In this document: one piece after another, positions 1 to 64,000 of the stretch
Position numbering within the stretch: the stretch's first letter is position 1
How the letters are laid out: each line of letters starts with the position of its first letter
From: Gemmatimonadota bacterium
GTDB taxonomy: Bacteria > Gemmatimonadota > Gemmatimonadetes > Palauibacterales > Palauibacteraceae
DNA: 64,000 bases
NCBI GenBank assembly: GCA_046757885.1
Contig: JBHHZD010000006.1
Span: forward strand, 14,914-78,913
Direction of reading: 5' to 3'
Position numbers and translations under genes: made by a program
Notes under the pieces: model-generated
What the model was told of the DNA's origin: nothing
Seen by the model: only the letters and a program-made list of their open reading frames with translations
The model's database searches: none

Positions 1-444
1 GACATCCACCTCGTGCTCGAACGTCACGCCCGTGGAGCTCACGAGAGTCACGGCGAGCGGCTCGCCGTCCACCCACGGGTAGGGGAGCCGGATTCGGGCG
101 CGCCCGAGGCGCGGGATCGTTCGGCCCGGATCCATCTCGTGCTCCCAGAAAGCATCGTCCACCATGACCTGGGCGACGGTCACGGGCTCGGGTCCCCCGT
201 TCACCACGTGGACGATCATCTCGGACGCGGCGGGAAACGACACGCGCTCGATCGTGAGCTCCTCGAGGGGCGGGAAGGGCGACCTCAGGGCCCCGAGCGG
301 ATCGAAGCGGAGAAACGCCGCCAGCAGGCCGCCGAGGAGCAGGAGCGGACCCAGGCCGTACAGCCAGCGTCGACCGACGCCCCGGGCAGCGGCCGGGCCC
401 GCGCGCTCGGGCGATCGCGCCTCCGGACGCGCGTTCTCAGCCAT
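1..444 (-). CDS. hypothetical membrane-anchored protein, C-terminally truncated by the window edge
   Basis: Minus-strand ATG at 444..442 lies 8 nt inside the end of the upstream oxidase gene (stop 439..437). Translation begins MAENARPEARSPERAGPAA...RRWLYGLGPLLLLGGLLAAFL (one TM helix) and runs open to position 1. Absent from the ORF track because no stop falls inside the window. Confidence 0.4.
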   Translation of the reverse strand, partial: MAENARPEARSPERAGPAAARGVGRRWLYGLGPLLLLGGLLAAFLRFDPLGALRSPFPPLEELTIERVSFPAASEMIVHVVNGGPEPVTVAQVMVDDAFWEHEMDPGRTIPRLGRARIRLPYPWVDGEPLAVTLVSSTGVTFEHEVDV

Positions 445-1540
445 ACCGGTGGACCGGGACGCCGTCGTCGGCCGCCAGGTTCTCGACCGCGTCGAAGAAT
501 CCCATCCAGCCGAGCTCGGCGAACTCGCTCTGGTGGGCATGGAACATGTGGAGCCCGGGATGCCCGAGCTCGAACTCCAGGATGTGGCGTTCGCCCTGGC
601 AGAGCATGACCGTGTCCGTGATCTCGTGCGCCTCCGGTCGCGTGCCCGTGCGGAAGACCCGGAACATCGCGGCGTGCAGGTGAAAGCTGTTGATGAGATC
701 GAACTCCGTCAGGTTCACGAGGTAGACGCGCACCGGCTCGCCCACGCCGACGCGCACGGGATGGCTCCGGTAGAAGAACGCGGCCGTGTTCACCGCGTAG
801 ATCTCGTTCTCGCCGTCGAAGTTCGTGTCGAATCCGTTCATCACCATCACGAGCTCGCGGGCCGGCGAGCGCCCGTCCGGCGGATCCACGATGAACGCGC
901 CGTAGAGACCCTTGTGGATGTGCCGCTTCAGCGGGATCGCGTGGCAATGATACAGGTGCAGGCCCCACGGCAGCGCCTCGAACTCGTACGTGAACTTTTC
1001 GCCCGGCGCCACGACGGGCTCCACGCCGTCCATCCCGGGCGGATGGATGCCGTGAAAGTGGATCGTGTGGGGGTGCGAGCCGGCGTTCCGGAAGCGCACG
1101 CGGATCCGGTCCCCTTCCCGGCAACGGATGGTGGGTCCGGGCACGCGGCCGTTGTAGGTCCAGGCGGGGAACCACACGCCCGGCGCGACCTCGATCTCTC
1201 GATCGAGGGCGATGATCTCGTACTCCCGCACGGTCTCGCCCCGGGGACCCCGGACGATCCGTCCCCCGTCGAACTCCGTCAGATAGCGCACCGGGTCGAA
1301 GCCGTCGGCGGGCGTTCCGTTTCCGTACACCCCCATCCGCAGCTGCTCCATGCCGTGCGGATCGTGGCGGACGGCCGCCTCTCCCGCCTCCTGGCTTCGG
1401 ATCCCGGCCCGTCCGAGGGAAGCGCCCGCGGCGCTCCTGCGGGCCAGGCTCAGGACCGTCGCTCCCGAGAGTCCCGCCACGCCCGCCGCTCCGAGCCGCA
1501 GCCAGTCGCGCCGATTCATCGGCTGTGGCCGCTGATGCAT
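437..1540 (-). CDS. two-domain multicopper oxidase (laccase/NirK-like), Tat-secreted
   Basis: 367 aa. Twin-arginine signal MNRRDWLRLGAAGVAGLSGATVLSLA. Cu-ligand motifs HTIHFHGIH, LHLYHCHAIPLKRHIHKGLYGAFIVD (HCH...H...G.YG type-1/trinuclear signature) and HMFHAH. Preceded by an AT-rich segment at 1541..1604 (ttagttttagtgttagctaaaaatgg). Confidence 0.8.
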   Translation of the reverse strand: MHQRPQPMNRRDWLRLGAAGVAGLSGATVLSLARRSAAGASLGRAGIRSQEAGEAAVRHDPHGMEQLRMGVYGNGTPADGFDPVRYLTEFDGGRIVRGPRGETVREYEIIALDREIEVAPGVWFPAWTYNGRVPGPTIRCREGDRIRVRFRNAGSHPHTIHFHGIHPPGMDGVEPVVAPGEKFTYEFEALPWGLHLYHCHAIPLKRHIHKGLYGAFIVDPPDGRSPARELVMVMNGFDTNFDGENEIYAVNTAAFFYRSHPVRVGVGEPVRVYLVNLTEFDLINSFHLHAAMFRVFRTGTRPEAHEITDTVMLCQGERHILEFELGHPGLHMFHAHQSEFAELGWMGFFDAVENLAADDGVPVHRYG

Positions 1541-1604
1541 CCGGCCTCCTTACCCGGTTAGTTTTAGTGTTAGCTAAAAATGGTAGGAAGGGACCGGGCT
1601 GGCG
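1541..1604 (-). promoter_or_regulatory. AT-rich putative promoter/5' region of the multicopper oxidase gene
   Basis: Locally AT-rich (ttagttttagtgttagctaaaaatggtaggaag) in a 70% GC background, directly upstream of the minus-strand ATG at 1540. Confidence 0.3.
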
Positions 1605-2681
1605 TCAAGAGGCCCCGGCGGGCTCTCCGAGACGGTCCAGGGCCCACTCCGCGTGCTCACGCACGAGAGGCGAGGGGTCCGACAGGCACCTCCGGAGCAC
1701 ATCCCCGGCGCGGGAGTCGCCGGAGTTCCCCAGGCCGACGCACAGGTTGCGCAGCAGCCCGGCGCGGCCAGGGCGGCGCAGCGCGGTTCCACGATAGGCC
1801 ACCGCGAACTCGCCATCGTCCATGTCCAGGAGCCTCGTGGCCCACTCCCGCATCGAGGACGGAAGCGCGGGCTTGCCCGGGGTGAGTCGGTCCGACGGGA
1901 GCGGCGCGAGGTCCCGGTTCCAGGGACAGACTTCCTGGCAGATGTCGCACCCGAACACGCGGTCTCCGATGAGGGGCCGAAGCTCGACGGGAATCGAGCC
2001 CCGGAGCTCAATCGTCAGGTAGGAGATGCAGAGCCGCGCGTCGAGCTCGCCGGGCCCGACGATCGCGCCCGTCGGGCAGGCGACGATGCAGCGCTCGCAG
2101 GTGCCGCAGTGCTCCGCCTCGAACGGGGGATCCGGCGGAAGCTCGAGCGTCGTGAGAAGCTCCCCCAGGAGGAAATAGGATCCCAGGCCAGGGTGCAGCA
2201 GCATCGTGTTCTTCCCGATCCAGCCGAGGCCGGCCCGCCGCGCGTGGTCCCGCTCCAGCACCGGGCCGTAGTCCACGTAGGGGCGCGAGGTCTCGCCCGG
2301 GGCGACCGCGTCGATCCGCTGCCGGAGCCCTTCCAGCATCTCCTCGAACACGTCGTGGTAGTCCCGGCCCCGGGCGTACCGGGCGACGACCGGCCCGGTG
2401 CCGGAAGAACCGGAAGAAGGAGAGGGGTCGTGGGCCAGGCTCACGATGACGATCGTACGGCACCCCGGAAGCGCCTCCCCGGGGTCCAGCCGGCGGCGGA
2501 CGGCGTCTTCCCGCGCCATGTACCCCATCTCGCCGTGCCGGCCGCAGGCGAGCCAGCGCAGGTAGGCGTCCGCGTCGGGCGGGCGGGCGCACGGAGCGAA
2601 TCCGATCTGCGCGAATCCCATCTCGAGCGCCGCCTCCCGGATCCGGTCGCGGAGCCCCCCGGCGTCCGAATCCTTCCTCAA
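1605..2681 (-). CDS. queG: epoxyqueuosine reductase QueG (tRNA queuosine biosynthesis)
   Basis: The ORF-track ORF 1605..3191 is N-terminally over-extended into nth. The QueG-like part starts at ...LRDRIREAALEMGFAQIGFAP, then YGPVLERDHARRAGLGWIGKNTMLLHPGLGSYFLLGELLTTLEL, two 4Fe-4S motifs (HCGTCERCIVACPTGA and FGCDICQEVCPWN), CISYLTIE, and a C-terminal HEAT-like REHAEWALDRL. Proposed TTG start at 2681..2679 overlaps the nth stop as TTGA; an internal ATG start (MGFAQ) is the alternative. Confidence 0.75.
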   Translation of the reverse strand: MRKDSDAGGLRDRIREAALEMGFAQIGFAPCARPPDADAYLRWLACGRHGEMGYMAREDAVRRRLDPGEALPGCRTIVIVSLAHDPSPSSGSSGTGPVVARYARGRDYHDVFEEMLEGLRQRIDAVAPGETSRPYVDYGPVLERDHARRAGLGWIGKNTMLLHPGLGSYFLLGELLTTLELPPDPPFEAEHCGTCERCIVACPTGAIVGPGELDARLCISYLTIELRGSIPVELRPLIGDRVFGCDICQEVCPWNRDLAPLPSDRLTPGKPALPSSMREWATRLLDMDDGEFAVAYRGTALRRPGRAGLLRNLCVGLGNSGDSRAGDVLRRCLSDPSPLVREHAEWALDRLGEPAGAS

Positions 2682-3337
2682 GGGAAAGAGCCGGCGGAGG
2701 GGCAGTGGCCCGCGATCTCGCAGCCCTCGCAGTCGGGCCGGCGGGCCCTGCACCGGCCACGGCCGTGGAGGATGAGCCGCCACGCGAAGGCGTGCCACTC
2801 CTCGCGCGGCACGACGTCCATGAGATCGCGCTCCACGCGCACCGGATCGGCATGATCCGTCAGATCCAGGCGGCCGGCCACCCGGCGCACGTGTGTGTCC
2901 ACGACGATCCCCTCGACGCGACCGAAGGCGTTGGCGAGAAGCACGTTCGCCGTCTTCCGGGCCACGCCCGGGAGCTGGACGAGCGCGTCCATCGTGTCCG
3001 GGACCTCCCCTTCGTGCTCGGCCACGAGACGCGCCGCCATCTCCTGGATGTGCTTCGCCTTGTTTCGGTAGAACCCGGTCGGGCGGACGAGCGCCTCGAT
3101 CTCCTCCCGATCCGCGCCGGCGTAGGCGCTCGCGTCCGGGAACCGCCGGAACAGGGCCGGGGTGACCCGGTTCACGCGCTCGTCGGTGCACTGCGCCGAG
3201 AGGATCGTGGCGACGAGAAGCTCGAGCGGAGTACGGTAGTCCAGCGTGACGGTCAGGTCCGGATAGAGCTCCGCGAGGATCGGCGCCACCGCGCGGACGC
3301 GTCTCCTCCTCGCCTCTCCCTTGCGGTCCTCGCTCAC
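2678..3337 (-). CDS. nth: endonuclease III (DNA glycosylase/AP lyase)
   Basis: 219 aa. HhH-GPD motif LPGVARKTANVLL; C-terminal 4Fe-4S cluster loop CRARRPDCEGCEIAGHC. Confidence 0.9.
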   Translation of the reverse strand: MSEDRKGEARRRRVRAVAPILAELYPDLTVTLDYRTPLELLVATILSAQCTDERVNRVTPALFRRFPDASAYAGADREEIEALVRPTGFYRNKAKHIQEMAARLVAEHEGEVPDTMDALVQLPGVARKTANVLLANAFGRVEGIVVDTHVRRVAGRLDLTDHADPVRVERDLMDVVPREEWHAFAWRLILHGRGRCRARRPDCEGCEIAGHCPSAGSFP

Positions 3338-4494
3338 CCGTCGCCTCCGTTCCGTGGCCGGTCTCCGCCCTCCGCGATGTCGAGGCGGACCGATCTCTCC
3401 GCCCAGGCCCGGATCTCCGCGAGGCCGATCGTTCCCACGAGGCGGTCCTCGTCGATGACCAGGATGCGCGCCTCCGACCCTTCCATCCGGCCGATCACGC
3501 GATCCAGGGCCTCTTCCGGGCGGGCCCTGGGCAGATCGGCGAGGGGCGTCATGATGGCGGAGACGGGCGTGCGGCGGCGGGCCGCGTCATCCAGCTGAGC
3601 GACCCGAGACAGCGCGAGAAGGCCCACCGCGCGGTCCCCGCGCGTGACGGGCAGGGCATCCGGCGTCACGCCGAGGAAGACGCGGGCAGCCTCCGAGGCC
3701 GGAACGTCGGCCTCGACCGACGGCGATGGCGAGCGGAGCAGGCGCGAGACGGGTACGCCCGCGAGGGCGCGGCGCATCACGAATCCGCGAAGACTCGAGA
3801 CCGCCGCGTTGGCGAGAAACCAGCCCAGGAAGCCCGCCCACACTCCGGAGAGCAGATAGCCGCTCACTGCGAGAAGGAAGCCCGCGAACATCAGGAAAAA
3901 GCCGAACACGCGTCCGCCCATGGCGGCCCAGCGTGTCGCGCGGGCGAGATCTCCCGTCGCCTGCCAGACGGCGGACCGCAGGATCCGGCCTCCGTCGAGC
4001 GGGAAGGCGGGCACGAGGTTGAACAGGGCGAGCACGAGGTTCAGGATCGCCAGGAAATCGGCCACGACCGCCAGGATCTCGGCGCCCCCGAACGACCGGA
4101 TCGCGGCGGCGGCGAGGGCGAACGTTCCCGAGAGGACGAGACTCGACAGGGGCCCCACCGCCGTGATGAGAAACTCGTCGGCCGGTCGCCTCGCCTCCAT
4201 CCGCATCTGCGCGACGCCACCGAAGATGAAGAGCGTGATGCCTTCCACCTCCACGCCGCGGGCCCTCGCCATCGCGGCATGCGACAGCTCGTGAAGCAGG
4301 ACGGACAGGAAGAACAGGGCGGCCCCCGCCGTCCCCATGGCCCCGTAAACCCAGGGGTCGAGTCCGGGAAGCCGGACGGGGAACTCCCAGGCGGAAAACG
4401 TCCACAGGACGAGGGCGAACACGACGAACCACGAGTAGTCGATCCGGATGCGGAATCCGAACCAGCGGCCAACGCCGAATCCCCCGACGAGCAT
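3334..4494 (-). CDS. site-2 protease family (M50) zinc metalloprotease with C-terminal CBS pair
   Basis: HExxH motif in LLHELSHAAMA within the TM core; LDGG motif (AFPLDGGRIL); C-terminal CBS-like segment (ARILVIDEDRLVGTIGLAEI). ATGA overlap with nth. Confidence 0.85.
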   Translation of the reverse strand: MLVGGFGVGRWFGFRIRIDYSWFVVFALVLWTFSAWEFPVRLPGLDPWVYGAMGTAGAALFFLSVLLHELSHAAMARARGVEVEGITLFIFGGVAQMRMEARRPADEFLITAVGPLSSLVLSGTFALAAAAIRSFGGAEILAVVADFLAILNLVLALFNLVPAFPLDGGRILRSAVWQATGDLARATRWAAMGGRVFGFFLMFAGFLLAVSGYLLSGVWAGFLGWFLANAAVSSLRGFVMRRALAGVPVSRLLRSPSPSVEADVPASEAARVFLGVTPDALPVTRGDRAVGLLALSRVAQLDDAARRRTPVSAIMTPLADLPRARPEEALDRVIGRMEGSEARILVIDEDRLVGTIGLAEIRAWAERSVRLDIAEGGDRPRNGGDG

Positions 4495-4503
4495 CGAGCC
4501 CCC

Positions 4504-4995
4504 TCAGGCCTCCGGCCGCGCGAGCGTCCGGTAGCGTCCGCGGAAATGCAGGAGCGGCTCGGTGTCTCCGTCTCCCAGGCCCGCCTCCAGGACCCGGCCG
4601 ACGAGGATCACGTGGTCACCCTGCGCGATCTCCTCCTCCAGCAGACACTCGCACCACGCGATCGCCGACGCGAGACGCGGCGACCCCGTCTCGCCCGCCT
4701 CGAACGCCACGCCGTCGAACTTGTCGGACGCGGCGGATGCGAAGCGGTCGGCGAGCTCGCGTGCCCCGGCGGCCAGGAAGTTCAGGGCATACACCCGCGA
4801 TTCGCGCACGACCTTCAGCGTGTTCGCGTTCGCGTCCACGCACACGAGCACGAGCGGAGGATCGAGGGAGACCGAGCACACGGCGGTCGCCGTGAGACCG
4901 CTGGGCCGCGCGTCGGCGTCGCGGCTCGTGACGATCGTGACGCCGGCCGCCAGATGGCCGAGCACGCGACGGAACTTCCCCTCCGGGACCGCCAC
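4504..4995 (-). CDS. flavin reductase-like FMN-binding protein
   Basis: 163 aa; LAAGVTIVTSRD...SGLTATAVCSVSLDPPLVLVCV is the typical flavin reductase (HpaC-like) split-barrel signature. Confidence 0.8.
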   Translation of the reverse strand: MAVPEGKFRRVLGHLAAGVTIVTSRDADARPSGLTATAVCSVSLDPPLVLVCVDANANTLKVVRESRVYALNFLAAGARELADRFASAASDKFDGVAFEAGETGSPRLASAIAWCECLLEEEIAQGDHVILVGRVLEAGLGDGDTEPLLHFRGRYRTLARPEA

Positions 4996-4998
4996 GGG

Positions 4999-7068
4999 TC
5001 AGGGCGCCAGGCCGGGATCGGGCTCCTGAAGGTGGAGGATCCAGAGTCCCGAGTGCATGTCGGAAACGTAGATATCACCCTTGTACGGCTGCGGTCCCCA
5101 GGCCATCGTCGAGTGCGGCACCGTCCCCTGCGCATCCTCCGTCATGAACACGCCCAGCTCGCGTCCCTGACGGTAGAGGTCTCCGCGGAGCTCGCCCGAG
5201 ATGTCGACCACGCGAAGGCCGCCCTGGTAGTGTGCCACGTAGAGCCGATCGTCCTCCGCCCACAGGTTGTGCGGCCCGGCGCCCGGAACGCCGTAGCGAG
5301 CGATCTCCACGGGGCGCTCGATGTCGGTCACGTCGAGGACGTGCACGTACCCCTTGGGCCCCGTCTCCGCACAGTAGCGACAGCTGAGCACCTCGTCGCC
5401 GAGAAACACGTAGTCCTTGTAGCGGATGGCGTGGTGCGTGTTGCCGGCCGAGTCCGGCCCGACGGCGTACCGATAGCGAAACTGGGAGACGAACGCCGGA
5501 TCGGTCGGCGTGCCGCCCCTGAGGCCCGCGCCGACGTCGAGAATGACGAGGCCGTCGTTCCAGTAGCTCAGGTACGCAAGCCCGTCCTTGACCATCACGT
5601 CGTGCAGGTACTTGTCGGGGCGCTCCAGGCCCCAGCGCCCCACGTTGCGCGGCCGGGCGGGGTCGGAGATGTCGATGATGTGCACGTCTCGGGTGCCGTC
5701 GTTGACCGCGTACACGAGATCGCCGTCGATCCAGACGTTGTGCACCCCGCCCGTGAGGTTCTCGGTGAAGTGGGACACGATGGTCGGATGGGCCGGATCG
5801 GCGATGTCGAGGATCGTGATTCCGTTCCGGCGGTTCGAGGCCTGCTCGCTCGTGATGATCGCGAGCGTGGCGTCCTCGTTCACCTTCACGTCGTTCACCC
5901 GTCGGCCGTCCGCCTTCACGGAATCCGTGATCGTCGGATGCGCCGGATCCGTCACGTCCCATGCGTACATCGTCGCGGCGGACATCGTCCCGGTGTAGGC
6001 GTAGTCGCGCCCGTCCGCCCCCTCGAACACCCACAGATCCGTCGTGGAGCCGGCCTCCGGGGGGACCACGCCGTGCGCGACGAGCTTCACGGGGCGGCGC
6101 GGAGGCCGGCGCCCGACCTTCACGTCGGCGACCGAAGAGAGGGAACCGACCGTCGCGACCACGCGGTAGAGCCCCGGCTCGTCGGCCACGAAGGCTCCGT
6201 CGGACGCCATCTCCGCCGCGGCCGTCGCTCCGCCCAGCCCGGCGGCCGTCCACTCGACATCCACCGGCACGGGGCGGCCGCGGCCGTCCAGGGCGGTGGC
6301 CGAGAAGCGGATGACCTCGCCCGCCGCGAGCTCGGCCCGATCCGGCACCACGCGCAGCCGCCGAACCGGATTCTCGACCACGCGCAGCTCGACCGACGAC
6401 TCGACGCCCTCCGACGCCGCCGTGAGGATGGCGGACCCCGGATGTCCCGCGAGAATCGTGGCGTCGTGGATGACCTCCAGCACGCCCGGGTCCGAGGAGG
6501 CCCAGGTGATCGTCGCGTCTTCTCGCCGCCCGCGCGCCGAGAAGGCGGTCGCGGACACCAGCCTGCGCGTGCCCGCCAGCAGGGACTCGTCGGGGCCCGG
6601 CGCGTCGATCGCGATCCGGCTCACCGGGAGCGGATGCACGACCACCTCCAGGGTGGCCTCCACGGCCCCCCCATCCGCCTCCGGCCGGGGCACGCGAAAC
6701 GTGAAGGTCGTCTTCCCGGCCGCGAATCCCTCGATGCTCGCCGCCTCCGGATCGAAGGCCGCCGCCACGCCGGAGGCGCTCCACTCCATCATCACCCCGG
6801 CCACCGGATCGCCTCGCGCGTCCAGCGGGATGACCGCCTCCACCGGAGCCACGTCGCCGACCGTCAGCTCGAGGGACCCGGGCCTGATCTCGATCCGCTC
6901 GACCCGTCGGGCGAGGAGCTGGGCCGCGCCGGCCGGGCTCGTGGGCCCGGCGGCATCGACCGCCACCCCGGCGGGCGCCGGCGGAGGAGCGGGAGGTGAC
7001 TCGGCTCCGCGCCGCGCGCCGCACCCCGCGAGCACGAGCAGGGCGAGCAGTGTGGGTCGTCTCGTCAC
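4999..7068 (-). CDS. lipoprotein with bacterial Ig-like (Big_2) domains and an LVIVD-repeat beta-propeller
   Basis: Start reassigned to GTG at 7068, preceded by GGAGGTGTTTCC. Lipobox LLALLVLAGCGA. Repeated Ig-like segments, then LVIVD-type repeats (GGVHNVWIDGDLVYAV, RDVHIIDISD, DGLVILDV, GGLRVVDIS). The ORF-track version (to 7293) is over-extended. Confidence 0.7.
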   Translation of the reverse strand: MTRRPTLLALLVLAGCGARRGAESPPAPPPAPAGVAVDAAGPTSPAGAAQLLARRVERIEIRPGSLELTVGDVAPVEAVIPLDARGDPVAGVMMEWSASGVAAAFDPEAASIEGFAAGKTTFTFRVPRPEADGGAVEATLEVVVHPLPVSRIAIDAPGPDESLLAGTRRLVSATAFSARGRREDATITWASSDPGVLEVIHDATILAGHPGSAILTAASEGVESSVELRVVENPVRRLRVVPDRAELAAGEVIRFSATALDGRGRPVPVDVEWTAAGLGGATAAAEMASDGAFVADEPGLYRVVATVGSLSSVADVKVGRRPPRRPVKLVAHGVVPPEAGSTTDLWVFEGADGRDYAYTGTMSAATMYAWDVTDPAHPTITDSVKADGRRVNDVKVNEDATLAIITSEQASNRRNGITILDIADPAHPTIVSHFTENLTGGVHNVWIDGDLVYAVNDGTRDVHIIDISDPARPRNVGRWGLERPDKYLHDVMVKDGLAYLSYWNDGLVILDVGAGLRGGTPTDPAFVSQFRYRYAVGPDSAGNTHHAIRYKDYVFLGDEVLSCRYCAETGPKGYVHVLDVTDIERPVEIARYGVPGAGPHNLWAEDDRLYVAHYQGGLRVVDISGELRGDLYRQGRELGVFMTEDAQGTVPHSTMAWGPQPYKGDIYVSDMHSGLWILHLQEPDPGLAP

Positions 7069-7085
7069 GGAAACACCTCCAGTCG
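7066..7085 (-). repeat. 20-nt translation-initiation-region repeat, copy 1 (cgactggaggtgtttccGTG)
   Basis: The reverse complement of 7066..7085 equals cgactggaggtgtttccgtg, identical to 19509..19528; both end in the GTG start of a lipoprotein gene. Confidence 0.6.
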
Positions 7086-7094
7086 GATGCGGGC

Positions 7095-8582
7095 TCAGAG
7101 GACGATCGATCCGGCGGCGGGCGACCCCACTTCGTCCTCGGCGCCGAATCTGCGCCCCAGCCAGCGGTTCAGAGCCAGAAAGACGCCGGCCGCCAGCATC
7201 CACTGAACGAGCACGGTCCCGACGTTGGAGCTCGAGCGCGGTGTCAGCGTCGCGGCGAGGTCCGACGGATCGAACGCCTGCAACAGCCACCATCCCATGA
7301 GAACGATGGCCTCAACGGTAACGAGCCGGATCGCCCAGTTCCACCAGCGCCCGACGATGATGTCGCATCCGTCCCGGTTCACGAGCGTCCGCCGGAACCG
7401 ATCCACGCCGTACCGGATCACACCGAGGGCGAAGAACAGCCCGGAGAGCATGAGCCCCACCCCCCAGACCCAGTCCTGGTTGCGGAAGAACGCCACCGAG
7501 AGGGCCGAGGGAAGCCCGAGCAGGAAGCCGCCCGCGCCCACGATGAGGATCGATCTCGTGCGCGTGAGTCCGGCATCGATGAGCACGCGGGAAGCGAGCT
7601 CGATCATCGCGATGAGGCTGCTCCAGGCCGCGAACACGAGGGCCAGGAAGAAGAGCGCCATGAAGGCCGAGCCCCCCGGCATGCGGGCGAACAGCTGCGG
7701 GACCCAGATGAACGTGAGGCCTTCGTTGCCGGCACCCACGATCGTGTCCGCCGCGCCCGGCATGATCGCGAACACGGTGCACAGGACCATGACCCCGGCC
7801 AGCAGGGACACGGTGTTGTTGCCGAAGCCGAGGACGAACGCGTTCAGCGTCGTGTCTTCCCGGCGCCGCAGATAGACGGCGTAGGCGAGGATGAGCCCCC
7901 ACCCGGCCCCCGTGTCCCACGCGTTCTGGGTCAGGGCCTCCAGCCACACGCGGGCCTCTCGTAGCCCGTGCCAGTCGGGCGTGAACAGGAAGGCGAGACC
8001 CGCCTCCGCCCCGGGGAGCGTGACGGCGCGAATCGCGAGGATGACCACGAGGAGGAACAACGCCGGGATGAGGAAGCGGGCCGCTCGCTCGATGCCCTTC
8101 ACGCCCCGGATCACGACGAGGACGCCGAGCGACATCGCGATCGCGTGCGTGACCACGGCGGCCCCGGACCCGGCGTATCCGTCCCAGAAGCGCTGCGCCG
8201 CGTCCGGCGACGTCATGGGAATCCCCTGCGTGACCGCACCCCACAGGTACCGGATCGTCCAGCCCATCACGACGGAGTAGTAGAACATGATCGCGATCGC
8301 CGTGAAGGCGATCCACGCCCCCATCCAGGCGCAGCGTGGAGCCACGACCCGGGCGAAGGCCCCGATGGGTCCGCTGCGGGCCTGTCGTCCCATCGCGAAC
8401 TCCACGAGGATGAGCGGGACCGACCACAGCAGCAGGAAGACGACCCACGCGATGAGGAAGGAGCCGCCGCCGTTGTTCGCCGCGACCCGCGGAAATCGCC
8501 AGATGTTTCCCGTCCCCACGGCCATGCCGAGCATGGCGAGCATCATTCCCCACCGCGATGAGAACCGTTGCTCCTCCGTCAC
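7095..8582 (-). CDS. sodium-dependent transporter, neurotransmitter:sodium symporter (NSS/SNF) family
   Basis: Signature MLGMAVGTGNIWRFP near the N-terminus and about 11-12 TM segments. Start reassigned to GTG at 8582 (GTGA overlap with the upstream hydrolase stop). The 400-aa N-terminal extension in the ORF track is Arg/Gly/Pro-rich GC noise. Confidence 0.85.
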   Translation of the reverse strand: MTEEQRFSSRWGMMLAMLGMAVGTGNIWRFPRVAANNGGGSFLIAWVVFLLLWSVPLILVEFAMGRQARSGPIGAFARVVAPRCAWMGAWIAFTAIAIMFYYSVVMGWTIRYLWGAVTQGIPMTSPDAAQRFWDGYAGSGAAVVTHAIAMSLGVLVVIRGVKGIERAARFLIPALFLLVVILAIRAVTLPGAEAGLAFLFTPDWHGLREARVWLEALTQNAWDTGAGWGLILAYAVYLRRREDTTLNAFVLGFGNNTVSLLAGVMVLCTVFAIMPGAADTIVGAGNEGLTFIWVPQLFARMPGGSAFMALFFLALVFAAWSSLIAMIELASRVLIDAGLTRTRSILIVGAGGFLLGLPSALSVAFFRNQDWVWGVGLMLSGLFFALGVIRYGVDRFRRTLVNRDGCDIIVGRWWNWAIRLVTVEAIVLMGWWLLQAFDPSDLAATLTPRSSSNVGTVLVQWMLAAGVFLALNRWLGRRFGAEDEVGSPAAGSIVL

Positions 8583-9547
8583 TCCACCACCTCTTCCCCA
8601 GGGGTCTTCGCGGGACGCGCGGTGCCCGCGAGCCAGTCGATCAGGATTCGATTGAAGCTTCCCGGCATCGAAATGTGCGAGCAATGCCCCGTTCCGGGAA
8701 TGGTCACGTAGCTCGAGCCCGGAATCAGCCGCGCGATCTCCTCCGCCCACGCCGGAGGCGTGTAGCAGTCGCGCGGTCCCTTCAGGACCAGCGTCGGAGC
8801 CTGGATCGCCGGAAGCTCGGGCCGGAGATCGGTTCGCCGCAAACGGTCCACCCGCACCGACGAGACCCGCGGCGACACCGTCCTCGCGCCCGTGAACAGG
8901 GCGTACTCGACCACGCGGGCGCCCCCCGGCGAGTCGTCGAAGATCCAGACGGCGACCCGGCTCCAGAGACGGGCCAGAGCCCGGGCGACAGGTGTCGGAA
9001 GCCAGCGCGTCGTGGCCATCGCCACGGGCGTGAGCGCGGCCCGGTTCAGGCCCACGTGCTCGTAGCTCACCCGGGCGAGCGTGTTCGACAGGACGAGCGC
9101 CCGCACCCGGCCCGGATGGCGCACGGCGAACCGCATCGCGATGGCGCCGCCCAGGCTCTGTCCGACGACCGCCGCCTCCGGGATCTCCAGGTGGTCGAGC
9201 AGCTCGGCGAGGTCGTCCGCGAATCGGTCCAGCGTATCCGCGGGCGCGAGCCGCGTGCGAAGATCCGCGCAGATGACCCTGTGGTCTTGCATCAGCGCCG
9301 GGACCTGGTACCTGAACGTCTCCTTGATCCCGTCGGCTCCCGGCACGAGGAGGACGGCGGGCCCGGTTCCGGCGTCGTGGAAGGCGACGCACTCGCCATC
9401 CGAGAGTTGCAGCCGGCGCGCGGGGAGGGGCTCGCCGCGCGCATCCACGACCGGCGGCCGTTGCAGGCCGCGGTTCCGTCGGACGACCCAGACCGCATAC
9501 ACGAGCAGGGCGGCGCCCGTCGCTCCGAGCCACGCCAACCCCGTCAT
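8579..9547 (-). CDS. alpha/beta-fold hydrolase
   Basis: Nucleophile elbow GQSLGG (VVGQSLGGAIAM). N-terminal TM anchor MTGLAWLGATGAALLVYAVWVV. ATG at 9547 overlaps the upstream stop as ATGA. Confidence 0.8.
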   Translation of the reverse strand: MTGLAWLGATGAALLVYAVWVVRRNRGLQRPPVVDARGEPLPARRLQLSDGECVAFHDAGTGPAVLLVPGADGIKETFRYQVPALMQDHRVICADLRTRLAPADTLDRFADDLAELLDHLEIPEAAVVGQSLGGAIAMRFAVRHPGRVRALVLSNTLARVSYEHVGLNRAALTPVAMATTRWLPTPVARALARLWSRVAVWIFDDSPGGARVVEYALFTGARTVSPRVSSVRVDRLRRTDLRPELPAIQAPTLVLKGPRDCYTPPAWAEEIARLIPGSSYVTIPGTGHCSHISMPGSFNRILIDWLAGTARPAKTPGEEVVE

Positions 9548-11184
9548 TCCGGCGCCTCGGGCGGTGGGACGCGAACACCGGCCAGCAGGCCCTGGACGCG
9601 CCGCACCGGATAGACGTCCCCCGCCCCGGACGGGTACCCGGCCGCGTACCATCCGTCGGCGGAATAGGGCTCGATGAGCACGGCCAGTCGGGCCGCGCCC
9701 GGTTGGCTCGAAAGCACGAGCCACGACCCGGCCCGGAACTCGCGCCGCCGCCAGCGAAGCAGCGCTCCGGCATCCCCTCGCAGCGAATCGGGCCGCACCG
9801 GATACTCTCCGGCGAGAAGAACGGCCGGCGCCGTGAGCTTCTGCAGCTCGAAGCCCTGCCGCAGAAGGAGCGTCGCGAGCTCGATTTCTTCCGGATCCAG
9901 GAGCCATGCGGCCGGGCGCGTGATCTGGAGAGTGGGCCTCACGAGCGGGCGCCAGCGGTCGGTGGTGCGCACCGTGACGGGACCCAACTCGCTTCGCACG
10001 CGCCACGTGAGGTTCGGGCGGTCCGGATCCGGTACCCGCTCCGCCCGGAGCGTCGTGAGCGGAGCCGGACCCTCGCGGGGCGGCGCGAGGTCGGCCGCCC
10101 GCGCCGCCCCCACACGCCGCACGACCTCGTCCGCCCACGCGGCGATGACCTCCAGGAACGCCCGCGCCACCGTGTACTGGATCTCCGTGCGCCGGGCGAG
10201 ATCCTCGATCCCGCGCGACGACGTGACCTCGACGAGGTAGGTCACGGCGGGCTCGAGCGCGAAGGCGTTTCTCGCGTTGTTCGCCGTGATCGGCGCGAGC
10301 GTGTAGTAGCCGAGCGTATCGGCGCCCCCCGTCGCCTCGGCGGTCTCTTCCAGCTCCGGGGGGACCGGCTCCGCCGTGACGTACTCGTGGAACGTGAGGT
10401 TCCTCCGCGCCAGCTCGTTCGCAACGTACGGCAGGAGGTAGAACCGCCCGAGCTCCAGCAGGACCGGATCTGCGTCGGGGTGCGTCGGCAGGCCGATCTG
10501 CGCGTCGTAGACGGAAGGGCCGAGCTCGTGCAGGTCCAGAACGACGTGCGGTCTCCAGCGGGCGAACAGGCGGTGGATGGCCTCGACTTCCGGCGAGCGG
10601 AGGCGCAGGTGGTCGCGATTCGGATCGATGCCCTGTTCGTTTCGGCGGACGTTCCAGGCCGAGCCCGCGGGGTTCACCAGAGGCACGACCCGTACATCCA
10701 TCGCCTCGCGCAGCGATGAGAGGTCTCCGAGCGCGAGATCCCGGAGCAGGCGCAGCGCCGCCTCCGTCCCCGACGGCTCGTCTCCGTGCTGGCTTGCCAG
10801 GATGAGGACGCGCGGCCGGGTCGGCCCGGCCGTCGTGTCGGCTCGATCGAATCCGGCGACGAGGATGTCCTGCGCCTCCACCCTGCCGTCGAGCTCGAAC
10901 GGGGCGGTGCGCCCGATCCGCTCGACCGAGAGTCGCGCCGGGCCCGACGAGAGCCGGCCGAGGAACGACGCCACGGAGTCCGGGCGCGTGTACCTCAGGT
11001 AGGCCGCGGCCTCGGCCGGCGTGGGCAGGCCTCCGGGCGCGCGAGGTGTCGAGTCCGGCGTCTGGGCCGGCGCCGCGCGGGCGCCGAGGCGAGGAAGGAG
11101 CAAGGCGGCCGCGGCGAAGGCCCCGACCCGCACCGCGAGGCCCCCGCGGCGTCGGGTTCGGCGGCGACTACTGGAGTGGGGCAA
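9544..11184 (-). CDS. M14-family zinc carboxypeptidase, secreted
   Basis: Zn-binding SQHGDEPSGTEA (HxxE), NPDGS/NRDH-type segment IDPNRDH, N-terminal signal peptide. Confidence 0.8.
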   Translation of the reverse strand: MPHSSSRRRTRRRGGLAVRVGAFAAAALLLPRLGARAAPAQTPDSTPRAPGGLPTPAEAAAYLRYTRPDSVASFLGRLSSGPARLSVERIGRTAPFELDGRVEAQDILVAGFDRADTTAGPTRPRVLILASQHGDEPSGTEAALRLLRDLALGDLSSLREAMDVRVVPLVNPAGSAWNVRRNEQGIDPNRDHLRLRSPEVEAIHRLFARWRPHVVLDLHELGPSVYDAQIGLPTHPDADPVLLELGRFYLLPYVANELARRNLTFHEYVTAEPVPPELEETAEATGGADTLGYYTLAPITANNARNAFALEPAVTYLVEVTSSRGIEDLARRTEIQYTVARAFLEVIAAWADEVVRRVGAARAADLAPPREGPAPLTTLRAERVPDPDRPNLTWRVRSELGPVTVRTTDRWRPLVRPTLQITRPAAWLLDPEEIELATLLLRQGFELQKLTAPAVLLAGEYPVRPDSLRGDAGALLRWRRREFRAGSWLVLSSQPGAARLAVLIEPYSADGWYAAGYPSGAGDVYPVRRVQGLLAGVRVPPPEAPE

Positions 11185-12661
11185 GGATTGTCCCGGTCAG
11201 CGCGCCCGCGTCCAGCCGCTCGCACTCGAGGCTTCTCGAGAGCTCCGCCGCGTCCCGACAGCCGCTGGCCGCGAACCAGCGCCGGAGGAACTCCCCGGCG
11301 CGCGGATTCCGATGCCATTCGGCGTCGAAGCGCTCCCGAAGCTCGCGTCCGAGCTGGGCCGCGAGCATGCGCGCCCGCAGCCGCGTCGCGACCCCGAATC
11401 GCTGCCCGAGTTGCTCGAGGAAGGCGCGTGGATCGAAGCGGAATCCGGTCGCCGCCTCCAGGATCTCCGCCCATCGCACTCCCATCGCGCCGGGCCGGTC
11501 GCTTTCGCACAGCTCCAGCTCGAACTCGAGCCGGGCCACTTCCCGACGCACCTCGAAAAGCTCGATGAAGGCGGCGAGGCGCAGGTACTCCTCGAGCTGC
11601 GAGGCCTCGAGATGGCGCGACCTCTCCACCCAGGAGGGGGCGTGCAGGAGTCTCTCGAACAGGAGCCCGCTCGCCTCGCGGACCGCGACGTCGCCGAGGG
11701 CTCGGTCCTCGAAGCCGAGGGACGGGTCGGTGTACGCGAAGTGCACCGCCCGGCCCAGTTCCAGCAGCAGCGCCTTCCAGATCGGCTGCGTGGTGTCCGG
11801 CGTGGCGAGAAGCAGGATCCGGTCGGGCACGTAGACCGGCGCCGCGTACGGGCGCATGCCGGGACCCGGGAACGCCTCCACGTGAAGCGCGAGGCGGCCT
11901 CCCGCTTCCATCGGCAGCTCCATCTCCATGAGGTCGTTCCGGACCAGGTCGAGGATCGAGACGCTGTCTCCCGTCTCGTCGAGCCAGGCCATGCGGGAGA
12001 GCCGGAGCGCGTCGTGGCCCTCTGCCTCCTCGGGTCCGATGCCGAGGTGAATCCGCAGATGGTGGGCCAACTGGCGACGATATGCCGCTTCCGTCTCCGC
12101 GAGCACCTTCCGCATCTCGTGCACCAGGCCGCGGATGCTGAACCCGTGAATCCGCTCGGCGGCGTCCAGGTACCCACCGTACCCGAGCTCCTTCGCGGCC
12201 ACGCGCCACCGGTTCAGCCGATCCAGCTGGAGGGGGAGCGCCTCTTCCAGGGCGGCAGCGCGGGCCCGCTCGAGCGTCCGGCGCTCTTCGCGATCCTCCA
12301 TGCCTTCGACGGCGAACGCCGCCTGGCTGAGCGGAAGGTCCACGCCCCCGATCTCGAGGCTCGCGGTGCTCGCCCAGAACCCGAACTCGTCGTCGAGGGC
12401 GGCGTTCGCGTTCAGGAGCCGGTGCTCGGCCGTGAAGGCGAGCAACCGCCGGAGTCGTCTCTCCTCCTCTCCCGTGGCGGAGGCCAGGCACCTCTCGATG
12501 GCGGGAAGGGCGTCGGGGTGGTGGAGGATCGGCTCGGCCGCGTAGAGCGGAGCGACCTCGGCCCAGCTCTTCTGCCCCGCCCGGGCCCGGAACCGCTCCT
12601 CGAGCAGCAGGGCCCGAAAGCGCTCCGCGCGATCCCGGATCTCCGCGACGCCGAGAGCCAC
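11168..12661 (-). CDS. conserved hypothetical protein
   Basis: 497-aa ORF in consistent frame within a same-strand block. All-helical, Arg/Glu/Leu-rich; no confident family motif (no HExxH). Confidence 0.5.
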   Translation of the reverse strand: MALGVAEIRDRAERFRALLLEERFRARAGQKSWAEVAPLYAAEPILHHPDALPAIERCLASATGEEERRLRRLLAFTAEHRLLNANAALDDEFGFWASTASLEIGGVDLPLSQAAFAVEGMEDREERRTLERARAAALEEALPLQLDRLNRWRVAAKELGYGGYLDAAERIHGFSIRGLVHEMRKVLAETEAAYRRQLAHHLRIHLGIGPEEAEGHDALRLSRMAWLDETGDSVSILDLVRNDLMEMELPMEAGGRLALHVEAFPGPGMRPYAAPVYVPDRILLLATPDTTQPIWKALLLELGRAVHFAYTDPSLGFEDRALGDVAVREASGLLFERLLHAPSWVERSRHLEASQLEEYLRLAAFIELFEVRREVARLEFELELCESDRPGAMGVRWAEILEAATGFRFDPRAFLEQLGQRFGVATRLRARMLAAQLGRELRERFDAEWHRNPRAGEFLRRWFAASGCRDAAELSRSLECERLDAGALTGTILAPLQ

Positions 12662-12668
12662 GGGCGGA

Positions 12669-14024
12669 TCAGCGGCCCGAGAGGTCTCGAGCCAGCGCCT
12701 CCTGCAGGTGATCCGCCAGCCCGTCCGCCGCGACGCGGACCTGCTCGAGCGTATCGCGGTCCCGGACGGTCACGGTGCCGTCCTCCATCGTCTGTCCATC
12801 GACCGTGATGCAGAAGGGCGTCCCGGCCTCGTCCTGGCGCCGGTACCGACGTCCGATGGAGCCCGCCGCGTCGTGGAAGACCGGGAAGCGTCGCCGGAGC
12901 TCCTCCGCGATGGCCTGGGCCATCTCCGGCATGCCGTCCTTCTTCACGAGGGGAAAGACGGCCGCCTTCACGGGCGCGAGGGAGGGATGGAGTCGGAGCA
13001 CGGTGCGCGTCTCGCCGTTCACTTCCTCCTCGGCGTACGCGTCGGCGAGCAGTACGAGCAGCGTTCTGTCGAGGCCCGCGGACGTCTCGATGACGTAGGG
13101 GATGAACCGGCTGTTCGTCGCCGGGTCGAAGTACTCCAGCTTCTTGCCGGACCGCTCCTGGTGGCGGACGAGGTCGAAGTCCGTCCGGTTGTGGATGCCC
13201 TCGAATTCCTTCCAGCCGAACGGAAAATGGTACTCGATGTCGAAGGCGGCCTTGGCGTAGTGCGCGAGCTCGTCGGGCCCGTGCTCGTGGAAGCGCAGAC
13301 GATCGGCCCGCACGCCGAGCCCCCGGATCCAGTCCATCCGCCGCTCCATCCAGACCTCGAGCCAGTGCTCGTCCGTGCCCGGCTCGACGAAGAACTGCAT
13401 CTCCATCTGCTCAAACTCCCGCGTGCGGAACACGAAGTTGCCCGGCGTGATCTCGTTGCGGAACGCCTTCCCCACCTGGGCGATCCCGAACGGGATCTTC
13501 TGGCGCGCGCTGTCCTGCACGTTGCGGAAGTTCACGTAGATCCCCTGGGCCGTCTCCGGCCGCAGGTAACAAACCGCCGTGTCGTCCTCCACCGGTCCCA
13601 TGAAGGTGCGGAACATCAGGTTGAACAGGCGCGGCTCCATGAGCTGGCCGGTCGTTCCGCAGGACGGGCACTGCTCGCCCTCGATCTCGTCGTCCCGGAA
13701 TCGCCGGTGGCAGTTCCGGCACTCGACAAGCGGATCGGTGAAGCCCTCCACGTGCCCGCTCGCCTCCCATACCAGCGGGTGCATGAGGATCCCCGCGTCG
13801 ACCCCCTCGACGTCGGCCCGCCGGTGCACCATCTCCGCCCACCACGCGTCGTGGAGGTTCCTCTTCAGCTCCACGCCCAGGGGGCCGTAGTCGTAGACGG
13901 CCCCGATGCCGCCGTAGATCTCGGACGACTGGAAGATGAACCCCCGCCGCTTGCACAGGGACACGAGCTTGTCCATCAGGCCTTCGGGGTGGCCGGTCTC
14001 TCCGGCCTTCGTCGCCTCGGTCAT
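12669..14024 (-). CDS. glyQS: glycine--tRNA ligase (dimeric class II, GlyQS type)
   Basis: LVSLCKRRGFIFQSSEIYGGIGAVYDYGPLGVELKRN is a near-invariant GlyRS N-terminus. Class II motifs include FRNEITPGNFVFRTREFEQMEMQFF and GLDR. An alternative start at the internal MDKLV is possible. Confidence 0.9.
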   Translation of the reverse strand: MTEATKAGETGHPEGLMDKLVSLCKRRGFIFQSSEIYGGIGAVYDYGPLGVELKRNLHDAWWAEMVHRRADVEGVDAGILMHPLVWEASGHVEGFTDPLVECRNCHRRFRDDEIEGEQCPSCGTTGQLMEPRLFNLMFRTFMGPVEDDTAVCYLRPETAQGIYVNFRNVQDSARQKIPFGIAQVGKAFRNEITPGNFVFRTREFEQMEMQFFVEPGTDEHWLEVWMERRMDWIRGLGVRADRLRFHEHGPDELAHYAKAAFDIEYHFPFGWKEFEGIHNRTDFDLVRHQERSGKKLEYFDPATNSRFIPYVIETSAGLDRTLLVLLADAYAEEEVNGETRTVLRLHPSLAPVKAAVFPLVKKDGMPEMAQAIAEELRRRFPVFHDAAGSIGRRYRRQDEAGTPFCITVDGQTMEDGTVTVRDRDTLEQVRVAADGLADHLQEALARDLSGR

Positions 14025-14041
14025 GCGCCTCCTCGCCGGTC

Positions 14042-14065
14042 CTGCCTCCTCCCGGCGCGCGAAGC
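14042..14065. terminator. perfect 10-bp GC hairpin in the intergenic region between glycerate kinase and glyQS
   Basis: ccggcgcgcg-aagc-cgcgcgccgg (10-bp stem, 4-nt loop); no T-tract. Could be a factor-independent-like terminator in a high-GC genome or a 5' leader structure. Confidence 0.3.
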
Positions 14066-14136
14066 CGCGCGCCGGAGCGTGACGCGAAAGGATACCCGCC
14101 CGACGCGCGTCATGCGAGCGGATGGCGGGTCGCGCG

Positions 14137-15207
14137 TCAGTCGGCCGCGCGGAGAGATCGGGCGACGAGATCCGCCAGGCCTTCCTCGTCGAGCTCGGCG
14201 CCCGCGGCGTCCACCGCCACCACCCCCTCGGGCACGGGGCCGCTCACGCGTCCGCACGCGAGAAGGACCCGGGCTCCCGCCGCCAGCGCTTCGTCCACGA
14301 CCCGGCCGACGATCTTCCCCAGGCCGCTTCCCCCATCCCAGGTCCCTTCCCCGGTCACGACGAGATCCGCCTGCGCGACCTCGGCGTGGAACCCCGTCCG
14401 AGCCATCGTCCAGTCGGCCCCGGGTACGAGATCCGCCGAGAGAAAGGCCGCGCAGGCCGCTCCGAGGCCCCCGGCGGCTCCGCCGCCGGGGAGCTCCGCC
14501 ACCCGGAGACCGAGGTCCGCTTCGATGCACGTCGCGAGCCGCTCCAGCCCACCCTCCAGGCGGCCGACGGCCCGGGGATCCGCCCCTTTCTGGGGCCCGA
14601 ACGTCCGGGCGGCGCCGGCCGGGCCGCACAGCGGCGTCCGGACATCGGCCAGCGCCACGATCCGGGCCGTCGGCGCCCTGCCGGGGAGGATGCGCTCCAG
14701 GGCCTCCAGGGCCCCTCCGCCGGGGGGAAGGTCCCGCCCGTCCCCGTCCAAGAATCGGAATCCGAAGCCGCGCGCGAGGCCGGTGCCCCCATCCACGGTG
14801 CCCGACCCCCCCAGGCCGATCGTCACCCGCCGCGCCCCTCTGTCGAGGCACCGCCGGACGAGCTCTCCGACGCCCCGCGTGTCCGCCCGCAGAGGATCCC
14901 TTCCAGACGGGGCCATCAGGTGCAGCCCGCACGCGTCGGCCGATTCGAGGACGGCCTCGCCGGGCTCCGTCCACAGGATGCGTGCCCGCACCACACCTCC
15001 CAGCGGGCCCGCGACGTCGAACTCTTCGATCCCGGGGCCGGCGGCACCCCGGAGCGCATCGAGCAGCCCGGGCCCCCCGTCGGAAAGGGGCCGGACGTGC
15101 ACCCGCGCGCCGGGGAAGGAGAGACGCACGCCGGACGCCATCGCCTCGGCGACGCGCCCCGCGCCCAGGGTCCCCTTGAACGCGGTCGGAGCTACGAGAA
15201 CGCGCAT
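14137..15207 (-). CDS. glxK: glycerate kinase
   Basis: Start at the second Met: MRVLVAPTAFKGTLGA... matches the glycerate kinase N-terminus. Gly-rich motifs GLGGSGTVDGG and GGGAAGGLGA. Confidence 0.85.
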   Translation of the reverse strand: MRVLVAPTAFKGTLGAGRVAEAMASGVRLSFPGARVHVRPLSDGGPGLLDALRGAAGPGIEEFDVAGPLGGVVRARILWTEPGEAVLESADACGLHLMAPSGRDPLRADTRGVGELVRRCLDRGARRVTIGLGGSGTVDGGTGLARGFGFRFLDGDGRDLPPGGGALEALERILPGRAPTARIVALADVRTPLCGPAGAARTFGPQKGADPRAVGRLEGGLERLATCIEADLGLRVAELPGGGAAGGLGAACAAFLSADLVPGADWTMARTGFHAEVAQADLVVTGEGTWDGGSGLGKIVGRVVDEALAAGARVLLACGRVSGPVPEGVVAVDAAGAELDEEGLADLVARSLRAAD

Positions 15208-15308
15208 GAATCGGCCGTTTCGCCCGGTCGGAGAGTGTGTCGGCACGCGCCGTCTCGAACCTAGCCCGTGGTGGACAGGCCCGCAGCCGGGCGACTACTC
15301 TGTCGATC

Positions 15309-16088
15309 ATGTTCGGCCCCGGCGGACCCATTCGCATCATCGGCCACCGCGGCGCGGCGGGCGCCGCCCCGGAGAACACCGTGGAGGCCATCCTGCACGG
15401 CGTCCAGGCGGGGTCTCACGCCATCGAGTTCGACGTCCGCCGCACGTCGTGCGGCGCGCTCATCCTCATGCACGATCCCACCGTGGACCGGACGACGGAT
15501 GGCCGGGGCGCCGTGGCGGACCTGTCTCTTGCGGCGCTTCGCGAGCTGGACGCGGGACACGGCTTCACGCCCGACGGAGGTCGCACCCACCCGTTCCGGG
15601 GCCGGGGCGTTCGGATCCCGACCCTCGAGGAAGGACTCGAGGCCGCCGGCGACCTCCCCGTCATCATCGAGATCAAGAGCGAGCCGGCCGGAACGGCGCT
15701 GGCAGACTGGCTCGACCGCGCCGGGCGGGATCGTCCCATCCTCGTGGGCGGCTTCTCGAACCGGGCGGTCCGGCCCGCCGCGCGCGCCGCGCGTTGGCGC
15801 TGCGCCACCTCCGACGAGGTCCGCCGCACCGTTCTGTGGGGGAAGTTCGGGATCCGCCGGCCCCTTCCGGCCGACGTGACGGCCGCGATGGTGCCGGTGC
15901 GATGGCGCGGCGTGCGCGTGATCACGAGCCGCTTCGTCCGCGCCGCTCACCGTCAGGGCGCGGGCGTGTACGCGTGGACCGTGAACCGGCCGGCCGAGAT
16001 GCGCCGTCTGTTCGGTCTCGGAGTGGACGGCCTCATCTCCGATTTCCCGGCCGTGCTGCGGCGCGTCGTGGAGGAGGCCCCGGCCTGA
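15309..16088 (+). CDS. glycerophosphodiester phosphodiesterase (GDPD family)
   Basis: IIGHRGAAGAAPENT (catalytic HR), HAIEFDVRRT, LMHD, final TVNRP; start at MFGPGGPIRIIGHRG. Confidence 0.8.
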   Translation: MFGPGGPIRIIGHRGAAGAAPENTVEAILHGVQAGSHAIEFDVRRTSCGALILMHDPTVDRTTDGRGAVADLSLAALRELDAGHGFTPDGGRTHPFRGRGVRIPTLEEGLEAAGDLPVIIEIKSEPAGTALADWLDRAGRDRPILVGGFSNRAVRPAARAARWRCATSDEVRRTVLWGKFGIRRPLPADVTAAMVPVRWRGVRVITSRFVRAAHRQGAGVYAWTVNRPAEMRRLFGLGVDGLISDFPAVLRRVVEEAPA

Positions 16089-17263
16089 TGGCGCGCGCGA
16101 TCCTGCACGTGGACATGGATGCCTTCTTCGCGGCCGTCGAGGAGAGGGATGAGGAGGCGCTCCGCTCGCGCCCGCTGGTCATCGGCGCGGATCCCCGGGG
16201 CGGACGCGGAAGAGGCGTCGTGTCCACCGCGAACTACGAGGCGAGGCGCTACGGCATCCGGTCCGCCATGCCCATCTCGGAGGCCTATCACCGGTGTCCA
16301 CACGCGGTGTTCCGGCGGCCCCGCATGACGGCCTACGCCCGGGCGTCGAAGCGGGTGTTCGCCATCTTCGACCGCTTCACGGATCTCGTCGAGCCCCTCG
16401 GGATCGACGAGGCCTTTCTGGACGTGACCGCGAGCCGGCGGCTGTTCGGCACCGGGCCCGAGATCGCCGCCGCCCTCAAGCAGGCGATCCGGGCCGAGGA
16501 GCGCCTCACCGCCTCGGTCGGCGTCGCCACCTCGAAGTACGTGGCGAAGGTGGCGAGCGATCTCGAGAAGCCGGACGGGCTCGTCGTCGTTCCGCCGGGC
16601 GCGGAGGGCGCGTTTCTGGCCCCTCTGCCGCTCGAGCGGCTGTGGGGCGCGGGGCCCCGGGCCCGCGGGCGCCTGGCGTCGCTCGGGTGCCGGACGATCG
16701 GAGATGTCGCGGCGCTCGACCGCTGCGTCCTCCGCGACGGGCTCGGAGACGCGCTCGGCGACCGCTTCTATCGCTTGAGCCAGGGCGTGGACGCGCGACC
16801 GGTCGTGCGCGACGGGAGGCGCAAGTCGCTCGGCAAGGAGATCACGTTCGACCGGGACGTCGAGGACCGCGACCGGGTCGAGCGCACGCTGCTCAGGCTC
16901 TGCGAGGGCGCGGCGCGGGCGCTCCGTCGGCGGGGCCTCTGCGCCCGCACGATCACGCTCAAGCTCCGGTGGGAGGGCTTCGAGACCCTCACGCGCGGCC
17001 GGACGCTCCCGCGACCCGTGCGTACCGTGGAGAGAATCTGGCCGGTGGCGCGGGACCTCTTCCGGGCCGCGGACGGCGGCCGTCGCCGGATTCGGCTCGT
17101 GGGCGTGAGTCTGTCGGGCCTGGCGCCGTCCGGCGCGGGACAGATGTCGCTGTTCGAGGAAGGGGCGGAGCCGGACGATCGGATCGCGGACGTGACGGAC
17201 CGGCTGCGAGAGAAGTACGGCACCGGCGCCGTCACGCGGGCCAGGCTGCTCGAGAAACCCTGA
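16088..17263 (+). CDS. dinB: DNA polymerase IV (Y-family translesion polymerase)
   Basis: ILHVDMDAFFAAVE, STANYEARRYGIRSAMP, GIDEAFLDVT, SVGVATSKYVAKVASDLEKPDG. The ATG shares one nt with the GDPD stop (TGATG). Confidence 0.9.
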   Translation: MARAILHVDMDAFFAAVEERDEEALRSRPLVIGADPRGGRGRGVVSTANYEARRYGIRSAMPISEAYHRCPHAVFRRPRMTAYARASKRVFAIFDRFTDLVEPLGIDEAFLDVTASRRLFGTGPEIAAALKQAIRAEERLTASVGVATSKYVAKVASDLEKPDGLVVVPPGAEGAFLAPLPLERLWGAGPRARGRLASLGCRTIGDVAALDRCVLRDGLGDALGDRFYRLSQGVDARPVVRDGRRKSLGKEITFDRDVEDRDRVERTLLRLCEGAARALRRRGLCARTITLKLRWEGFETLTRGRTLPRPVRTVERIWPVARDLFRAADGGRRRIRLVGVSLSGLAPSGAGQMSLFEEGAEPDDRIADVTDRLREKYGTGAVTRARLLEKP

Positions 17264-17276
17264 GCCAGGAGTCGGA

Positions 17277-17864
17277 ATGTCGGATCTGCCCGCGAGGGAA
17301 CAGGCCCTCGCCCTGATGCACGAATACACGCCGAGCGAGAAGCTGCGGCGCCATATGCTCGGCGTCGAGGCCGCGATGCGCGCGTACGCCCGCAAGCAGG
17401 GGGCGGACGAGGACCTGTGGGGACTCACGGGCCTCCTGCACGACTTCGACTACGAGCGGTGGCCGAACGACGGGCACGCCGCGGACCGGGAGCATCCGTC
17501 CGAGGGCGTGAGAATCCTTCGCGACCTCGGATACCCGGAAGAGATGTGCCGGGCGATCCTCGCCCACGCCGAGTACACGGGCGTGGAGCCGGACGGGGCC
17601 ATGGCCCGTACGCTCCGGGCTGTGGACGAGCTGACGGGCTTCATCGTCGCCTGCTCGCTCGTGCGGCCGAACGGGATCACGGACCTCACCCCGAAGTCCG
17701 TGAAGAAGAAGATGAAGGATCGCGCCTTCGCGGCCGCGGTGGACCGGGAGGCGATCCGGACCTCCACCGAAGAGCTCGGCGAGGACCTCACGGAGCACAT
17801 CGCATTCGTGATCGGGGCGCTCCAGGACGTCGCCGCCACCCTCGGCCTCGAGGGCGGGAGATGA
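17277..17864 (+). CDS. HD-domain metal-dependent phosphohydrolase
   Basis: H...HD motif (RRHMLGVEAAM...GLLHDFDY); 195 aa, HDIG-like. Confidence 0.75.
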   Translation: MSDLPAREQALALMHEYTPSEKLRRHMLGVEAAMRAYARKQGADEDLWGLTGLLHDFDYERWPNDGHAADREHPSEGVRILRDLGYPEEMCRAILAHAEYTGVEPDGAMARTLRAVDELTGFIVACSLVRPNGITDLTPKSVKKKMKDRAFAAAVDREAIRTSTEELGEDLTEHIAFVIGALQDVAATLGLEGGR

Positions 17865-19249
17865 GCGCGGGCGGCGGCTTTCGGACGATCATCGAGCCCT
17901 TCCGGATCAAGAGCGTCGAGCCCATCCGGATGACGACCCGCGCCGAGCGCGAGGCGCGCATCGTCGAAGCCGGGTACAACGTCTTCCTCCTGCGCGCGCG
18001 GGACGTCCTCATCGACCTCCTGACCGACAGTGGCACGGGGGCGATGAGCGCGAACCAGTGGGCCGGGGCGATGCGGGGCGACGAGTCCTACGCGGGCGGC
18101 GAGAGCTTCTTCCGGTTCACGGAGGCGGTCCAGGACATCTTCGGATTCGCGAACGTGATCCCCACCCACCAGGGGCGGGCGGCGGAGCGGATCCTGTTCT
18201 CGACGGTCTGCCAGCCCGGCGACGTCGTCCCGAACAACAGCCACTTCGATACGACGCGCGCGAACATCGAATTCGTGGGCGCGAGGGCCGTCGACCTGCC
18301 ATGCGCGGAGGCGGCGGAGCCGTCCATCCCCGGCCCGTTCAAGGGGAACATCGACCTCGCGGCCCTCGAGGCCCTCCTGTCGGACGCCGACGCCCGCGTG
18401 CCGCTCGCCATGATCACGGTGACGAACAACTCTGGCGGCGGCCAGCCCGTCTCGATGGCGAACATCCGGTCCGCGTCGGAGATCTGCCGAGCGCACGGCG
18501 TCCCTCTGTACATCGATGCCTGCCGCTTCGCGGAGAATGCCTACTTCATCCAGCAGCGTGAGGAAGGGTACGCTGACACTCCGCTCATCGACATCGCGCG
18601 AGAGATGTTCGCCTGCGCGGATGGGGCCACGATGTCGGCGAAGAAGGACGGACTCGCGAACATCGGCGGGTTCCTGGCCACGAACGACGACCGGCTGGCA
18701 GCGCGGGAGAAGGACCTCCTCATCCTCACCGAGGGCTTCCCCACGTACGGCGGGCTCGCGGGCCGGGACCTCGAGGCCGTCGCGGTGGGGCTCTACGAGG
18801 CCCTGGAGCCCGACTACCTGAAGTACCGGATCACGTCCACGGCCTATCTCGGGAATCATGTCGCAGAGCGGGGCGTGCCGATCGTGCAGCCGCCCGGGGG
18901 GCACGCCGTGTACCTGGACGCGGCCGCGTTCTGCCCCTCCATCGAGCCGCTGGAGTACCCCGGCATCGCGCTCGCGGTCGAGCTCTACCGCGAGGCGGGC
19001 ATCCGTGGTGTCGAGATCGGGAGCGTGATGTTCGGGAGCACGGATCCGGAGACCGGCGAGCGACGCCCCGCACGCCAGGAGCTCGTGCGCCTCGCGATCC
19101 CGCGCCGTGTCTACACGCAGAGCCACATCGACTACGTCGTCGAGGCGATCCTGCGGGTGTTCGAGCGGCGTGACGCGCTGCGCGGCTATCGCATCGCGTA
19201 CGAGCCGCCCTTCCTGCGCCATTTCACGGCCCGGTTTGAGCCCGTGTGA
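17861..19249 (+). CDS. tryptophanase / tyrosine phenol-lyase family beta-eliminating lyase (PLP)
   Basis: EPFRIKSVEPIRMTTRAEREARIVEAGYNVFLL...DLLTDSGTGAMS matches the TnaA/TPL N-terminus. PLP-lysine region SAKKDGLANIGGFLA. ATGA overlap with the HD gene. The ORF-track version (from 17417) is over-extended. Confidence 0.85.
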   Translation: MSAGGGFRTIIEPFRIKSVEPIRMTTRAEREARIVEAGYNVFLLRARDVLIDLLTDSGTGAMSANQWAGAMRGDESYAGGESFFRFTEAVQDIFGFANVIPTHQGRAAERILFSTVCQPGDVVPNNSHFDTTRANIEFVGARAVDLPCAEAAEPSIPGPFKGNIDLAALEALLSDADARVPLAMITVTNNSGGGQPVSMANIRSASEICRAHGVPLYIDACRFAENAYFIQQREEGYADTPLIDIAREMFACADGATMSAKKDGLANIGGFLATNDDRLAAREKDLLILTEGFPTYGGLAGRDLEAVAVGLYEALEPDYLKYRITSTAYLGNHVAERGVPIVQPPGGHAVYLDAAAFCPSIEPLEYPGIALAVELYREAGIRGVEIGSVMFGSTDPETGERRPARQELVRLAIPRRVYTQSHIDYVVEAILRVFERRDALRGYRIAYEPPFLRHFTARFEPV

Positions 19250-19357
19250 CCTCGACGGGCGGGGTGCGACCCGTTCCGGACCGCGTTAGATTCGCCGGCG
19301 ACTCGAGCCGCCCCGTAGCGCGAGGAGGTACCCCTGACGACCACCGGCATCGTCACC

Positions 19358-19453
19358 ATGACGGTCATTCTCGGCGTGGTGTGGGGCGGATTCGCCCTGC
19401 TCGTCGCGACCGCCGTCCGGAGAGAGCGCAGGAAGCGAGAGCTCTCCGGGTAG
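19358..19453 (+). CDS. candidate small single-TM peptide (31 aa from ATG; possibly 39 aa from an upstream CTG)
   Basis: MTVILGVVWGGFALLVATAVRRERRKRELSG: hydrophobic helix followed by a basic tail. GAGGAGG at 19322..19328 lies 5 nt upstream of an in-frame CTG (19334). Not in the ORF track (below the length cutoff). Confidence 0.3.
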   Translation: MTVILGVVWGGFALLVATAVRRERRKRELSG

Positions 19454-19508
19454 AGCCGGACGGCCACGGGGGGACGAGAGGCCTTCCGCGGGTGCGGCCT
19501 CGCCGAAT

Positions 19509-19528
19509 CGACTGGAGGTGTTTCCGTG
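19509..19528 (+). repeat. 20-nt translation-initiation-region repeat, copy 2 (cgactggaggtgtttccGTG)
   Basis: Identical 20-mer including SD GGAGGTG and the GTG start of the M49-like peptidase gene. Confidence 0.6.
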
Positions 19529-21244
19529 CGTGACACGAGCCACGGCGCGGTCCGGGCCCCGTCCGCCATCGCCCTCGTACTGACCGCGGTGCTGGCCGGC
19601 TGCGGCCCGGCGGACGGCGGAGCGACGCGGGCGTCGGCCGTGCGACCCCTGCTGGATGCCGCGGAGATGCAGGCCCGCCTGGATCAGTTCGCCCCCACGA
19701 CCCTGTCCTTCGACACGACGCTCCTCGACGCCCGCCAGAAGGGCGTCGTCCACCACCTCGTTCTCGCGGCCCGGGAGCTCGACCGCATCTTCCTGGAGCA
19801 GGCATGGGCGGGCAACGAGGATCTGATGCGAAAGCTGGCGGCGGCCGGGGAGGGCGACATGGACGCCGCCCGGGCCTACGCCGAGATCATGTACGGCCCC
19901 TGGGACCGGCTGAAGGAGTCCGAGCCCTTCCTGGACGTCGGGCCCCGTCCGGCCGGCGCGGGCTATTACCCGGAGGACATGAGCCGGGAAGAGATGGAGA
20001 GCTGGCTCGAGGCTCATCCGGAGGACCGGGACGCCCTGACCGCCTACAACACGGTCGTCCGCCGATCGGACGACGGCCTCGTGGCCGTTCCGTACGCCGA
20101 GGCCTACCGGGATCGTCTGGAGGCTGCGGCCGGGCACATGCGGCAGGCCGCCTCCCTCGCGGACAACGAGAGCCTGAGGAAGTTCCTCGAGTCCCGCGCC
20201 GCCGCCTTCCTGTCGAACGAGTACTTCGACAGCGAGGTGGACTGGATGCGGCTGTCCGACAACCTGGTCGATCCCACGATCGGACCGTACGAGGTCTACG
20301 AGGACAACCTCTTCGGCTACAAGGCCGCATTCGAGGCCTTCCTCGCCGTGCGGGATCCGGCGGAGAGCGCCCGCCTGGCGGAGCTCGAGAGCCACCTTCC
20401 GAGCCTCGAGGGGGCCCTTCCGATTCCGGACGAGCACAAGAACTTCGATCGGCCGTTCACGTCACCGATCTCGGTCGTTGACGAGATCTACGCGGCGGGC
20501 GACACGCGCGCGGGGATCCAGACCATCGCCTTCAACCTTCCCAACGATCCCGTCGTCCGGGAGCAGGAGGGGTCCAAGAAGGTGATGCTGAGGAACGTGA
20601 TCGCCGCCAAGTTCGTGAAGATCCTGCGGCCGATCGCGCAGACCGTGCTCGTCGAGAGCCAGGCCGCGCACATCTCCGTCGATCCCTACTTCACGCGCGT
20701 CCTCATGCACGAGCTCGCGCACGGCCTCGGCCCGGACTACGTGACGGGCCAGCCCGGGCTGACGGTGAACAAGGGGCTGAAGGAGCGCTACTCGGCCATC
20801 GAGGAGGCGAAGGCCGACGCCGTGGGCACGCACAGCCTGCGGGTGCTCACGGAACGGGGCGTCTACACGGACGACTTCCTGGCGCAGGTCTACATCGACC
20901 ACGTGGCCGACATGTTCCGCTGCGTCCGCTTCGGCGTCTCTGAGGCGCACGGCAAGGGATGCCTCACGCAGTTCAACTTCCTGCGGGAGAAGGGCGCGAT
21001 CACCTGGGACGAGAGCTCCGGGCTCTTCGCCGCGGACCTGGACGCGATGCCCGACGCGATGGCGGAGCTCGCCGGGCGCTACCTGATGCTCGAGGCCACG
21101 GGAGACTACGACGGCGCGGGCACCTTTCTCGATCGCTACGGGCAGATGTCGCCCGAGATGGAGGCCGCCATCGACCGGCTGGCGGCCGTGCCGGTGGACA
21201 TCCGGCCTCACTACGCCGTCGTCGACATGATGGCCGACTGGTAG
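19526..21244 (+). CDS. zinc metallopeptidase, dipeptidyl-peptidase III (M49)-like, lipoprotein
   Basis: GTG start. Lipobox LTAVLAGCG. HExxH in [11 protein letters not shown] and downstream EEAKADAV (compare M49 HELLGH...EECRAE). Confidence 0.7.
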
Positions 21245-21248
21245 CCGC

Positions 21249-24521
<3,273 letters not shown>

Positions 24522-24563
24522 CGCTCCGGGGTTTTCGTGCGTATTCATATGGAACGATGAGTA

Positions 24564-24583
24564 GCCGGATCCCCGGATCCGGC
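24564..24583. terminator. GC hairpin downstream of carB
   Basis: gccggat-ccccgg-atccggc (7-9 bp stem) 43 nt after the carB stop; no T-tract. Confidence 0.3.
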
Positions 24584-24706
24584 TTCGCTCATCGCGACCC
24601 ATACGGCGGAATGTTCGTTACGCCCGGGGTATTTCATCGGTCGGGGGACGGGTGCCTTCCGGCCAGGAGAGTCCGGGGTAGTCTACTCGCTCCGAATGGA
24701 GGCACT

Positions 24707-25003
24707 ATGTTGAAGAAGTTGCGCACCGCATGGATCGCACCGCTCGCCGTGGTGTTCGTCGCGGCGGCGTGCTCGTCGGCGGACAACGCCGCGGACACCT
24801 CCGCGGACACGGCGGCCGACGTCGAGAATCCGTGCGCGGCCAACCCCTGCGCGGCGGATGAAGCCAACCCCTGCGCGGCGGATGAAGCCAACCCCTGCGC
24901 GGCCAACCCCTGCGCGGCCGACGAAGCCGGCATGGACAACCCCTGTGCGGCGAACCCCTGCGAGGCGAACCCGTGCGCGGCGAACCCCTGCGCGGGCGAC
25001 TGA
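24707..25003 (+). CDS. small Cys-rich tandem-repeat lipoprotein (NPCAA repeats)
   Basis: RBS-like GGAGG 6 nt upstream of the ATG. Signal plus lipobox MLKKLRTAWIAPLAVVFVAAAC. Mature part is nine NPC(A/E)A units: ...VENPCAANPCAADEANPCAADEANPCAANPCAADEAGMDNPCAANPCEANPCAANPCAGD (9 Cys in about 60 aa). Confidence 0.6.
   Translation: MLKKLRTAWIAPLAVVFVAAACSSADNAADTSADTAADVENPCAANPCAADEANPCAADEANPCAANPCAADEAGMDNPCAANPCEANPCAANPCAGD
24827..24998 (+). repeat. in-frame DNA tandem repeats encoding the NPCAA units
   Basis: Perfect 24-nt tandem aacccctgcgcggcggatgaagcc at 24842..24865 and 24866..24889, flanked by degenerate copies (aacccctgcgcggcc, aacccctgtgcggcg, aacccgtgcgcggcg). Confidence 0.7.
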
Positions 25004-25021
25004 CCGAACGTTCCCGGCAGG

Positions 25022-26356
25022 ATGGATGATTCGTTCGCCGTGAGCGGACGGAGAGGAGCCCGGCCGACCTCGGCCGGGCTCCGGCGCTTGGAGGGCGCCG
25101 CTCTTCTCCTGGCCGTCTTCGCGGCCGCCTGCGGGCGCGAGCCGCGTGCGACGGAGCCGATGGCCTCGCCACGCGCCGACGCCAGGGTGTTCGAGGACAT
25201 GCAGGACTTCCTCGACGGCTACATGGTGAGGCCGATCCCCTCCCAGGGATCTCCCCCGGAAGAGTTTTCGGCGCTCGAAGCGTCTCTCCAGCCCAGGGAC
25301 TGTGGCACGTGCCACGTCCAGCAGTATCAGGACTGGCAGACGACCGTCCACTCGCGCGCCTATTCTCCAGGTCTCTCGGGCCAGCTCGTGAGCCAGGAGG
25401 ACACGAACTTCGGGTATGTCCGGAGCTGCTACACCTGTCACGCCCCCCTGTCCGAGCAGGCCGCGAAGCTCCAGTCTTCCGGGGGGGCCTACCTGCGAAA
25501 TCCGGACTTCGACCACGAGCTCAAGGAGCACGGCCTCGTGTGCGCGGCCTGTCACGTCCGTGGCTGGAGGCGGTACGGGGCACCGCGGCGCGATGGCTCC
25601 GTCGAGCCGTCCCCACCGGGCTCGCCTCACGGCGGCGTGACGAGGTCCCCGTTCTTCGAGGACCCGCGGCTGTGCGGGAGCTGTCATCAGTTCGAGTCGC
25701 CGGCCCCGAACGGAAAATCTCTCCAGAACACGCTCACGGAGTGGAGACAGAGCCGCTACGCGCGCGAGGGCATGACGTGCCAGAAGTGCCACATGCCGGA
25801 CCGCAGACATCTGTGGCGGGGCATCCACGACCCCGAGATGACGGCGTCCGGCATCACGATCGAATGGGTCGGCGTGGGGCCCGCGGCGGCGCGGGAGGGT
25901 GGCGTGGGGATCCGCGTGACGAACAGTGGCACGGGCCACCGATTCCCGACGTACGTGACGCCCGAGGTCCGAATCCGCGTCGAGCTGCTGGACGGAGCGC
26001 ACGAGCCGATCCCGGGCGCGTTCACCGACAGCGCCATCGCGCGACGCGTGACGACGAGGGCAGGAGCCTGGGTCGAGCTATCGGATACCCGGCTCGCCCC
26101 GGACAGCAGCATGGTCGTGACGGTGCCGGCGGGCGGTCTGGCGGCGGAAGCGGCGCGAGCTACGGTGACCGTCCACCCGGACGCGTTCTACCAGGGCGTG
26201 TACCGGAGCCTGCTCTCCGGAGCGCTGAGCGACACCTCACGGGTGCTTCTGCAGAAGGCGCTGCGGAGAACCGAGGAGTCCCCGTACGGGATCTTCGACG
26301 AAACGATCTCGCTCGTTCCCGAGCCTCCGAGCGCGAGCCGCACGCTTCGGGACTAG
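25022..26356 (+). CDS. pentaheme c-type cytochrome lipoprotein
   Basis: Five CxxCH motifs: CGTCH, CYTCH, CAACH, CGSCH, CQKCH. Lipobox LLLAVFAAACG. Begins 19 nt after the NPCAA gene stop. The minus-strand ORFs 24683..26002 and 24634..25200 are antisense artefacts. Confidence 0.8.
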   Translation: MDDSFAVSGRRGARPTSAGLRRLEGAALLLAVFAAACGREPRATEPMASPRADARVFEDMQDFLDGYMVRPIPSQGSPPEEFSALEASLQPRDCGTCHVQQYQDWQTTVHSRAYSPGLSGQLVSQEDTNFGYVRSCYTCHAPLSEQAAKLQSSGGAYLRNPDFDHELKEHGLVCAACHVRGWRRYGAPRRDGSVEPSPPGSPHGGVTRSPFFEDPRLCGSCHQFESPAPNGKSLQNTLTEWRQSRYAREGMTCQKCHMPDRRHLWRGIHDPEMTASGITIEWVGVGPAAAREGGVGIRVTNSGTGHRFPTYVTPEVRIRVELLDGAHEPIPGAFTDSAIARRVTTRAGAWVELSDTRLAPDSSMVVTVPAGGLAAEAARATVTVHPDAFYQGVYRSLLSGALSDTSRVLLQKALRRTEESPYGIFDETISLVPEPPSASRTLRD

Positions 26357-26389
26357 CGCGACCCGCGCAAGCCCGAGCGCCTCTCCTCC

Positions 26390-28636
26390 CTACTGCCCAC
26401 CCTCCGCCGACCCCAGGAGCGGGCCGGCCAGACGAAGCAGCGCCGTTCCGCGGTCGTAGTTCCGCTGGGCGTCTTCGGGCAGCTCTCGCAGGCGGTACGC
26501 CTCGCCCAGAGCGACGTGGGCGAGGTAGTACTGCGAGGGGATGCTCGCGCGGGTGGACGGCTCGGGCCAGCGCTCCCAGCCGAGCAGGTACTCGAGCTGG
26601 AACACGTCCCACAGCAACGTCTCGGTTCTCTTCCGATCGATCCAGCGGACATCGAACGGAGCCCCGAGCTCGACCGTATCGGTCGTCGATTCCAGGACCC
26701 CGTCGATCAGCTTGTGCGCGAGTCCCTGTCGAAGGAGGTAGGGCTGGAGCGCCCAGTGCTGGTAGACGGGAGGGGCGGTCGACGCGAAGTACACGGGCCG
26801 GTCGCCGAGGCTGTCCCGGATGATCCGATAGGCGAGAAGGTCCGGGTGCGTGACGACCGTGTCCGTGGGGAACGAGATCCTGATGTGGTCCGAAAACGGC
26901 ACTTCGAACCCGGCCGGCACGACGCTGAAGTTCGGTACCCGATCGATCTGCTCGTCGTTGAGCGACAGAATGGATCGGGTGGGCGCCCGCGGCGTCATGT
27001 CCCGATAGGGCTCGATGGCCGCTTCTGTGTCGAAGGGACGCTGGCACACCGCGACGCTCGGCCTCGCGCGCGGGTCGACACCCTCGGGACACGGACGCGT
27101 GAGCTCACGAAGTTGCTTCGCATACCATTTCGTCCCCAGGTACGAATGGACGATGACCGTGACGTCCTGCCGGACTCCCTCGACTTCCTGCAGGTACCAC
27201 AGAGGGAACGTGTCGTTGTCCCCATTCGTGAACAGCACGCCGTAGGGCTCGACGGACTCCAGGAGGTTGTACGCCCAATCCCGCGCGGAGTAATCGCCGC
27301 GCCGATCGGCGTAGGAAAAGTTGAACAGAAGGGGGAGGAGCGCCACGCCCAGCACGGGCGCCGCGAGACGGCCCGCGCGGTGGCCGCCCGCCCTCTCCAT
27401 CTCGAGCCGGCCCGCGAGGGCGCTCCACAGGGACGCGATGCCGAGCCCCGCGTACAGCCCCCAGAGATTGAAGCTCAGGATGTAGAAGTAGTCCCGCTCC
27501 CGGACCTCGTGCAGGGGCGTCGGAATCTCGGGGTACTGCGAGTATCCGTACTTGAAGTTCAGGTAGTAGATGAGAAGGACGCTGACCGTGAGCAGCAGCG
27601 TCGCGAAGTACCCGAAGCTGTGCGGATCTCCCCTCCGGTGCCGCAGGAGACCCAGGATCCCGAGGGCGAAGAAGACCAGCGTGACGATCATGCGCGGAAC
27701 CGGAGGGAGCGAGCGGGCCCACTGCCAGTCGAAGTACTGCCGGTAGTTCGCCACCTGTGCCTTCAGGGGCGACTGCCGCTCGCTCAAAGGCCCCTTCTGG
27801 TACTGCTCCCGAGCCATGGAGGCCGCGAGCGCATCGCAGCGCACGAGCAGCTTCTTCTTTCCGTTGAACGTCTCGAATACGCTCGGGGTGACGGCATCCC
27901 AAAGGCTCTCGCACTGCGGGTCCGCTTCGTCGATGACCGGATTCCGTGCGGAGCGAATGGGCACGAAGAGGAGCTGTACGGAGAAACCGATGAGAGCGAA
28001 GGCCAGTCCCCCCAGCACGAGCCTCCAGCGCAGGATCGTGCGCCAGCGGTGCCACAGGACGTACACGCCGAGTGCGAGAAGCGGCATGATGGACATCTGG
28101 TGGTTCGTGGCGCCCAGCCCGAGGAGAAAGGCGATGAGCACCACGAGGCGATCGCCGGAAGGACGATCCGCGTGGTCCTGCCACAGCACGGCCACATAGG
28201 AGACGAGCGCCACGAACAGCAAGGAGACCGTGTACACCTTCTCGTTCACGTTGGACTGCGCCCACACGGTGAAGGCGGTCGCGGAGACGAGCACCGCGGC
28301 CCCCGAGGCGACGAGGACTTTCGTGCGATCCGCCGTGAACCGGGACCAGATCCGGGCCACGGTCAGGAACCAGATCGCGGCCGCGCCCGCCGACGCCGTG
28401 GCACTCAGGAGGTTCACGCGGGCGGCCACGCCCAGCCCCGTCCAGCCGAGGAGAAGGATCCAGGTGCGCCCGAGGAGCACGAAGAACGGATTTCCGGGTG
28501 GATGGGGAAGCCCAAGGATGTAGGCCGTCGCGATGTACTCGGACGTATCCCAGAACGCCGTGTCCGGCGCCAGCGTGAGCACGTACAGCACCCACACGAA
28601 CCCGCCGGTGATGAGCGCCCACCCCCAGGTGGGCAT
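26390..28636 (-). CDS. DUF2723-family polytopic membrane protein (glycosyltransferase-like)
   Basis: Start reassigned to ATG 28636 (MPTWGWALITGGFVWVLYVLTLAPDTAFWDTSEYIATAYILGLPHPPGNPFF). More than 10 TM helices plus a large periplasmic C-terminal domain. Confidence 0.7.
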   Translation of the reverse strand: MPTWGWALITGGFVWVLYVLTLAPDTAFWDTSEYIATAYILGLPHPPGNPFFVLLGRTWILLLGWTGLGVAARVNLLSATASAGAAAIWFLTVARIWSRFTADRTKVLVASGAAVLVSATAFTVWAQSNVNEKVYTVSLLFVALVSYVAVLWQDHADRPSGDRLVVLIAFLLGLGATNHQMSIMPLLALGVYVLWHRWRTILRWRLVLGGLAFALIGFSVQLLFVPIRSARNPVIDEADPQCESLWDAVTPSVFETFNGKKKLLVRCDALAASMAREQYQKGPLSERQSPLKAQVANYRQYFDWQWARSLPPVPRMIVTLVFFALGILGLLRHRRGDPHSFGYFATLLLTVSVLLIYYLNFKYGYSQYPEIPTPLHEVRERDYFYILSFNLWGLYAGLGIASLWSALAGRLEMERAGGHRAGRLAAPVLGVALLPLLFNFSYADRRGDYSARDWAYNLLESVEPYGVLFTNGDNDTFPLWYLQEVEGVRQDVTVIVHSYLGTKWYAKQLRELTRPCPEGVDPRARPSVAVCQRPFDTEAAIEPYRDMTPRAPTRSILSLNDEQIDRVPNFSVVPAGFEVPFSDHIRISFPTDTVVTHPDLLAYRIIRDSLGDRPVYFASTAPPVYQHWALQPYLLRQGLAHKLIDGVLESTTDTVELGAPFDVRWIDRKRTETLLWDVFQLEYLLGWERWPEPSTRASIPSQYYLAHVALGEAYRLRELPEDAQRNYDRGTALLRLAGPLLGSAEGGQ

Positions 28637-28725
28637 GCGACGTAGCCTGCTTCCCTCAGTCAAGGTCACCCCCCGCCACGACGGCCCGTTCGGTTCCGCG
28701 ACATGCTCCGGAGCGGCGACGGAAC

Positions 28726-30237
28726 TTATCGAGCCTCCGTGAGGGAGCCAACCGATCCGGGCCACAGGCGCGCGGCCGTCACCGTCGTCTCCCCGGCCCG
28801 GACCTGCACGTCCGGAAGACGAAGCTCGCGGCCGGCCGACAGGATCGCGGTCAGGGAGTGTCTGCCCGGCGGAAGGCGCAGGCGTACCACGTCCAGGCGG
28901 GCGGGCACCAGATGCCAGCTCCTGAGGTCCGCCCGCTCGAGCAGGGCGCCCGCCGCGTTCGCCGCCAGGCCCGCGAGACGGCCCAGGACTTCGTCGGAGC
29001 CACCGAATCCCTCCTCGATGCCCTCCACCGCGGCGTATTTCGTCGCGGCTCGGGCCAGGGCCTTCACGAGCACGCCTCCGAGCCCGGCGTCGAACTCCTG
29101 CGTGACGGAAGCGGTGACGTCGGTGTCCAGCACCGGGGATGCGGTCTCACCGACGTCGCTTCGAACGGCAACGACGTGCGCCGCGGTCCCGGTCCGGCGA
29201 AGGGCCGGCCAGGCGATGCGGAGAAACCGCGGGATCGCGACGTGATCATCATCCTCGTCCTCGCCGTCCCCGTTCCGGCTCGCGTGCTCTTGTTCGTGCT
29301 TGCGGACCGGGGCCACGCCCTCGACGAGACAGCGATCGCCCGCGCCCAGATGCCACGTCGCCGTCGCTCCGAGGACGGCGAAGACGGAGGGTGGCACATC
29401 TCCGAACGCCCGTCGGGCCACGCACCGCGCCGCGGCGTAGCGAATCTGTGCCCGCTCGTGCCCGAACGCGGCCACTTCCTCGGGATACAGGAGCACGTTG
29501 ATGGACTGCTCCACCCGATGCGCCACGAAGCCAGATTCTAGGAACAGCACGACCTCACCCGACGGGGCGAGCGGGCTCACAGCGCGCGGCGTCATCGATG
29601 TCTCGGCGTCCACCGAAGCCAAGCGGAACGCGACCGCGGCGTCCTCCGTCTCGCCCGCCGCCTCGAACATGGCGCCAGTGAAGTACCGCAGGACACGCCG
29701 GAGATCCCGTTCCGCTCCCCCGGGGGCGTCCTCCTCGCTCAGGGACAGGACGTGCGCGAGGCGCCTCGCTTCGACGGCCGCCTCGTCCGGCTGGCCGAGC
29801 GCCAGGTAGTTCAGCCCGGCGTAGTAGTGAACCAGGCTTCGCTCGGTCCGATTCGGCGTCCAGGCGAGGAGACGGTCGCTCGTGACGAGGGAGACGATCG
29901 CGCGCGTCAGGCTCTTCGTGTACCGGTCTTCGATGAGGAGGAGGGCCCGCTCGAACGAGTCGTTGCTCGCCTCGAGCTCTCGCGCATAATGCGCCACGAG
30001 ACCGCTCTCGAGGAGGCGCAGCAGCTCGTCGCCCGCATGCCCGGCGTCGGGCTCCAGTCTGGACAAAGCGGCCCCGAAGCGGCCGCGGGCGAGGAGGTCT
30101 CTGAGCTCGCGGTCACGCAGGGACTCGCCGTCGCGCCCGAGCTCGATGGAGTGGAGTCCCGCGCAAGCCGGGAGCGCGAGCAGCAGGAAGGAAAGGAGCC
30201 CCCGCCGGATCCTCGGCCCGGCCTCTCCCCATGTCAC
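28726..30237 (-). CDS. hypothetical lipoprotein
   Basis: Signal plus lipobox FLLLALPACAG. 503 aa, no catalytic motif recognised. Last gene of the three-lipoprotein operon. Confidence 0.55.
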   Translation of the reverse strand: MTWGEAGPRIRRGLLSFLLLALPACAGLHSIELGRDGESLRDRELRDLLARGRFGAALSRLEPDAGHAGDELLRLLESGLVAHYARELEASNDSFERALLLIEDRYTKSLTRAIVSLVTSDRLLAWTPNRTERSLVHYYAGLNYLALGQPDEAAVEARRLAHVLSLSEEDAPGGAERDLRRVLRYFTGAMFEAAGETEDAAVAFRLASVDAETSMTPRAVSPLAPSGEVVLFLESGFVAHRVEQSINVLLYPEEVAAFGHERAQIRYAAARCVARRAFGDVPPSVFAVLGATATWHLGAGDRCLVEGVAPVRKHEQEHASRNGDGEDEDDDHVAIPRFLRIAWPALRRTGTAAHVVAVRSDVGETASPVLDTDVTASVTQEFDAGLGGVLVKALARAATKYAAVEGIEEGFGGSDEVLGRLAGLAANAAGALLERADLRSWHLVPARLDVVRLRLPPGRHSLTAILSAGRELRLPDVQVRAGETTVTAARLWPGSVGSLTEAR

Positions 30238-30239
30238 GG

Positions 30240-31046
30240 CTACTCTTCGTGTTTCTCCAGCACGATGATGCGCTGGCGCGCCTGCGCGATCGCATCGGCG
30301 AGGTGGCCGGCCGCCCGGCCGCGCGCCTCGATGCGCTCCAGCTCCAGCTCGTGAAGAAAGAGCCTGTACTGAATGAGGGCCTCGATCGGACGGAGCTGCT
30401 TGTCGAGCACGGATGCGATGCGATACTCGAGCATCGGATCGTCCGGCGTGAGGATGCTCGCCCGGTCGTACCGGTCGAGGGCCGAGTCCAGATCCCCGCG
30501 CGCGGCGAGGTCATCGCCCTCGCGCAAGAGCGCCTCCGCCAGCGCCTCCGCCCGACCCTCCGTCGACGCGTCCCGCTCCGAGTCCACGACTCGAATCCCC
30601 TGCGCTTCGCGATAGCCCACCCGGCTGACCGCATGGTCCGCGAGCTGTACGAGGACGACGTCGCCCACGATGTCGGACGGCGGGTCGACGAGGGATCGGG
30701 GTACGAACACGGTCGCATCCCCCGCCCGGCGCAGGCTCCAGGCCCGCTCCGTGGTTCGGGTGGCGGCCAGCACCTGCGCCTCGTTCATTCCCATCGCGAT
30801 CTCGCCGCGCAGCACCGCATCGCAGACCCGAGGACTGCACGCGGCGAGCGCCTCCGCCGTGATCGCCTCGCGTTCCTCGGCGGTTCGCGCCCCTTCACTT
30901 TCCGATCGCGCCGCCGCGCCCGCCACCGTGGCCGATGCGTCCCCGACGCGGTCGTCGTTCCGCATGATGGGCTCCTCGTGAACTCGCTTCGGCGAGCAAG
31001 CCACCAGCGCCGCCGCGACGAGCACGCCTGTCTGTCGTCTCATCAT
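30240..31046 (-). CDS. hypothetical lipoprotein
   Basis: Lipobox LVAAALVACS; 268 aa. Only 2 nt separate it from the downstream gene and 6 nt from the upstream gene. Confidence 0.5.
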   Translation of the reverse strand: MMRRQTGVLVAAALVACSPKRVHEEPIMRNDDRVGDASATVAGAAARSESEGARTAEEREAITAEALAACSPRVCDAVLRGEIAMGMNEAQVLAATRTTERAWSLRRAGDATVFVPRSLVDPPSDIVGDVVLVQLADHAVSRVGYREAQGIRVVDSERDASTEGRAEALAEALLREGDDLAARGDLDSALDRYDRASILTPDDPMLEYRIASVLDKQLRPIEALIQYRLFLHELELERIEARGRAAGHLADAIAQARQRIIVLEKHEE

Positions 31047-31052
31047 CGCCTC

Positions 31053-31694
31053 TCAGTCCAATCCCAGGCGCCGCCGCTCGATGTACTTCTTGATCTTGTG
31101 CTGTCCGGCCCAGATCACGGCGTTCGATTCCAGGCTGACGAGATTCGCGTCCACCTGGTAGAACACGATCTTTTCGCGTCCTTCCTCGTCCTCGATGGAC
31201 TGAATCTCGCCCTGCAGGATGTAGTCGGCCCCGAGCTCCTGTCCGAGTCGCGCCCGCGTGTCGGCCGCGGCGTTCTGCTGCTGGTCCTGTCGTTCGGCTC
31301 GCACTTCCTCGCGCTGGTCCGAGCTCGCGACGACGGTAACGGAGCCCGAGTTGATGAAGGCCCGCTCCAGGTCGCGCACGAACGTCTGCACGGGAATGTG
31401 CTCCAGCGTGCGGTTGCGAAAGGTCCCGACGATGACCGTGGGCGCCTCGCCGCCGTGGCCGTCCCGGTAGGTCGTGATCCACGGATTCTCCAGACTTTGC
31501 GCGATGAGCTCGTTCGCGACGAGGCGCGAGTCCGTGTCGTTCCACCGGCCCGACAGGTCGGTGACCGCGCCCGGGTCGATCCGGGAGACCCGCTTCCCGC
31601 CGCACGCGACGGCCACCACGACCAGCGGGACAAGGAAGGGAGCCGCCGGACGGCCGCCGCGGCTCCGGGGTCGGGAGGGGGGTTCGGGTCGCAT
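31053..31694 (-). CDS. LpoB-like lipoprotein (penicillin-binding protein activator LpoB / COG3417 family)
   Basis: Lipobox VVVAVACGG. Segments GTFRNRTLEH, GADYILQGEI and VDANLVSLESNAVIWAG parallel the E. coli LpoB segments VDSVNNRTNG, GAHYVLYSSA and LMLVQTGEIIWSG. Confidence 0.6.
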   Translation of the reverse strand: MRPEPPSRPRSRGGRPAAPFLVPLVVVAVACGGKRVSRIDPGAVTDLSGRWNDTDSRLVANELIAQSLENPWITTYRDGHGGEAPTVIVGTFRNRTLEHIPVQTFVRDLERAFINSGSVTVVASSDQREEVRAERQDQQQNAAADTRARLGQELGADYILQGEIQSIEDEEGREKIVFYQVDANLVSLESNAVIWAGQHKIKKYIERRRLGLD

Positions 31695-31925
31695 GTCGCC
31701 TCCGGTTCAAGCCTCCGGGACGGGACCAGCCGCCCGGCGAGTCGGGCCGTCCCGGTCCTCCCGGCTCGCCGACGGGATCTCGGCGTCTCCGTCGTGTTCC
31801 TCGCCTCGTACCCGAGCATGGATCGGCGGGTCCCGGAACGCGCGCCGCGTTGACACCCGTGCGCCACCGGCTCGACATTCCGGGCCACACTCAGCTCTGC
31901 GGTCAAACTTCGCACGGACGACTGC

Positions 31926-33452
31926 ATGCCCAACATCCTGCCGGGCGCGCCCGCTCCGGACATCGACGCCTTTCGCGCCCTCGCGGGCCCGGGGCGCGTC
32001 GTCCCCGTGTTCGTCGAGTTCCCGTTCGACACGGAGACGGCGGTCACGGCCTACGCGAAGCTGAGGCGGGGCTCCTTCGGCTTCCTGCTGGAGTCCGTCA
32101 TCGGGGGCGAACGCTGGGCTCGATACAGCTTCCTCGGCTCCGGGCCCCGCGAAGCGTGGAAGGTGAGGGACGGCGTCGTCTCACGCTGGACGCCCGACGG
32201 CTCTTGGGCGCAGGTGGGCCGGGCCGAGGATGCGCTGTCGGAATTCGGCCGCTGGCTGGGACGGTGGGAGCCCGCCGATGTGAAGGGTCTGCCTCGCTTC
32301 TGGGGTGGGGCCGTAGGGTTCTTCGGCTACGACATCGTGCGTTGGTTCGAGCGCCTGCCGGACGCGCCGGCCCGGGACATCGACTGCCCGGACGCGTGCT
32401 TCCTGCTCACCGACTGCGTGCTCATCATCGACAACCTGTTCAATCGCGCGCACGCGGTGACCGCGGTGCCCATCTCCGCCGATGAGGACGTGGACGTGGA
32501 CGCCCTGTACGCGGAGGCCGTCGAGCGCCTGCGCGGCTGGCTGGCCGATCTTCGCGAGCCGTGCCGCCTCGAGCCGCTTCGGTCGGGGCCCGCGGCCCTC
32601 GACGGGATCTCGCCGCGCTCGAACCGGACGCGGCAGGACTACGAGGGAGCGGTGGAGCGCATTCGCGAGTACATCCGGGCCGGCGATGCCTTCCAGGTCG
32701 TCCTCTCCCAGCGTCTCGAGGTCCCGATGGAAGCCGACTCGCTCGCCGTGTATCGCGCGCTCCGGAGTCTGAATCCGTCGCCCTACCTGTATCTGCTCGA
32801 GCTCGATTCCGTGCGTCTCATCGGCGCTTCCCCGGAGGTGCTGGTACGGGTCGAAGAGGGCGAGGTGACCGTGCGACCCATCGCCGGGACGAGGCCGCGC
32901 GGAAGCGGAGAAGAGGAGGACCGCGCTCTGGCGGACGAGCTCCTGGCGGACGGCAAGGAGCGCGCCGAGCACCTGATGCTGGTCGACCTCGGACGAAACG
33001 ACGTGGGGCGCGTCGCGGAAGCCGGATCCGTGCGGCTCGCCGAGTTCATGACCATCGAGCGCTACAGCCACGTCATGCACATGGTCAGCGAGGTCACGGG
33101 CCGCCTGCGCGACGGCTGTGACGCGCTGGACGCCTTCCGGGCCTGCTTTCCGGCCGGTACGCTCACGGGTGCCCCGAAGATCAGGGCCATGGAGATCATC
33201 GACGAGCTGGAGCCGACGCGCCGGGGCCCCTACGGGGGGGCGGCCGGCTACATAGGCTGGGGAGCCCGCTCTCTGGACATGGCGATCGCGATCCGCACGA
33301 TCGTGAACGCCGGCGAGCGGGCGTACATCCAGGCCGGCGCCGGAATCGTGCACGACTCGGTGCCGGAGCGGGAGTGGCAGGAGACGCGCGACAAGGCACG
33401 CGCGCTCGTCGGAGCGCTCGCCAGGGCCCTTCCCACGGGCGGCGGCACATGA
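31926..33452 (+). CDS. trpE: anthranilate synthase component I
   Basis: Trp-feedback motif LLESVIGGERWARYSF. Chorismate-binding core GTRPRG...EHLMLVDLGRNDVGRV...GAAGYIGW. Confidence 0.9.
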   Translation: MPNILPGAPAPDIDAFRALAGPGRVVPVFVEFPFDTETAVTAYAKLRRGSFGFLLESVIGGERWARYSFLGSGPREAWKVRDGVVSRWTPDGSWAQVGRAEDALSEFGRWLGRWEPADVKGLPRFWGGAVGFFGYDIVRWFERLPDAPARDIDCPDACFLLTDCVLIIDNLFNRAHAVTAVPISADEDVDVDALYAEAVERLRGWLADLREPCRLEPLRSGPAALDGISPRSNRTRQDYEGAVERIREYIRAGDAFQVVLSQRLEVPMEADSLAVYRALRSLNPSPYLYLLELDSVRLIGASPEVLVRVEEGEVTVRPIAGTRPRGSGEEEDRALADELLADGKERAEHLMLVDLGRNDVGRVAEAGSVRLAEFMTIERYSHVMHMVSEVTGRLRDGCDALDAFRACFPAGTLTGAPKIRAMEIIDELEPTRRGPYGGAAGYIGWGARSLDMAIAIRTIVNAGERAYIQAGAGIVHDSVPEREWQETRDKARALVGALARALPTGGGT

Positions 33453-34186
33453 CGCACGAGAGCCGGATCGGGGAGAGAATTCGAACGCCCGGTGCGAAGC
33501 GGGAGTACGTGCGCACACTCTTCGGTCGGGTCGCCCGCCGCTACGACCTGACGAACGATGTGATGTCGCTGGGCCTCCATCGCCGCTGGAAGCGCCTCGC
33601 CCTGGCTCTCGCCGAGGTGGGCCCGGGAGATCTCGTGCTGGATCTCGCGGCCGGCACCGGGGACTTCTCCCTTCGGGTCGTCCGGCAGACCGGCGCGCGG
33701 ACGGTCGTGGCCGCGGACCTCACCCGGGAGATGATGGCGGTCGGCAGGGCCAGGAGGCGGGCCGGGAGGGTTCGCTGGGTGCAGTGCGATGCGATGGACC
33801 TTCCGTTCGCGAGCGGGTCGGTCGACCGGGTCCTCATCGGCTACGGTCTTCGAAACTTCCCCGATCTCTCCCGTTGTCTCGCCGAGATCGCCCGCTGTCT
33901 GCGCCCCGGCGGGCGGCTCGTCAGCCTCGACTTCGGCCGCATGCGCTCGCCCCGGCTGGACCGGGCGTACCTGAAAGGGCTACGGGCCGTCGCGGGTGCC
34001 GCCGGATGGCTCCTGCACCGGGACGTCGAGTCCTACGTGTACATTCCGGAGTCACTGCGACGGTATCCGCCACAGGAGAGCGTCACCGGCCAGATGAGGG
34101 CTGCCGGCTTCGAGCGCTGCGGGCACATCGACCTTCTCTATGGCGCCATGGCCCTGCACTTCGGCGAGCGCGCGGCGGGAACCTGA
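33449..34186 (+). CDS. ubiE: demethylmenaquinone / ubiquinone C-methyltransferase
   Basis: VRTLFGRVARRYDLTNDVMSLGLHRRWKR (UbiE/MenG signature); SAM motif LDLAAGTGD; ATGA overlap with the trpE stop. Confidence 0.85.
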   Translation: MTHESRIGERIRTPGAKREYVRTLFGRVARRYDLTNDVMSLGLHRRWKRLALALAEVGPGDLVLDLAAGTGDFSLRVVRQTGARTVVAADLTREMMAVGRARRRAGRVRWVQCDAMDLPFASGSVDRVLIGYGLRNFPDLSRCLAEIARCLRPGGRLVSLDFGRMRSPRLDRAYLKGLRAVAGAAGWLLHRDVESYVYIPESLRRYPPQESVTGQMRAAGFERCGHIDLLYGAMALHFGERAAGT

Positions 34187-34192
34187 GAGAGG

Positions 34193-34375
34193 CTACTCCT
34201 TCTTCTGCTTCCATATCGTGAGCTGGCGCTGTCCCGTCTCGCTCCCCTCCAGACGGGCCGTGAGGGTATCCCCGTCCTCGAGATCCAGGTCGTCTCGCAT
34301 CTCCTGCGGAATCGTGATCCGGCCTCCGCTGCCGACCGTGACGGTGGAGTAGTACAGGACGCGATAGATGGCCAT
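34193..34375 (-). CDS. AbrB/MazE/SpoVT-family small DNA-binding protein
   Basis: 60 aa MAIYRVLYYSTVTVGSGGRITIPQEMRDDLDLEDGDTL (swapped-hairpin looped-hinge motif). The ORF-track ORF 34193..35461 is over-extended antisense to the ABC gene. Confidence 0.5.
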   Translation of the reverse strand: MAIYRVLYYSTVTVGSGGRITIPQEMRDDLDLEDGDTLTARLEGSETGQRQLTIWKQKKE

Positions 34376-34585
34376 GCTCAGTCCTCCCGGGGGGAATGCG
34401 GGCCGTGCGCGAGGCGCCGTGGCACCCGATCCGACGTGCGCTCGTTTTCGGGGCGGCGTTCCCAATATACCACGCGACCCGCCCGTGCAGAAACCGGCTC
34501 CTTCGCGGAACTTGGCCCCGGCCGGGCGAACTTGCCTTCCCGCTGCGCCGGCCCGATCATCCCGTGCCAGACTCAGCCAGGAGGT

Positions 34586-35524
34586 GTGTTGGATACAGCC
34601 ATACGCCTGCGCGGGATCAGCAAGACGTTCGGAAACACCCGCGCTATAGAGGATCTCGATTTCGAGGTCCCTCGCGGAACGATCTGCGGCCTGCTCGGGC
34701 CGAACGGAGCCGGCAAGACCACTACGATTCGCATCATCCTCGACATCGTGGGCCCGGATCGTGGCACGGTGGAGGTGCTGGGCTCGCGGATCGACGACGG
34801 CCTCCGCGCCCGCATCGGCTATCTGCCGGAGGAGCGGGGCCTGTACCAGAAGATGAAGGTGGTCGAGCACCTGGCCTTCTTCGGCGAGCTCAAGGGCATG
34901 GCGCACGCGGACGCGATGCGCGAGGCCCGCGGCTGGCTGGACCGCCTGGAGCTGGCGGACCGGGCCGACGAGCGAATCGAGACGCTCTCGAAGGGCATGC
35001 AGCAGAAGGCCCAGTTCATCGCGACCGTCCTGCACCGTCCCGACCTCCTCATCCTGGACGAGCCTTTCAGCGGACTCGATCCCATCAACGTGGACCTCCT
35101 GAAAGACATCGTGCTCGAGCGCAAGCGCGAGGGCGCCACCGTCCTGTTCTCGACGCACATGATCGAGGACGCGGAGCGCCTGTGCGAGAGGGTCTGCATG
35201 ATTGCGGGATCGCGCAAGGTGCTCGACGGGACGGTGACCGAGGTGAAGGCCGGGACGGGCCGCCGCGACGTGGCCATGAACTGCGACGGCGGGCATGCGT
35301 TCCTCAGGGCACCCGACCTCGTGGACTCGGTGAACGATCACGGACAGTACGTGGAGGTGCGGCTTCGGGAGGGGGCGGACCCGCAGGAATTGCTTCGACG
35401 GGCCGTGTCCGAGGGCGTACGCATCGATCGTTTCGAGCTCGTGGAGCCGTCCCTGCGGCAAATCTTCCTGGAGCGAGCCGGGAGGTCCGGACCGAACGGA
35501 CCGACCGGGAGTGAGGGGGTCTGA
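34586..35524 (+). CDS. ABC transporter ATP-binding protein (ABC-2 exporter type)
   Basis: Walker A GPNGAGKTTT, signature LSKGMQQK, Walker B LLILDEPFSGLD. AGGAGG at 34578..34583. Start is GTG 34586 or TTG 34589 (uncertain). Confidence 0.85.
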   Translation: MLDTAIRLRGISKTFGNTRAIEDLDFEVPRGTICGLLGPNGAGKTTTIRIILDIVGPDRGTVEVLGSRIDDGLRARIGYLPEERGLYQKMKVVEHLAFFGELKGMAHADAMREARGWLDRLELADRADERIETLSKGMQQKAQFIATVLHRPDLLILDEPFSGLDPINVDLLKDIVLERKREGATVLFSTHMIEDAERLCERVCMIAGSRKVLDGTVTEVKAGTGRRDVAMNCDGGHAFLRAPDLVDSVNDHGQYVEVRLREGADPQELLRRAVSEGVRIDRFELVEPSLRQIFLERAGRSGPNGPTGSEGV

Positions 35525-36792
35525 TGCCGATAAATCGCCGGGTACGGGCGGTCATGCGCCGGGAGTACCTGCAGCGGGTCCGCAGCAAGTGGTTCCTCTT
35601 CTCGACGCTCGTCGTGCCGGTGCTCATCCTCGGGATCATGGTCCTGCCCGTCATCCTGCCCGAGGTCCTGGGCGGAAAGGAAGAGATCGGCGTAGGGGTG
35701 ATCGATCGATCTGGAACGGACGTGCAGGACCGTCTCGCGTCGGGCCTGGCGGAGGAGAACATCTCCGTGCAGACCCTCGAGCTGCATCCCGACGTGACGC
35801 CGGAAGGGCTGGCCGACGAGCTGCCCCCGGAGCCGCCGCTTCAGGCGTATCTCTTCCTGCCCGCCGATGTCCTCGAGAGCCGCGCGGCCACGCTCGTGGA
35901 GGTCAAGCATCTCGGCGCCAGCCAGCACGCCGCGATCCGCCGGGCCCTCAGGGAAGCCATCACGGTCGTCCGTCTGGCGGGCAGCGGGATCGAGGGCGAA
36001 GAGGCGTCGGCGATTCTTCGCCCGGCGACGCTCGATGTCGAGGAGCTGCGCCCGAGCGGCCGGGGGCCGTCGGAGATCTACGCGGCGTTCGGGTTCGTGT
36101 TCGCGATGATGCTGTACATGATGTTCATCGTGTACGGCCAGATGATCGCCCGGGGCGTCATCGAGGAGAAGACGTCGAACATCGTCGAGATCATGGTCTC
36201 GTCCGTGCGGCCCTGGGAGATGATGCTCGGCAAGATCGTGGGGGTGGGAGCCGTCGGCCTCACGCAGGTCGCGATCTGGGGTGTCGTCGTTGCCATCGCT
36301 TCGCTGTACGGCCTGTCCGGTGCCATGGCGACGTTGTCGGATCTGGGCCTGGACTTGAGCGGATTCCGGTTCCCCCTGGGGCTCGCGACGATGGCGCTGC
36401 TCTTCTTCGTTCTGGGATATCTCCTCTATGCGAGCCTGTTCGCGAGCGCCGGGGCCATGCTCAGTAACGAGCAGGACGTGCAGCAGGTCATGATGCCGGT
36501 GCTCATCCCGATCGTGATCCCGATCATGCTGATGCCGGCCGTGCTCGACACGCCCGACGCGAGTTGGGCCGTCATCGTGTCTCTCGTGCCCTTCTTCAGC
36601 CCCATCCTTCTCATGGTGCGGCTCGCGGTCGGCAATGTCCCGGTGTGGCAGAGCGTGGCCGCCATCGCGCTGCTCGTCCTCACGATCCTCGGGACCGCAT
36701 GGGTAGCCGGGCGCATCTACCGGGTCGGCATCCTGATGAAGGGCAAGCGGCCCAATCTCCCGGAGCTCGTCCGCTGGGTGAGGTACGGATGA
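35524..36792 (+). CDS. ABC-2 family transporter permease
   Basis: 422 aa, 6-7 TM, N-terminal RREYLQRVRSKWFLFSTLVVPVLILGIMV; start shares one nt with the ATPase stop. Confidence 0.8.
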   Translation: MPINRRVRAVMRREYLQRVRSKWFLFSTLVVPVLILGIMVLPVILPEVLGGKEEIGVGVIDRSGTDVQDRLASGLAEENISVQTLELHPDVTPEGLADELPPEPPLQAYLFLPADVLESRAATLVEVKHLGASQHAAIRRALREAITVVRLAGSGIEGEEASAILRPATLDVEELRPSGRGPSEIYAAFGFVFAMMLYMMFIVYGQMIARGVIEEKTSNIVEIMVSSVRPWEMMLGKIVGVGAVGLTQVAIWGVVVAIASLYGLSGAMATLSDLGLDLSGFRFPLGLATMALLFFVLGYLLYASLFASAGAMLSNEQDVQQVMMPVLIPIVIPIMLMPAVLDTPDASWAVIVSLVPFFSPILLMVRLAVGNVPVWQSVAAIALLVLTILGTAWVAGRIYRVGILMKGKRPNLPELVRWVRYG

Positions 36793-37652
36793 GACACGGC
36801 GGCCGTGGCGGGCGCCCGGGGAGCTGGAGCCTGCTCGCGGCGGCGCTTCTCGCCACGACCGCCTGTGCGCGCCACGCCTCGCCCCTGCGCGTCGGGTCCA
36901 CGACCTCCCTGTACGACTCCGGCCTTCTCGATGCGCTCGTTCCCGCATTCGAGAGCGCGCACCCGGACCAGGACGTCAAGATCATCGCGGTCGGAACGGG
37001 AGAAGCGCTGGCCCTGGGCAGGAGACGCGACGTGGATGTGCTGCTCGTACACGCCCCGTCCGCCGAGGCCACTTTCATGGACGGGGGATACGGACATGAT
37101 CGCGTGACGTTCATGCGCAACGACTTCGTGATCGCGGGACCACTCTCCGATCCGGCCGGAATCTCGGACTCGCGCTCGGTTGCCGAGGCCCTGACCGCGA
37201 TCGCCCGGAAGGGAGCCCCGTTCGTCTCGCGAGGGGACGGATCCGGGACCCACATCAAGGAGACCGCGCTCTGGAAGGTGGCCCACATCACCCCGTCCGG
37301 CCCGTGGTACCGGGAGGTGGGCCAGGGAATGGGGGCGGCCCTGCGGATCGCCAGCGAGAGCGGGGCGTACGTGCTGACGGACCGCGCGACCCTGCTCGCG
37401 CTCGGCGAGAGCCTTCGGCTGAGCGTGCTGTTCGGGGCCGACTCGACGCTCGCAAATCCCTACTCCGTGATCCAGGTGACGGACGCGGCGAACCCAGGTG
37501 GGGCCTGCGCTTTCGAGAGCTGGCTGCTCTCCGACGACGCGGGTCGCCTGATCGGGGCCTTCGGAAAGGATCGGTTCGGATCCGGCCTCTTCCGTTTCCT
37601 GCCCTCCGCGGCCGAGTCTCCGTCCTGCGCATCCGGTGAATCCGTTCGCTAG
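36789..37652 (+). CDS. tupA: tungstate/molybdate ABC transporter substrate-binding lipoprotein (TupA/WtpA-like)
   Basis: Lipobox LLATTACA. Anion-binding motif VGSTTSLYDSGLLDAL (TupA TTS-DSGL). ATGA overlap with the upstream permease. Confidence 0.7.
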   Translation: MRHGGRGGRPGSWSLLAAALLATTACARHASPLRVGSTTSLYDSGLLDALVPAFESAHPDQDVKIIAVGTGEALALGRRRDVDVLLVHAPSAEATFMDGGYGHDRVTFMRNDFVIAGPLSDPAGISDSRSVAEALTAIARKGAPFVSRGDGSGTHIKETALWKVAHITPSGPWYREVGQGMGAALRIASESGAYVLTDRATLLALGESLRLSVLFGADSTLANPYSVIQVTDAANPGGACAFESWLLSDDAGRLIGAFGKDRFGSGLFRFLPSAAESPSCASGESVR

Positions 37653-38334
37653 CGCCTGGGAACTGTTGTCTTCGGGGGACGCGTACGTCCTCGACATCGT
37701 CCTTCGCTCTCTCTCGATCTCGGGCACGGCCCTCGTGCTGGCGACCCTCATCGGCATCCCGATCGGGACGATCGTGGCGCTCGGCCGATTCCGGTTTCGC
37801 GCCCCCACCATCGTGCTCCTGAACACGGGTCTCGCGCTCCCCCCCGTCGTCGTCGGCCTCGGGGTCTACCTGCTTCTGTCACGCAGCGGTCCCCTGGGTC
37901 CGATGGACCTCCTGTACTCGCCGAGCGCGGTCGTGCTCGCCCAGGTCATTCTCGCCGGGCCTTACATCGCGGCCGTGACCCTGGCCGCGGTCGACGGCGT
38001 CCCCGCGGATGTTCGTCTTCAGGCGCGGGGGCTCGGCGCGAATCGCTGGAGAGCTCTCCTCCTGCACCTGCGGGAAGTGCGCGGCTCGCTGATCGCCGCC
38101 GTGGCCGCAGGCTTCGGCGCGATCATCAGCGAAGTCGGCGCCGTGATGATCGTGGGAGGGAACATCCTGGGCGAGACGAGAGTCATGACGACGACCATCG
38201 TTCTCGAGACGCGGCGAGGGCACTTCGGGATCGCGGTCGCGCTGGGCGTCGTCCTCTTCGCGCTCGCGCTGGTCGTCACCGCGGGTCTCCTGATGCTGCC
38301 GGGGGGACGCCTGCGGAGGCCGCAGACCTCGTGA
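37636..38334 (+). CDS. tupB: tungstate ABC transporter permease
   Basis: 232 aa, 5-6 TM, binding-protein-dependent transport inner-membrane signature region. Confidence 0.8.
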   Translation: MNPFASAWELLSSGDAYVLDIVLRSLSISGTALVLATLIGIPIGTIVALGRFRFRAPTIVLLNTGLALPPVVVGLGVYLLLSRSGPLGPMDLLYSPSAVVLAQVILAGPYIAAVTLAAVDGVPADVRLQARGLGANRWRALLLHLREVRGSLIAAVAAGFGAIISEVGAVMIVGGNILGETRVMTTTIVLETRRGHFGIAVALGVVLFALALVVTAGLLMLPGGRLRRPQTS

Positions 38335-39425
38335 GGCCATCGGGGGGTGAGATCCTGATCGGGCTCGATCTCGGTTTCGAGGTCGGTGATCGCACCGTGC
38401 TCGCCGTCCCCCGCGTGACCCTGCGCGAGGGCGAGATCCTGGCCATCCTCGGCCCCAACGGGTCGGGGAAGACGACCCTGCTGCACGTTCTGGCCGGGCT
38501 CCGGCGCCCCACCTCCGGACGCATCGAGTACCGGGGGCATACGGGGGCCGACGCCCGGAAGGCCCTGCGGCTCTCGACCGCCGCCGTCTTTCAGCGCCCC
38601 CACCTGTGGGAAGGCTCCGTGCGCATGAACCTCGAGCTCGGGCTGCGCATCCGCGGGCGCCGCCGGCCGTCGAGCGACGAGATGGCGGCGAGGGTGGAGG
38701 CCAGGGCGCGCCAGCTGGGGGTGGCCGCCCTGCTCGATGCACCGGCTCGGCACCTGTCCGGCGGCGAGATGCAGCGGGTCGCGATCGCCCGGGCCCTCCT
38801 GCTCGAGCCCGATGTCCTGTTCCTGGACGAGCCGACCGCGAACCTGGATCTCGAGGTGTGCCGGTCGCTCAGAGAGGACGTCGAGCGCGTCGCCCGGCAG
38901 GGGACGTCGAGCGTGCTGCTCGCGACCCACGATCGCGTGGAGGCCTTCTCACTCGCGGACCGCGTCGCCGTCCTCCGGGAGGGGCGCATCGTACAGCAGG
39001 GAACACCCACGGATCTCTACGAAGACCCGCAGGATCCGATGATCGCCAGATTCACCGGAGCGGAGCTCACGCTAGAGGGCCGGATCGTGGCCGGGCGGGA
39101 CGGGTTCGTGGAAGTCGAGGCCGGATCGACCCGCCTCACGGCGAGGGGCGAGGCTCCCGTCGGGGCCAACGTGAAGATCGCCTATCGGCCCGAAGACCTG
39201 CTCCTCGTGAAGGAGGTCTCCGAGCACGGGAGCGCCCGGAATCGGCTCACGGCCCGCATCAAGGACGTCCGCCTTCTGGGCGGCGTGATGCGGGTTCGGC
39301 TCGCTGCCCCCGTGGAGATGGTCGCCGTCGTCACCCGTGCGGCGGCCGAGGAGCTGGAGCTGCGGGAGGGGGGGACGATCGGCGTCCTGTGCAAGGCGAC
39401 CGCACTGCACGTCTTCCAGGTATGA
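38331..39425 (+). CDS. tupC: tungstate/molybdate ABC transporter ATP-binding protein with C-terminal TOBE domain
   Basis: Walker A GPNGSGKTT, LSGGEMQRVAIARAL, Walker B LFLDEPTANLD, C-terminal TOBE-like beta domain. Confidence 0.85.
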   Translation: MRPSGGEILIGLDLGFEVGDRTVLAVPRVTLREGEILAILGPNGSGKTTLLHVLAGLRRPTSGRIEYRGHTGADARKALRLSTAAVFQRPHLWEGSVRMNLELGLRIRGRRRPSSDEMAARVEARARQLGVAALLDAPARHLSGGEMQRVAIARALLLEPDVLFLDEPTANLDLEVCRSLREDVERVARQGTSSVLLATHDRVEAFSLADRVAVLREGRIVQQGTPTDLYEDPQDPMIARFTGAELTLEGRIVAGRDGFVEVEAGSTRLTARGEAPVGANVKIAYRPEDLLLVKEVSEHGSARNRLTARIKDVRLLGGVMRVRLAAPVEMVAVVTRAAAEELELREGGTIGVLCKATALHVFQV

Positions 39426-39426
39426 C

Positions 39427-40056
39427 CTACCCGCCGGAGGCCTCCGGATCCTCGATGAGGGTCATCTGGTCGTCACCCCGCGAAGGAACGACGTGGTGGC
39501 GGCGGCATCGCGCCTCGTAGCTCTCCGACCCCCCGACCTGAATCGTGGGCCCTTCCGCGGGAGCCGGCTGTCCGTCGATCAGGCGCTGGTTGCGCGTGGC
39601 GAGCTCGCCGCACACCACGCAGATGGCGTGCAGCTTGTCGATGCGCTCCGCGATGGCGAGGAGCTCCCCGATGGAACCGAAGGGCCGGCCACGGAAATCC
39701 ATGTCCGTGCCGGACACGATGACCCGACAGCCACGATCCGCCAGCGCGCTCACCACCCCGACGATTCCCGGGTCGAGAAACTGCACCTCATCGACGGCGA
39801 CGACTTCCGTGTCGGGCTCGATCCATTCCGCGACGTCCCGGGAGCTCGTCACCGCCTTCGCGTCGATCATGCGGCCGTCGTGGGAGCTGATGGTCTGGAT
39901 GCCGCTGTAGCGGTCGTCGAGATGCGACTTGAACACCTGGACCTTTCTGCGCGCGATGAGCGCCCGTCGGACGCGGCGCAGGAGCTCCTCGGACTTGCCG
40001 CTGAACATCACTCCCGTGATGACCTCGATCGACCCGTCCCTGCCGTCGGCGGCCAC
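39427..40056 (-). CDS. tdk: thymidine kinase
   Basis: P-loop GVMFSGKSEELL, VAVDEVQF, Zn ribbon CVVCG...CRRHH. Confidence 0.9.
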   Translation of the reverse strand: MAADGRDGSIEVITGVMFSGKSEELLRRVRRALIARRKVQVFKSHLDDRYSGIQTISSHDGRMIDAKAVTSSRDVAEWIEPDTEVVAVDEVQFLDPGIVGVVSALADRGCRVIVSGTDMDFRGRPFGSIGELLAIAERIDKLHAICVVCGELATRNQRLIDGQPAPAEGPTIQVGGSESYEARCRRHHVVPSRGDDQMTLIEDPEASGG

Positions 40057-40078
40057 GCTTCGTTCCCCGGGTTTCGGG

Positions 40079-40315
40079 TCAGCTGTCCGTCACGCTGGCC
40101 GCGAAGAGCTCGGCAAGATCCTCGTCCGTGGCCTCCTGCAGCTCGCGCTCGGCCACCGAGACATCACCACTCGGGTGGATGACGAACCGGGGTCGGGTCC
40201 GCGGAGCATCCAGACAGTTGAAGAAGATCCGGGCCGCGGCGGCGGAATCCGGCTGCCCGCCGGTCACGTACGCTTCCCAGCGCAAGAGGTCGGCATCGAA
40301 GAAGGTTCTGGCCAT
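40079..40315 (-). CDS. hypothetical small protein
   Basis: 78-aa ORF 4 nt downstream of the next small ORF; no known motif. Confidence 0.3.
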   Translation of the reverse strand: MARTFFDADLLRWEAYVTGGQPDSAAAARIFFNCLDAPRTRPRFVIHPSGDVSVAERELQEATDEDLAELFAASVTDS

Positions 40316-40322
40316 GGGACGG

Positions 40323-40676
40323 TCAGACCTTCACCGAACGGGTCAGCAGGTCGCGAAGATCCGCCTCCTTCAGCTGCGCCGCGGCTTGCCTCGGAACCTT
40401 GGATACGCCCGCCGGCACGAGCGTGTAGCGCTGCGCCTCCGCCGGCCGATTCCGATTGCGGAACATCACCAGCAGACGTGGTGATTGCGGATCCGTCCCC
40501 GAATGGAGGCAGAGCTCCGCCTGCCAGCGGTCTCCCGAAGGGCTCGTGAACTCGACCTTGTGGCTATCGGCCGCTCCGTCGAGCCGGAACAGAAGCTTTT
40601 TCAGCAGTGCCTTGGCCTTCGCGTCCATCCCTTTCGTCGCTCCTGGGTCGGTGGCGCCCGGGGTCGGTCGGATCAT
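40323..40676 (-). CDS. hypothetical protein
   Basis: 117-aa ORF, no known motif. Confidence 0.35.
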   Translation of the reverse strand: MIRPTPGATDPGATKGMDAKAKALLKKLLFRLDGAADSHKVEFTSPSGDRWQAELCLHSGTDPQSPRLLVMFRNRNRPAEAQRYTLVPAGVSKVPRQAAAQLKEADLRDLLTRSVKV

Positions 40677-41044
40677 CTCCAGCCGCTCGGGAGTGCGCGT
40701 AACCTAGAGCAGCGCCCGCCGCCTTGACAACAGGCCTGGCCGGGTGCCGGGAACCGGATGAAACCGGTGGATCGTGGCGTCACCTCCGTAGTCCCGGCGC
40801 CACACCGGGGGACGGAAAGCTCGCAGTTTTCCACAATCCCGCGGCCCTGCCGCGGCCGTGGTCGGCGCCCATATCCAACTGGCACATCGGCAGATACGAG
40901 GCCGAGCCGTCTCCGCTGAGCGAAAATGCCTGCTTCCGCGCCCCCCCGGGGGCGGGTATGTTTCTTGTACCCTCGACCGATCTGTCCCGAGGCCCGCCCC
41001 CGACGGCGCGGCAGCATGAGACAGGCCTGTGAGGCAGGAGAGCC

Positions 41045-42775
41045 GTGAGCCTGACCTTTTCCGTAAACGAGCGCTGCACGTCCTGCATGGCCTGCGTGCG
41101 CGTATGCCCGGTAGAGGCGATCTCGGTCTCGGGCGAAGAGGTCGCGATCCACGAGGAGACGTGCATCGAGTGCGGCCTCTGCGTTCCCGCCTGCCACCAC
41201 GAGGCCATCGACGTCGTCGGAGATCTTCCCGGTGGAGCCGAAGCCATCCGCGATGAGAAGGCGCTGTTGATCCTCCCCACGGAAGTCACGGTGTTCTTTT
41301 TCCCGGCCACGCCCGAACAGATCATCAACGCGTGCTACGACCTGGGCTTCGATGGCGTCTTCTTCGAGGCCGTTGGCGATGAGCTCGTGGCCGGAGAATA
41401 CCTGCGCATCTGGAGGGACGAGGGACCACGGGCGTGGATTCGGTCCACGAGCCCGATCGTCGTGGATTACTGCCGGACCCGGCTCCCCGAGCTCCTTCCC
41501 TTCCTCGCCCCGGTCGTCACCCCCGCGGTCGCGCTGGCCCGTCACCTGGGTGAGTTCGCGGCACAGGGCTACCGCATCGTCTACGCCGGCCTCGGGACTC
41601 CCGGCTCCAATGGAAGCCTGATCGGCATCGACGACTGCATCTCCTTGTCCGAGCTCGAACAGGTGATGGCGGAGGTCGACGCGAGTCCCGCGTCGCAGCC
41701 GCTCACGCTGACGCGGATCCCGCCCGAACGTCGTCGTCACCTGTCGCTCGCCGGCGGTCTGCCGCGAGCGATGCTCGATGCTCAGACGCTGTCAGCTCGT
41801 GGATTCCAGCGCAGGCGAGGACTCGAGAGCCTGGGAGCGGTGGCGCGGGCCGTGATCGGAGAAGAGTCGCCGCTGGGTTTCGTGGACGTCCTTCCGTTCG
41901 AAGGAAATCTCGGGCATCCGGCTTTCGGCCCCGATGAGGATCTGTACTGGCGGAAGACGATCGCCGAGCTCGCGGAGCCCCAACGGGCGGAGAGTCCCGT
42001 GGTGGAGCGGTCGTCCGACCTGGACCTCGGGGCGACGTTCCGGCCGAAACACGAGACGCTGCCGACACCCGACCCGGAAGAGGTCCAGCGCGTGCTCGCA
42101 CAGATCGGCATGACGCCGTCCGGACGGTACTGGAACACCGGCTCCTGCGGCCACGCGACGTGCCTGGAGTTCGCCCAGGCCGTGGCCCGCGGGCGCTCGA
42201 CCCTGTCCCTGTGCCCGATCTACCTGAACCGCCAGTACGAGAGGGCTTCCGAAGATGCCCTCCACGACGGTCTCACGGGCGTGTTCACCTATCGCGTCCT
42301 GGAGGAGCGACTCGCGGAAGAGGTCTCGAGAGCGAACCGCACGGGAACGTCGATCGCGGTCCTGTTCATCGATCTGGACAAGTTCAAGGACGTGAACGAC
42401 ATCTTCGGCCACGGCGTGGGAAACCTGATCCTTACCGGTGTTGCGAAGATTCTGGGTGAAGCGATACGCTCAACCGACATCGCGTGCCGCTACGGTGGCG
42501 ACGAGTTCGTCGTCATTCTCGTCAACCCGGATCGACCCGGTGCGGCAGGGGTTGCGGAGGAGATTCGGCGTCGGGTGGAGGACTTCAAGGTTCCGACGCC
42601 CGATGGGGAGGCGGGGGTTACGCTCAGCATCGGGCTCGCGTATCATTCCGGAGCCCCGCGGTCGAATCTGACGAGTGAAGTCCTCATGGCAGAGGCCGAC
42701 GCCTCGCTGTACGTGGCGAAGGCGCACGGCGGCAATGCCGTTCACCCTGCAGTGGAAGGTGAGCTCGTTCGATGA
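41045..42775 (+). CDS. sensory diguanylate cyclase: 2x[4Fe-4S] ferredoxin + [FeFe]-hydrogenase-like (HydA large-subunit-type) domain + extra Cys cluster + GGDEF
   Basis: N-terminal CTSCMACVRVCP and CIECGLCVPAC (two ferredoxin motifs). Hydrogenase-like core with conserved Cys (FFFPATPEQIINACYDLGFDGVFFEAVGDEL..., TSPIVVDYC). Additional C-x-H-x2-C-x14-C Cys/His segment NTGSCGHATCLEFAQAVARGRSTLSLCP. C-terminal GGDEF with intact site RYGGDEF and DIFGHGVGN. Confidence 0.8.
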   Translation: MSLTFSVNERCTSCMACVRVCPVEAISVSGEEVAIHEETCIECGLCVPACHHEAIDVVGDLPGGAEAIRDEKALLILPTEVTVFFFPATPEQIINACYDLGFDGVFFEAVGDELVAGEYLRIWRDEGPRAWIRSTSPIVVDYCRTRLPELLPFLAPVVTPAVALARHLGEFAAQGYRIVYAGLGTPGSNGSLIGIDDCISLSELEQVMAEVDASPASQPLTLTRIPPERRRHLSLAGGLPRAMLDAQTLSARGFQRRRGLESLGAVARAVIGEESPLGFVDVLPFEGNLGHPAFGPDEDLYWRKTIAELAEPQRAESPVVERSSDLDLGATFRPKHETLPTPDPEEVQRVLAQIGMTPSGRYWNTGSCGHATCLEFAQAVARGRSTLSLCPIYLNRQYERASEDALHDGLTGVFTYRVLEERLAEEVSRANRTGTSIAVLFIDLDKFKDVNDIFGHGVGNLILTGVAKILGEAIRSTDIACRYGGDEFVVILVNPDRPGAAGVAEEIRRRVEDFKVPTPDGEAGVTLSIGLAYHSGAPRSNLTSEVLMAEADASLYVAKAHGGNAVHPAVEGELVR

Positions 42776-43485
42776 CGCCTGAAGAGAGGGAAGCCGGACC
42801 CGAGGTGATGGGTCTGGATCCGTGGGGCCTCCGACGCATCGAGAAGCTTCTGGCGAGCCTCGACGGCGTCGATTCGATGAAGATCGTCCCCGACGGTCAC
42901 GGGGGCATCGACGAGATCCACGTTCTCAGCAGCTCATCGCTCGGCCCCAAGCAGATCGTGCGTAACATCGAATCGGCCCTGCTGGCCGAGTTCGGCCTTC
43001 AGATCGACCACAGGAAGATCTCGATCGCCCGCGTCAAGGCTCCTGAGATCGAGGCCGCTCCCGTGCCGGAAGTCACGCCCTCTCCTGCCGCGCGCGCGGG
43101 CGAGCGCCGCATACTTCTCGACAGCGTCCAGATCGAGCGACGCGCGGGTCAGACGGTGAGTTGTCGCGTCGAGCTCCTCGGCGGGTCCAACAGCTGGGTC
43201 GGCGAGGCGGATGGCCCCGATTTCGAGCAATCCCGCCTGGATGTCGCCGCCACGGCCGCGCTCACCGCCCTGCAACAGGCCTCGGATTCCGACGCGATTC
43301 TTTCGCTGAACGGCATCGCTCGCGCGGAGTTGTTCGGTCGCAACCTCGTCATCGCCGTGATCCACGGCCGCTCCGGACGCGAGTTCGCCTCCCTGGCGGG
43401 CATCGCTACCGTGAAGGACTCGCCGGAAGAGGCCGCGGTGCTGGCGTGCCTCCAGGCCACGAATCGCTGGGCGGACGGCCGCTAA
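42772..43485 (+). CDS. hypothetical protein translationally coupled (ATGA) to the sensory diguanylate cyclase
   Basis: 237-aa ORF in a consistent frame; no recognised motif. Confidence 0.5.
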   Translation: MTPEEREAGPEVMGLDPWGLRRIEKLLASLDGVDSMKIVPDGHGGIDEIHVLSSSSLGPKQIVRNIESALLAEFGLQIDHRKISIARVKAPEIEAAPVPEVTPSPAARAGERRILLDSVQIERRAGQTVSCRVELLGGSNSWVGEADGPDFEQSRLDVAATAALTALQQASDSDAILSLNGIARAELFGRNLVIAVIHGRSGREFASLAGIATVKDSPEEAAVLACLQATNRWADGR

Positions 43486-43636
43486 TCCACGACAGTCGGT
43501 TGCGTTGCGACGCTTGGTTCCTTCTATTTATCGGGTGTCAGGGGCGCGGTCCGCCGTCTGGATACCGGGATGTGGGGATCTCGCCGTGCGCCGCAATTCA
43601 GTCGAGAGGTCGAATCTCCAGTCTATAATAGAAAGA

Positions 43637-43819
43637 TACCCCCAATCTCTGCGACGCTGCTGAGCTGAGCGGAGCGATCCTCCGAGCGGAGCTGAAGCAT
43701 ACCCTATAGCGGCTTGGGTATGACTTCCTTACGAAAGGAGGTGAGCTCTATGGGCTCTCTTTGGCTTGTCTTGCTGCTAGGCGGCACCGTTAGGTGGTAA
43801 GACGTAGAGATTGGGGGTA
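43637..43819 (+). promoter_or_regulatory. structured leader of the HD-GYP gene: 14-bp perfect long-range inverted repeat enclosing a 16-codon uORF
   Basis: tacccccaatctct (43637..43650) pairs with agagattgggggta (43806..43819), extendable to about 17 bp with G-U. The right arm contains the G-rich SD-like stretch 11 nt upstream of the HD-GYP ATG (43830). TATAAT at 43624..43629 immediately upstream of the left arm. Confidence 0.4.
43750..43800 (+). CDS. 16-aa hydrophobic upstream ORF (MGSLWLVLLLGGTVRW)
   Basis: Strong SD AAGGAGGTG 7 nt upstream of the ATG; TAA stop 5 nt before the right arm of the long-range stem. Confidence 0.35.
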   Translation: MGSLWLVLLLGGTVRW

Positions 43820-43829
43820 GCTGTATCAG

Positions 43830-45167
43830 ATGGCGCTAGACAAGAAACTCCGAAGGCTAATCGCGGGTGTCGCCTCGGCGGCTGTCCTCGTGACGGTCTT
43901 GGTCTTTCGCTTCTTCCCTTCTCCGCTTACTCAGCGCTCACTGCTGGCTTTCCTTACCCTCCTAGCGCTCAGCACGCTGAGCATGATGCTGTACCTAAAG
44001 TTCACGGAGTCGGGCTCGACGACGTCTATGGACTTCGTGCCGGAGCTGGGTGCGATCCTGCTGCTGGGCCCCGCGGGCGCCGTAGCCGTCACCTTGGCTT
44101 CGGAGCTGGTCTCTCATCTGTTCCTCTATCGTGAGAAGGCCCTGTTCAAGAAGGTCTTTAACACGGCGCAACTAGTTCTCGCGGTGGCGGCGGCTGGTGT
44201 AGTCTACGTCGCTTTTACAGGTACTCCGAGTCTGACAGATCTGCAGTTTCGTTCGACGCTGCCGCCGTTCATACTTGCCGTTCTGGTGTACTTTGCGGTC
44301 AATACGGGCACGGTAGCGTATGTGGTATCGCTCTCCGAGGGAAGGCCTTACCTGGAGTGCTGGCGGGGGATAACAGCGGGCTTGATCGTCTTCGATGTGG
44401 CGATGAGCCCCCTGGCCTATGTTGTGGCGTACCTTTACGTGCAGTTCAATCCTCTAGCCCTCATGCTCGCCATCATTCCGCTCATCGGACTGCGCTACAG
44501 CTACGGCATCAACTTCGAGCTTCGGCAGCTGAACACTGATCTTCTTCGGTTGATGGTCAAGACGATCGAGGCCCAGGATCCGTACACTTCGGGACACTCC
44601 ATAAGGGTGGCGGAGACCGCACGCGCCATAGCTCGAGCCCTGAAAGTAAAGCCCAAAGAAGCTGAGATCATTGAGACTGCGGCCTTGCTTCACGACATCG
44701 GAAAGATTGACGTTGCATACAGCGAGATCCTCCGTCAGAAGGGGCCATTGAGTGCCGAGCAGCGGGAACTTATTCGAGCTCACCCTGATCGCGGTGTCGA
44801 TATTATCAAGTCGATTCGGAGCATTGATCCCGAGGTGCTAAGGTGTGTCCGATACCACCATGAACGATGGGACGGAGACGGTTACCCGGTCGGGCTTGAA
44901 GGCGAAGCAATCCCGCGCGGTGCTCGGATTATTGGAGTCTGCGATACGATCGATGCGATGACCACGGCCCGTCCCTATCGAGGAGCGCTGCCTGTAGAAG
45001 TTGTGCGTGAAGAACTGCAGAAGCACAGTGGTGGTCAGTTTGATCCTGCGGTCGTCACGGCTATCCTCGCCACGGATGTCCTCGAAAAGATAGACGTTCC
45101 TCAACCTCGGCCCAGATCTGGTGGCCAGCGTCTAGCAGGTATCGCCCCGATCAAAGGAAGAGACTAG
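43830..45167 (+). CDS. HD-GYP domain c-di-GMP phosphodiesterase with N-terminal multi-TM sensor domain
   Basis: About 8 TM helices, then the HD-GYP catalytic domain: GHSIRVAETA, LLHDIGK, HHERWDGDGYP (GYP), DTIDAMTTARPYR. Confidence 0.85.
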   Translation: MALDKKLRRLIAGVASAAVLVTVLVFRFFPSPLTQRSLLAFLTLLALSTLSMMLYLKFTESGSTTSMDFVPELGAILLLGPAGAVAVTLASELVSHLFLYREKALFKKVFNTAQLVLAVAAAGVVYVAFTGTPSLTDLQFRSTLPPFILAVLVYFAVNTGTVAYVVSLSEGRPYLECWRGITAGLIVFDVAMSPLAYVVAYLYVQFNPLALMLAIIPLIGLRYSYGINFELRQLNTDLLRLMVKTIEAQDPYTSGHSIRVAETARAIARALKVKPKEAEIIETAALLHDIGKIDVAYSEILRQKGPLSAEQRELIRAHPDRGVDIIKSIRSIDPEVLRCVRYHHERWDGDGYPVGLEGEAIPRGARIIGVCDTIDAMTTARPYRGALPVEVVREELQKHSGGQFDPAVVTAILATDVLEKIDVPQPRPRSGGQRLAGIAPIKGRD

Positions 45168-48100
45168 AGCCGGCCTTGTGACTTAGCGTCTGCGGCGTAG
45201 CGCCACCGCCGAAAGAACCCTACGAACCAAAGAAGGTTCGTCTCCCTTAGAGACTTACGCAGGGCCTCTTTGTTGGCGGCCTCGGGTGGACAGTTGTCCC
45301 GGCCATAAAAAGAGTTTCCGATCCAAAGGAGCTTCAGATAACTAGGGGTGTCCTGCAGGCGCTCCTTCTCGGCGACTTCAAAAAACCGGTCCGATGATCT
45401 CGCACACTGTGCTTGGAGGCTCGTATACGCGCGGAACCACTGCACCTTGAACCTCTCCTGCACGCCGCCCGACTCATCCGGTATGTCTAAGAGGCTCATG
45501 GAATTTCTCACCGCTGCCAAGTCGCCTCGCTGGAGTGAGGTGAGACCCACGCACGCAGTAAGCTCTGGTATGAACCCGATCGAATGATTGGAAGAAGCAA
45601 TTGCGAGACACTTAGAGTACTGTTCGGCTGCTTCAGCCGACTTTCCTTGGTAAAACAGTGCGTTGGCCTTATTGATGCTTAGCGGAAGTACTACATCTAG
45701 GGTCACGGGTACATCGTGCTGTATGTCCTCTACTCGCTTGGTGACGCTGTTGAACTCTTCCCACTTGCCCTGCTCCAAGTAGCAACATGCAAGATTGTTC
45801 AGTAGCCAGCTTAGCTCGACCAAGTCGTTCCGCTTGGTAGCCAAGTCGATTGCTACCTTGATCTCGTGTTCCGCAATATCCCACTCGGCCCTCCGAGTCT
45901 GAATGAGCCCTCGAAAGAGCTGGACTCTTCCGGCAAGCCTGGTGGGAACGTCCTTTATTAAGGAGGAGATTGCCTCGACCTGCTCGAGAGCCTTTTCGGC
46001 TGTTTCGAAAAAGGCATAGTACGCGGCTAGCGAGCATGCCGCGGAAACGGAGGCGATTGCAGTCAGCGTCCCAGCTTCCCTCCCCTCTGAGAGAAGCCTC
46101 CTGATCGTTACTGCGTTGGAAGTAGCAAGAGCGCTGTCCGCCTGCCGCATCGCGATCTTGAGACTCCAGTGAAGTCGCTCCATTTCGCTCTCGAGCCGTC
46201 CCCTAGGCTCCTGAATGTCCCCAATCTCAAGCGGCAAAGCGTCGACAAGTTGGCGACCAAGCGTCCACTCCGCTCGCTCAACTAGGGCCTTCACAACGCT
46301 CAACTTCACCGCGATGCGTTCTTCGAGGGGCATGTTGGGGTCGAGGACGAGCATCCGGTCGAAGTGCTCCTGCGCGGACTGTAGCTGCGCCGTGGACAGC
46401 TCGGAGTCCGCGAGGATTCGGAGCGCCCGCACCGTTTCATCGCGGGTTCGGGACGTGCTCACGGCGAGAGCCGCCATATGCGAGGCTTCCAGATGGCCGC
46501 CGGCTTCACTCGCCTCGCGGGCGGCTCGTATGGCGCAGTCGAATGCCTTCTCCCGGTCCCCTCCGAGTCGGTAGTGGCGGGCCAGCGTGGCGAAACCGGT
46601 GTCCGGTTCTGCGCAGAGGAGTCGGGCCGCCGCACTGTGAAGGGCGGCGCGCTGCATCGAGGTCAGCTGGCCGTAGACATACTCCCGGGTGATGTCGTTC
46701 ACGAACTCCACCCGGTCCTCGTCGTCCTGAATGAGGCCCCGAGCGTACAGATCTTCGCCCAGCGCGGCGCATTCTCCCAGTGAGATGTTGGAGACCGATG
46801 ACACATTGCGGGGCGTGGCGTATCGTTCCAGCACTGCGATCGATCGGAGCAGATGTAGCGATCGATCCGAGAGGCCCTGAAGGCGGATCCGGAAGACCTC
46901 GCTGAGGCGGGCATTCGTGAGCAAAGCCCACACGCGAGCCTTTTCCGCCCACTCGGCCGAGCTGACGGCGGCTCGAAAAACTTCCAGCGCGTAGAACGGG
47001 TTCCCTGCGGAGAGGTGCTGGGCCAGGGACACGGCCGCCGTACCTTCGGCGTCGGGTCTCACGCACAGGACGAGACTCGCGATCTGGTCTTCCGTGAGGG
47101 GTCCGAGCGTAAGTGTCTCGCTTCGGCCGCCGGCGACGTACCCGGCGACCGGAGGCGCGCTGGCGTTGACCCTGTCTCCGCGAACCGTGCGGAACGTCGT
47201 GATCAGGAGGAATGGCTGCTCCGCCAGCCGGCGAGCGATGCAGTGGAGCAGGGATGCGGACGTCGCGTCGATCCACTGAACATCCTCCACAACCCACACG
47301 ATCGGCTGTCGTGTCGCCGCCATCTTCAAGAGATCAGCGACTTCCTCGTACAGCCGCCTCCTCCACGCCTCGGGATCCGGAGCATCGGTCTCCTCGTCTT
47401 CGAGGAAGTCGTCGAACTCGGGAAACAGGTGGCCGAGGCGCGTGAACGCTTCGGACCCCGGGGCCAGCTCGCGCGCCACACGGCCCGCGACCGGCCTGAG
47501 GCCGTCGACGACGGGGCCATAGGGTATGTCTGCCTCCGCTGGATAGCAGCGACTCTCCAGGCACTGGACGGGCTCGACGCCCAGGGAGTGCACGAACGCC
47601 TTCACCAGTCGTGATTTTCCGATGCCTCCTTCGCCGCGGACGACGACCGTCGAGCCGCCGCCTCGACCCAGGTTGCGGGCTCGCGTTCGGAGGAACTCGA
47701 GCTCCTCTTCGCGCCCGATGAGGGGGAGCTCCGCGTCCTCGTCGAGGTCGCCGGTCGGGCGGGCGGGCGGCGTGGAGCGGATCCGCTCCGCGAGGGCGCG
47801 TGTCTCGCTGGAGAAGCCACCGGGAAGCTCGGCCTCGAGTCGCCTGTCCGTTTCCTCGAAGTGCTGCAGGGCCGACTCTCGATCACCGTGCAGCCACAGC
47901 CCACGCATCAGGGCGCGGTGTGCTAGCTCATCCAGCGGATCGATCTCGACGAGCTTCATCGCCGCGATGCACATCTCGCCCCAGAGTCCGCGCGAATCAC
48001 ACTGCTCCACGTATCGGCGCAGCGTCACGCGACTGAGGCGCTGCAGGCGGACTCGCTCCGCTTCCAACCAGCGCTCGAAGTCGTCCGTGCCCGTGGACTG

Positions 48101-48472
48101 GAGGTTGCAGGCGAAGGGCCCGTTGCAGAACTCGATGGCCCGCTCAAGCTGTCCCCTCTTCAGCGCGAGCTCCAGCTCGCGGGCATCGTAGGAGATCCGC
48201 TGCGCGTCCAGACGCAGCTCCTCGGCCGGACCCGTCACGAAGGCGCCGTCGAGTTGCCCTCTCAGGTCGTAGATGGCCTGACTCAGCGAATGTCTCGCGC
48301 GCTCGGGAGGACTCGTCCAGAGAAGGGCCGCCAGCTCGCTTCGGGTGTGCACCCGGCCGGCGTTCGCCGTCAGGTACAGCAGGAGGGAAAGATGCTTGCG
48401 CGAGCGGAAGCGCACGACCTCCCCCGAGGGGTCCCGGAGTGACACGCCACCGAGGCTCTGGAGATGATACAT
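45164..48472 (-). CDS. SARP/AfsR-like STAND regulator: winged-helix DNA-binding + BTAD + P-loop NTPase + TPR array
   Basis: Start at MYHLQSLGGVSLRD (ATG 48472). OmpR-type wing HLSLLLYLTANAGRVHTRSELAALLW. BTAD helices, Walker A GEGGIGKSRL, Walker B VWVVEDVQWID, long C-terminal TPR region. Stop TAG overlaps the convergent HD-GYP stop in the palindrome CTAG. Confidence 0.8.
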   Translation of the reverse strand: MYHLQSLGGVSLRDPSGEVVRFRSRKHLSLLLYLTANAGRVHTRSELAALLWTSPPERARHSLSQAIYDLRGQLDGAFVTGPAEELRLDAQRISYDARELELALKRGQLERAIEFCNGPFACNLQSTGTDDFERWLEAERVRLQRLSRVTLRRYVEQCDSRGLWGEMCIAAMKLVEIDPLDELAHRALMRGLWLHGDRESALQHFEETDRRLEAELPGGFSSETRALAERIRSTPPARPTGDLDEDAELPLIGREEELEFLRTRARNLGRGGGSTVVVRGEGGIGKSRLVKAFVHSLGVEPVQCLESRCYPAEADIPYGPVVDGLRPVAGRVARELAPGSEAFTRLGHLFPEFDDFLEDEETDAPDPEAWRRRLYEEVADLLKMAATRQPIVWVVEDVQWIDATSASLLHCIARRLAEQPFLLITTFRTVRGDRVNASAPPVAGYVAGGRSETLTLGPLTEDQIASLVLCVRPDAEGTAAVSLAQHLSAGNPFYALEVFRAAVSSAEWAEKARVWALLTNARLSEVFRIRLQGLSDRSLHLLRSIAVLERYATPRNVSSVSNISLGECAALGEDLYARGLIQDDEDRVEFVNDITREYVYGQLTSMQRAALHSAAARLLCAEPDTGFATLARHYRLGGDREKAFDCAIRAAREASEAGGHLEASHMAALAVSTSRTRDETVRALRILADSELSTAQLQSAQEHFDRMLVLDPNMPLEERIAVKLSVVKALVERAEWTLGRQLVDALPLEIGDIQEPRGRLESEMERLHWSLKIAMRQADSALATSNAVTIRRLLSEGREAGTLTAIASVSAACSLAAYYAFFETAEKALEQVEAISSLIKDVPTRLAGRVQLFRGLIQTRRAEWDIAEHEIKVAIDLATKRNDLVELSWLLNNLACCYLEQGKWEEFNSVTKRVEDIQHDVPVTLDVVLPLSINKANALFYQGKSAEAAEQYSKCLAIASSNHSIGFIPELTACVGLTSLQRGDLAAVRNSMSLLDIPDESGGVQERFKVQWFRAYTSLQAQCARSSDRFFEVAEKERLQDTPSYLKLLWIGNSFYGRDNCPPEAANKEALRKSLRETNLLWFVGFFRRWRYAADAKSQGRL

Positions 48473-48587
48473 GTTCCGCCCCGCCGATGGGTCGCGTTGG
48501 ACGCCCGCCCCACACCGACCCCGCACGCATCCAGGGTGCACTCGGGCGTCATCGCAGCATCAACTAACACGTCGAAGGGCGCTTACG

Positions 48588-48615
48588 GCTTGATCGCGGT
48601 ACCAAATTCACTATC
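48588..48615 (+). promoter_or_regulatory. sigma70-like promoter for the 48627 lipoprotein gene (near-leaderless)
   Basis: TTGATC-16 nt-TATCAT, with the -10 ending about 11 nt before the ATG at 48627 and no SD. Confidence 0.3.
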
Positions 48616-48626
48616 ATCGGTGCGCC

Positions 48627-49640
48627 ATGGCAAACTCGAACGTGCCGTCTCGCTCCCGGTGGAGGTTCGTGACCGTCGCCATCACATCGGTCGGTCTGCT
48701 GGGGTGCGGCGCCGAACCCTCCGAGCCGCCGCAGGTCGAGCGCCCGGGCCGGGCCGCCTGGACCCAGCTCGCGTCCGATGGGCTCTTCCTCGTCGAACCC
48801 GCGGATTTCTCGGCCGGGAACGGCTCTCAGGCATGGATCGCCGATACGCTGTTCGAGGCGGTCACCCGATACGATGAGTCGCGCGGCGACTACAGGATGT
48901 TCGGGAGGGACGACGCCGAGCCCGTCGAGGTCGTACGGCCGCGCCTCGTGGAGGAGGCCGCCGACCTGGGCGTGTTCGTCTACGACGCCCAGACGCGAAG
49001 CGTCGACCTGTTCACCCACGGCGGGGAGCACCTGAAGGGCTTCGAGCTCGGCTTCACGCCGGTCCTGATGCGCCTCACCCGATTCCCGTTCGGCCTCGCG
49101 TTCGCGACCCTGGCGCGGACCGAGTCGGACTCCGTACCCGTTCTGAGGATCATCTGGGAGAACCTGGAGGGGGAGGCGGCGGACACCCTGCTCGATGGGT
49201 CACGCGGACCGCCATCGGTCCGGGGGATCTCTCCCAGGGTCGGTGAGACGGCACTGGCTCCGTCAGGCCGAGGCCTCTGGCTGTGGTCAGCCGCGGCCAG
49301 GGACACCGTCTTCGAGATCGCGCCCAAGGGGCGTGGGCGGAAACTGGCGGTCCGGATCCCCGATGGCATGTCGATCGGACTCCTCGGAGACCGGAATGGG
49401 GATCTGCTGTGGGTGCTGCGCTCGGATTCGACCGGAGTCTTCCACTACCGTGCGTACGACGTGCGGGGTGAGGGATCGCTCCGGGCGAAAGACCGCTTTC
49501 TGGGGGCCCGAACGACCCCCGACGACTTCATCCCGATGGACCAGTCCGGCGGAATCGTCGTCGGGTGGCATCGCTCGGAGAGGAACGAACGGCTCATCGC
49601 GGCCTGGGATCTCGGCATCGCAGAGCCGCTCACACCTTAG
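48627..49640 (+). CDS. hypothetical lipoprotein
   Basis: Lipobox VGLLGCGA; 337 aa; no catalytic motif. Confidence 0.55.
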   Translation: MANSNVPSRSRWRFVTVAITSVGLLGCGAEPSEPPQVERPGRAAWTQLASDGLFLVEPADFSAGNGSQAWIADTLFEAVTRYDESRGDYRMFGRDDAEPVEVVRPRLVEEAADLGVFVYDAQTRSVDLFTHGGEHLKGFELGFTPVLMRLTRFPFGLAFATLARTESDSVPVLRIIWENLEGEAADTLLDGSRGPPSVRGISPRVGETALAPSGRGLWLWSAAARDTVFEIAPKGRGRKLAVRIPDGMSIGLLGDRNGDLLWVLRSDSTGVFHYRAYDVRGEGSLRAKDRFLGARTTPDDFIPMDQSGGIVVGWHRSERNERLIAAWDLGIAEPLTP

Positions 49641-50923
49641 GACAGGTCCGGGAGCTCCTCCGGGCCCGCTTCGCCGCACCGCTCCAGCGCGAGATCGAGC
49701 GCCCCTGCCAGCAGACCCGTCGTCGCGCTGCCCGCTCGTCGAACCGATTCGTCCACCGCCTCCGACACGGTTCTCTGGATCGACCAGAACACGGCATCCG
49801 GGGTCAGTGGACAATCCGAGCGGCTCTGGCAGGCGAAGGCATGGGCCGTACCCGATCCCGCGATGATGTCGGCGAGGACCGCGAACCTCTCGTCAGCCTC
49901 CCGCTCGAGGGCTACGTCGCCGGGCTCGGAGGCGGCGAACGGCTGATTGGCGGCGCACACGACGGTCTGCACGCCCAGCGTGTCCAGCACCCCGAGCGAC
50001 TCGGCGTCCAGCGTGCCGGAGCCCGCGGCGGCCACGAAGACGTCGGCCGGCGTGCTCCAGAATTCGTCGTGCGTTCCCCGCGCGCTCTTTCGCGGCTCCG
50101 GGAGTCGATTCCCCTCCCGCTCGGAGAGGAAGATCTCCAAGTCCTCCGATGAGAAGCCCGAGCGGTCGATGACCGCGGACTCGGAATCGACGATGCCCAC
50201 GAGACGAACGCCGAGCCGGGCCAGGTAGAACGCGGCGGCGCCTCCCACGCAGCCGAAGCCCTGCAGCAGGACCCTCGTGTCCTCGGGCTCCCGCTCCTGA
50301 TGCTCGAGGAGCCGGGCCAGCGACGCGGCGACCCCGTACCCCGTCACCAGATCGAACACTCGCAGATCCGTGCCCGGGACGCCGAATTCCCCCTCCACGA
50401 CCTGATCCAGTCCCTCGTGCATGAGGGCGACCCGCTCTCCCAGCGCGGCCCCGTCCAGGCCGAGATGGCCTCTCAGCACGCCCAGCTGAGGGTGGCCGAT
50501 CCCCAGCGCCTCACAGTGGGGCATCACCTCGCGCAGCTCGTTGACGTTGAGGTCGCCGGCCGTCCCATACCGCGTGGCCAGCTCCGGGAGGATCGCCTGA
50601 AACCACCGACCGAGAACCTCGGGCTTTCTGGGATCTTCGGGATCGAAGTCGATGCCCGACTTCGCGCCGCCGATCGGCGGGCCCGCGATGGCGAATTTCA
50701 GCTCCATCGCCTTGGCGAGAAAGGTGGCCTCGGCGCGCGACGCACCGGGGCGCATGCGCGTGCCCCCGCCAGCGGCCCCGCCCCGGAGGCTGTTGATGAC
50801 CAGCCATCCCCGGGCCTCCGACTCCGGGTCACTCCATTCCAGGACGATCTGGGGCGCGGCTCCGAAGAACCGCGCGCAGCGCTCCCAGATCTGCTCCGTC
50901 GGCCTGGAATCCAGTTCGAGCAT
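49637..50923 (-). CDS. Glu/Leu/Phe/Val dehydrogenase family protein
   Basis: Start at MLELDSRPTEQIWERC... Catalytic Lys region GGAKSGIDFDPEDPR. Rossmann LQGFGCVGGAAAFYLARLG. Confidence 0.75.
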   Translation of the reverse strand: MLELDSRPTEQIWERCARFFGAAPQIVLEWSDPESEARGWLVINSLRGGAAGGGTRMRPGASRAEATFLAKAMELKFAIAGPPIGGAKSGIDFDPEDPRKPEVLGRWFQAILPELATRYGTAGDLNVNELREVMPHCEALGIGHPQLGVLRGHLGLDGAALGERVALMHEGLDQVVEGEFGVPGTDLRVFDLVTGYGVAASLARLLEHQEREPEDTRVLLQGFGCVGGAAAFYLARLGVRLVGIVDSESAVIDRSGFSSEDLEIFLSEREGNRLPEPRKSARGTHDEFWSTPADVFVAAAGSGTLDAESLGVLDTLGVQTVVCAANQPFAASEPGDVALEREADERFAVLADIIAGSGTAHAFACQSRSDCPLTPDAVFWSIQRTVSEAVDESVRRAGSATTGLLAGALDLALERCGEAGPEELPDLS

Positions 50924-51002
50924 CAGCGCCGTCCCCCGGCCTGCGCCCGAAGTCGGAGCCTGGACTCCGGGCGCGAGCCGCGGCCCTCCAGGGGCCTGAG
51001 CC

Positions 51003-53042
51003 TCAGTTCTCCGCCTTCCACTCGTTGTTCGAGCGATCCCTGTCCGGATAGTAGGAGCCGGGATCGATGGTGACCTTCGCGACGTCGTCGGAGACGGCCA
51101 GGGTGCGGCTGATCGTTCTCGTCCCGGTCCAGGCATCGACGGGGAGCACGACCTCGGTCTCCGAACCGTCGACGAGCTGAATCGTCAGCTCCACCGGCAT
51201 GACCACCTCGCCCAGGTTCGAGAGGGAGATGGTGATGCCTCCGGGCGCCGGTGTCACGGAATCGATCGCCTGGTCGAGCTCTCCGTCGCCGTAGAACCAG
51301 CCCTGCCAGAACCAGTCCAGGTCGGTGCCCGCCGCCTCCTCCATCATGCTGAAGAAGTCCCACGGCATCGGATGCTTGAACGCCCAGGCCCGAGCATAGT
51401 CGCTGAACGCGGCATCGAACGTGTCGTCGCCAAGCATATGCCGCAGGGCGTGCATGACCGAGGCCGGCTTCATGTAGGCGGCCACACCCCGGCCGAAACC
51501 GTTCTCGACGTAATCCGTGTGCTCCATGATCGGAGTGTCGAGCCCGAATCGGACCGCCTGCAGATAGATGTTCCGGTCCTGGTTGCGGGCGTTCTCATCC
51601 CCGTAGTAATCGCCCATGGCCCGGCTCGCGTTGAACTGCGTGAAGCCCTCGTCCATCCACGCGTACGCCATCTCCTTCGAGCCCACGACCATCGGCATCC
51701 AGAAATGCCCCAGCTCGTGCGTGACGACGCCGTTCAGCCCCCGTCCCGGCGAGCTCCGGTTGATGAACGTGATCATCGGGTACTCCATGCCGCCAACCTC
51801 AGGGGGGCCATACGCCGTCGTGGCGTGCGGATAGGGGTACGGGATCAGGTGCGCGCTGAAGAGCTCGATGGCGTGCTTCGCGTAGAGCGTCGCCTCCGCC
51901 CAGTGCTCGACGGCCGGATCGTAGACGTTCTGGATCAGGACTCGCCCTCGGGGGCCTCCGGTGTCCGCCCCCGTCGCATCGAGGACGTACTTGCCGCTCG
52001 TGGCGAACGCGAAATCCCGAACCGAATCGGCGTGAAAACGCCACGTGAGGGTCCCGGAGGCGCTCTCTCTGGTCGCCCTGCCGGCCGAGAGGTCCTCGGC
52101 GCTGACGACGTGGACGACCGTGTCCACCGCGGGCGCCGAGCGGAGTCGCGCCAGCGCTTCCGGGCGCAGCACCTCCTCGCCGTTCGTGAGCTCGCCCGTC
52201 CCGACCACCAGCCAGCCCTCCGGCACCGTGACGGCGACGTCGAAGCTCCCGTACTCGTCGTAGAACTCTCCGTTGCCCAGATACGGTGACGCATCCTGGC
52301 CGAAGACGTCATCGAAGACCGCCACCTGCGGGTACCACTGCGCGAGGTTGAACACGTCGTGGTCCAGGCGACCCATGCGCATGCCGCCCCCACCGGACAC
52401 GTCGAAGCCCCACTCCACCTCGAGCTCGATGCTCGCGCCCGACTCCACGGCGGTCGGAAAGAGGACCTGCGCGATCGTCCCCTGCACGAGATATCCACCG
52501 TCTCGCTCGCTGCTCCTGAACTGCTGCTGCATGGTCCGGGCGTCGATCTCGCCCAGATCCTTGCCGCCCGTCGCCACCCGCGTGAGCTCGATCCCGCCGG
52601 TCAGCGTCACGGGGCGGTTCCGCCTGACCCCCTCCGAGAACAGGTTCTGATACAGGTGCAGGACGGCGACCTGGATCGGACCCGGTGAGTTGTTCTGGAT
52701 GCGGATGGTCTCCGAGCCCGTCAGCCGCGCCGTGCTCGGCTCGAGCCCGACGTCGATTCGGTAGTCCACCTGCTGCTGCCAGTAATCGGGGCCCGGCCGC
52801 CCATCCGGGCTTCGGGTCCCGTTGTCGATCGCCGTCTGATACGCGGCCGGCGGATGCACGGCCTCATACACCGGATAGTCCACGACCAGGGAAGATCCGT
52901 CCCAGACAGGGTGCGCTTCCGCCGCTGCCGAGGCGCCGTTTCCCTGGGCGAAAAGGTCGGGCGTGCGTCCCGAAGCAAGGCTCAGGGCCGCCATCGCGGT
53001 CACCGAGGATCCCAACCACCTCACCCACACCGACTCTCTCAT
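51003..53042 (-). CDS. M1-family (aminopeptidase N-like) zinc metallopeptidase, secreted
   Basis: Start at MRESVWVRWLGSSVTAMAALSLASG (signal peptide), preceded by GAGGAGGAGG. Exopeptidase motif GGMEYP (GAMEN-like) and HExxH...E (VTHELGHFWMPMVVGSKEMAYAWMDEGF). Confidence 0.8.
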   Translation of the reverse strand: MRESVWVRWLGSSVTAMAALSLASGRTPDLFAQGNGASAAAEAHPVWDGSSLVVDYPVYEAVHPPAAYQTAIDNGTRSPDGRPGPDYWQQQVDYRIDVGLEPSTARLTGSETIRIQNNSPGPIQVAVLHLYQNLFSEGVRRNRPVTLTGGIELTRVATGGKDLGEIDARTMQQQFRSSERDGGYLVQGTIAQVLFPTAVESGASIELEVEWGFDVSGGGGMRMGRLDHDVFNLAQWYPQVAVFDDVFGQDASPYLGNGEFYDEYGSFDVAVTVPEGWLVVGTGELTNGEEVLRPEALARLRSAPAVDTVVHVVSAEDLSAGRATRESASGTLTWRFHADSVRDFAFATSGKYVLDATGADTGGPRGRVLIQNVYDPAVEHWAEATLYAKHAIELFSAHLIPYPYPHATTAYGPPEVGGMEYPMITFINRSSPGRGLNGVVTHELGHFWMPMVVGSKEMAYAWMDEGFTQFNASRAMGDYYGDENARNQDRNIYLQAVRFGLDTPIMEHTDYVENGFGRGVAAYMKPASVMHALRHMLGDDTFDAAFSDYARAWAFKHPMPWDFFSMMEEAAGTDLDWFWQGWFYGDGELDQAIDSVTPAPGGITISLSNLGEVVMPVELTIQLVDGSETEVVLPVDAWTGTRTISRTLAVSDDVAKVTIDPGSYYPDRDRSNNEWKAEN

Positions 53043-53125
53043 CGCCTCCTCCTCGTTGTTTCCTCCGCGGTCGAATCCGATCCACCGCAGCGCGAACATA
53101 CCGGCGGGTCGTCGATCCGGCCAAG

Positions 53126-54541
53126 TTAATCCTCGACGTCCATCCAGCGAATCAGGGGCAGCAACTGGGCGCGCCCGTCGTGACGCCAGTCGGGCGGCGG
53201 CCAGGCCATGGTTCCGAGCTCGGCCACGCGACTCACACCCAGCTCCAGGCCCAGTGCCACGACCTCGTCCCATCCCTCGCGGCCCGCCGTGCCGATCGCC
53301 TGAATCCGGCCCTCGAGCGAATCCAGCAGCCCCCGCAGCGTAGAGACATCGGGCACCGGGTGAACTCGCACGACGCGCGGGAGGTCATCGACGGGTGGCT
53401 CCGGCCTCTCGCCCGTGATCACGGTCCAGGAGTACCCGTCCGCGCTTCCCAGCACGGCTCTCCCGCCCGGACTCCCCTCGCCGGCGCTTCCCGCCGACTC
53501 CTCGAACTCGACCTCGGCCCGAAGCGCCCGTATCGCGGTCGCTTCCGCCGCGAGCGGTCGCTCCGGCGCCGTCTCGCACGCGGCGCCCAGCGCGGTGGCC
53601 AGGGTCTCGGCAAACTCGCCGGCGCTCCCGCCGACCACGTACGCCGCCCGGGGCGACACGCAACCCTGTTGGGCGTACGCGAGCACATCCTTCGCCAGGC
53701 GCGCCGCCGCCTCGGGCCGGTCCGCGTCTGGAAGCAGGACCGCGATGCCGACCCGGGGACCGTAGGCGACGACATCAGCGCCGACCCGGGCATCCTCGCG
53801 CACGGCGCGCACCACATCTTCGCCGCCATAGACAATCACTTTACCTGCTAACTTTACCCATTCGCCCCAAGGCTCGCCGCGGGCCGCGCCGGCCCACCAG
53901 GCCGCGGCCACGCAGTCGCCGAGGAGCCGATCCTCGGCCGAGAGGGCCCGTGCGAACAGGACGCCGAGGCCGGGCTCCTCCCGCGGGAGCTTGCAGAGGA
54001 CGCCGGACCGCACCATGAGCCCTCGAATCATGGCCGTGATCGTGACGCCGGGCACGTTGCCGGCGTGGACGAGCAACAGGAGCGGCGGGCCCAGGGCCCG
54101 GCGCCGGCGTCCCGCTCTGCTCGTGCGGACGAATCCGTCGAGCGCGGCCGCGCCGCCCAGCTCCTCGTCGAGGACCCCGGTCAACGCCTCCCGGGTCCAC
54201 GACGCCGACATGCCCTCGAGTGTGGAGGCACAGAGGGACGCCGACCAACCGAGCTCGCGGCCCAGCAGGGAGAGCGCCTCCCTGCCGATGGGGTCGCGTG
54301 GATCCGCGAGGCGGAGGGCGGCCCGGCTCGCCCGGTCCACGACGCTGGCCGTCGACCGGGCTTCTCTGGCCCGGAGGGCCGCGTTCCTGACCGCCCGCGC
54401 CACGTCGCGCGCTGCCTCCGCTTCGAGCCTCGGGCAGCGAAACCCGAACCCGGCTGCCGTACGGCCCTCCAGGAAGCCTTCCGCCGGGCCGCCCCCCGGC
54501 GCCGGTCCCGCGAATCCCGGGAGGTGCCAGAGCTCATCCAT
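53126..54541 (-). CDS. LuxC-like acyl-CoA reductase (aldehyde-forming)
   Basis: 471 aa from ATG 54541 (MDELWHLPGF). ALDH-like fold segments (VHAGNVPGVTITAMIRGLMVRSGVLCKLPREEPGL, catalytic Cys context AQQGCVSPRAAYVV) consistent with the LuxC family. Its start lies 2 nt from the stop of the upstream luxE-like gene. Confidence 0.6.
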   Translation of the reverse strand: MDELWHLPGFAGPAPGGGPAEGFLEGRTAAGFGFRCPRLEAEAARDVARAVRNAALRAREARSTASVVDRASRAALRLADPRDPIGREALSLLGRELGWSASLCASTLEGMSASWTREALTGVLDEELGGAAALDGFVRTSRAGRRRRALGPPLLLLVHAGNVPGVTITAMIRGLMVRSGVLCKLPREEPGLGVLFARALSAEDRLLGDCVAAAWWAGAARGEPWGEWVKLAGKVIVYGGEDVVRAVREDARVGADVVAYGPRVGIAVLLPDADRPEAAARLAKDVLAYAQQGCVSPRAAYVVGGSAGEFAETLATALGAACETAPERPLAAEATAIRALRAEVEFEESAGSAGEGSPGGRAVLGSADGYSWTVITGERPEPPVDDLPRVVRVHPVPDVSTLRGLLDSLEGRIQAIGTAGREGWDEVVALGLELGVSRVAELGTMAWPPPDWRHDGRAQLLPLIRWMDVED

Positions 54542-55673
54542 CGGGCTGGGCGGCCAGAAGCTCCGCCGTGGCGAGCGAACAGCCCCGAGGCCGCGCCCCC
54601 GGCACGCGCCCGACCCACTCCACGATCCCGCCGCGCACGCGCCCCAGGTCCTCAGTGAGCACGTGCGACACGCTTCCCGCGTTCGCGAGATCGAAATGGC
54701 AAAGCACACCCTCCTCGCCCTCGGGCAGCGGAGCGAGCGTCACGGGATCCAGGGCGCGCGTGCGGAGCCACGGGGGACCCGCGAAGCGTGTGGGGCCCGA
54801 ACCCGAAGCGCCCGGGATCGCGTAGCGCTGGGAGCAGAGCTCCGTCATGCCGAACTCGTTGATGACGCCCGAGGGATCGAGACCCAGCCGGTCTCCCATG
54901 CGCTCGACGACGCTCGGCCGGCTCAGGTCCGGCCGACCCTTCGATCCCCCGGTGTCCATGGCCCGTGAGCCGTCTGGAAGCGACACGCGGATCGCGTGGC
55001 GCTCGAGCCACTCCATCCAGGCGTCGAAGCCCAGCGTCGTGGCCAGCAGGCACACCGGCCTGCCTTCAGCGGCAGCGCGCGCCGCGGCTTCCGCTGCCCG
55101 CCTCCACTCCAGCTCGCCCGTGGTGACTGCGTGGATGCTGCCCGGGTCGCCGAACCGCGCGAGCACGGCATCGATCATCCACGCGAGAGATGAATCCTCT
55201 CCGACCTCGAACGGCGGGTGCAGCGCGATCATGCGCGGGGCGGGAAGATCCGGGACCACGAACCGGCGGAACGCCGCCTCGAGCGAGGCCCGGTAAAGCT
55301 CGGGCTCCAGGATCAGGTGCCGGCCACGCCGATCCGTGCCGCGCGTCGTCCCGCTCGTGCGGAAGACGAGCCGGGCGGACCGGGGATCCCCGGCGATCAG
55401 GTCCACGGCCCGGAAGGCGGCCGTGGGCACGGCCGGCACGGCCGTCCAGTCCTGCACCTCCCCGGGGACCACGCCGCGCCTCCGGCAATACGCCCGGTAC
55501 GGCTGCACGTGCTCGAACTGGACCCGAAAAGTCTCCAGGGCCAGCTCCTCGAAGTCGCCGGCCGGCCACTCGGGCTCGGCGACGGATGCCCACGAGCGGA
55601 AGCGCCGCGCGAGCCGCTGGCACAGACGCGCCACGTCGGGCGGCCCGCCGGCCCCGGAAGCGACGGATCTCAT
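54534..55673 (-). CDS. LuxE-like acyl-protein synthetase (adenylate-forming)
   Basis: VFRTSGTTRGTDRRGRH (AMP-binding TSGTT motif), GGSKGR; about 379 aa as in LuxE. Confidence 0.65.
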   Translation of the reverse strand: MRSVASGAGGPPDVARLCQRLARRFRSWASVAEPEWPAGDFEELALETFRVQFEHVQPYRAYCRRRGVVPGEVQDWTAVPAVPTAAFRAVDLIAGDPRSARLVFRTSGTTRGTDRRGRHLILEPELYRASLEAAFRRFVVPDLPAPRMIALHPPFEVGEDSSLAWMIDAVLARFGDPGSIHAVTTGELEWRRAAEAAARAAAEGRPVCLLATTLGFDAWMEWLERHAIRVSLPDGSRAMDTGGSKGRPDLSRPSVVERMGDRLGLDPSGVINEFGMTELCSQRYAIPGASGSGPTRFAGPPWLRTRALDPVTLAPLPEGEEGVLCHFDLANAGSVSHVLTEDLGRVRGGIVEWVGRVPGARPRGCSLATAELLAAQPDG

Positions 55674-55780
55674 GTCGGGAAACTGGCACGACGTCGGGGT
55701 CTCAACAACCGGATCCGCGAACGGGCGCTGGAGCGACGGACCGGCGGCTCCGGGCCGGACGATCAGGCGCTGGCCCCGAC

Positions 55781-57022
55781 TCAGGACCCTTCGATCGTGC
55801 CCTCTCGCGTGCGCCCTTTACGAATCCACTTTACGTTCACGCCAGCCCGCCCGTGAAGGATGTCGCGCAGCTGGCGGACGCTGTCGCAGGGCCGGCCGCC
55901 GGCTTCCACGACGACGTCGCCCTCGCGAAGCCCCAGGCGCGCCGCGGGCGTTCCCGGAAGGACCCGAAGCACGAGCAGACCGTCCTTCACGCCGTCGAAG
56001 TAGGAAGCCATCTCCCGACTCAGCGGCTGGAACTCGGCTCCCGCCACGCGGCGATCGTTCTCGACCAGGGACCGCACGATGTACCGGCCCTCAGGCGCGC
56101 GTACGAGCCTCGAGCCTCCCCGCCCACGACTCGGACTTCCGCTCTCCACGAGCCGCCGCGTGAGGGTCTCGAGGCGCTCCGCGTCCAGCCGGAGCCGGCT
56201 GCGCAGACGGAGCAGGGAATCCAGCTCCGCGCGGGCCTGCTCGGCGAGCGAATCGCGGGCGACGCGAAGGCGCCCGGCGAAGGCCGAGTCCGCCCACAGG
56301 TACCCGAACAGACCCGCGACGGCGCCGGCCTCCTCCTCCGCGGTCGGGACGGACGGCTCACCCGATTGCACCTTGTACGAATAGGAGAGAGAGCCATCGG
56401 TGGAGACGGTCGGATCCGAGACCTCGACCCGCACGGCGCCGGTGCTGTCGCCGTGCACGAGAACGAACCCGGTCCGGCGGTCGCCCAGGCTCTTCACGAC
56501 CACGCGAAGGGAATCCAGCTCCTTCGTCGACAGGCTGACGGGCCCCTGCGGCAGTGGGCGCGGCGCCATGCCCCGAATCCGGACCGCGGAGGGAGGTCGG
56601 CCCAAGAGGCGCGCCGCACTCCACCGGAGATCCGCCGTCGGCACGACCTGGATCGAGAGACGGGCGCCGCCGCGTTGCACGGTGAGCGCGACCGACTGAC
56701 CGTCGACGAGCTCGCCCAGGCGCCTTCGTCCGCGAGCCGTCTCGAAGGACAGTCCGTCGATCTCGAGCAGCTCATCTCCGGTCCGGATTCCGGCCTTCTC
56801 GGCGGGACCACCGGGCACAACGGACTGGACCGTGAGGGGAGTCCGGCATGGTCCCTCCACGGAGCACGATTCCTCGAGGAAAACCCCGATCCGCGCCCTC
56901 GGCTCGGGCGCTCGACGCGCCGACGCCTCCTGTGCCCTTGCCGGCCGGCCGGCGCCCGACACCAGGAGGCCGACTCCCAGAGTCAGAGACAGCCACCGCT
57001 GGATGCGCCGCCGAGCCTTCAT
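55781..57022 (-). CDS. secreted tandem-PDZ domain protein
   Basis: Start at MKARRRIQRWLSLTLGVGLLVSGAGRPARAQEA (signal). Two PDZ-like segments (VVPGGPAEKAGIRTGDELLEIDG and VLPGTPAARLGLREGDVVVEAGG). No protease catalytic triad recognised. Confidence 0.65.
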   Translation of the reverse strand: MKARRRIQRWLSLTLGVGLLVSGAGRPARAQEASARRAPEPRARIGVFLEESCSVEGPCRTPLTVQSVVPGGPAEKAGIRTGDELLEIDGLSFETARGRRRLGELVDGQSVALTVQRGGARLSIQVVPTADLRWSAARLLGRPPSAVRIRGMAPRPLPQGPVSLSTKELDSLRVVVKSLGDRRTGFVLVHGDSTGAVRVEVSDPTVSTDGSLSYSYKVQSGEPSVPTAEEEAGAVAGLFGYLWADSAFAGRLRVARDSLAEQARAELDSLLRLRSRLRLDAERLETLTRRLVESGSPSRGRGGSRLVRAPEGRYIVRSLVENDRRVAGAEFQPLSREMASYFDGVKDGLLVLRVLPGTPAARLGLREGDVVVEAGGRPCDSVRQLRDILHGRAGVNVKWIRKGRTREGTIEGS

Positions 57023-57744
57023 CACCTGTACTCCACGGCCGTCGTCTGCAGCATACGGGTCAACCCCTCCGCGAGGCTCTCCCGCTCGTCCATCACGTCG
57101 AACAGGAAGTTGTTCAGGACCGGGTCGGCGGGCGCCTCCTCGAGGGCCCGGCGCGTGAGCTCGGCGAGAACGTCCAGCTTCGCGATCCGCTCCGTCATCG
57201 CCTCCGGACCGGTCAGCGACCCACCGTCCCCGACGGCCCGCTCCCGCAGGTCCGCCAGATCGGCAGCCGTGCGCAGGTAATCCGCCTCCGGCCCCCGACC
57301 GAAGTCGAGCTCCGAGCTCTCCGCCGGGGCGTCCGTCATCTGCGTGACGGCCGCCCGTCCCGCTTCCGCCTCCGCGCCCTGGAATCCGATCGTCCGCCCG
57401 ACCAGCCATCCGCCCGCGAACAGGGTGAGCACCGCGGCCGCCTGCAACGGCCAGCGGCCGAGGACCGGGAACGGCAGGACTCTGTTGCCGGCCCGCCCCC
57501 GATCGTCATCGCCTCGACCAGACGGCGCGGACGCGACGCGCTCCAGGCTCGCCTCGATCTGCTCCCACTGTCCCACCGGCGGCTCGAGGTCGGACAGCGC
57601 CGACAGGGCCATCCGCATGCGGCTCATCTGCTCGTACTCCCGACTGCACGCCGCACACCTAGCCAGGTGCGCCGAGCCGGCCGCCCCTCCGTTCATCTCA
57701 TCCAGCAGCGCCGCGATCTGCTCGCGGCTCAGGTGCTCAGACAT
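57022..57744 (-). CDS. zinc-binding anti-sigma factor (ZAS-type), membrane-anchored
   Basis: Start at MSEHLSREQIAALLDE. H-x3-C-x2-C motif in AHLARCAACSREY. Central TM helix WPLQAAAVLTLFAGGWLVG. Starts 8 nt inside the sigma gene; ends with a 1-nt overlap on the PDZ gene. Confidence 0.65.
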   Translation of the reverse strand: MSEHLSREQIAALLDEMNGGAAGSAHLARCAACSREYEQMSRMRMALSALSDLEPPVGQWEQIEASLERVASAPSGRGDDDRGRAGNRVLPFPVLGRWPLQAAAVLTLFAGGWLVGRTIGFQGAEAEAGRAAVTQMTDAPAESSELDFGRGPEADYLRTAADLADLRERAVGDGGSLTGPEAMTERIAKLDVLAELTRRALEEAPADPVLNNFLFDVMDERESLAEGLTRMLQTTAVEYR

Positions 57745-58306
57745 GATTCCCTGCTTCACTCTCTCCGTACGACGGTGCAAGCATCTCGCGCATGCGCGCA
57801 CGTGCCTTGTGCAGCTGCGACTTCGAGGTGCCGGGCGCGATGCCGAGTCGCTGGCCGATCTCCTCGTGCGTCAGCCCTTCCACGTCGTGCAGCACGAGCA
57901 CTTCCCTGTAGCCCGAGGACAGCTGGTCGAGCGCCTGCCCGATCAGCCGCTGGTTGATGAAGCGGTCGTCCGCGTCCGCCAGCGGCGGCGGGGGCTCGAC
58001 TGTTCGCTCGACCTCGGCCCTGCGGCCGTGGCGGCGGAGGCGATTCAGCGCGACGTTCACCGAGAGCCGGTGCAGCCAGGTTCCGAACGCGGCGTCTCCG
58101 CGGAACAGATGCAGCTTCTCGAACGCCCGGACCCATGCGTCCTGAGACACGTCATCCGCCACGGCATCATCACCCACCATTCGCCGAACCACGGAGTACA
58201 CGCGCGCCGCATGGGCGGTGTAGAGCTCTGCCATGGCCCGACGGTCTCCCGCGCGTGCGCGTGCCACGAGTTCGGCCTCGGTCACGTCTCTCCTCTCATC
58301 GTCCAC
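57737..58306 (-). CDS. ECF (sigma-70 family group 4) RNA polymerase sigma factor
   Basis: Region 2 DDVSQDAWVRAFEKLHLFRG; region 4 YREVLVLHDVEGLTHEEIGQRLGIAPGTSKSQLHKARARMRE. Confidence 0.9.
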   Translation of the reverse strand: MDDERRDVTEAELVARARAGDRRAMAELYTAHAARVYSVVRRMVGDDAVADDVSQDAWVRAFEKLHLFRGDAAFGTWLHRLSVNVALNRLRRHGRRAEVERTVEPPPPLADADDRFINQRLIGQALDQLSSGYREVLVLHDVEGLTHEEIGQRLGIAPGTSKSQLHKARARMREMLAPSYGESEAGNHV

Positions 58307-58309
58307 CGT

Positions 58310-59209
58310 TTAGACCCCGGGGGCGCCGGAGGGGTTGCCCGTGTCCGGCAGGGCCCCGGCGCGGCCGACCAGCGCGGGGGACAGCGCGAGGCTCAGGCCC
58401 GCGATGCCGATTCCCGCCAGGGCGTCGATCCCGTAGTGGAATCGTCCGTACACCGTCCCGAGCACGAGGGTCACGGCGGGAAGGGCGAACCCCACGAGCA
58501 GGACGCGCCGATGCCTCCCCGCCGCGAGCCATGCGGTGACCGCCGCCGCCACGTGCGAGCTCGGAAAGGCGGTCCCTTTCGACGAGCCTCCCTCGAGGAT
58601 GCGATGGACGAGCGCGAAGAAGAACCCGCGAGCCGGGGGTCCCTCAATGGGCGGAAACGCGTACCGGGGTCCCGCGACCGGGAACACGCTGAAGATCAGG
58701 TAGCAGACGAAGAACGCGAGGCCGACCGTGAACGTCCACTCGTGCAGGGCCCGCCGCCCCGCGAGCAAGTACACCCCCAGGGCCGCTCCCGGCACGAGCA
58801 CGTAGTAGGAGGCGTATCCTGCATGCAGGATCTCCGAGATCCACAGGTGAGGCAGCCAGCGGCTCGCGTCCACGCTCAATTGAACGCCGAACAGTGCCTG
58901 CTCCCAGGACTGTACGACCCCATCGAAGTAGCCCGTCACGAGAAGCTGGTTCAGCCACGCGAGCTCCGAGTACAGGAGAGGCGTCGCCGCGACCGGGTAG
59001 GCCAGCCGCAGGAAAGCCAGCCACCGGTGCCCCGGCACGTCCCGGCGTGCGACGGCGAGGATCGCGGCGGTGCCTCCCGCGTGGAGCGCCGCGATGAGCG
59101 CCCCGCGCGAGGAGAACGAGGCGAGCGCCAGAAGACCTGAGAGCCAGAGATACCCGAGGGCGAGGCGGTCTACGGCGAGGAGGCCGCGCGGGCGGCGTCC
59201 GCTGTTCAC
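58310..59209 (-). CDS. PAP2-superfamily membrane phosphatase/phosphotransferase (candidate ceramide phospho-headgroup transferase)
   Basis: Start at GTG 59209 (GTGA overlap with the epimerase stop). 6 TM. PAP2 motifs KGTAFPSSHVAAAV and YGRFHYGIDALAG (C2 SxH and C3 R-x5-H-x3-D). The ORF-track version (to 60118) is over-extended. Confidence 0.7.
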   Translation of the reverse strand: MNSGRRPRGLLAVDRLALGYLWLSGLLALASFSSRGALIAALHAGGTAAILAVARRDVPGHRWLAFLRLAYPVAATPLLYSELAWLNQLLVTGYFDGVVQSWEQALFGVQLSVDASRWLPHLWISEILHAGYASYYVLVPGAALGVYLLAGRRALHEWTFTVGLAFFVCYLIFSVFPVAGPRYAFPPIEGPPARGFFFALVHRILEGGSSKGTAFPSSHVAAAVTAWLAAGRHRRVLLVGFALPAVTLVLGTVYGRFHYGIDALAGIGIAGLSLALSPALVGRAGALPDTGNPSGAPGV

Positions 59210-60216
59210 GCCGGGATCCAGCCCGCCCCGCGATACCACGCGGCCGTTCGGCGCAACCCGTCGGCCAACGATACGTCGGCCCTCCAGCCGAGCCCCCGCT
59301 CCGTGACCGAGACGTCGCACGTCCACTCGTGGCGCGCGAGGTCCGTCGCGCGACGGCGGTCGAACACGGGCCGTATCCCCCGGAGCCGGGCCGCGAGCTC
59401 CGCCACCGCGCCCGCCGATTCGAGGAGGCGCGGGGGCACGCGCAGCACCCGCACGCGTCGGCCGACCGCCGCCCCGAGCTCCCGCGCGACCTCGCTCCAG
59501 TCGTGCACCGACGTGCCCGCGATGTCCCACGGGCCGGGACCGGCGCTTCCCACTGCGCCGATCACGACCGCACGCCCGACGTCCTCGGCATACACGGGCT
59601 GGAGGCGCCCGGGCCCGGCCGGCGCGACCAGGAAGCCGCGGGCCGCCATCCGGAACAGCGGAAGCAGGTCCGCATCCCGCGGCCCGTAGACCCCCGTCGG
59701 CCGCAGGATCACCGGCTCGAACGCGCCGCCCGGCTCTCGCGCGATGCCGAGCAGCCGCTTCTCCGCCTCGCGCTTGCTGCGCCCATAGGCGCTCACCGGC
59801 GCATCTCCGCCAGCCACCGGGTCGACACCCGCCGGGAGGTCCCGGTGGTCGGGGCCCCGGGCGGCGAGACTGCTCACGAGAACGAAGCGCCGGACTCCCG
59901 CGGCCCGGGCCAACCGCGCCAGACGTTCCGTGCCCCCCACGTTCACGGCCTCGTACTCGGCCGGATCGCCGGCCCGCGTGAGACCTGCCGCGTGCACGAC
60001 GGCGCCGATTCCTTCCACGGCGGCGCGGAGCGACGCCTCGTCCGACAGGTCCGCCGGGACGCGCTGCACATCCAGATCCTCGATCCAGGCCAGACGGCTC
60101 GAGGGACGCACCGTGCATCGCACCGCGTGGCCCGCCGCCGCGAGGGCCCGGGTGATGTGGCTGCCTACGAACCCCGTCGCGCCCGTGACGAGCACGGGCT
60201 CAGACCGGACGGTCAT
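59206..60216 (-). CDS. NAD(P)-dependent epimerase/dehydratase-family SDR (candidate ceramide/3-ketosphinganine reductase)
   Basis: Rossmann VLVTGATGFVGSHI; catalytic YGRSK (Y-x3-K). Confidence 0.8.
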   Translation of the reverse strand: MTVRSEPVLVTGATGFVGSHITRALAAAGHAVRCTVRPSSRLAWIEDLDVQRVPADLSDEASLRAAVEGIGAVVHAAGLTRAGDPAEYEAVNVGGTERLARLARAAGVRRFVLVSSLAARGPDHRDLPAGVDPVAGGDAPVSAYGRSKREAEKRLLGIAREPGGAFEPVILRPTGVYGPRDADLLPLFRMAARGFLVAPAGPGRLQPVYAEDVGRAVVIGAVGSAGPGPWDIAGTSVHDWSEVARELGAAVGRRVRVLRVPPRLLESAGAVAELAARLRGIRPVFDRRRATDLARHEWTCDVSVTERGLGWRADVSLADGLRRTAAWYRGAGWIPA

Positions 60217-61339
60217 ACAGGCGGTAGCGCTTGTAGATCTCCGACCCGAGTCTCTCCAGTGGCTTCCGCATCGCGAGGTTGTCCTCGAGGACCCACGAGA
60301 ACTCGCCCTCGCTGATGCGTTTCGCGGCGCCGACCCGGAAGATCCGCAGATACATGAGATTGTCGATCCCCTTCCCCCGATACTCCGGCAACAGCCCCAG
60401 CGTGAGGACGCGCAGCCTGTGGATCCGGTCTCCGCGCGTGAGCCACAGGATCTTCAGCAGGCCGAAGGGGAAGAGGCGGCCGCGCGCCGCCTTGAGCGCG
60501 ATGTTGTAGTCCCGCAGGGAGAGGGAGAATCCGATCGGCACCCCCTCGGCGTTCTCGGCCATGACGACGAGCTCCGGGTCCTTTCGCACGGCCATCTTGA
60601 GCTCGTGGGCCATGAAGTCCAGCTCGGCGTCCGTCATGGGCACGAAGCCCCAGTTTTTCTCCCACGCGGAGTTGTAGATGCGCCGCACGTGCTCCAGCTC
60701 TTCCGTGAACCGGTCGAGGCGGAGGCCCCGCAAGCGGACCCCGAGACGCCGACTCAGTCGCTCCTCGGCCCGGATCAGGAAGTCGGGGATGTCGCTCTCC
60801 AGGAAATAGGCGACGAGCGTCTTCACGGGCTCGAAGCCGGCGCCCCGGAGGAGATCGACGTAATAGGGAGGGTTGTACGGCATCATGATGACGGGTGGGC
60901 GATCGAAGCCTTCCACCAGCAGACCGGCCTGCTCGTTGGTCGAGAAGCTCGTGGGTCCCCGGAGCGTCTCCAGCCCCCTCGGTCGGAGCCAGTCACGCAC
61001 CGCATCGAACAGCCGGCCGGCCACCGCGGAATCGTTCACCGACTCGAAGAGCCCGAAGAACCCGACTGGCTCCTCGTGGAACCGCACGTGGTTGCGGTTG
61101 TGGATCGCCACGATCCGCCCCACGGCACGGTCGTCGCGGAGGGCCAGAAACGGCTGTACATCGGAATGGAGGTGGAACGGGTGACGGGAGGGATCGAGCA
61201 TGTGCCGCTCGTCCGACATGAGGGGAGCAACCCAGTTCGGGTCCCCCGCATAGATCGAGTGCGGGAGCCGGAGGAAGGATCGGAGGAGGCGCCGTCCCTC
61301 GACGGGGACGACGCGGATCTCACCTGAGCCTGTCGTCAC
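60200..61339 (-). CDS. GNAT-fold N-acyltransferase (candidate bacterial ceramide synthase)
   Basis: Start at GTG 61339 (GTGA overlap with the SPT stop). C-terminal GNAT motif A LLPEYRGKGIDNLMY. About 380 aa with a duplicated acyltransferase-like fold. Confidence 0.6.
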   Translation of the reverse strand: MTTGSGEIRVVPVEGRRLLRSFLRLPHSIYAGDPNWVAPLMSDERHMLDPSRHPFHLHSDVQPFLALRDDRAVGRIVAIHNRNHVRFHEEPVGFFGLFESVNDSAVAGRLFDAVRDWLRPRGLETLRGPTSFSTNEQAGLLVEGFDRPPVIMMPYNPPYYVDLLRGAGFEPVKTLVAYFLESDIPDFLIRAEERLSRRLGVRLRGLRLDRFTEELEHVRRIYNSAWEKNWGFVPMTDAELDFMAHELKMAVRKDPELVVMAENAEGVPIGFSLSLRDYNIALKAARGRLFPFGLLKILWLTRGDRIHRLRVLTLGLLPEYRGKGIDNLMYLRIFRVGAAKRISEGEFSWVLEDNLAMRKPLERLGSEIYKRYRLYDRPV

Positions 61340-62517
61340 ACGACCGCGTGCTTCTTGGCGACCTTTTCGATGCACTCGAGCACGAAGTCCAGCTGATCGT
61401 CTGTATGCGTGGCCATGTAGCTCGTGCGCAGCCGACAGCTTCCTTCCGGAACCGCGGGGGGCACGACCGGATTCGTGAACACACCGGCCTCGAACAGCTC
61501 CCGCCACAGGAGGAACGTCTTCTCCATCGGCCCGATGAGAATGGGGACGATGGGCGTCTCCGTCGGCCCGATGTCGAATCCCATACCCTTCAGCGCCTCG
61601 TGCATCTTCTTCGTGTTCGTCCAGAGGCGCTCTCGCCGCTCGGGCTCACTCCGGATGATCTCGAGCGCCTTCAGCACCGTGGCCACGGCTGTCGGTGGCA
61701 TGCTGGCGCTGAAGATGAGGGCCCGGGCGTTGTTCTGCAGGTAGTCGATGACCTCCCGGCGCCCGGCCACGAAGCCGCCGATCGACGCCAGGGACTTGCT
61801 GAACGTTCCCGTGATGAGATCGACCTCCGCGGTCAGGCCGAAGTGCTCGGCCGTCCCGGCGCCCGTAGGCCCGAGCACGCCCAGGGAGTGCGCGTCATCC
61901 ACCATCAGTCCCGCGGCGTGCTTGCCCGCCAGCGACACGAGCCCTGGAAGGTCCGCGATGTCGCCTTCCATGCTGTAGACCCCATCCACCGCCACGAGCT
62001 TTCCGCGGTCGTCCTTGACCGATGCCAGCATGCGATCGAGCGTCTTCAGGTCCCCGTGCCGGAACCGTTGGATCTCGCCGAAGCCGAGCCGCGCCCCGTC
62101 CTGGATGCACGCGTGGTCGAGCTTGTCCAGAAAGACGGTGTCGTTGCGCCCGACGAGGGCGCCGATCGTGCCGAGGTTCGTCTGGTAGCCCGTGCTGAAG
62201 ACGAGCGCCGCTTCCTTGCCGACGAAGTCCGCGAGGTCCGCTTCGAGCCGGTCGTGGAGATCGAGGTTGCCGTTGAGGAACCGGCTCCCCGTGTTGCCGC
62301 TCCCGTACTTGTCGAGCGCCGCCCGCGCCGCCTCCAGGATCCTCGGATCGTGGGTGAGGCCCATGTAGTTGTTCGAGCCCACCATGATCTTCCGGTGGCC
62401 GCCGATGACCACCTCCGTATCGCACGACTGCTCGATGCGCTGGAAATACGGATACAGCCCCTTGGCCCGGAGGTCTCTCGCGGTCGTGAAGTTCTCGCAT
62501 TTGGCGAAAACGTGCAT
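61336..62517 (-). CDS. spt: serine palmitoyltransferase-like alpha-oxoamine synthase (PLP)
   Basis: Start at ATG 62517 (MHVFAKCENFTTARDLRAKGLYPYF) with AAGGAAAA upstream. GSGNTGSRFLNG, FSTGYQTNLG, IQRFRHGDLKTLDRML, VDGVYSMEGDIADL, DDAHSLGVLG, PLP-Lys TGTFSKSLASIGGF. Closer to the Sphingomonas-SPT pattern than to BioF/Kbl. Confidence 0.75.
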   Translation of the reverse strand: MHVFAKCENFTTARDLRAKGLYPYFQRIEQSCDTEVVIGGHRKIMVGSNNYMGLTHDPRILEAARAALDKYGSGNTGSRFLNGNLDLHDRLEADLADFVGKEAALVFSTGYQTNLGTIGALVGRNDTVFLDKLDHACIQDGARLGFGEIQRFRHGDLKTLDRMLASVKDDRGKLVAVDGVYSMEGDIADLPGLVSLAGKHAAGLMVDDAHSLGVLGPTGAGTAEHFGLTAEVDLITGTFSKSLASIGGFVAGRREVIDYLQNNARALIFSASMPPTAVATVLKALEIIRSEPERRERLWTNTKKMHEALKGMGFDIGPTETPIVPILIGPMEKTFLLWRELFEAGVFTNPVVPPAVPEGSCRLRTSYMATHTDDQLDFVLECIEKVAKKHAVV

Positions 62518-62712
62518 GGGCTGCGTTTTCCTTGCTGGTGGGCAGGAACCTTCGGGCAACGGCGGTTCAGCCGGAGAAGCTACCCGGGGCGAGAGGGGGG
62601 GGCAAGCAACGGCGCACGGCGTTGATGGCGCGATGAGGGTACGGTCGTAGCATCGCATCGGACGGTGCGGGTCGTGGACGGTGAACGCCTCTCGGTCGCG
62701 GCGAAATCATCG

Positions 62713-63135
62713 ATGAGCGAGCAGGAACAGGCCACCTGGGTGCAAGCCTCCCTCCGCGCGACGCTGGAAACGCTCGGGGGACTCGTGGAGCTCTCCTTGC
62801 GTGGCCACGCCCTGTCCCTCGCGCCGCTGATGCGAGACTACCTGGATCACGTCGAGCTGTGGGGAGAGCTGCTCGATGCCTCGGCCGCTTCGCCCGGGGG
62901 GCGGACTCAGCCGGGCCCGGTGGCGGGCACGCCCCTTCGTGCGATCGAGGCGGCCGCCTTCGCAGGGCGCCTGGCCGCGGCGATGGCCGGACGGATACGG
63001 GCCACGACCCCGGAACTGCGGCCCGAGGCGCGCCGCATCGCCTTCGCCTGTCTCGCGGACCTGGACAATCACCTGCACTGGGCCGCCGGTCGCCTGAGCG
63101 GATGGACCTGCGGCGAAGACGACGGTTGCCCGTGA
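62713..63135 (+). CDS. hypothetical protein (divergent from spt)
   Basis: ORF MSEQEQATWVQASLRATLETLGGLVELS... (start could also be 62665); no motif; 26 nt upstream of the M23 gene. Confidence 0.3.
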   Translation: MSEQEQATWVQASLRATLETLGGLVELSLRGHALSLAPLMRDYLDHVELWGELLDASAASPGGRTQPGPVAGTPLRAIEAAAFAGRLAAAMAGRIRATTPELRPEARRIAFACLADLDNHLHWAAGRLSGWTCGEDDGCP

Positions 63136-63160
63136 ATCGGCCGGCGCCCATCCTGCGCCC

Positions 63161-64000
63161 ATGGTGCAAGGCACTTCGTCGATACGGGCCCTGACCGTCC
63201 TCCTGGCCGCTCTCGTCGCGGCGTGCGCGACGGGCGGGAGCCCCGAGCCCCACGCCCCGCGGCCCGACCGGGCCGCCGACGATTCCGCGGTCGCGGCTCC
63301 GACGCCGGGAGCCGTCGTGCCGGGGCGGACGGCGTCCGAAGGCGCGGGTGCCCGGGAGGCCGGGCTCGGGCTGCCGGCTGCCTCCAGTGACGGTTCCGGG
63401 AGACGCCCCGCCTGGACGCCACCCCCCGTGCGACTCGGCGTGGAATGGAGCCCGGCCCGGCTCCTGGAAGGCACGGCGGCAGCGGTTCGGCTTCTGCTGC
63501 CAGCCGGCAGGACGGCGCCCACATCCGTGGAAGGTAGGGTCGACGGGCGGGTCGTGCCGTTCGGCGCCGTGGGCCGGGAGCGGGTCGGCTTCGTGCCGCT
63601 TCCTCTGGGGACGTCGGGACCGGACACGCTCCGTATCACCGTGACCTGGGGACCGGCGGAGGTGACCGAGCAGTCCATCGTCCTGGATGTGGCGGGTCGG
63701 GAGTTTCCCTCCACCACGCTGCGCGTCGCGCCGCGGTTCTCCTCGCCGCCGCCGGAGGCCGCCGCCCGCATCGAGGAGGAGCGGATCACGGTGAGGAACC
63801 TCCTTGCGCGCTCCACGCCCGACTGGCTCCCCCGCGGGGCTTTCCAGCCGCCGCGACCGTGGCGGGTCACGAGCCCGTTCGGACAGCGCCGCCTGTTCAA
63901 CGGTGAGCTCCGGAGCCGGCACACGGGCCTGGACCTGGCGGGCCGGGAAGGGGAAGCGGTGCGGGCAGCGGCGCGCGGACGGGTGGCCCTGACGGCCGAT
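63161..64000 (+). CDS. M23-family (LytM-like) peptidase lipoprotein, 3' end outside the window
   Basis: Open frame from ATG 63161 to the window end; not in the ORF track because no stop falls inside the window. Lipobox LLAALVAACA. M23 signature SPFGQRRLFNGELRSRHTGLDLAGREGEAVRAAARGRV (HxGxD). Confidence 0.7.
   Translation, partial: MVQGTSSIRALTVLLAALVAACATGGSPEPHAPRPDRAADDSAVAAPTPGAVVPGRTASEGAGAREAGLGLPAASSDGSGRRPAWTPPPVRLGVEWSPARLLEGTAAAVRLLLPAGRTAPTSVEGRVDGRVVPFGAVGRERVGFVPLPLGTSGPDTLRITVTWGPAEVTEQSIVLDVAGREFPSTTLRVAPRFSSPPPEAAARIEEERITVRNLLARSTPDWLPRGAFQPPRPWRVTSPFGQRRLFNGELRSRHTGLDLAGREGEAVRAAARGRVALTAD

What the first reader, a model, noticed from the sequence alone, without database searches (positions are those of the whole stretch)
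55781..62517. Candidate compact bacterial ceramide/sphingolipid pathway (SPT - GNAT acyltransferase - SDR reductase - PAP2 transferase) in one overlapping operon with an ECF sigma / zinc anti-sigma / PDZ envelope module
Seven minus-strand genes run head-to-tail with GTGA/ATGA-type overlaps or 0-3 nt gaps: spt (61336..62517), GNAT (60200..61339), NAD epimerase-family reductase (59206..60216), PAP2 (58310..59209), ECF sigma (57737..58306), ZAS anti-sigma (57022..57744) and PDZ protein (55781..57022).

The first three families match the published bacterial ceramide route (Spt, GNAT-type bCerS, epimerase-type CerR) described for Caulobacter, where those genes are dispersed together with an ACP and an acyl-ACP synthetase. 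Here they are fused into a minimal unit. A PAP2 enzyme is added that could install a phospho-headgroup (IPC/CPE-synthase-like chemistry). The whole unit appears transcriptionally joined to an envelope-stress sigma module, implying lipid remodelling and the sigma response are co-regulated.

No ACP is present in the operon. The LuxE-like acyl-protein synthetase and LuxC-like acyl-CoA reductase about 2-7 kb downstream (53126..55673) could supply activated acyl chains or aldehydes.
Basis: partly seen in the sequence, partly recalled or inferred. Interest (0 to 1): 0.85.

Follow-up and report, generated by a model that had tools for sequence, protein, structure and literature searches.

The report
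Gemmatimonadota sphingolipid operon beside sigma module
A Gemmatimonadota genome piece carries a tightly packed four-gene operon that most likely makes ceramide and adds a phosphate head group, and the stress-sigma genes right behind it have their own conserved promoter, so this is a new variant of a known bacterial pathway, not a new system.

Summary

**Lipid genes**
- The first three are a bacterial ceramide cassette.
- The alpha-oxoamine synthase scores as Spt: 453 bits to S. multivorum SPT, against 261-298 for Kbl-type enzymes.
- The GNAT is 35% identical over its full length to Caulobacter bCerS (E 9e-72). I recovered that sequence using published cloning primers.
- The SDR is 33% identical to the SDR in the cerR position of a Pseudomonas aasR-cerR-acpR-spt operon.
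- It stays next to the SDR in about 70 metagenomic loci, so a ceramide head-group transferase is the best guess. This is untested.

**Sigma module**
- The claimed seven-gene regulatory unit is only partly supported.
- A conserved ECF-type promoter (GGCAAC-N15-19-GTC..A) sits just upstream of the sigma gene in 58 related loci. In this window it lies inside the last 30 bases of the PAP2 gene.
- spt has its own conserved sigma-70-like promoter and no ECF motif.
- Some relatives have 2.7-4.9 kb inserted between PAP2 and the sigma gene.

**Other points**
- LuxE/LuxC are dispensable neighbours.
- The same three-gene core already sits on a Rubrobacter radiotolerans plasmid.
- Interest is moderate.

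The parts
62577..62605 (-). Putative sigma-70-type promoter of the lipid operon: TTGCCC, 17 nt, TAGCTT, ending 59 nt upstream of the spt ATG
   Evidence: The motif is invariant in the alignment of the window with four relatives. The regex TTGC[CG]-N17-19-TA[GT]nnT matches 32 of 42 distinct spt upstream regions; the other Gemmatimonadota-type regions mostly show near-variants by eye, and three more distant loci (L010-L012) have none. It is a conserved motif only and has not been mapped. The simple consensus scan did not call it.
61336..62517 (-). spt: serine palmitoyltransferase-like alpha-oxoamine synthase, 393 aa, with the PLP-lysine motif TFSKS at residue 238
   Evidence: NCBIfam SerpalmtaseCFB scores 538.7 bits, below its 640 cut-off, against bioF 391.7 and Kbl 372. 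The best PDB matches are SPT 3a2b/8guh at 453 bits, against Kbl-type enzymes at 261-298 and cysteate acyltransferase at 246. It is 41% identical to the Spt of a Pseudomonas aasR-cerR-acpR-spt operon.
60200..61339 (-). bcerS: GNAT-fold bacterial ceramide synthase homologue, 379 aa, whose start overlaps the spt stop (GTGA)
   Evidence: 35% identity over residues 3-377 to Caulobacter vibrioides bCerS (L009:2150-3304), 217 bits, E 9e-72. That gene is delimited by both published ccna_01212 cloning primers. It is adjacent to spt in essentially every locus with enough flank. It is fused to Spt in one 780-aa protein in L010.
59206..60216 (-). cerR-like extended SDR, 336 aa (alternative start GTG 60195), with GATGFVG at residue 12 and YGRSK at residue 144
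   Evidence: Pfam Epimerase and 3Beta_HSD. PDB matches include NDUFA9-type subunits. 33% identity, 122 bits, E 5e-37 to the SDR in the cerR position of the aasR-cerR-acpR-spt operon on Pseudomonas plasmid pPNP1. 55% identity to the SDR of the Rubrobacter spt cluster. It was not compared with Caulobacter CerR itself.
58310..59209 (-). Aur1-like PAP2_3 integral membrane protein, 299 aa; candidate ceramide phospho-head-group transferase with conserved PSSH (H219) and HYGID (H258, D262)
58310..58339 (-). Putative ECF-type autoregulatory promoter GGCAACC-N-GTCTAA, embedded in the last 30 nt of the PAP2 gene; the TAA stop codon is the end of the -10 element
   Evidence: GGGCAACC is invariant in window plus 4 relatives. 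The strict pattern occurs once in the 64-kb window, with 0.06 expected, and once per related locus. The relaxed pattern lies within 150 nt upstream of the sigma gene in 58 loci, including those where the sigma gene is separated from PAP2, and only about 12 further times in about 1.8 Mb. It has not been mapped experimentally.
57737..58285 (-). ECF sigma factor, 182 aa from GTG 58285 (189 aa if from GTG 58306)
   Evidence: Sigma70_r2, r4_2 and ECF models match. The GTGACCGAGGCC start region is conserved and relatives are 182 aa. A transcription start about 7 nt after the -10 element would lie downstream of GTG 58306 (inference).
57022..57744 (-). Membrane-spanning zinc-type (Hx3Cx2C) anti-sigma factor, 240 aa, overlapping the sigma gene by 8 nt
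   Evidence: HLARCAAC at residue 26 and one hydrophobic segment at about 103-121. The Hx3Cx2C motif is present in 44 of 44 distinct homologues. There are weak NCBIfam anti-sigma matches.
55781..57022 (-). Secreted protein with two PDZ domains and no protease domain, 413 aa; its start shares one base with the anti-sigma stop
   Evidence: PDZ_6 and PDZ_2 each match twice; no protease domain was detected by Pfam, and the NCBIfam protease-family matches cover only the PDZ stretches. The N-terminus MKARRRIQRWLSLTLGVGLLVSGAGRPARA-QE looks like a signal peptide. It follows the anti-sigma gene in related loci.

Best explanation
The region holds two adjacent transcription units.

**Unit 1: spt, bcerS, cerR-like SDR and an Aur1-like PAP2_3 gene**
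- It is read from a conserved sigma-70-type promoter, and the genes overlap at their junctions, consistent with translational coupling.
- It encodes a complete route to a phosphosphingolipid.
- Spt condenses serine with an acyl-CoA to give 3-ketosphinganine. No dedicated ACP is needed, because this Spt is of the Bacteroidetes (CFB) type.
- bCerS N-acylates that product. The SDR reduces the 3-keto group to give dihydroceramide. The order of these two steps follows the Caulobacter model, which is itself debated.
- The PAP2_3 enzyme then uses its His-His-Asp centre to move a phospho-alcohol head group from a glycerophospholipid onto the ceramide 1-hydroxyl, releasing diacylglycerol, as Aur1 and BT_1522 do. 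The head group (inositol, ethanolamine or glycerol) is unknown.

**Unit 2: ECF sigma, zinc-type membrane anti-sigma and a secreted two-PDZ protein**
- It is an ordinary autoregulated envelope-signalling module with its own ECF-type promoter.
- In this genome that promoter has been swallowed by the 3' end of the PAP2 gene.
- With no terminator between the units, some read-through from unit 1 into unit 2 is likely.
- The sigma factor shows no sign of driving the lipid genes.

**What is shown and what is inferred**
- Shown: homology, motifs, gene linkage and promoter-motif conservation.
- Inferred: every enzymatic activity, the acyl donor, the head group, the transcript ends and the membrane topology.
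For: **Spt**
- Best match to solved SPTs (453 bits) and to NCBIfam SerpalmtaseCFB (538.7 bits), well above BioF, Kbl, ALAS and cysteate acyltransferase.

**bCerS**
- 35% identity over the full length, E 9e-72, to the primer-defined Caulobacter bcerS.
- An Spt-bCerS fusion protein exists in L010.

**Reductase**
- 33% identity, E 5e-37, to the SDR in the cerR position of an aasR-cerR-acpR-spt operon.
- 55% identity to the SDR of the Rubrobacter spt cluster.
- The GxxGxxG and YxxxK motifs are present.

**PAP2_3**
- Pfam PF14378 match.
- Triad H219/H258/D262 is invariant and spaced exactly as in Aur1.
- It follows the SDR in every related locus with sequence on that side. That includes L010 and five loci that lack spt and bcerS nearby.
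- A bacterial Aur1 homologue, BT_1522, is genetically required for inositol phosphoceramide (PMC9246714).
- In Rubrobacter the fourth position holds a different head-group-type enzyme, an LTA synthase family protein.

**Two units**
- An ECF-type motif lies upstream of the sigma gene in 58 loci and is unique in the window under the strict pattern.
- A sigma-70-like motif lies upstream of spt in 32 of 42 distinct regions.
- There are insertions of 2.7-4.9 kb between PAP2 and the sigma gene in L020, L039 and L041.

**Acyl donor**
- PMC11324152 states that Bacteroidetes Spts use acyl-CoA whereas Rhodobacteria Spts use a dedicated ACP.
Against: - No lipid data exist for this organism, and I found no report of sphingolipids in Gemmatimonadota in the held literature.
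- The Spt score is below NCBIfam's equivalog cut-off (538.7 against 640).
- The SDR was not compared with Caulobacter CerR itself. At a database size of 1e8 (the setting used in PMC11334938), its 122 bits to the syntenic Pseudomonas SDR would give roughly E 6e-27 (my own estimate). That is weaker than that paper's 1e-30 filter.
- The PAP2 protein has no sequence-level match to any solved structure. Foldseek E-values are weak (0.03-0.06).
- No inositol-phosphate synthase or CDP-alcohol transferase gene was found among the window ORFs that were scanned.
- Both promoters are conserved motifs, not mapped transcription starts.
- The sigma module stays next to the lipid block even where both outer flanks have changed. 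This hints at a link that my explanation does not account for.
Confidence: 0.62

Rival explanations
1. One reading: all seven genes form one operon, so sphingolipid synthesis and the envelope-stress sigma response are co-regulated, and the nearby LuxE/LuxC-like enzymes feed acyl chains or aldehydes into the pathway.
For: - The gap between PAP2 and the sigma ORF is only 3-24 nt, and no terminator-like site lies in the region, so read-through is likely in this genome.
- The sigma, anti-sigma and PDZ genes remain directly after PAP2 in loci that have lost the upstream M23/patatin/aconitase genes and the downstream LuxE/LuxC/M1 genes, for example L056, L057, L072-L077.
- LuxE/LuxC follow the module in the closer relatives.
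Against: - A conserved ECF-type promoter lies immediately upstream of the sigma gene in 58 loci. It persists where the sigma gene is kilobases away from PAP2.
- None of about 40 distinct spt upstream regions carries that motif. They carry a sigma-70-like motif instead.
- Opposite-strand genes lie between PAP2 and the sigma gene in L041 and L021.
- The module is absent from L010 and from the SDR-PAP2-only loci.
- LuxE/LuxC are absent in L072-L077 and L084-L093, which keep the lipid block.
- A CFB-type Spt should not need an acyl-protein donor.
Confidence: 0.2
2. The ceramide core is as described, but the PAP2_3 protein is a lipid phosphate phosphatase rather than a head-group transferase. Candidate substrates are ceramide-1-phosphate, sphingoid-base phosphate, phosphatidylglycerol phosphate, undecaprenyl pyrophosphate or lipid A.
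For: - The His-His-Asp mechanism is shared by phosphatases and transferases of this superfamily (PMC13133130).
- An invariant Arg (GPRY, R182) and Lys (K211) could bind a terminal phosphate.
- Source databases name the homologues 'membrane-associated phospholipid phosphatase'.
Against: - The Pfam match is to PAP2_3, not to the general PAP2 model.
- The best fold match by score and by coverage is Aur1: 234 aligned residues, against about 155 for the phosphatases.
- No ceramide kinase-like gene, which would supply a phosphorylated substrate, was found near the block.
- The canonical KxxxxxxRP motif of the phosphatases is not present as such (read directly from the alignment).
Confidence: 0.28
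3. The cassette makes a lipid other than a serine-derived sphingolipid, for example a sulfonolipid of the capnine type (cysteate plus acyl-CoA, reduction, N-acylation), a 1-deoxy (alanine-derived) ceramide or another N-acyl amino lipid.
For: - Cysteate acyltransferase is a homologue of Spt and matches at 246 bits.
- The same three chemistries (condensation, keto reduction, N-acylation) would be needed.
- The Spt score is below the NCBIfam equivalog cut-off.
- 1-Deoxy and sulfono-1-deoxy ceramides exist in nature (PMC11334938).
Against: - The Spt matches true SPTs far better than the cysteate enzyme (453 against 246 bits).
- The GNAT and the SDR match the ceramide-pathway proteins of Caulobacter and Pseudomonas.
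- A head-group transferase acting on the 1-hydroxyl would have no substrate in a 1-deoxy or sulfonate lipid (inference).
Confidence: 0.07

Closest known systems
Caulobacter crescentus ceramide pathway: Spt (CCNA_01220), bCerS (CCNA_01212), CerR (CCNA_01222) (Stankeviciute et al. 2022; Olea-Ozuna et al. 2021; PMC11087976; PMC11324152)
   Same: - The same three enzyme families are present.
- The GNAT is 35% identical over its full length to bCerS.
- The SDR is 33% identical to the cerR-position SDR of a proteobacterial aasR-cerR-acpR-spt operon.
- The Spt is 41% identical to that operon's Spt.
   Different: - In Rhodobacteria, cerS is said always to lie in a different operon from spt and cerR, and Spt uses a dedicated ACP (AcpR) charged by AasR (PMC11324152).
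- Here the three genes overlap in one operon, there is no ACP or acyl-ACP synthetase, and the Spt is of the CFB type.
- Caulobacter decorates ceramide through a kinase-based route (CpgA-C). Here the candidate is a PAP2_3 enzyme.
Uncharacterised spt cluster on Rubrobacter radiotolerans RSPS-4 plasmid 1 (NZ_CP007515.1)
   Same: - It has the same compact order: Spt, bCerS homologue (42% identity, E 7e-92), SDR (55% identity, E 5e-95).
- The first two genes overlap.
   Different: - The fourth gene is an LTA synthase family protein instead of PAP2_3.
- There is no sigma module.
- The host is a Gram-positive actinobacterium and the cluster is plasmid-borne.
Inositol phosphorylceramide synthases: yeast Aur1 (PDB 9ivc) and Bacteroides thetaiotaomicron BT_1522
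   Same: - PAP2_3-type multi-helix membrane protein.
- His-His-Asp triad with identical 39 + 4 residue spacing.
- It is genetically linked to sphingolipid genes.
   Different: - Only about 16-19% identity, and no sequence-level hit.
- No Kei1-like partner was identified.
- BT_1522 sits in an inositol-lipid cluster with MIPS and PIP synthase. No inositol gene was found among the window ORFs scanned here.
- The donor lipid and head group are unknown.
Autoregulated ECF sigma / zinc-binding anti-sigma (ZAS) modules of the RpoE/SigE kind
   Same: - Sigma regions 2 and 4.
- An overlapping anti-sigma gene with Hx3Cx2C and one membrane segment.
- An AAC ... GTC-type promoter upstream of the sigma gene itself. 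The match to the general ECF consensus is from my own knowledge of such promoters.
   Different: - The third gene is a secreted two-PDZ protein without a protease domain.
- In this genome the promoter lies inside the preceding gene's coding sequence.
- The regulon is unknown.

Membership tests
Bacterial serine palmitoyltransferase (Spt) | Scores better against Spt than against the other alpha-oxoamine synthases (BioF, Kbl, ALAS, CqsA, cysteate acyltransferase) | tested here: met
   PDB: SPT 453 bits, Kbl/BioF-type 261-298, cysteate acyltransferase 246, ALAS 205. NCBIfam: Spt CFB model 538.7 against bioF 391.7.
Bacterial serine palmitoyltransferase (Spt) | Reaches the curated NCBIfam equivalog cut-off of one of the three Spt models | tested here: not met
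   CFB 538.7 against a cut-off of 640; BetaP 419.6 against 500; AlphaP 344.9 against 670. The models were named for other phyla, so this lowers the certainty of equivalence but not of family membership.
Bacterial serine palmitoyltransferase (Spt) | PLP-binding lysine in the conserved TFSKS context | tested here: met
   TFSKS at residue 238. It aligns with TFSKS of the Pseudomonas Spt.
Bacterial serine palmitoyltransferase (Spt) | Condenses L-serine with a long-chain acyl thioester | not testable with these tools
   Needs an enzyme assay or lipidomics.
Bacterial ceramide synthase (bCerS, CCNA_01212 family) | Full-length homology to the genetically defined Caulobacter bCerS | tested here: met
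   35% identity, residues 3-377 of 379 against 5-382 of 384, 217 bits, E 9e-72. The reference gene was delimited by both published primers.
Bacterial ceramide synthase (bCerS, CCNA_01212 family) | Genomic association with spt | tested here: met
   It overlaps spt here. It is adjacent in dozens of loci. It is fused to Spt in L010.
Bacterial ceramide synthase (bCerS, CCNA_01212 family) | N-acylates a sphingoid base | not testable with these tools
   Needs biochemistry. The family is very large (8385 representatives at E<1e-3), and some members sit in other contexts.
Ceramide reductase (CerR, CCNA_01222 family) | Homology to Caulobacter CerR itself | not tested
   The sequence could not be obtained. 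The cerR gene lies outside loci L007-L009, and a metagenome scan with the cerR primer found nothing.
Ceramide reductase (CerR, CCNA_01222 family) | Homology to the SDR that occupies the cerR position in a proteobacterial aasR-cerR-acpR-spt operon | tested here: met
   33% identity over residues 8-322, 122 bits, E 5e-37 against Pseudomonas sp. JS425 pPNP1. The operon composition is as described in PMC11324152.
Ceramide reductase (CerR, CCNA_01222 family) | Extended-SDR cofactor and catalytic motifs (GxxGxxG, YxxxK) | tested here: met
   GATGFVG at residue 12 and YGRSK at residue 144.
Aur1-type ceramide phosphotransferase (PAP2_3 / lipid phosphate transferase) | PAP2_3 (PF14378) match above the gathering score | tested here: met
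   64 bits against a cut-off of 27, E 2.1e-17. That Aur1 and Ipt1 belong to PF14378 is from my own knowledge and was not tested here.
Aur1-type ceramide phosphotransferase (PAP2_3 / lipid phosphate transferase) | His (C2) and His-x3-Asp (C3) catalytic triad | tested here: met
   H219, H258 and D262 are invariant in 33 sequences. The 39 + 4 spacing is the same as Aur1 H255/H294/D298. The L010 homologue has HxxxE.
Aur1-type ceramide phosphotransferase (PAP2_3 / lipid phosphate transferase) | Fold closer to IPC synthase than to PAP2 phosphatases | tested here: met
Aur1-type ceramide phosphotransferase (PAP2_3 / lipid phosphate transferase) | Transfers a phospho head group from a glycerophospholipid to ceramide | not testable with these tools
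   Needs an assay. A phosphatase role is not excluded.
Aur1-type ceramide phosphotransferase (PAP2_3 / lipid phosphate transferase) | Inositol-lipid supply genes (MIPS, PIP synthase) nearby, as for BT_1522 | tested here: not met
   None was found among the window ORFs scanned. The rest of the genome is unseen, and the head group need not be inositol.
ECF sigma / ZAS anti-sigma module | Sigma-70 regions 2 and 4 only; an adjacent anti-sigma factor with Hx3Cx2C; an own ECF-type promoter | tested here: met
   Domains. Hx3Cx2C in 44 of 44 homologues. Conserved GGCAAC-N15-19-GTC..A upstream of the sigma gene in 58 loci. Zinc binding and promoter use were not tested.

The most novel reading that the evidence does not exclude
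Gemmatimonadota, a phylum with no reported sphingolipids in the literature I could search, make a phosphosphingolipid with a bacterial Aur1-type transferase encoded inside the ceramide operon. The ECF sigma, zinc anti-sigma and PDZ module held next to it is a dedicated sensor of sphingolipid or outer-membrane state, receiving basal expression by read-through from the lipid operon. That would make the pair a lipid-homeostasis circuit rather than chance neighbours.
Probability: 0.15. Interest if true: 0.65.

Novelty: new variant of a known kind. Interest (0 to 1): 0.42.

Why it matters
- If the four genes work as proposed, they are a minimal, ACP-independent cassette for making a complete phosphosphingolipid.
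- That cassette could be moved into E. coli to produce bacterial sphingolipids.
- The same construct would allow a direct test of the disputed order of the acylation and reduction steps.
- It would also name a head-group transferase for a large group of environmental bacteria. Gemmatimonadota are abundant in soils and sediments, and their envelope lipids are poorly known.
- The Spt-bCerS fusion protein and the persistent SDR-PAP2_3 pair are independent genomic arguments for which enzymes act together.
- The promoter result is a caution. Tight spacing and overlapping stop and start codons do not by themselves show a single regulatory unit.

Tried and rejected
**Leads that went nowhere**
1. The key paper (Stankeviciute et al. 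2022) is not held. I therefore recovered Caulobacter bcerS through cloning primers printed in the supplement of PMC11087976.
2. The cerR gene was not inside the 8-kb loci returned.
3. A metagenome scan with the cerR reverse primer found nothing.
4. I then used plasmid records to find a proteobacterial aasR-cerR-acpR-spt operon as a substitute anchor.
5. Looking up the window's own contig through the exact PAP2 protein failed. One representative, P0262, was also not on record.
6. The afdb50 fold library was not available, so BT_1522 could not be compared directly.
7. Sequence searches of the PAP2 protein and of its 33-sequence profile against solved structures gave no hit even at E 10.
8. The generic promoter/terminator scan found no promoter and only one irrelevant terminator-like site. 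The promoters reported here come from conservation across loci.

**Ideas considered and rejected**
9. A second ECF-like motif at 63103-63130 (minus strand), about 590 nt upstream of spt, is not evidence for sigma control of spt.
   - About 0.85 such hits are expected in the window at the background rate seen in 1.8 Mb of related loci.
   - No relative has a motif there.
10. LuxE/LuxC are not part of the pathway, because they are lost in relatives that keep the lipid block.
11. The window holds no known RNA element: Rfam found nothing.
12. Papers on Gemmatimonadota sphingolipids: none found.

Full report
**Observation**

The window is about 70% G+C. The seven minus-strand ORFs exist exactly as listed. 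Reading the strand confirms the junctions:

- spt / GNAT: GTGA overlap.
- GNAT / SDR: 17-nt overlap, or a 4-nt gap if the SDR starts at GTG 60195.
- SDR / PAP2: GTGA overlap.
- PAP2 stop to the sigma ORF: 3 nt.
- sigma / anti-sigma: 8-nt overlap.
- anti-sigma / PDZ: TGATG overlap.

The organism is a Gemmatimonadota MAG. The PAP2 protein is 100% identical to an NCBI entry of that name on a 91-kb contig. The GNAT's relatives are labelled Gemmatimonadota, Longimicrobiales, Palauibacterales or 'marine benthic group'.

**The ceramide core**

*Spt.* The alpha-oxoamine synthase matches NCBIfam's Bacteroidetes-type Spt model best: 538.7 bits, against bioF 391.7 and Kbl 372. It stays under the 640-bit equivalog cut-off. 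Among solved structures it matches Sphingobacterium SPT at 453 bits. Sphingomonas SPTs score about 318, Kbl-type enzymes 261-298 and cysteate acyltransferase 246. It has the TFSKS lysine motif.

- The defining paper is not held. I took the ccna_01212 cloning primers from the supplement of PMC11087976.
- I scanned the species-representative genomes with the forward primer. The reverse primer lies 1.1 kb downstream in Caulobacter vibrioides DSM 9893.
- The 384-aa product is 35% identical to the window GNAT over residues 3-377 of 379 (217 bits, E 9e-72).

*Reductase.* CerR itself lay outside the fetched loci, and a second primer scan found nothing.
- As a substitute I searched plasmid records with the Spt.
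- Pseudomonas sp. JS425 pPNP1 carries fatty acyl-AMP ligase, an epimerase-family SDR, a phosphopantetheine protein and Spt in a row. That is the aasR-cerR-acpR-spt operon described for Rhodobacteria in PMC11324152.
- The window SDR is 33% identical to that SDR over residues 8-322 (122 bits, E 5e-37).
- It has the GxxGxxG and YxxxK motifs.

So the three-family match to the published pathway (summarised in PMC11087976) is supported. The CerR leg is the weakest.

**How new is the compact arrangement?**

It is not new in kind.
- Rubrobacter radiotolerans plasmid 1 has Spt, a 'hypothetical' protein 42% identical to the window GNAT, and an SDR 55% identical to the window SDR, in the same order.
- It does contrast with the Rhodobacteria rule that cerS always lies in another operon.
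- The missing ACP is expected for a CFB-type Spt, since Bacteroidetes Spts are reported to use acyl-CoA.
- One distant relative (L010) even fuses Spt and bCerS into a single 780-aa protein, flanked by the SDR and a PAP2_3 gene.

**The PAP2 gene**

- It hits PAP2_3, not the general PAP2 model.
- In 33 homologues the motifs GPRY, SSKGTAFPSSH and GRFHYGID are invariant.
- An AlphaFold model built on that alignment is confident (pLDDT 86.4).
- Foldseek also puts two IPC synthases first, though weakly.
- Aur1's catalytic triad is H255, H294 and D298 (PMC13133130). The window protein has H219, H258 and D262, the same 39 + 4 spacing.
- A bacterial Aur1 homologue, BT_1522, is required for inositol phosphoceramide in Bacteroides (PMC9246714).
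- There is no sequence-level match to any solved structure, and a phosphatase role remains possible.

*Linkage.* I scanned metagenomes with the PAP2 alignment (80 loci) and mapped ten window proteins onto all loci with tblastn.
- Wherever flank exists, the order Spt-bCerS-SDR-PAP2 holds.
- The exception is five loci with only SDR-PAP2. In L079 that pair sits beside efp and accB.
- The SDR-PAP2 pair is therefore the most persistent unit.
- In Caulobacter, CerR acts in the periplasm. PAP2 active sites generally face outward (my own knowledge). The pair may therefore be the post-export half of the pathway. This is inference.

**The sigma module**

*Its own promoter.*
- Aligning the PAP2-to-sigma junction of the window with four relatives revealed an invariant GGGCAACC, followed about 17 nt later by GGTCYAA.
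- The strict pattern occurs once in the 64-kb window (0.06 expected) and once in each relative.
- Across all loci, a relaxed form (GGCAAC-N15-19-GTC.A, GTATC.A or CATC.A) lies within 150 nt upstream of the sigma gene in 58 loci.
- It occurs about 12 other times in about 1.8 Mb. Five more hits sit at contig ends just after PAP2.
- It stays with the sigma gene where 2.7-4.9 kb separate the sigma gene from PAP2 (L020, L039, L041). In L041 and L021 the insertion includes opposite-strand genes.
- The motif has the AAC ... GTC shape typical of ECF promoters (my own knowledge), so it is most simply the sigma factor's autoregulatory promoter.

*Position in this window.*
- The motif occupies 58339-58310, inside the PAP2 coding tail. 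GGC AAC CCC encodes Gly-Asn-Pro, and the TAA stop is the end of the -10 element.
- A start about 7 nt downstream would exclude GTG 58306. It favours GTG 58285, which has a GAGAGGAGAG ribosome-binding stretch and yields the 182 aa of relatives.

*The spt promoter.*
- Upstream of spt there is a different conserved motif, TTGCC-N17-18-TAGCTT (or TAGAAT), in 32 of 42 distinct regions.
- There is no ECF-type motif upstream of spt in any relative.
- The one extra ECF-like hit in the window (63130-63103) is at chance level and is not conserved.

*Conclusion on coupling.* There are two promoters and two units, with probable read-through here because no terminator fits or was found. The adjacency is nevertheless durable. 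It survives loss of the upstream M23/patatin/aconitase genes and of the downstream LuxE/LuxC/M1 genes. I cannot rule out a functional tie.

*Other parts of the module.* The anti-sigma factor carries Hx3Cx2C in 44 of 44 homologues and one membrane segment. The PDZ protein has a signal-peptide-like N-terminus and no protease domain.

**LuxE/LuxC**

They are recognisable and conserved in the closer relatives. They lie beyond the sigma module and a 107-nt gap, and they are absent from more distant loci that keep the lipid block. Nothing ties them to the pathway.

**Verdict**

- The biochemical reading of the first three genes is well supported.
- The PAP2 head-group idea is plausible and is the most interesting part.
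- The seven-gene co-regulation idea is weakened by a conserved internal promoter.
- The LuxE/LuxC idea is unsupported.
- I file the locus as a new variant of the known bacterial ceramide gene cluster. The variant features are a fourth, Aur1-like gene, the absence of an ACP, and a phylum without published sphingolipid data in the library I could search.
- Interest is moderate.

Noticed in passing
L010:8001-10343 (protein P0249, 780 aa), with neighbours at 7003-8013 and 10356-11258: A single polypeptide fuses an Spt domain (54% identical to the window Spt) to a bCerS domain (49%). It is flanked by the SDR and a PAP2_3 gene, with no sigma module. The PAP2_3 homologue there has HTAVE (HxxxE) in place of HxxxD.
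   Followed up: partly
L079-L082 and L089 (for example L079:8935-10897): SDR-PAP2_3 pairs (37-38% and 40-46% identity to the window proteins) occur with no Spt or bCerS in the sequence available upstream (up to 10 kb). In L079 they follow efp and a biotin carboxyl carrier gene. The pair seems to travel as a unit independently of the first two pathway genes.
   Followed up: partly
window 58310-58339 (minus strand): The C-terminal tail of the PAP2 protein (...GNPSGAPGV) is translated straight through the ECF-type promoter, and its TAA stop is the last part of the -10 element. The 75%-identical P0122 also ends ...GNPRSASGV. In most relatives the promoter is intergenic, so the ORF appears to have been extended over it.
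   Followed up: partly
L099 (Rubrobacter radiotolerans plasmid 1, NZ_CP007515.1, 14230-19822): A cultured actinobacterium carries Spt, a bCerS homologue annotated 'hypothetical', a CerR-like oxidoreductase and then an LTA synthase family protein. This is the same core with a different candidate head-group enzyme in fourth position.
   Followed up: partly
window 63103-63130 (minus strand): A second match to the relaxed ECF-promoter pattern (GGCAACCGTCGTCTTCGCCGCAGGTCCA) lies about 590 nt upstream of spt. It is at the chance rate and absent from relatives, so I treated it as noise.
   Followed up: yes
window 62665-63135 (+) and about 63146-64000 (+): Between spt and the divergently oriented M23-peptidase homologue (tblastn match at 63422-63991) lies a 156-aa ORF with gene-like codon bias (GC3 0.81) and no Pfam family. 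Most relatives checked have only 88-245 nt here; L001 has about 800 nt.
   Followed up: no
window 43830-48541: A stretch of clearly lower G+C (0.56 at 44-46 kb, against about 0.70 elsewhere) holds a MASE9 plus HD-GYP-like protein and a 1125-aa BTAD/AAA_16/TPR regulator. It may be acquired DNA.
   Followed up: no
window 53126-55673 (minus strand): A LuxE-like and LuxC-like pair, overlapping as ORFs, has no luciferase or LuxD gene nearby. It is conserved after the PDZ gene in the closer relatives only. Its function here is unknown.
   Followed up: partly
L095:94-2338, L013, and P0241 (784 aa): Other members of the very large bCerS-like GNAT family sit in different contexts. One is directly after a GT1 glycosyltransferase (L095). 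One is without spt on a short contig (L013). One is an apparent tandem duplication in a single protein (P0241, two matched stretches).
   Followed up: no
L098 (Priestia megaterium plasmid NZ_CP137804.1, 25090-26304): A Bacillota plasmid encodes a lone Spt-like enzyme 52.7% identical to the window Spt. Its neighbours are an acyltransferase-family gene and a methyltransferase gene, and there is no bCerS or CerR homologue nearby.
   Followed up: no
window 25004-26356 (+) and 26390-29146 (-): An MtrC/MtrF-like multihaem cytochrome and a 918-aa TMEM260-like protein O-mannosyltransferase homologue lie in the window. A TMEM260-like gene also lies near the fused Spt-bCerS locus L010.
   Followed up: no
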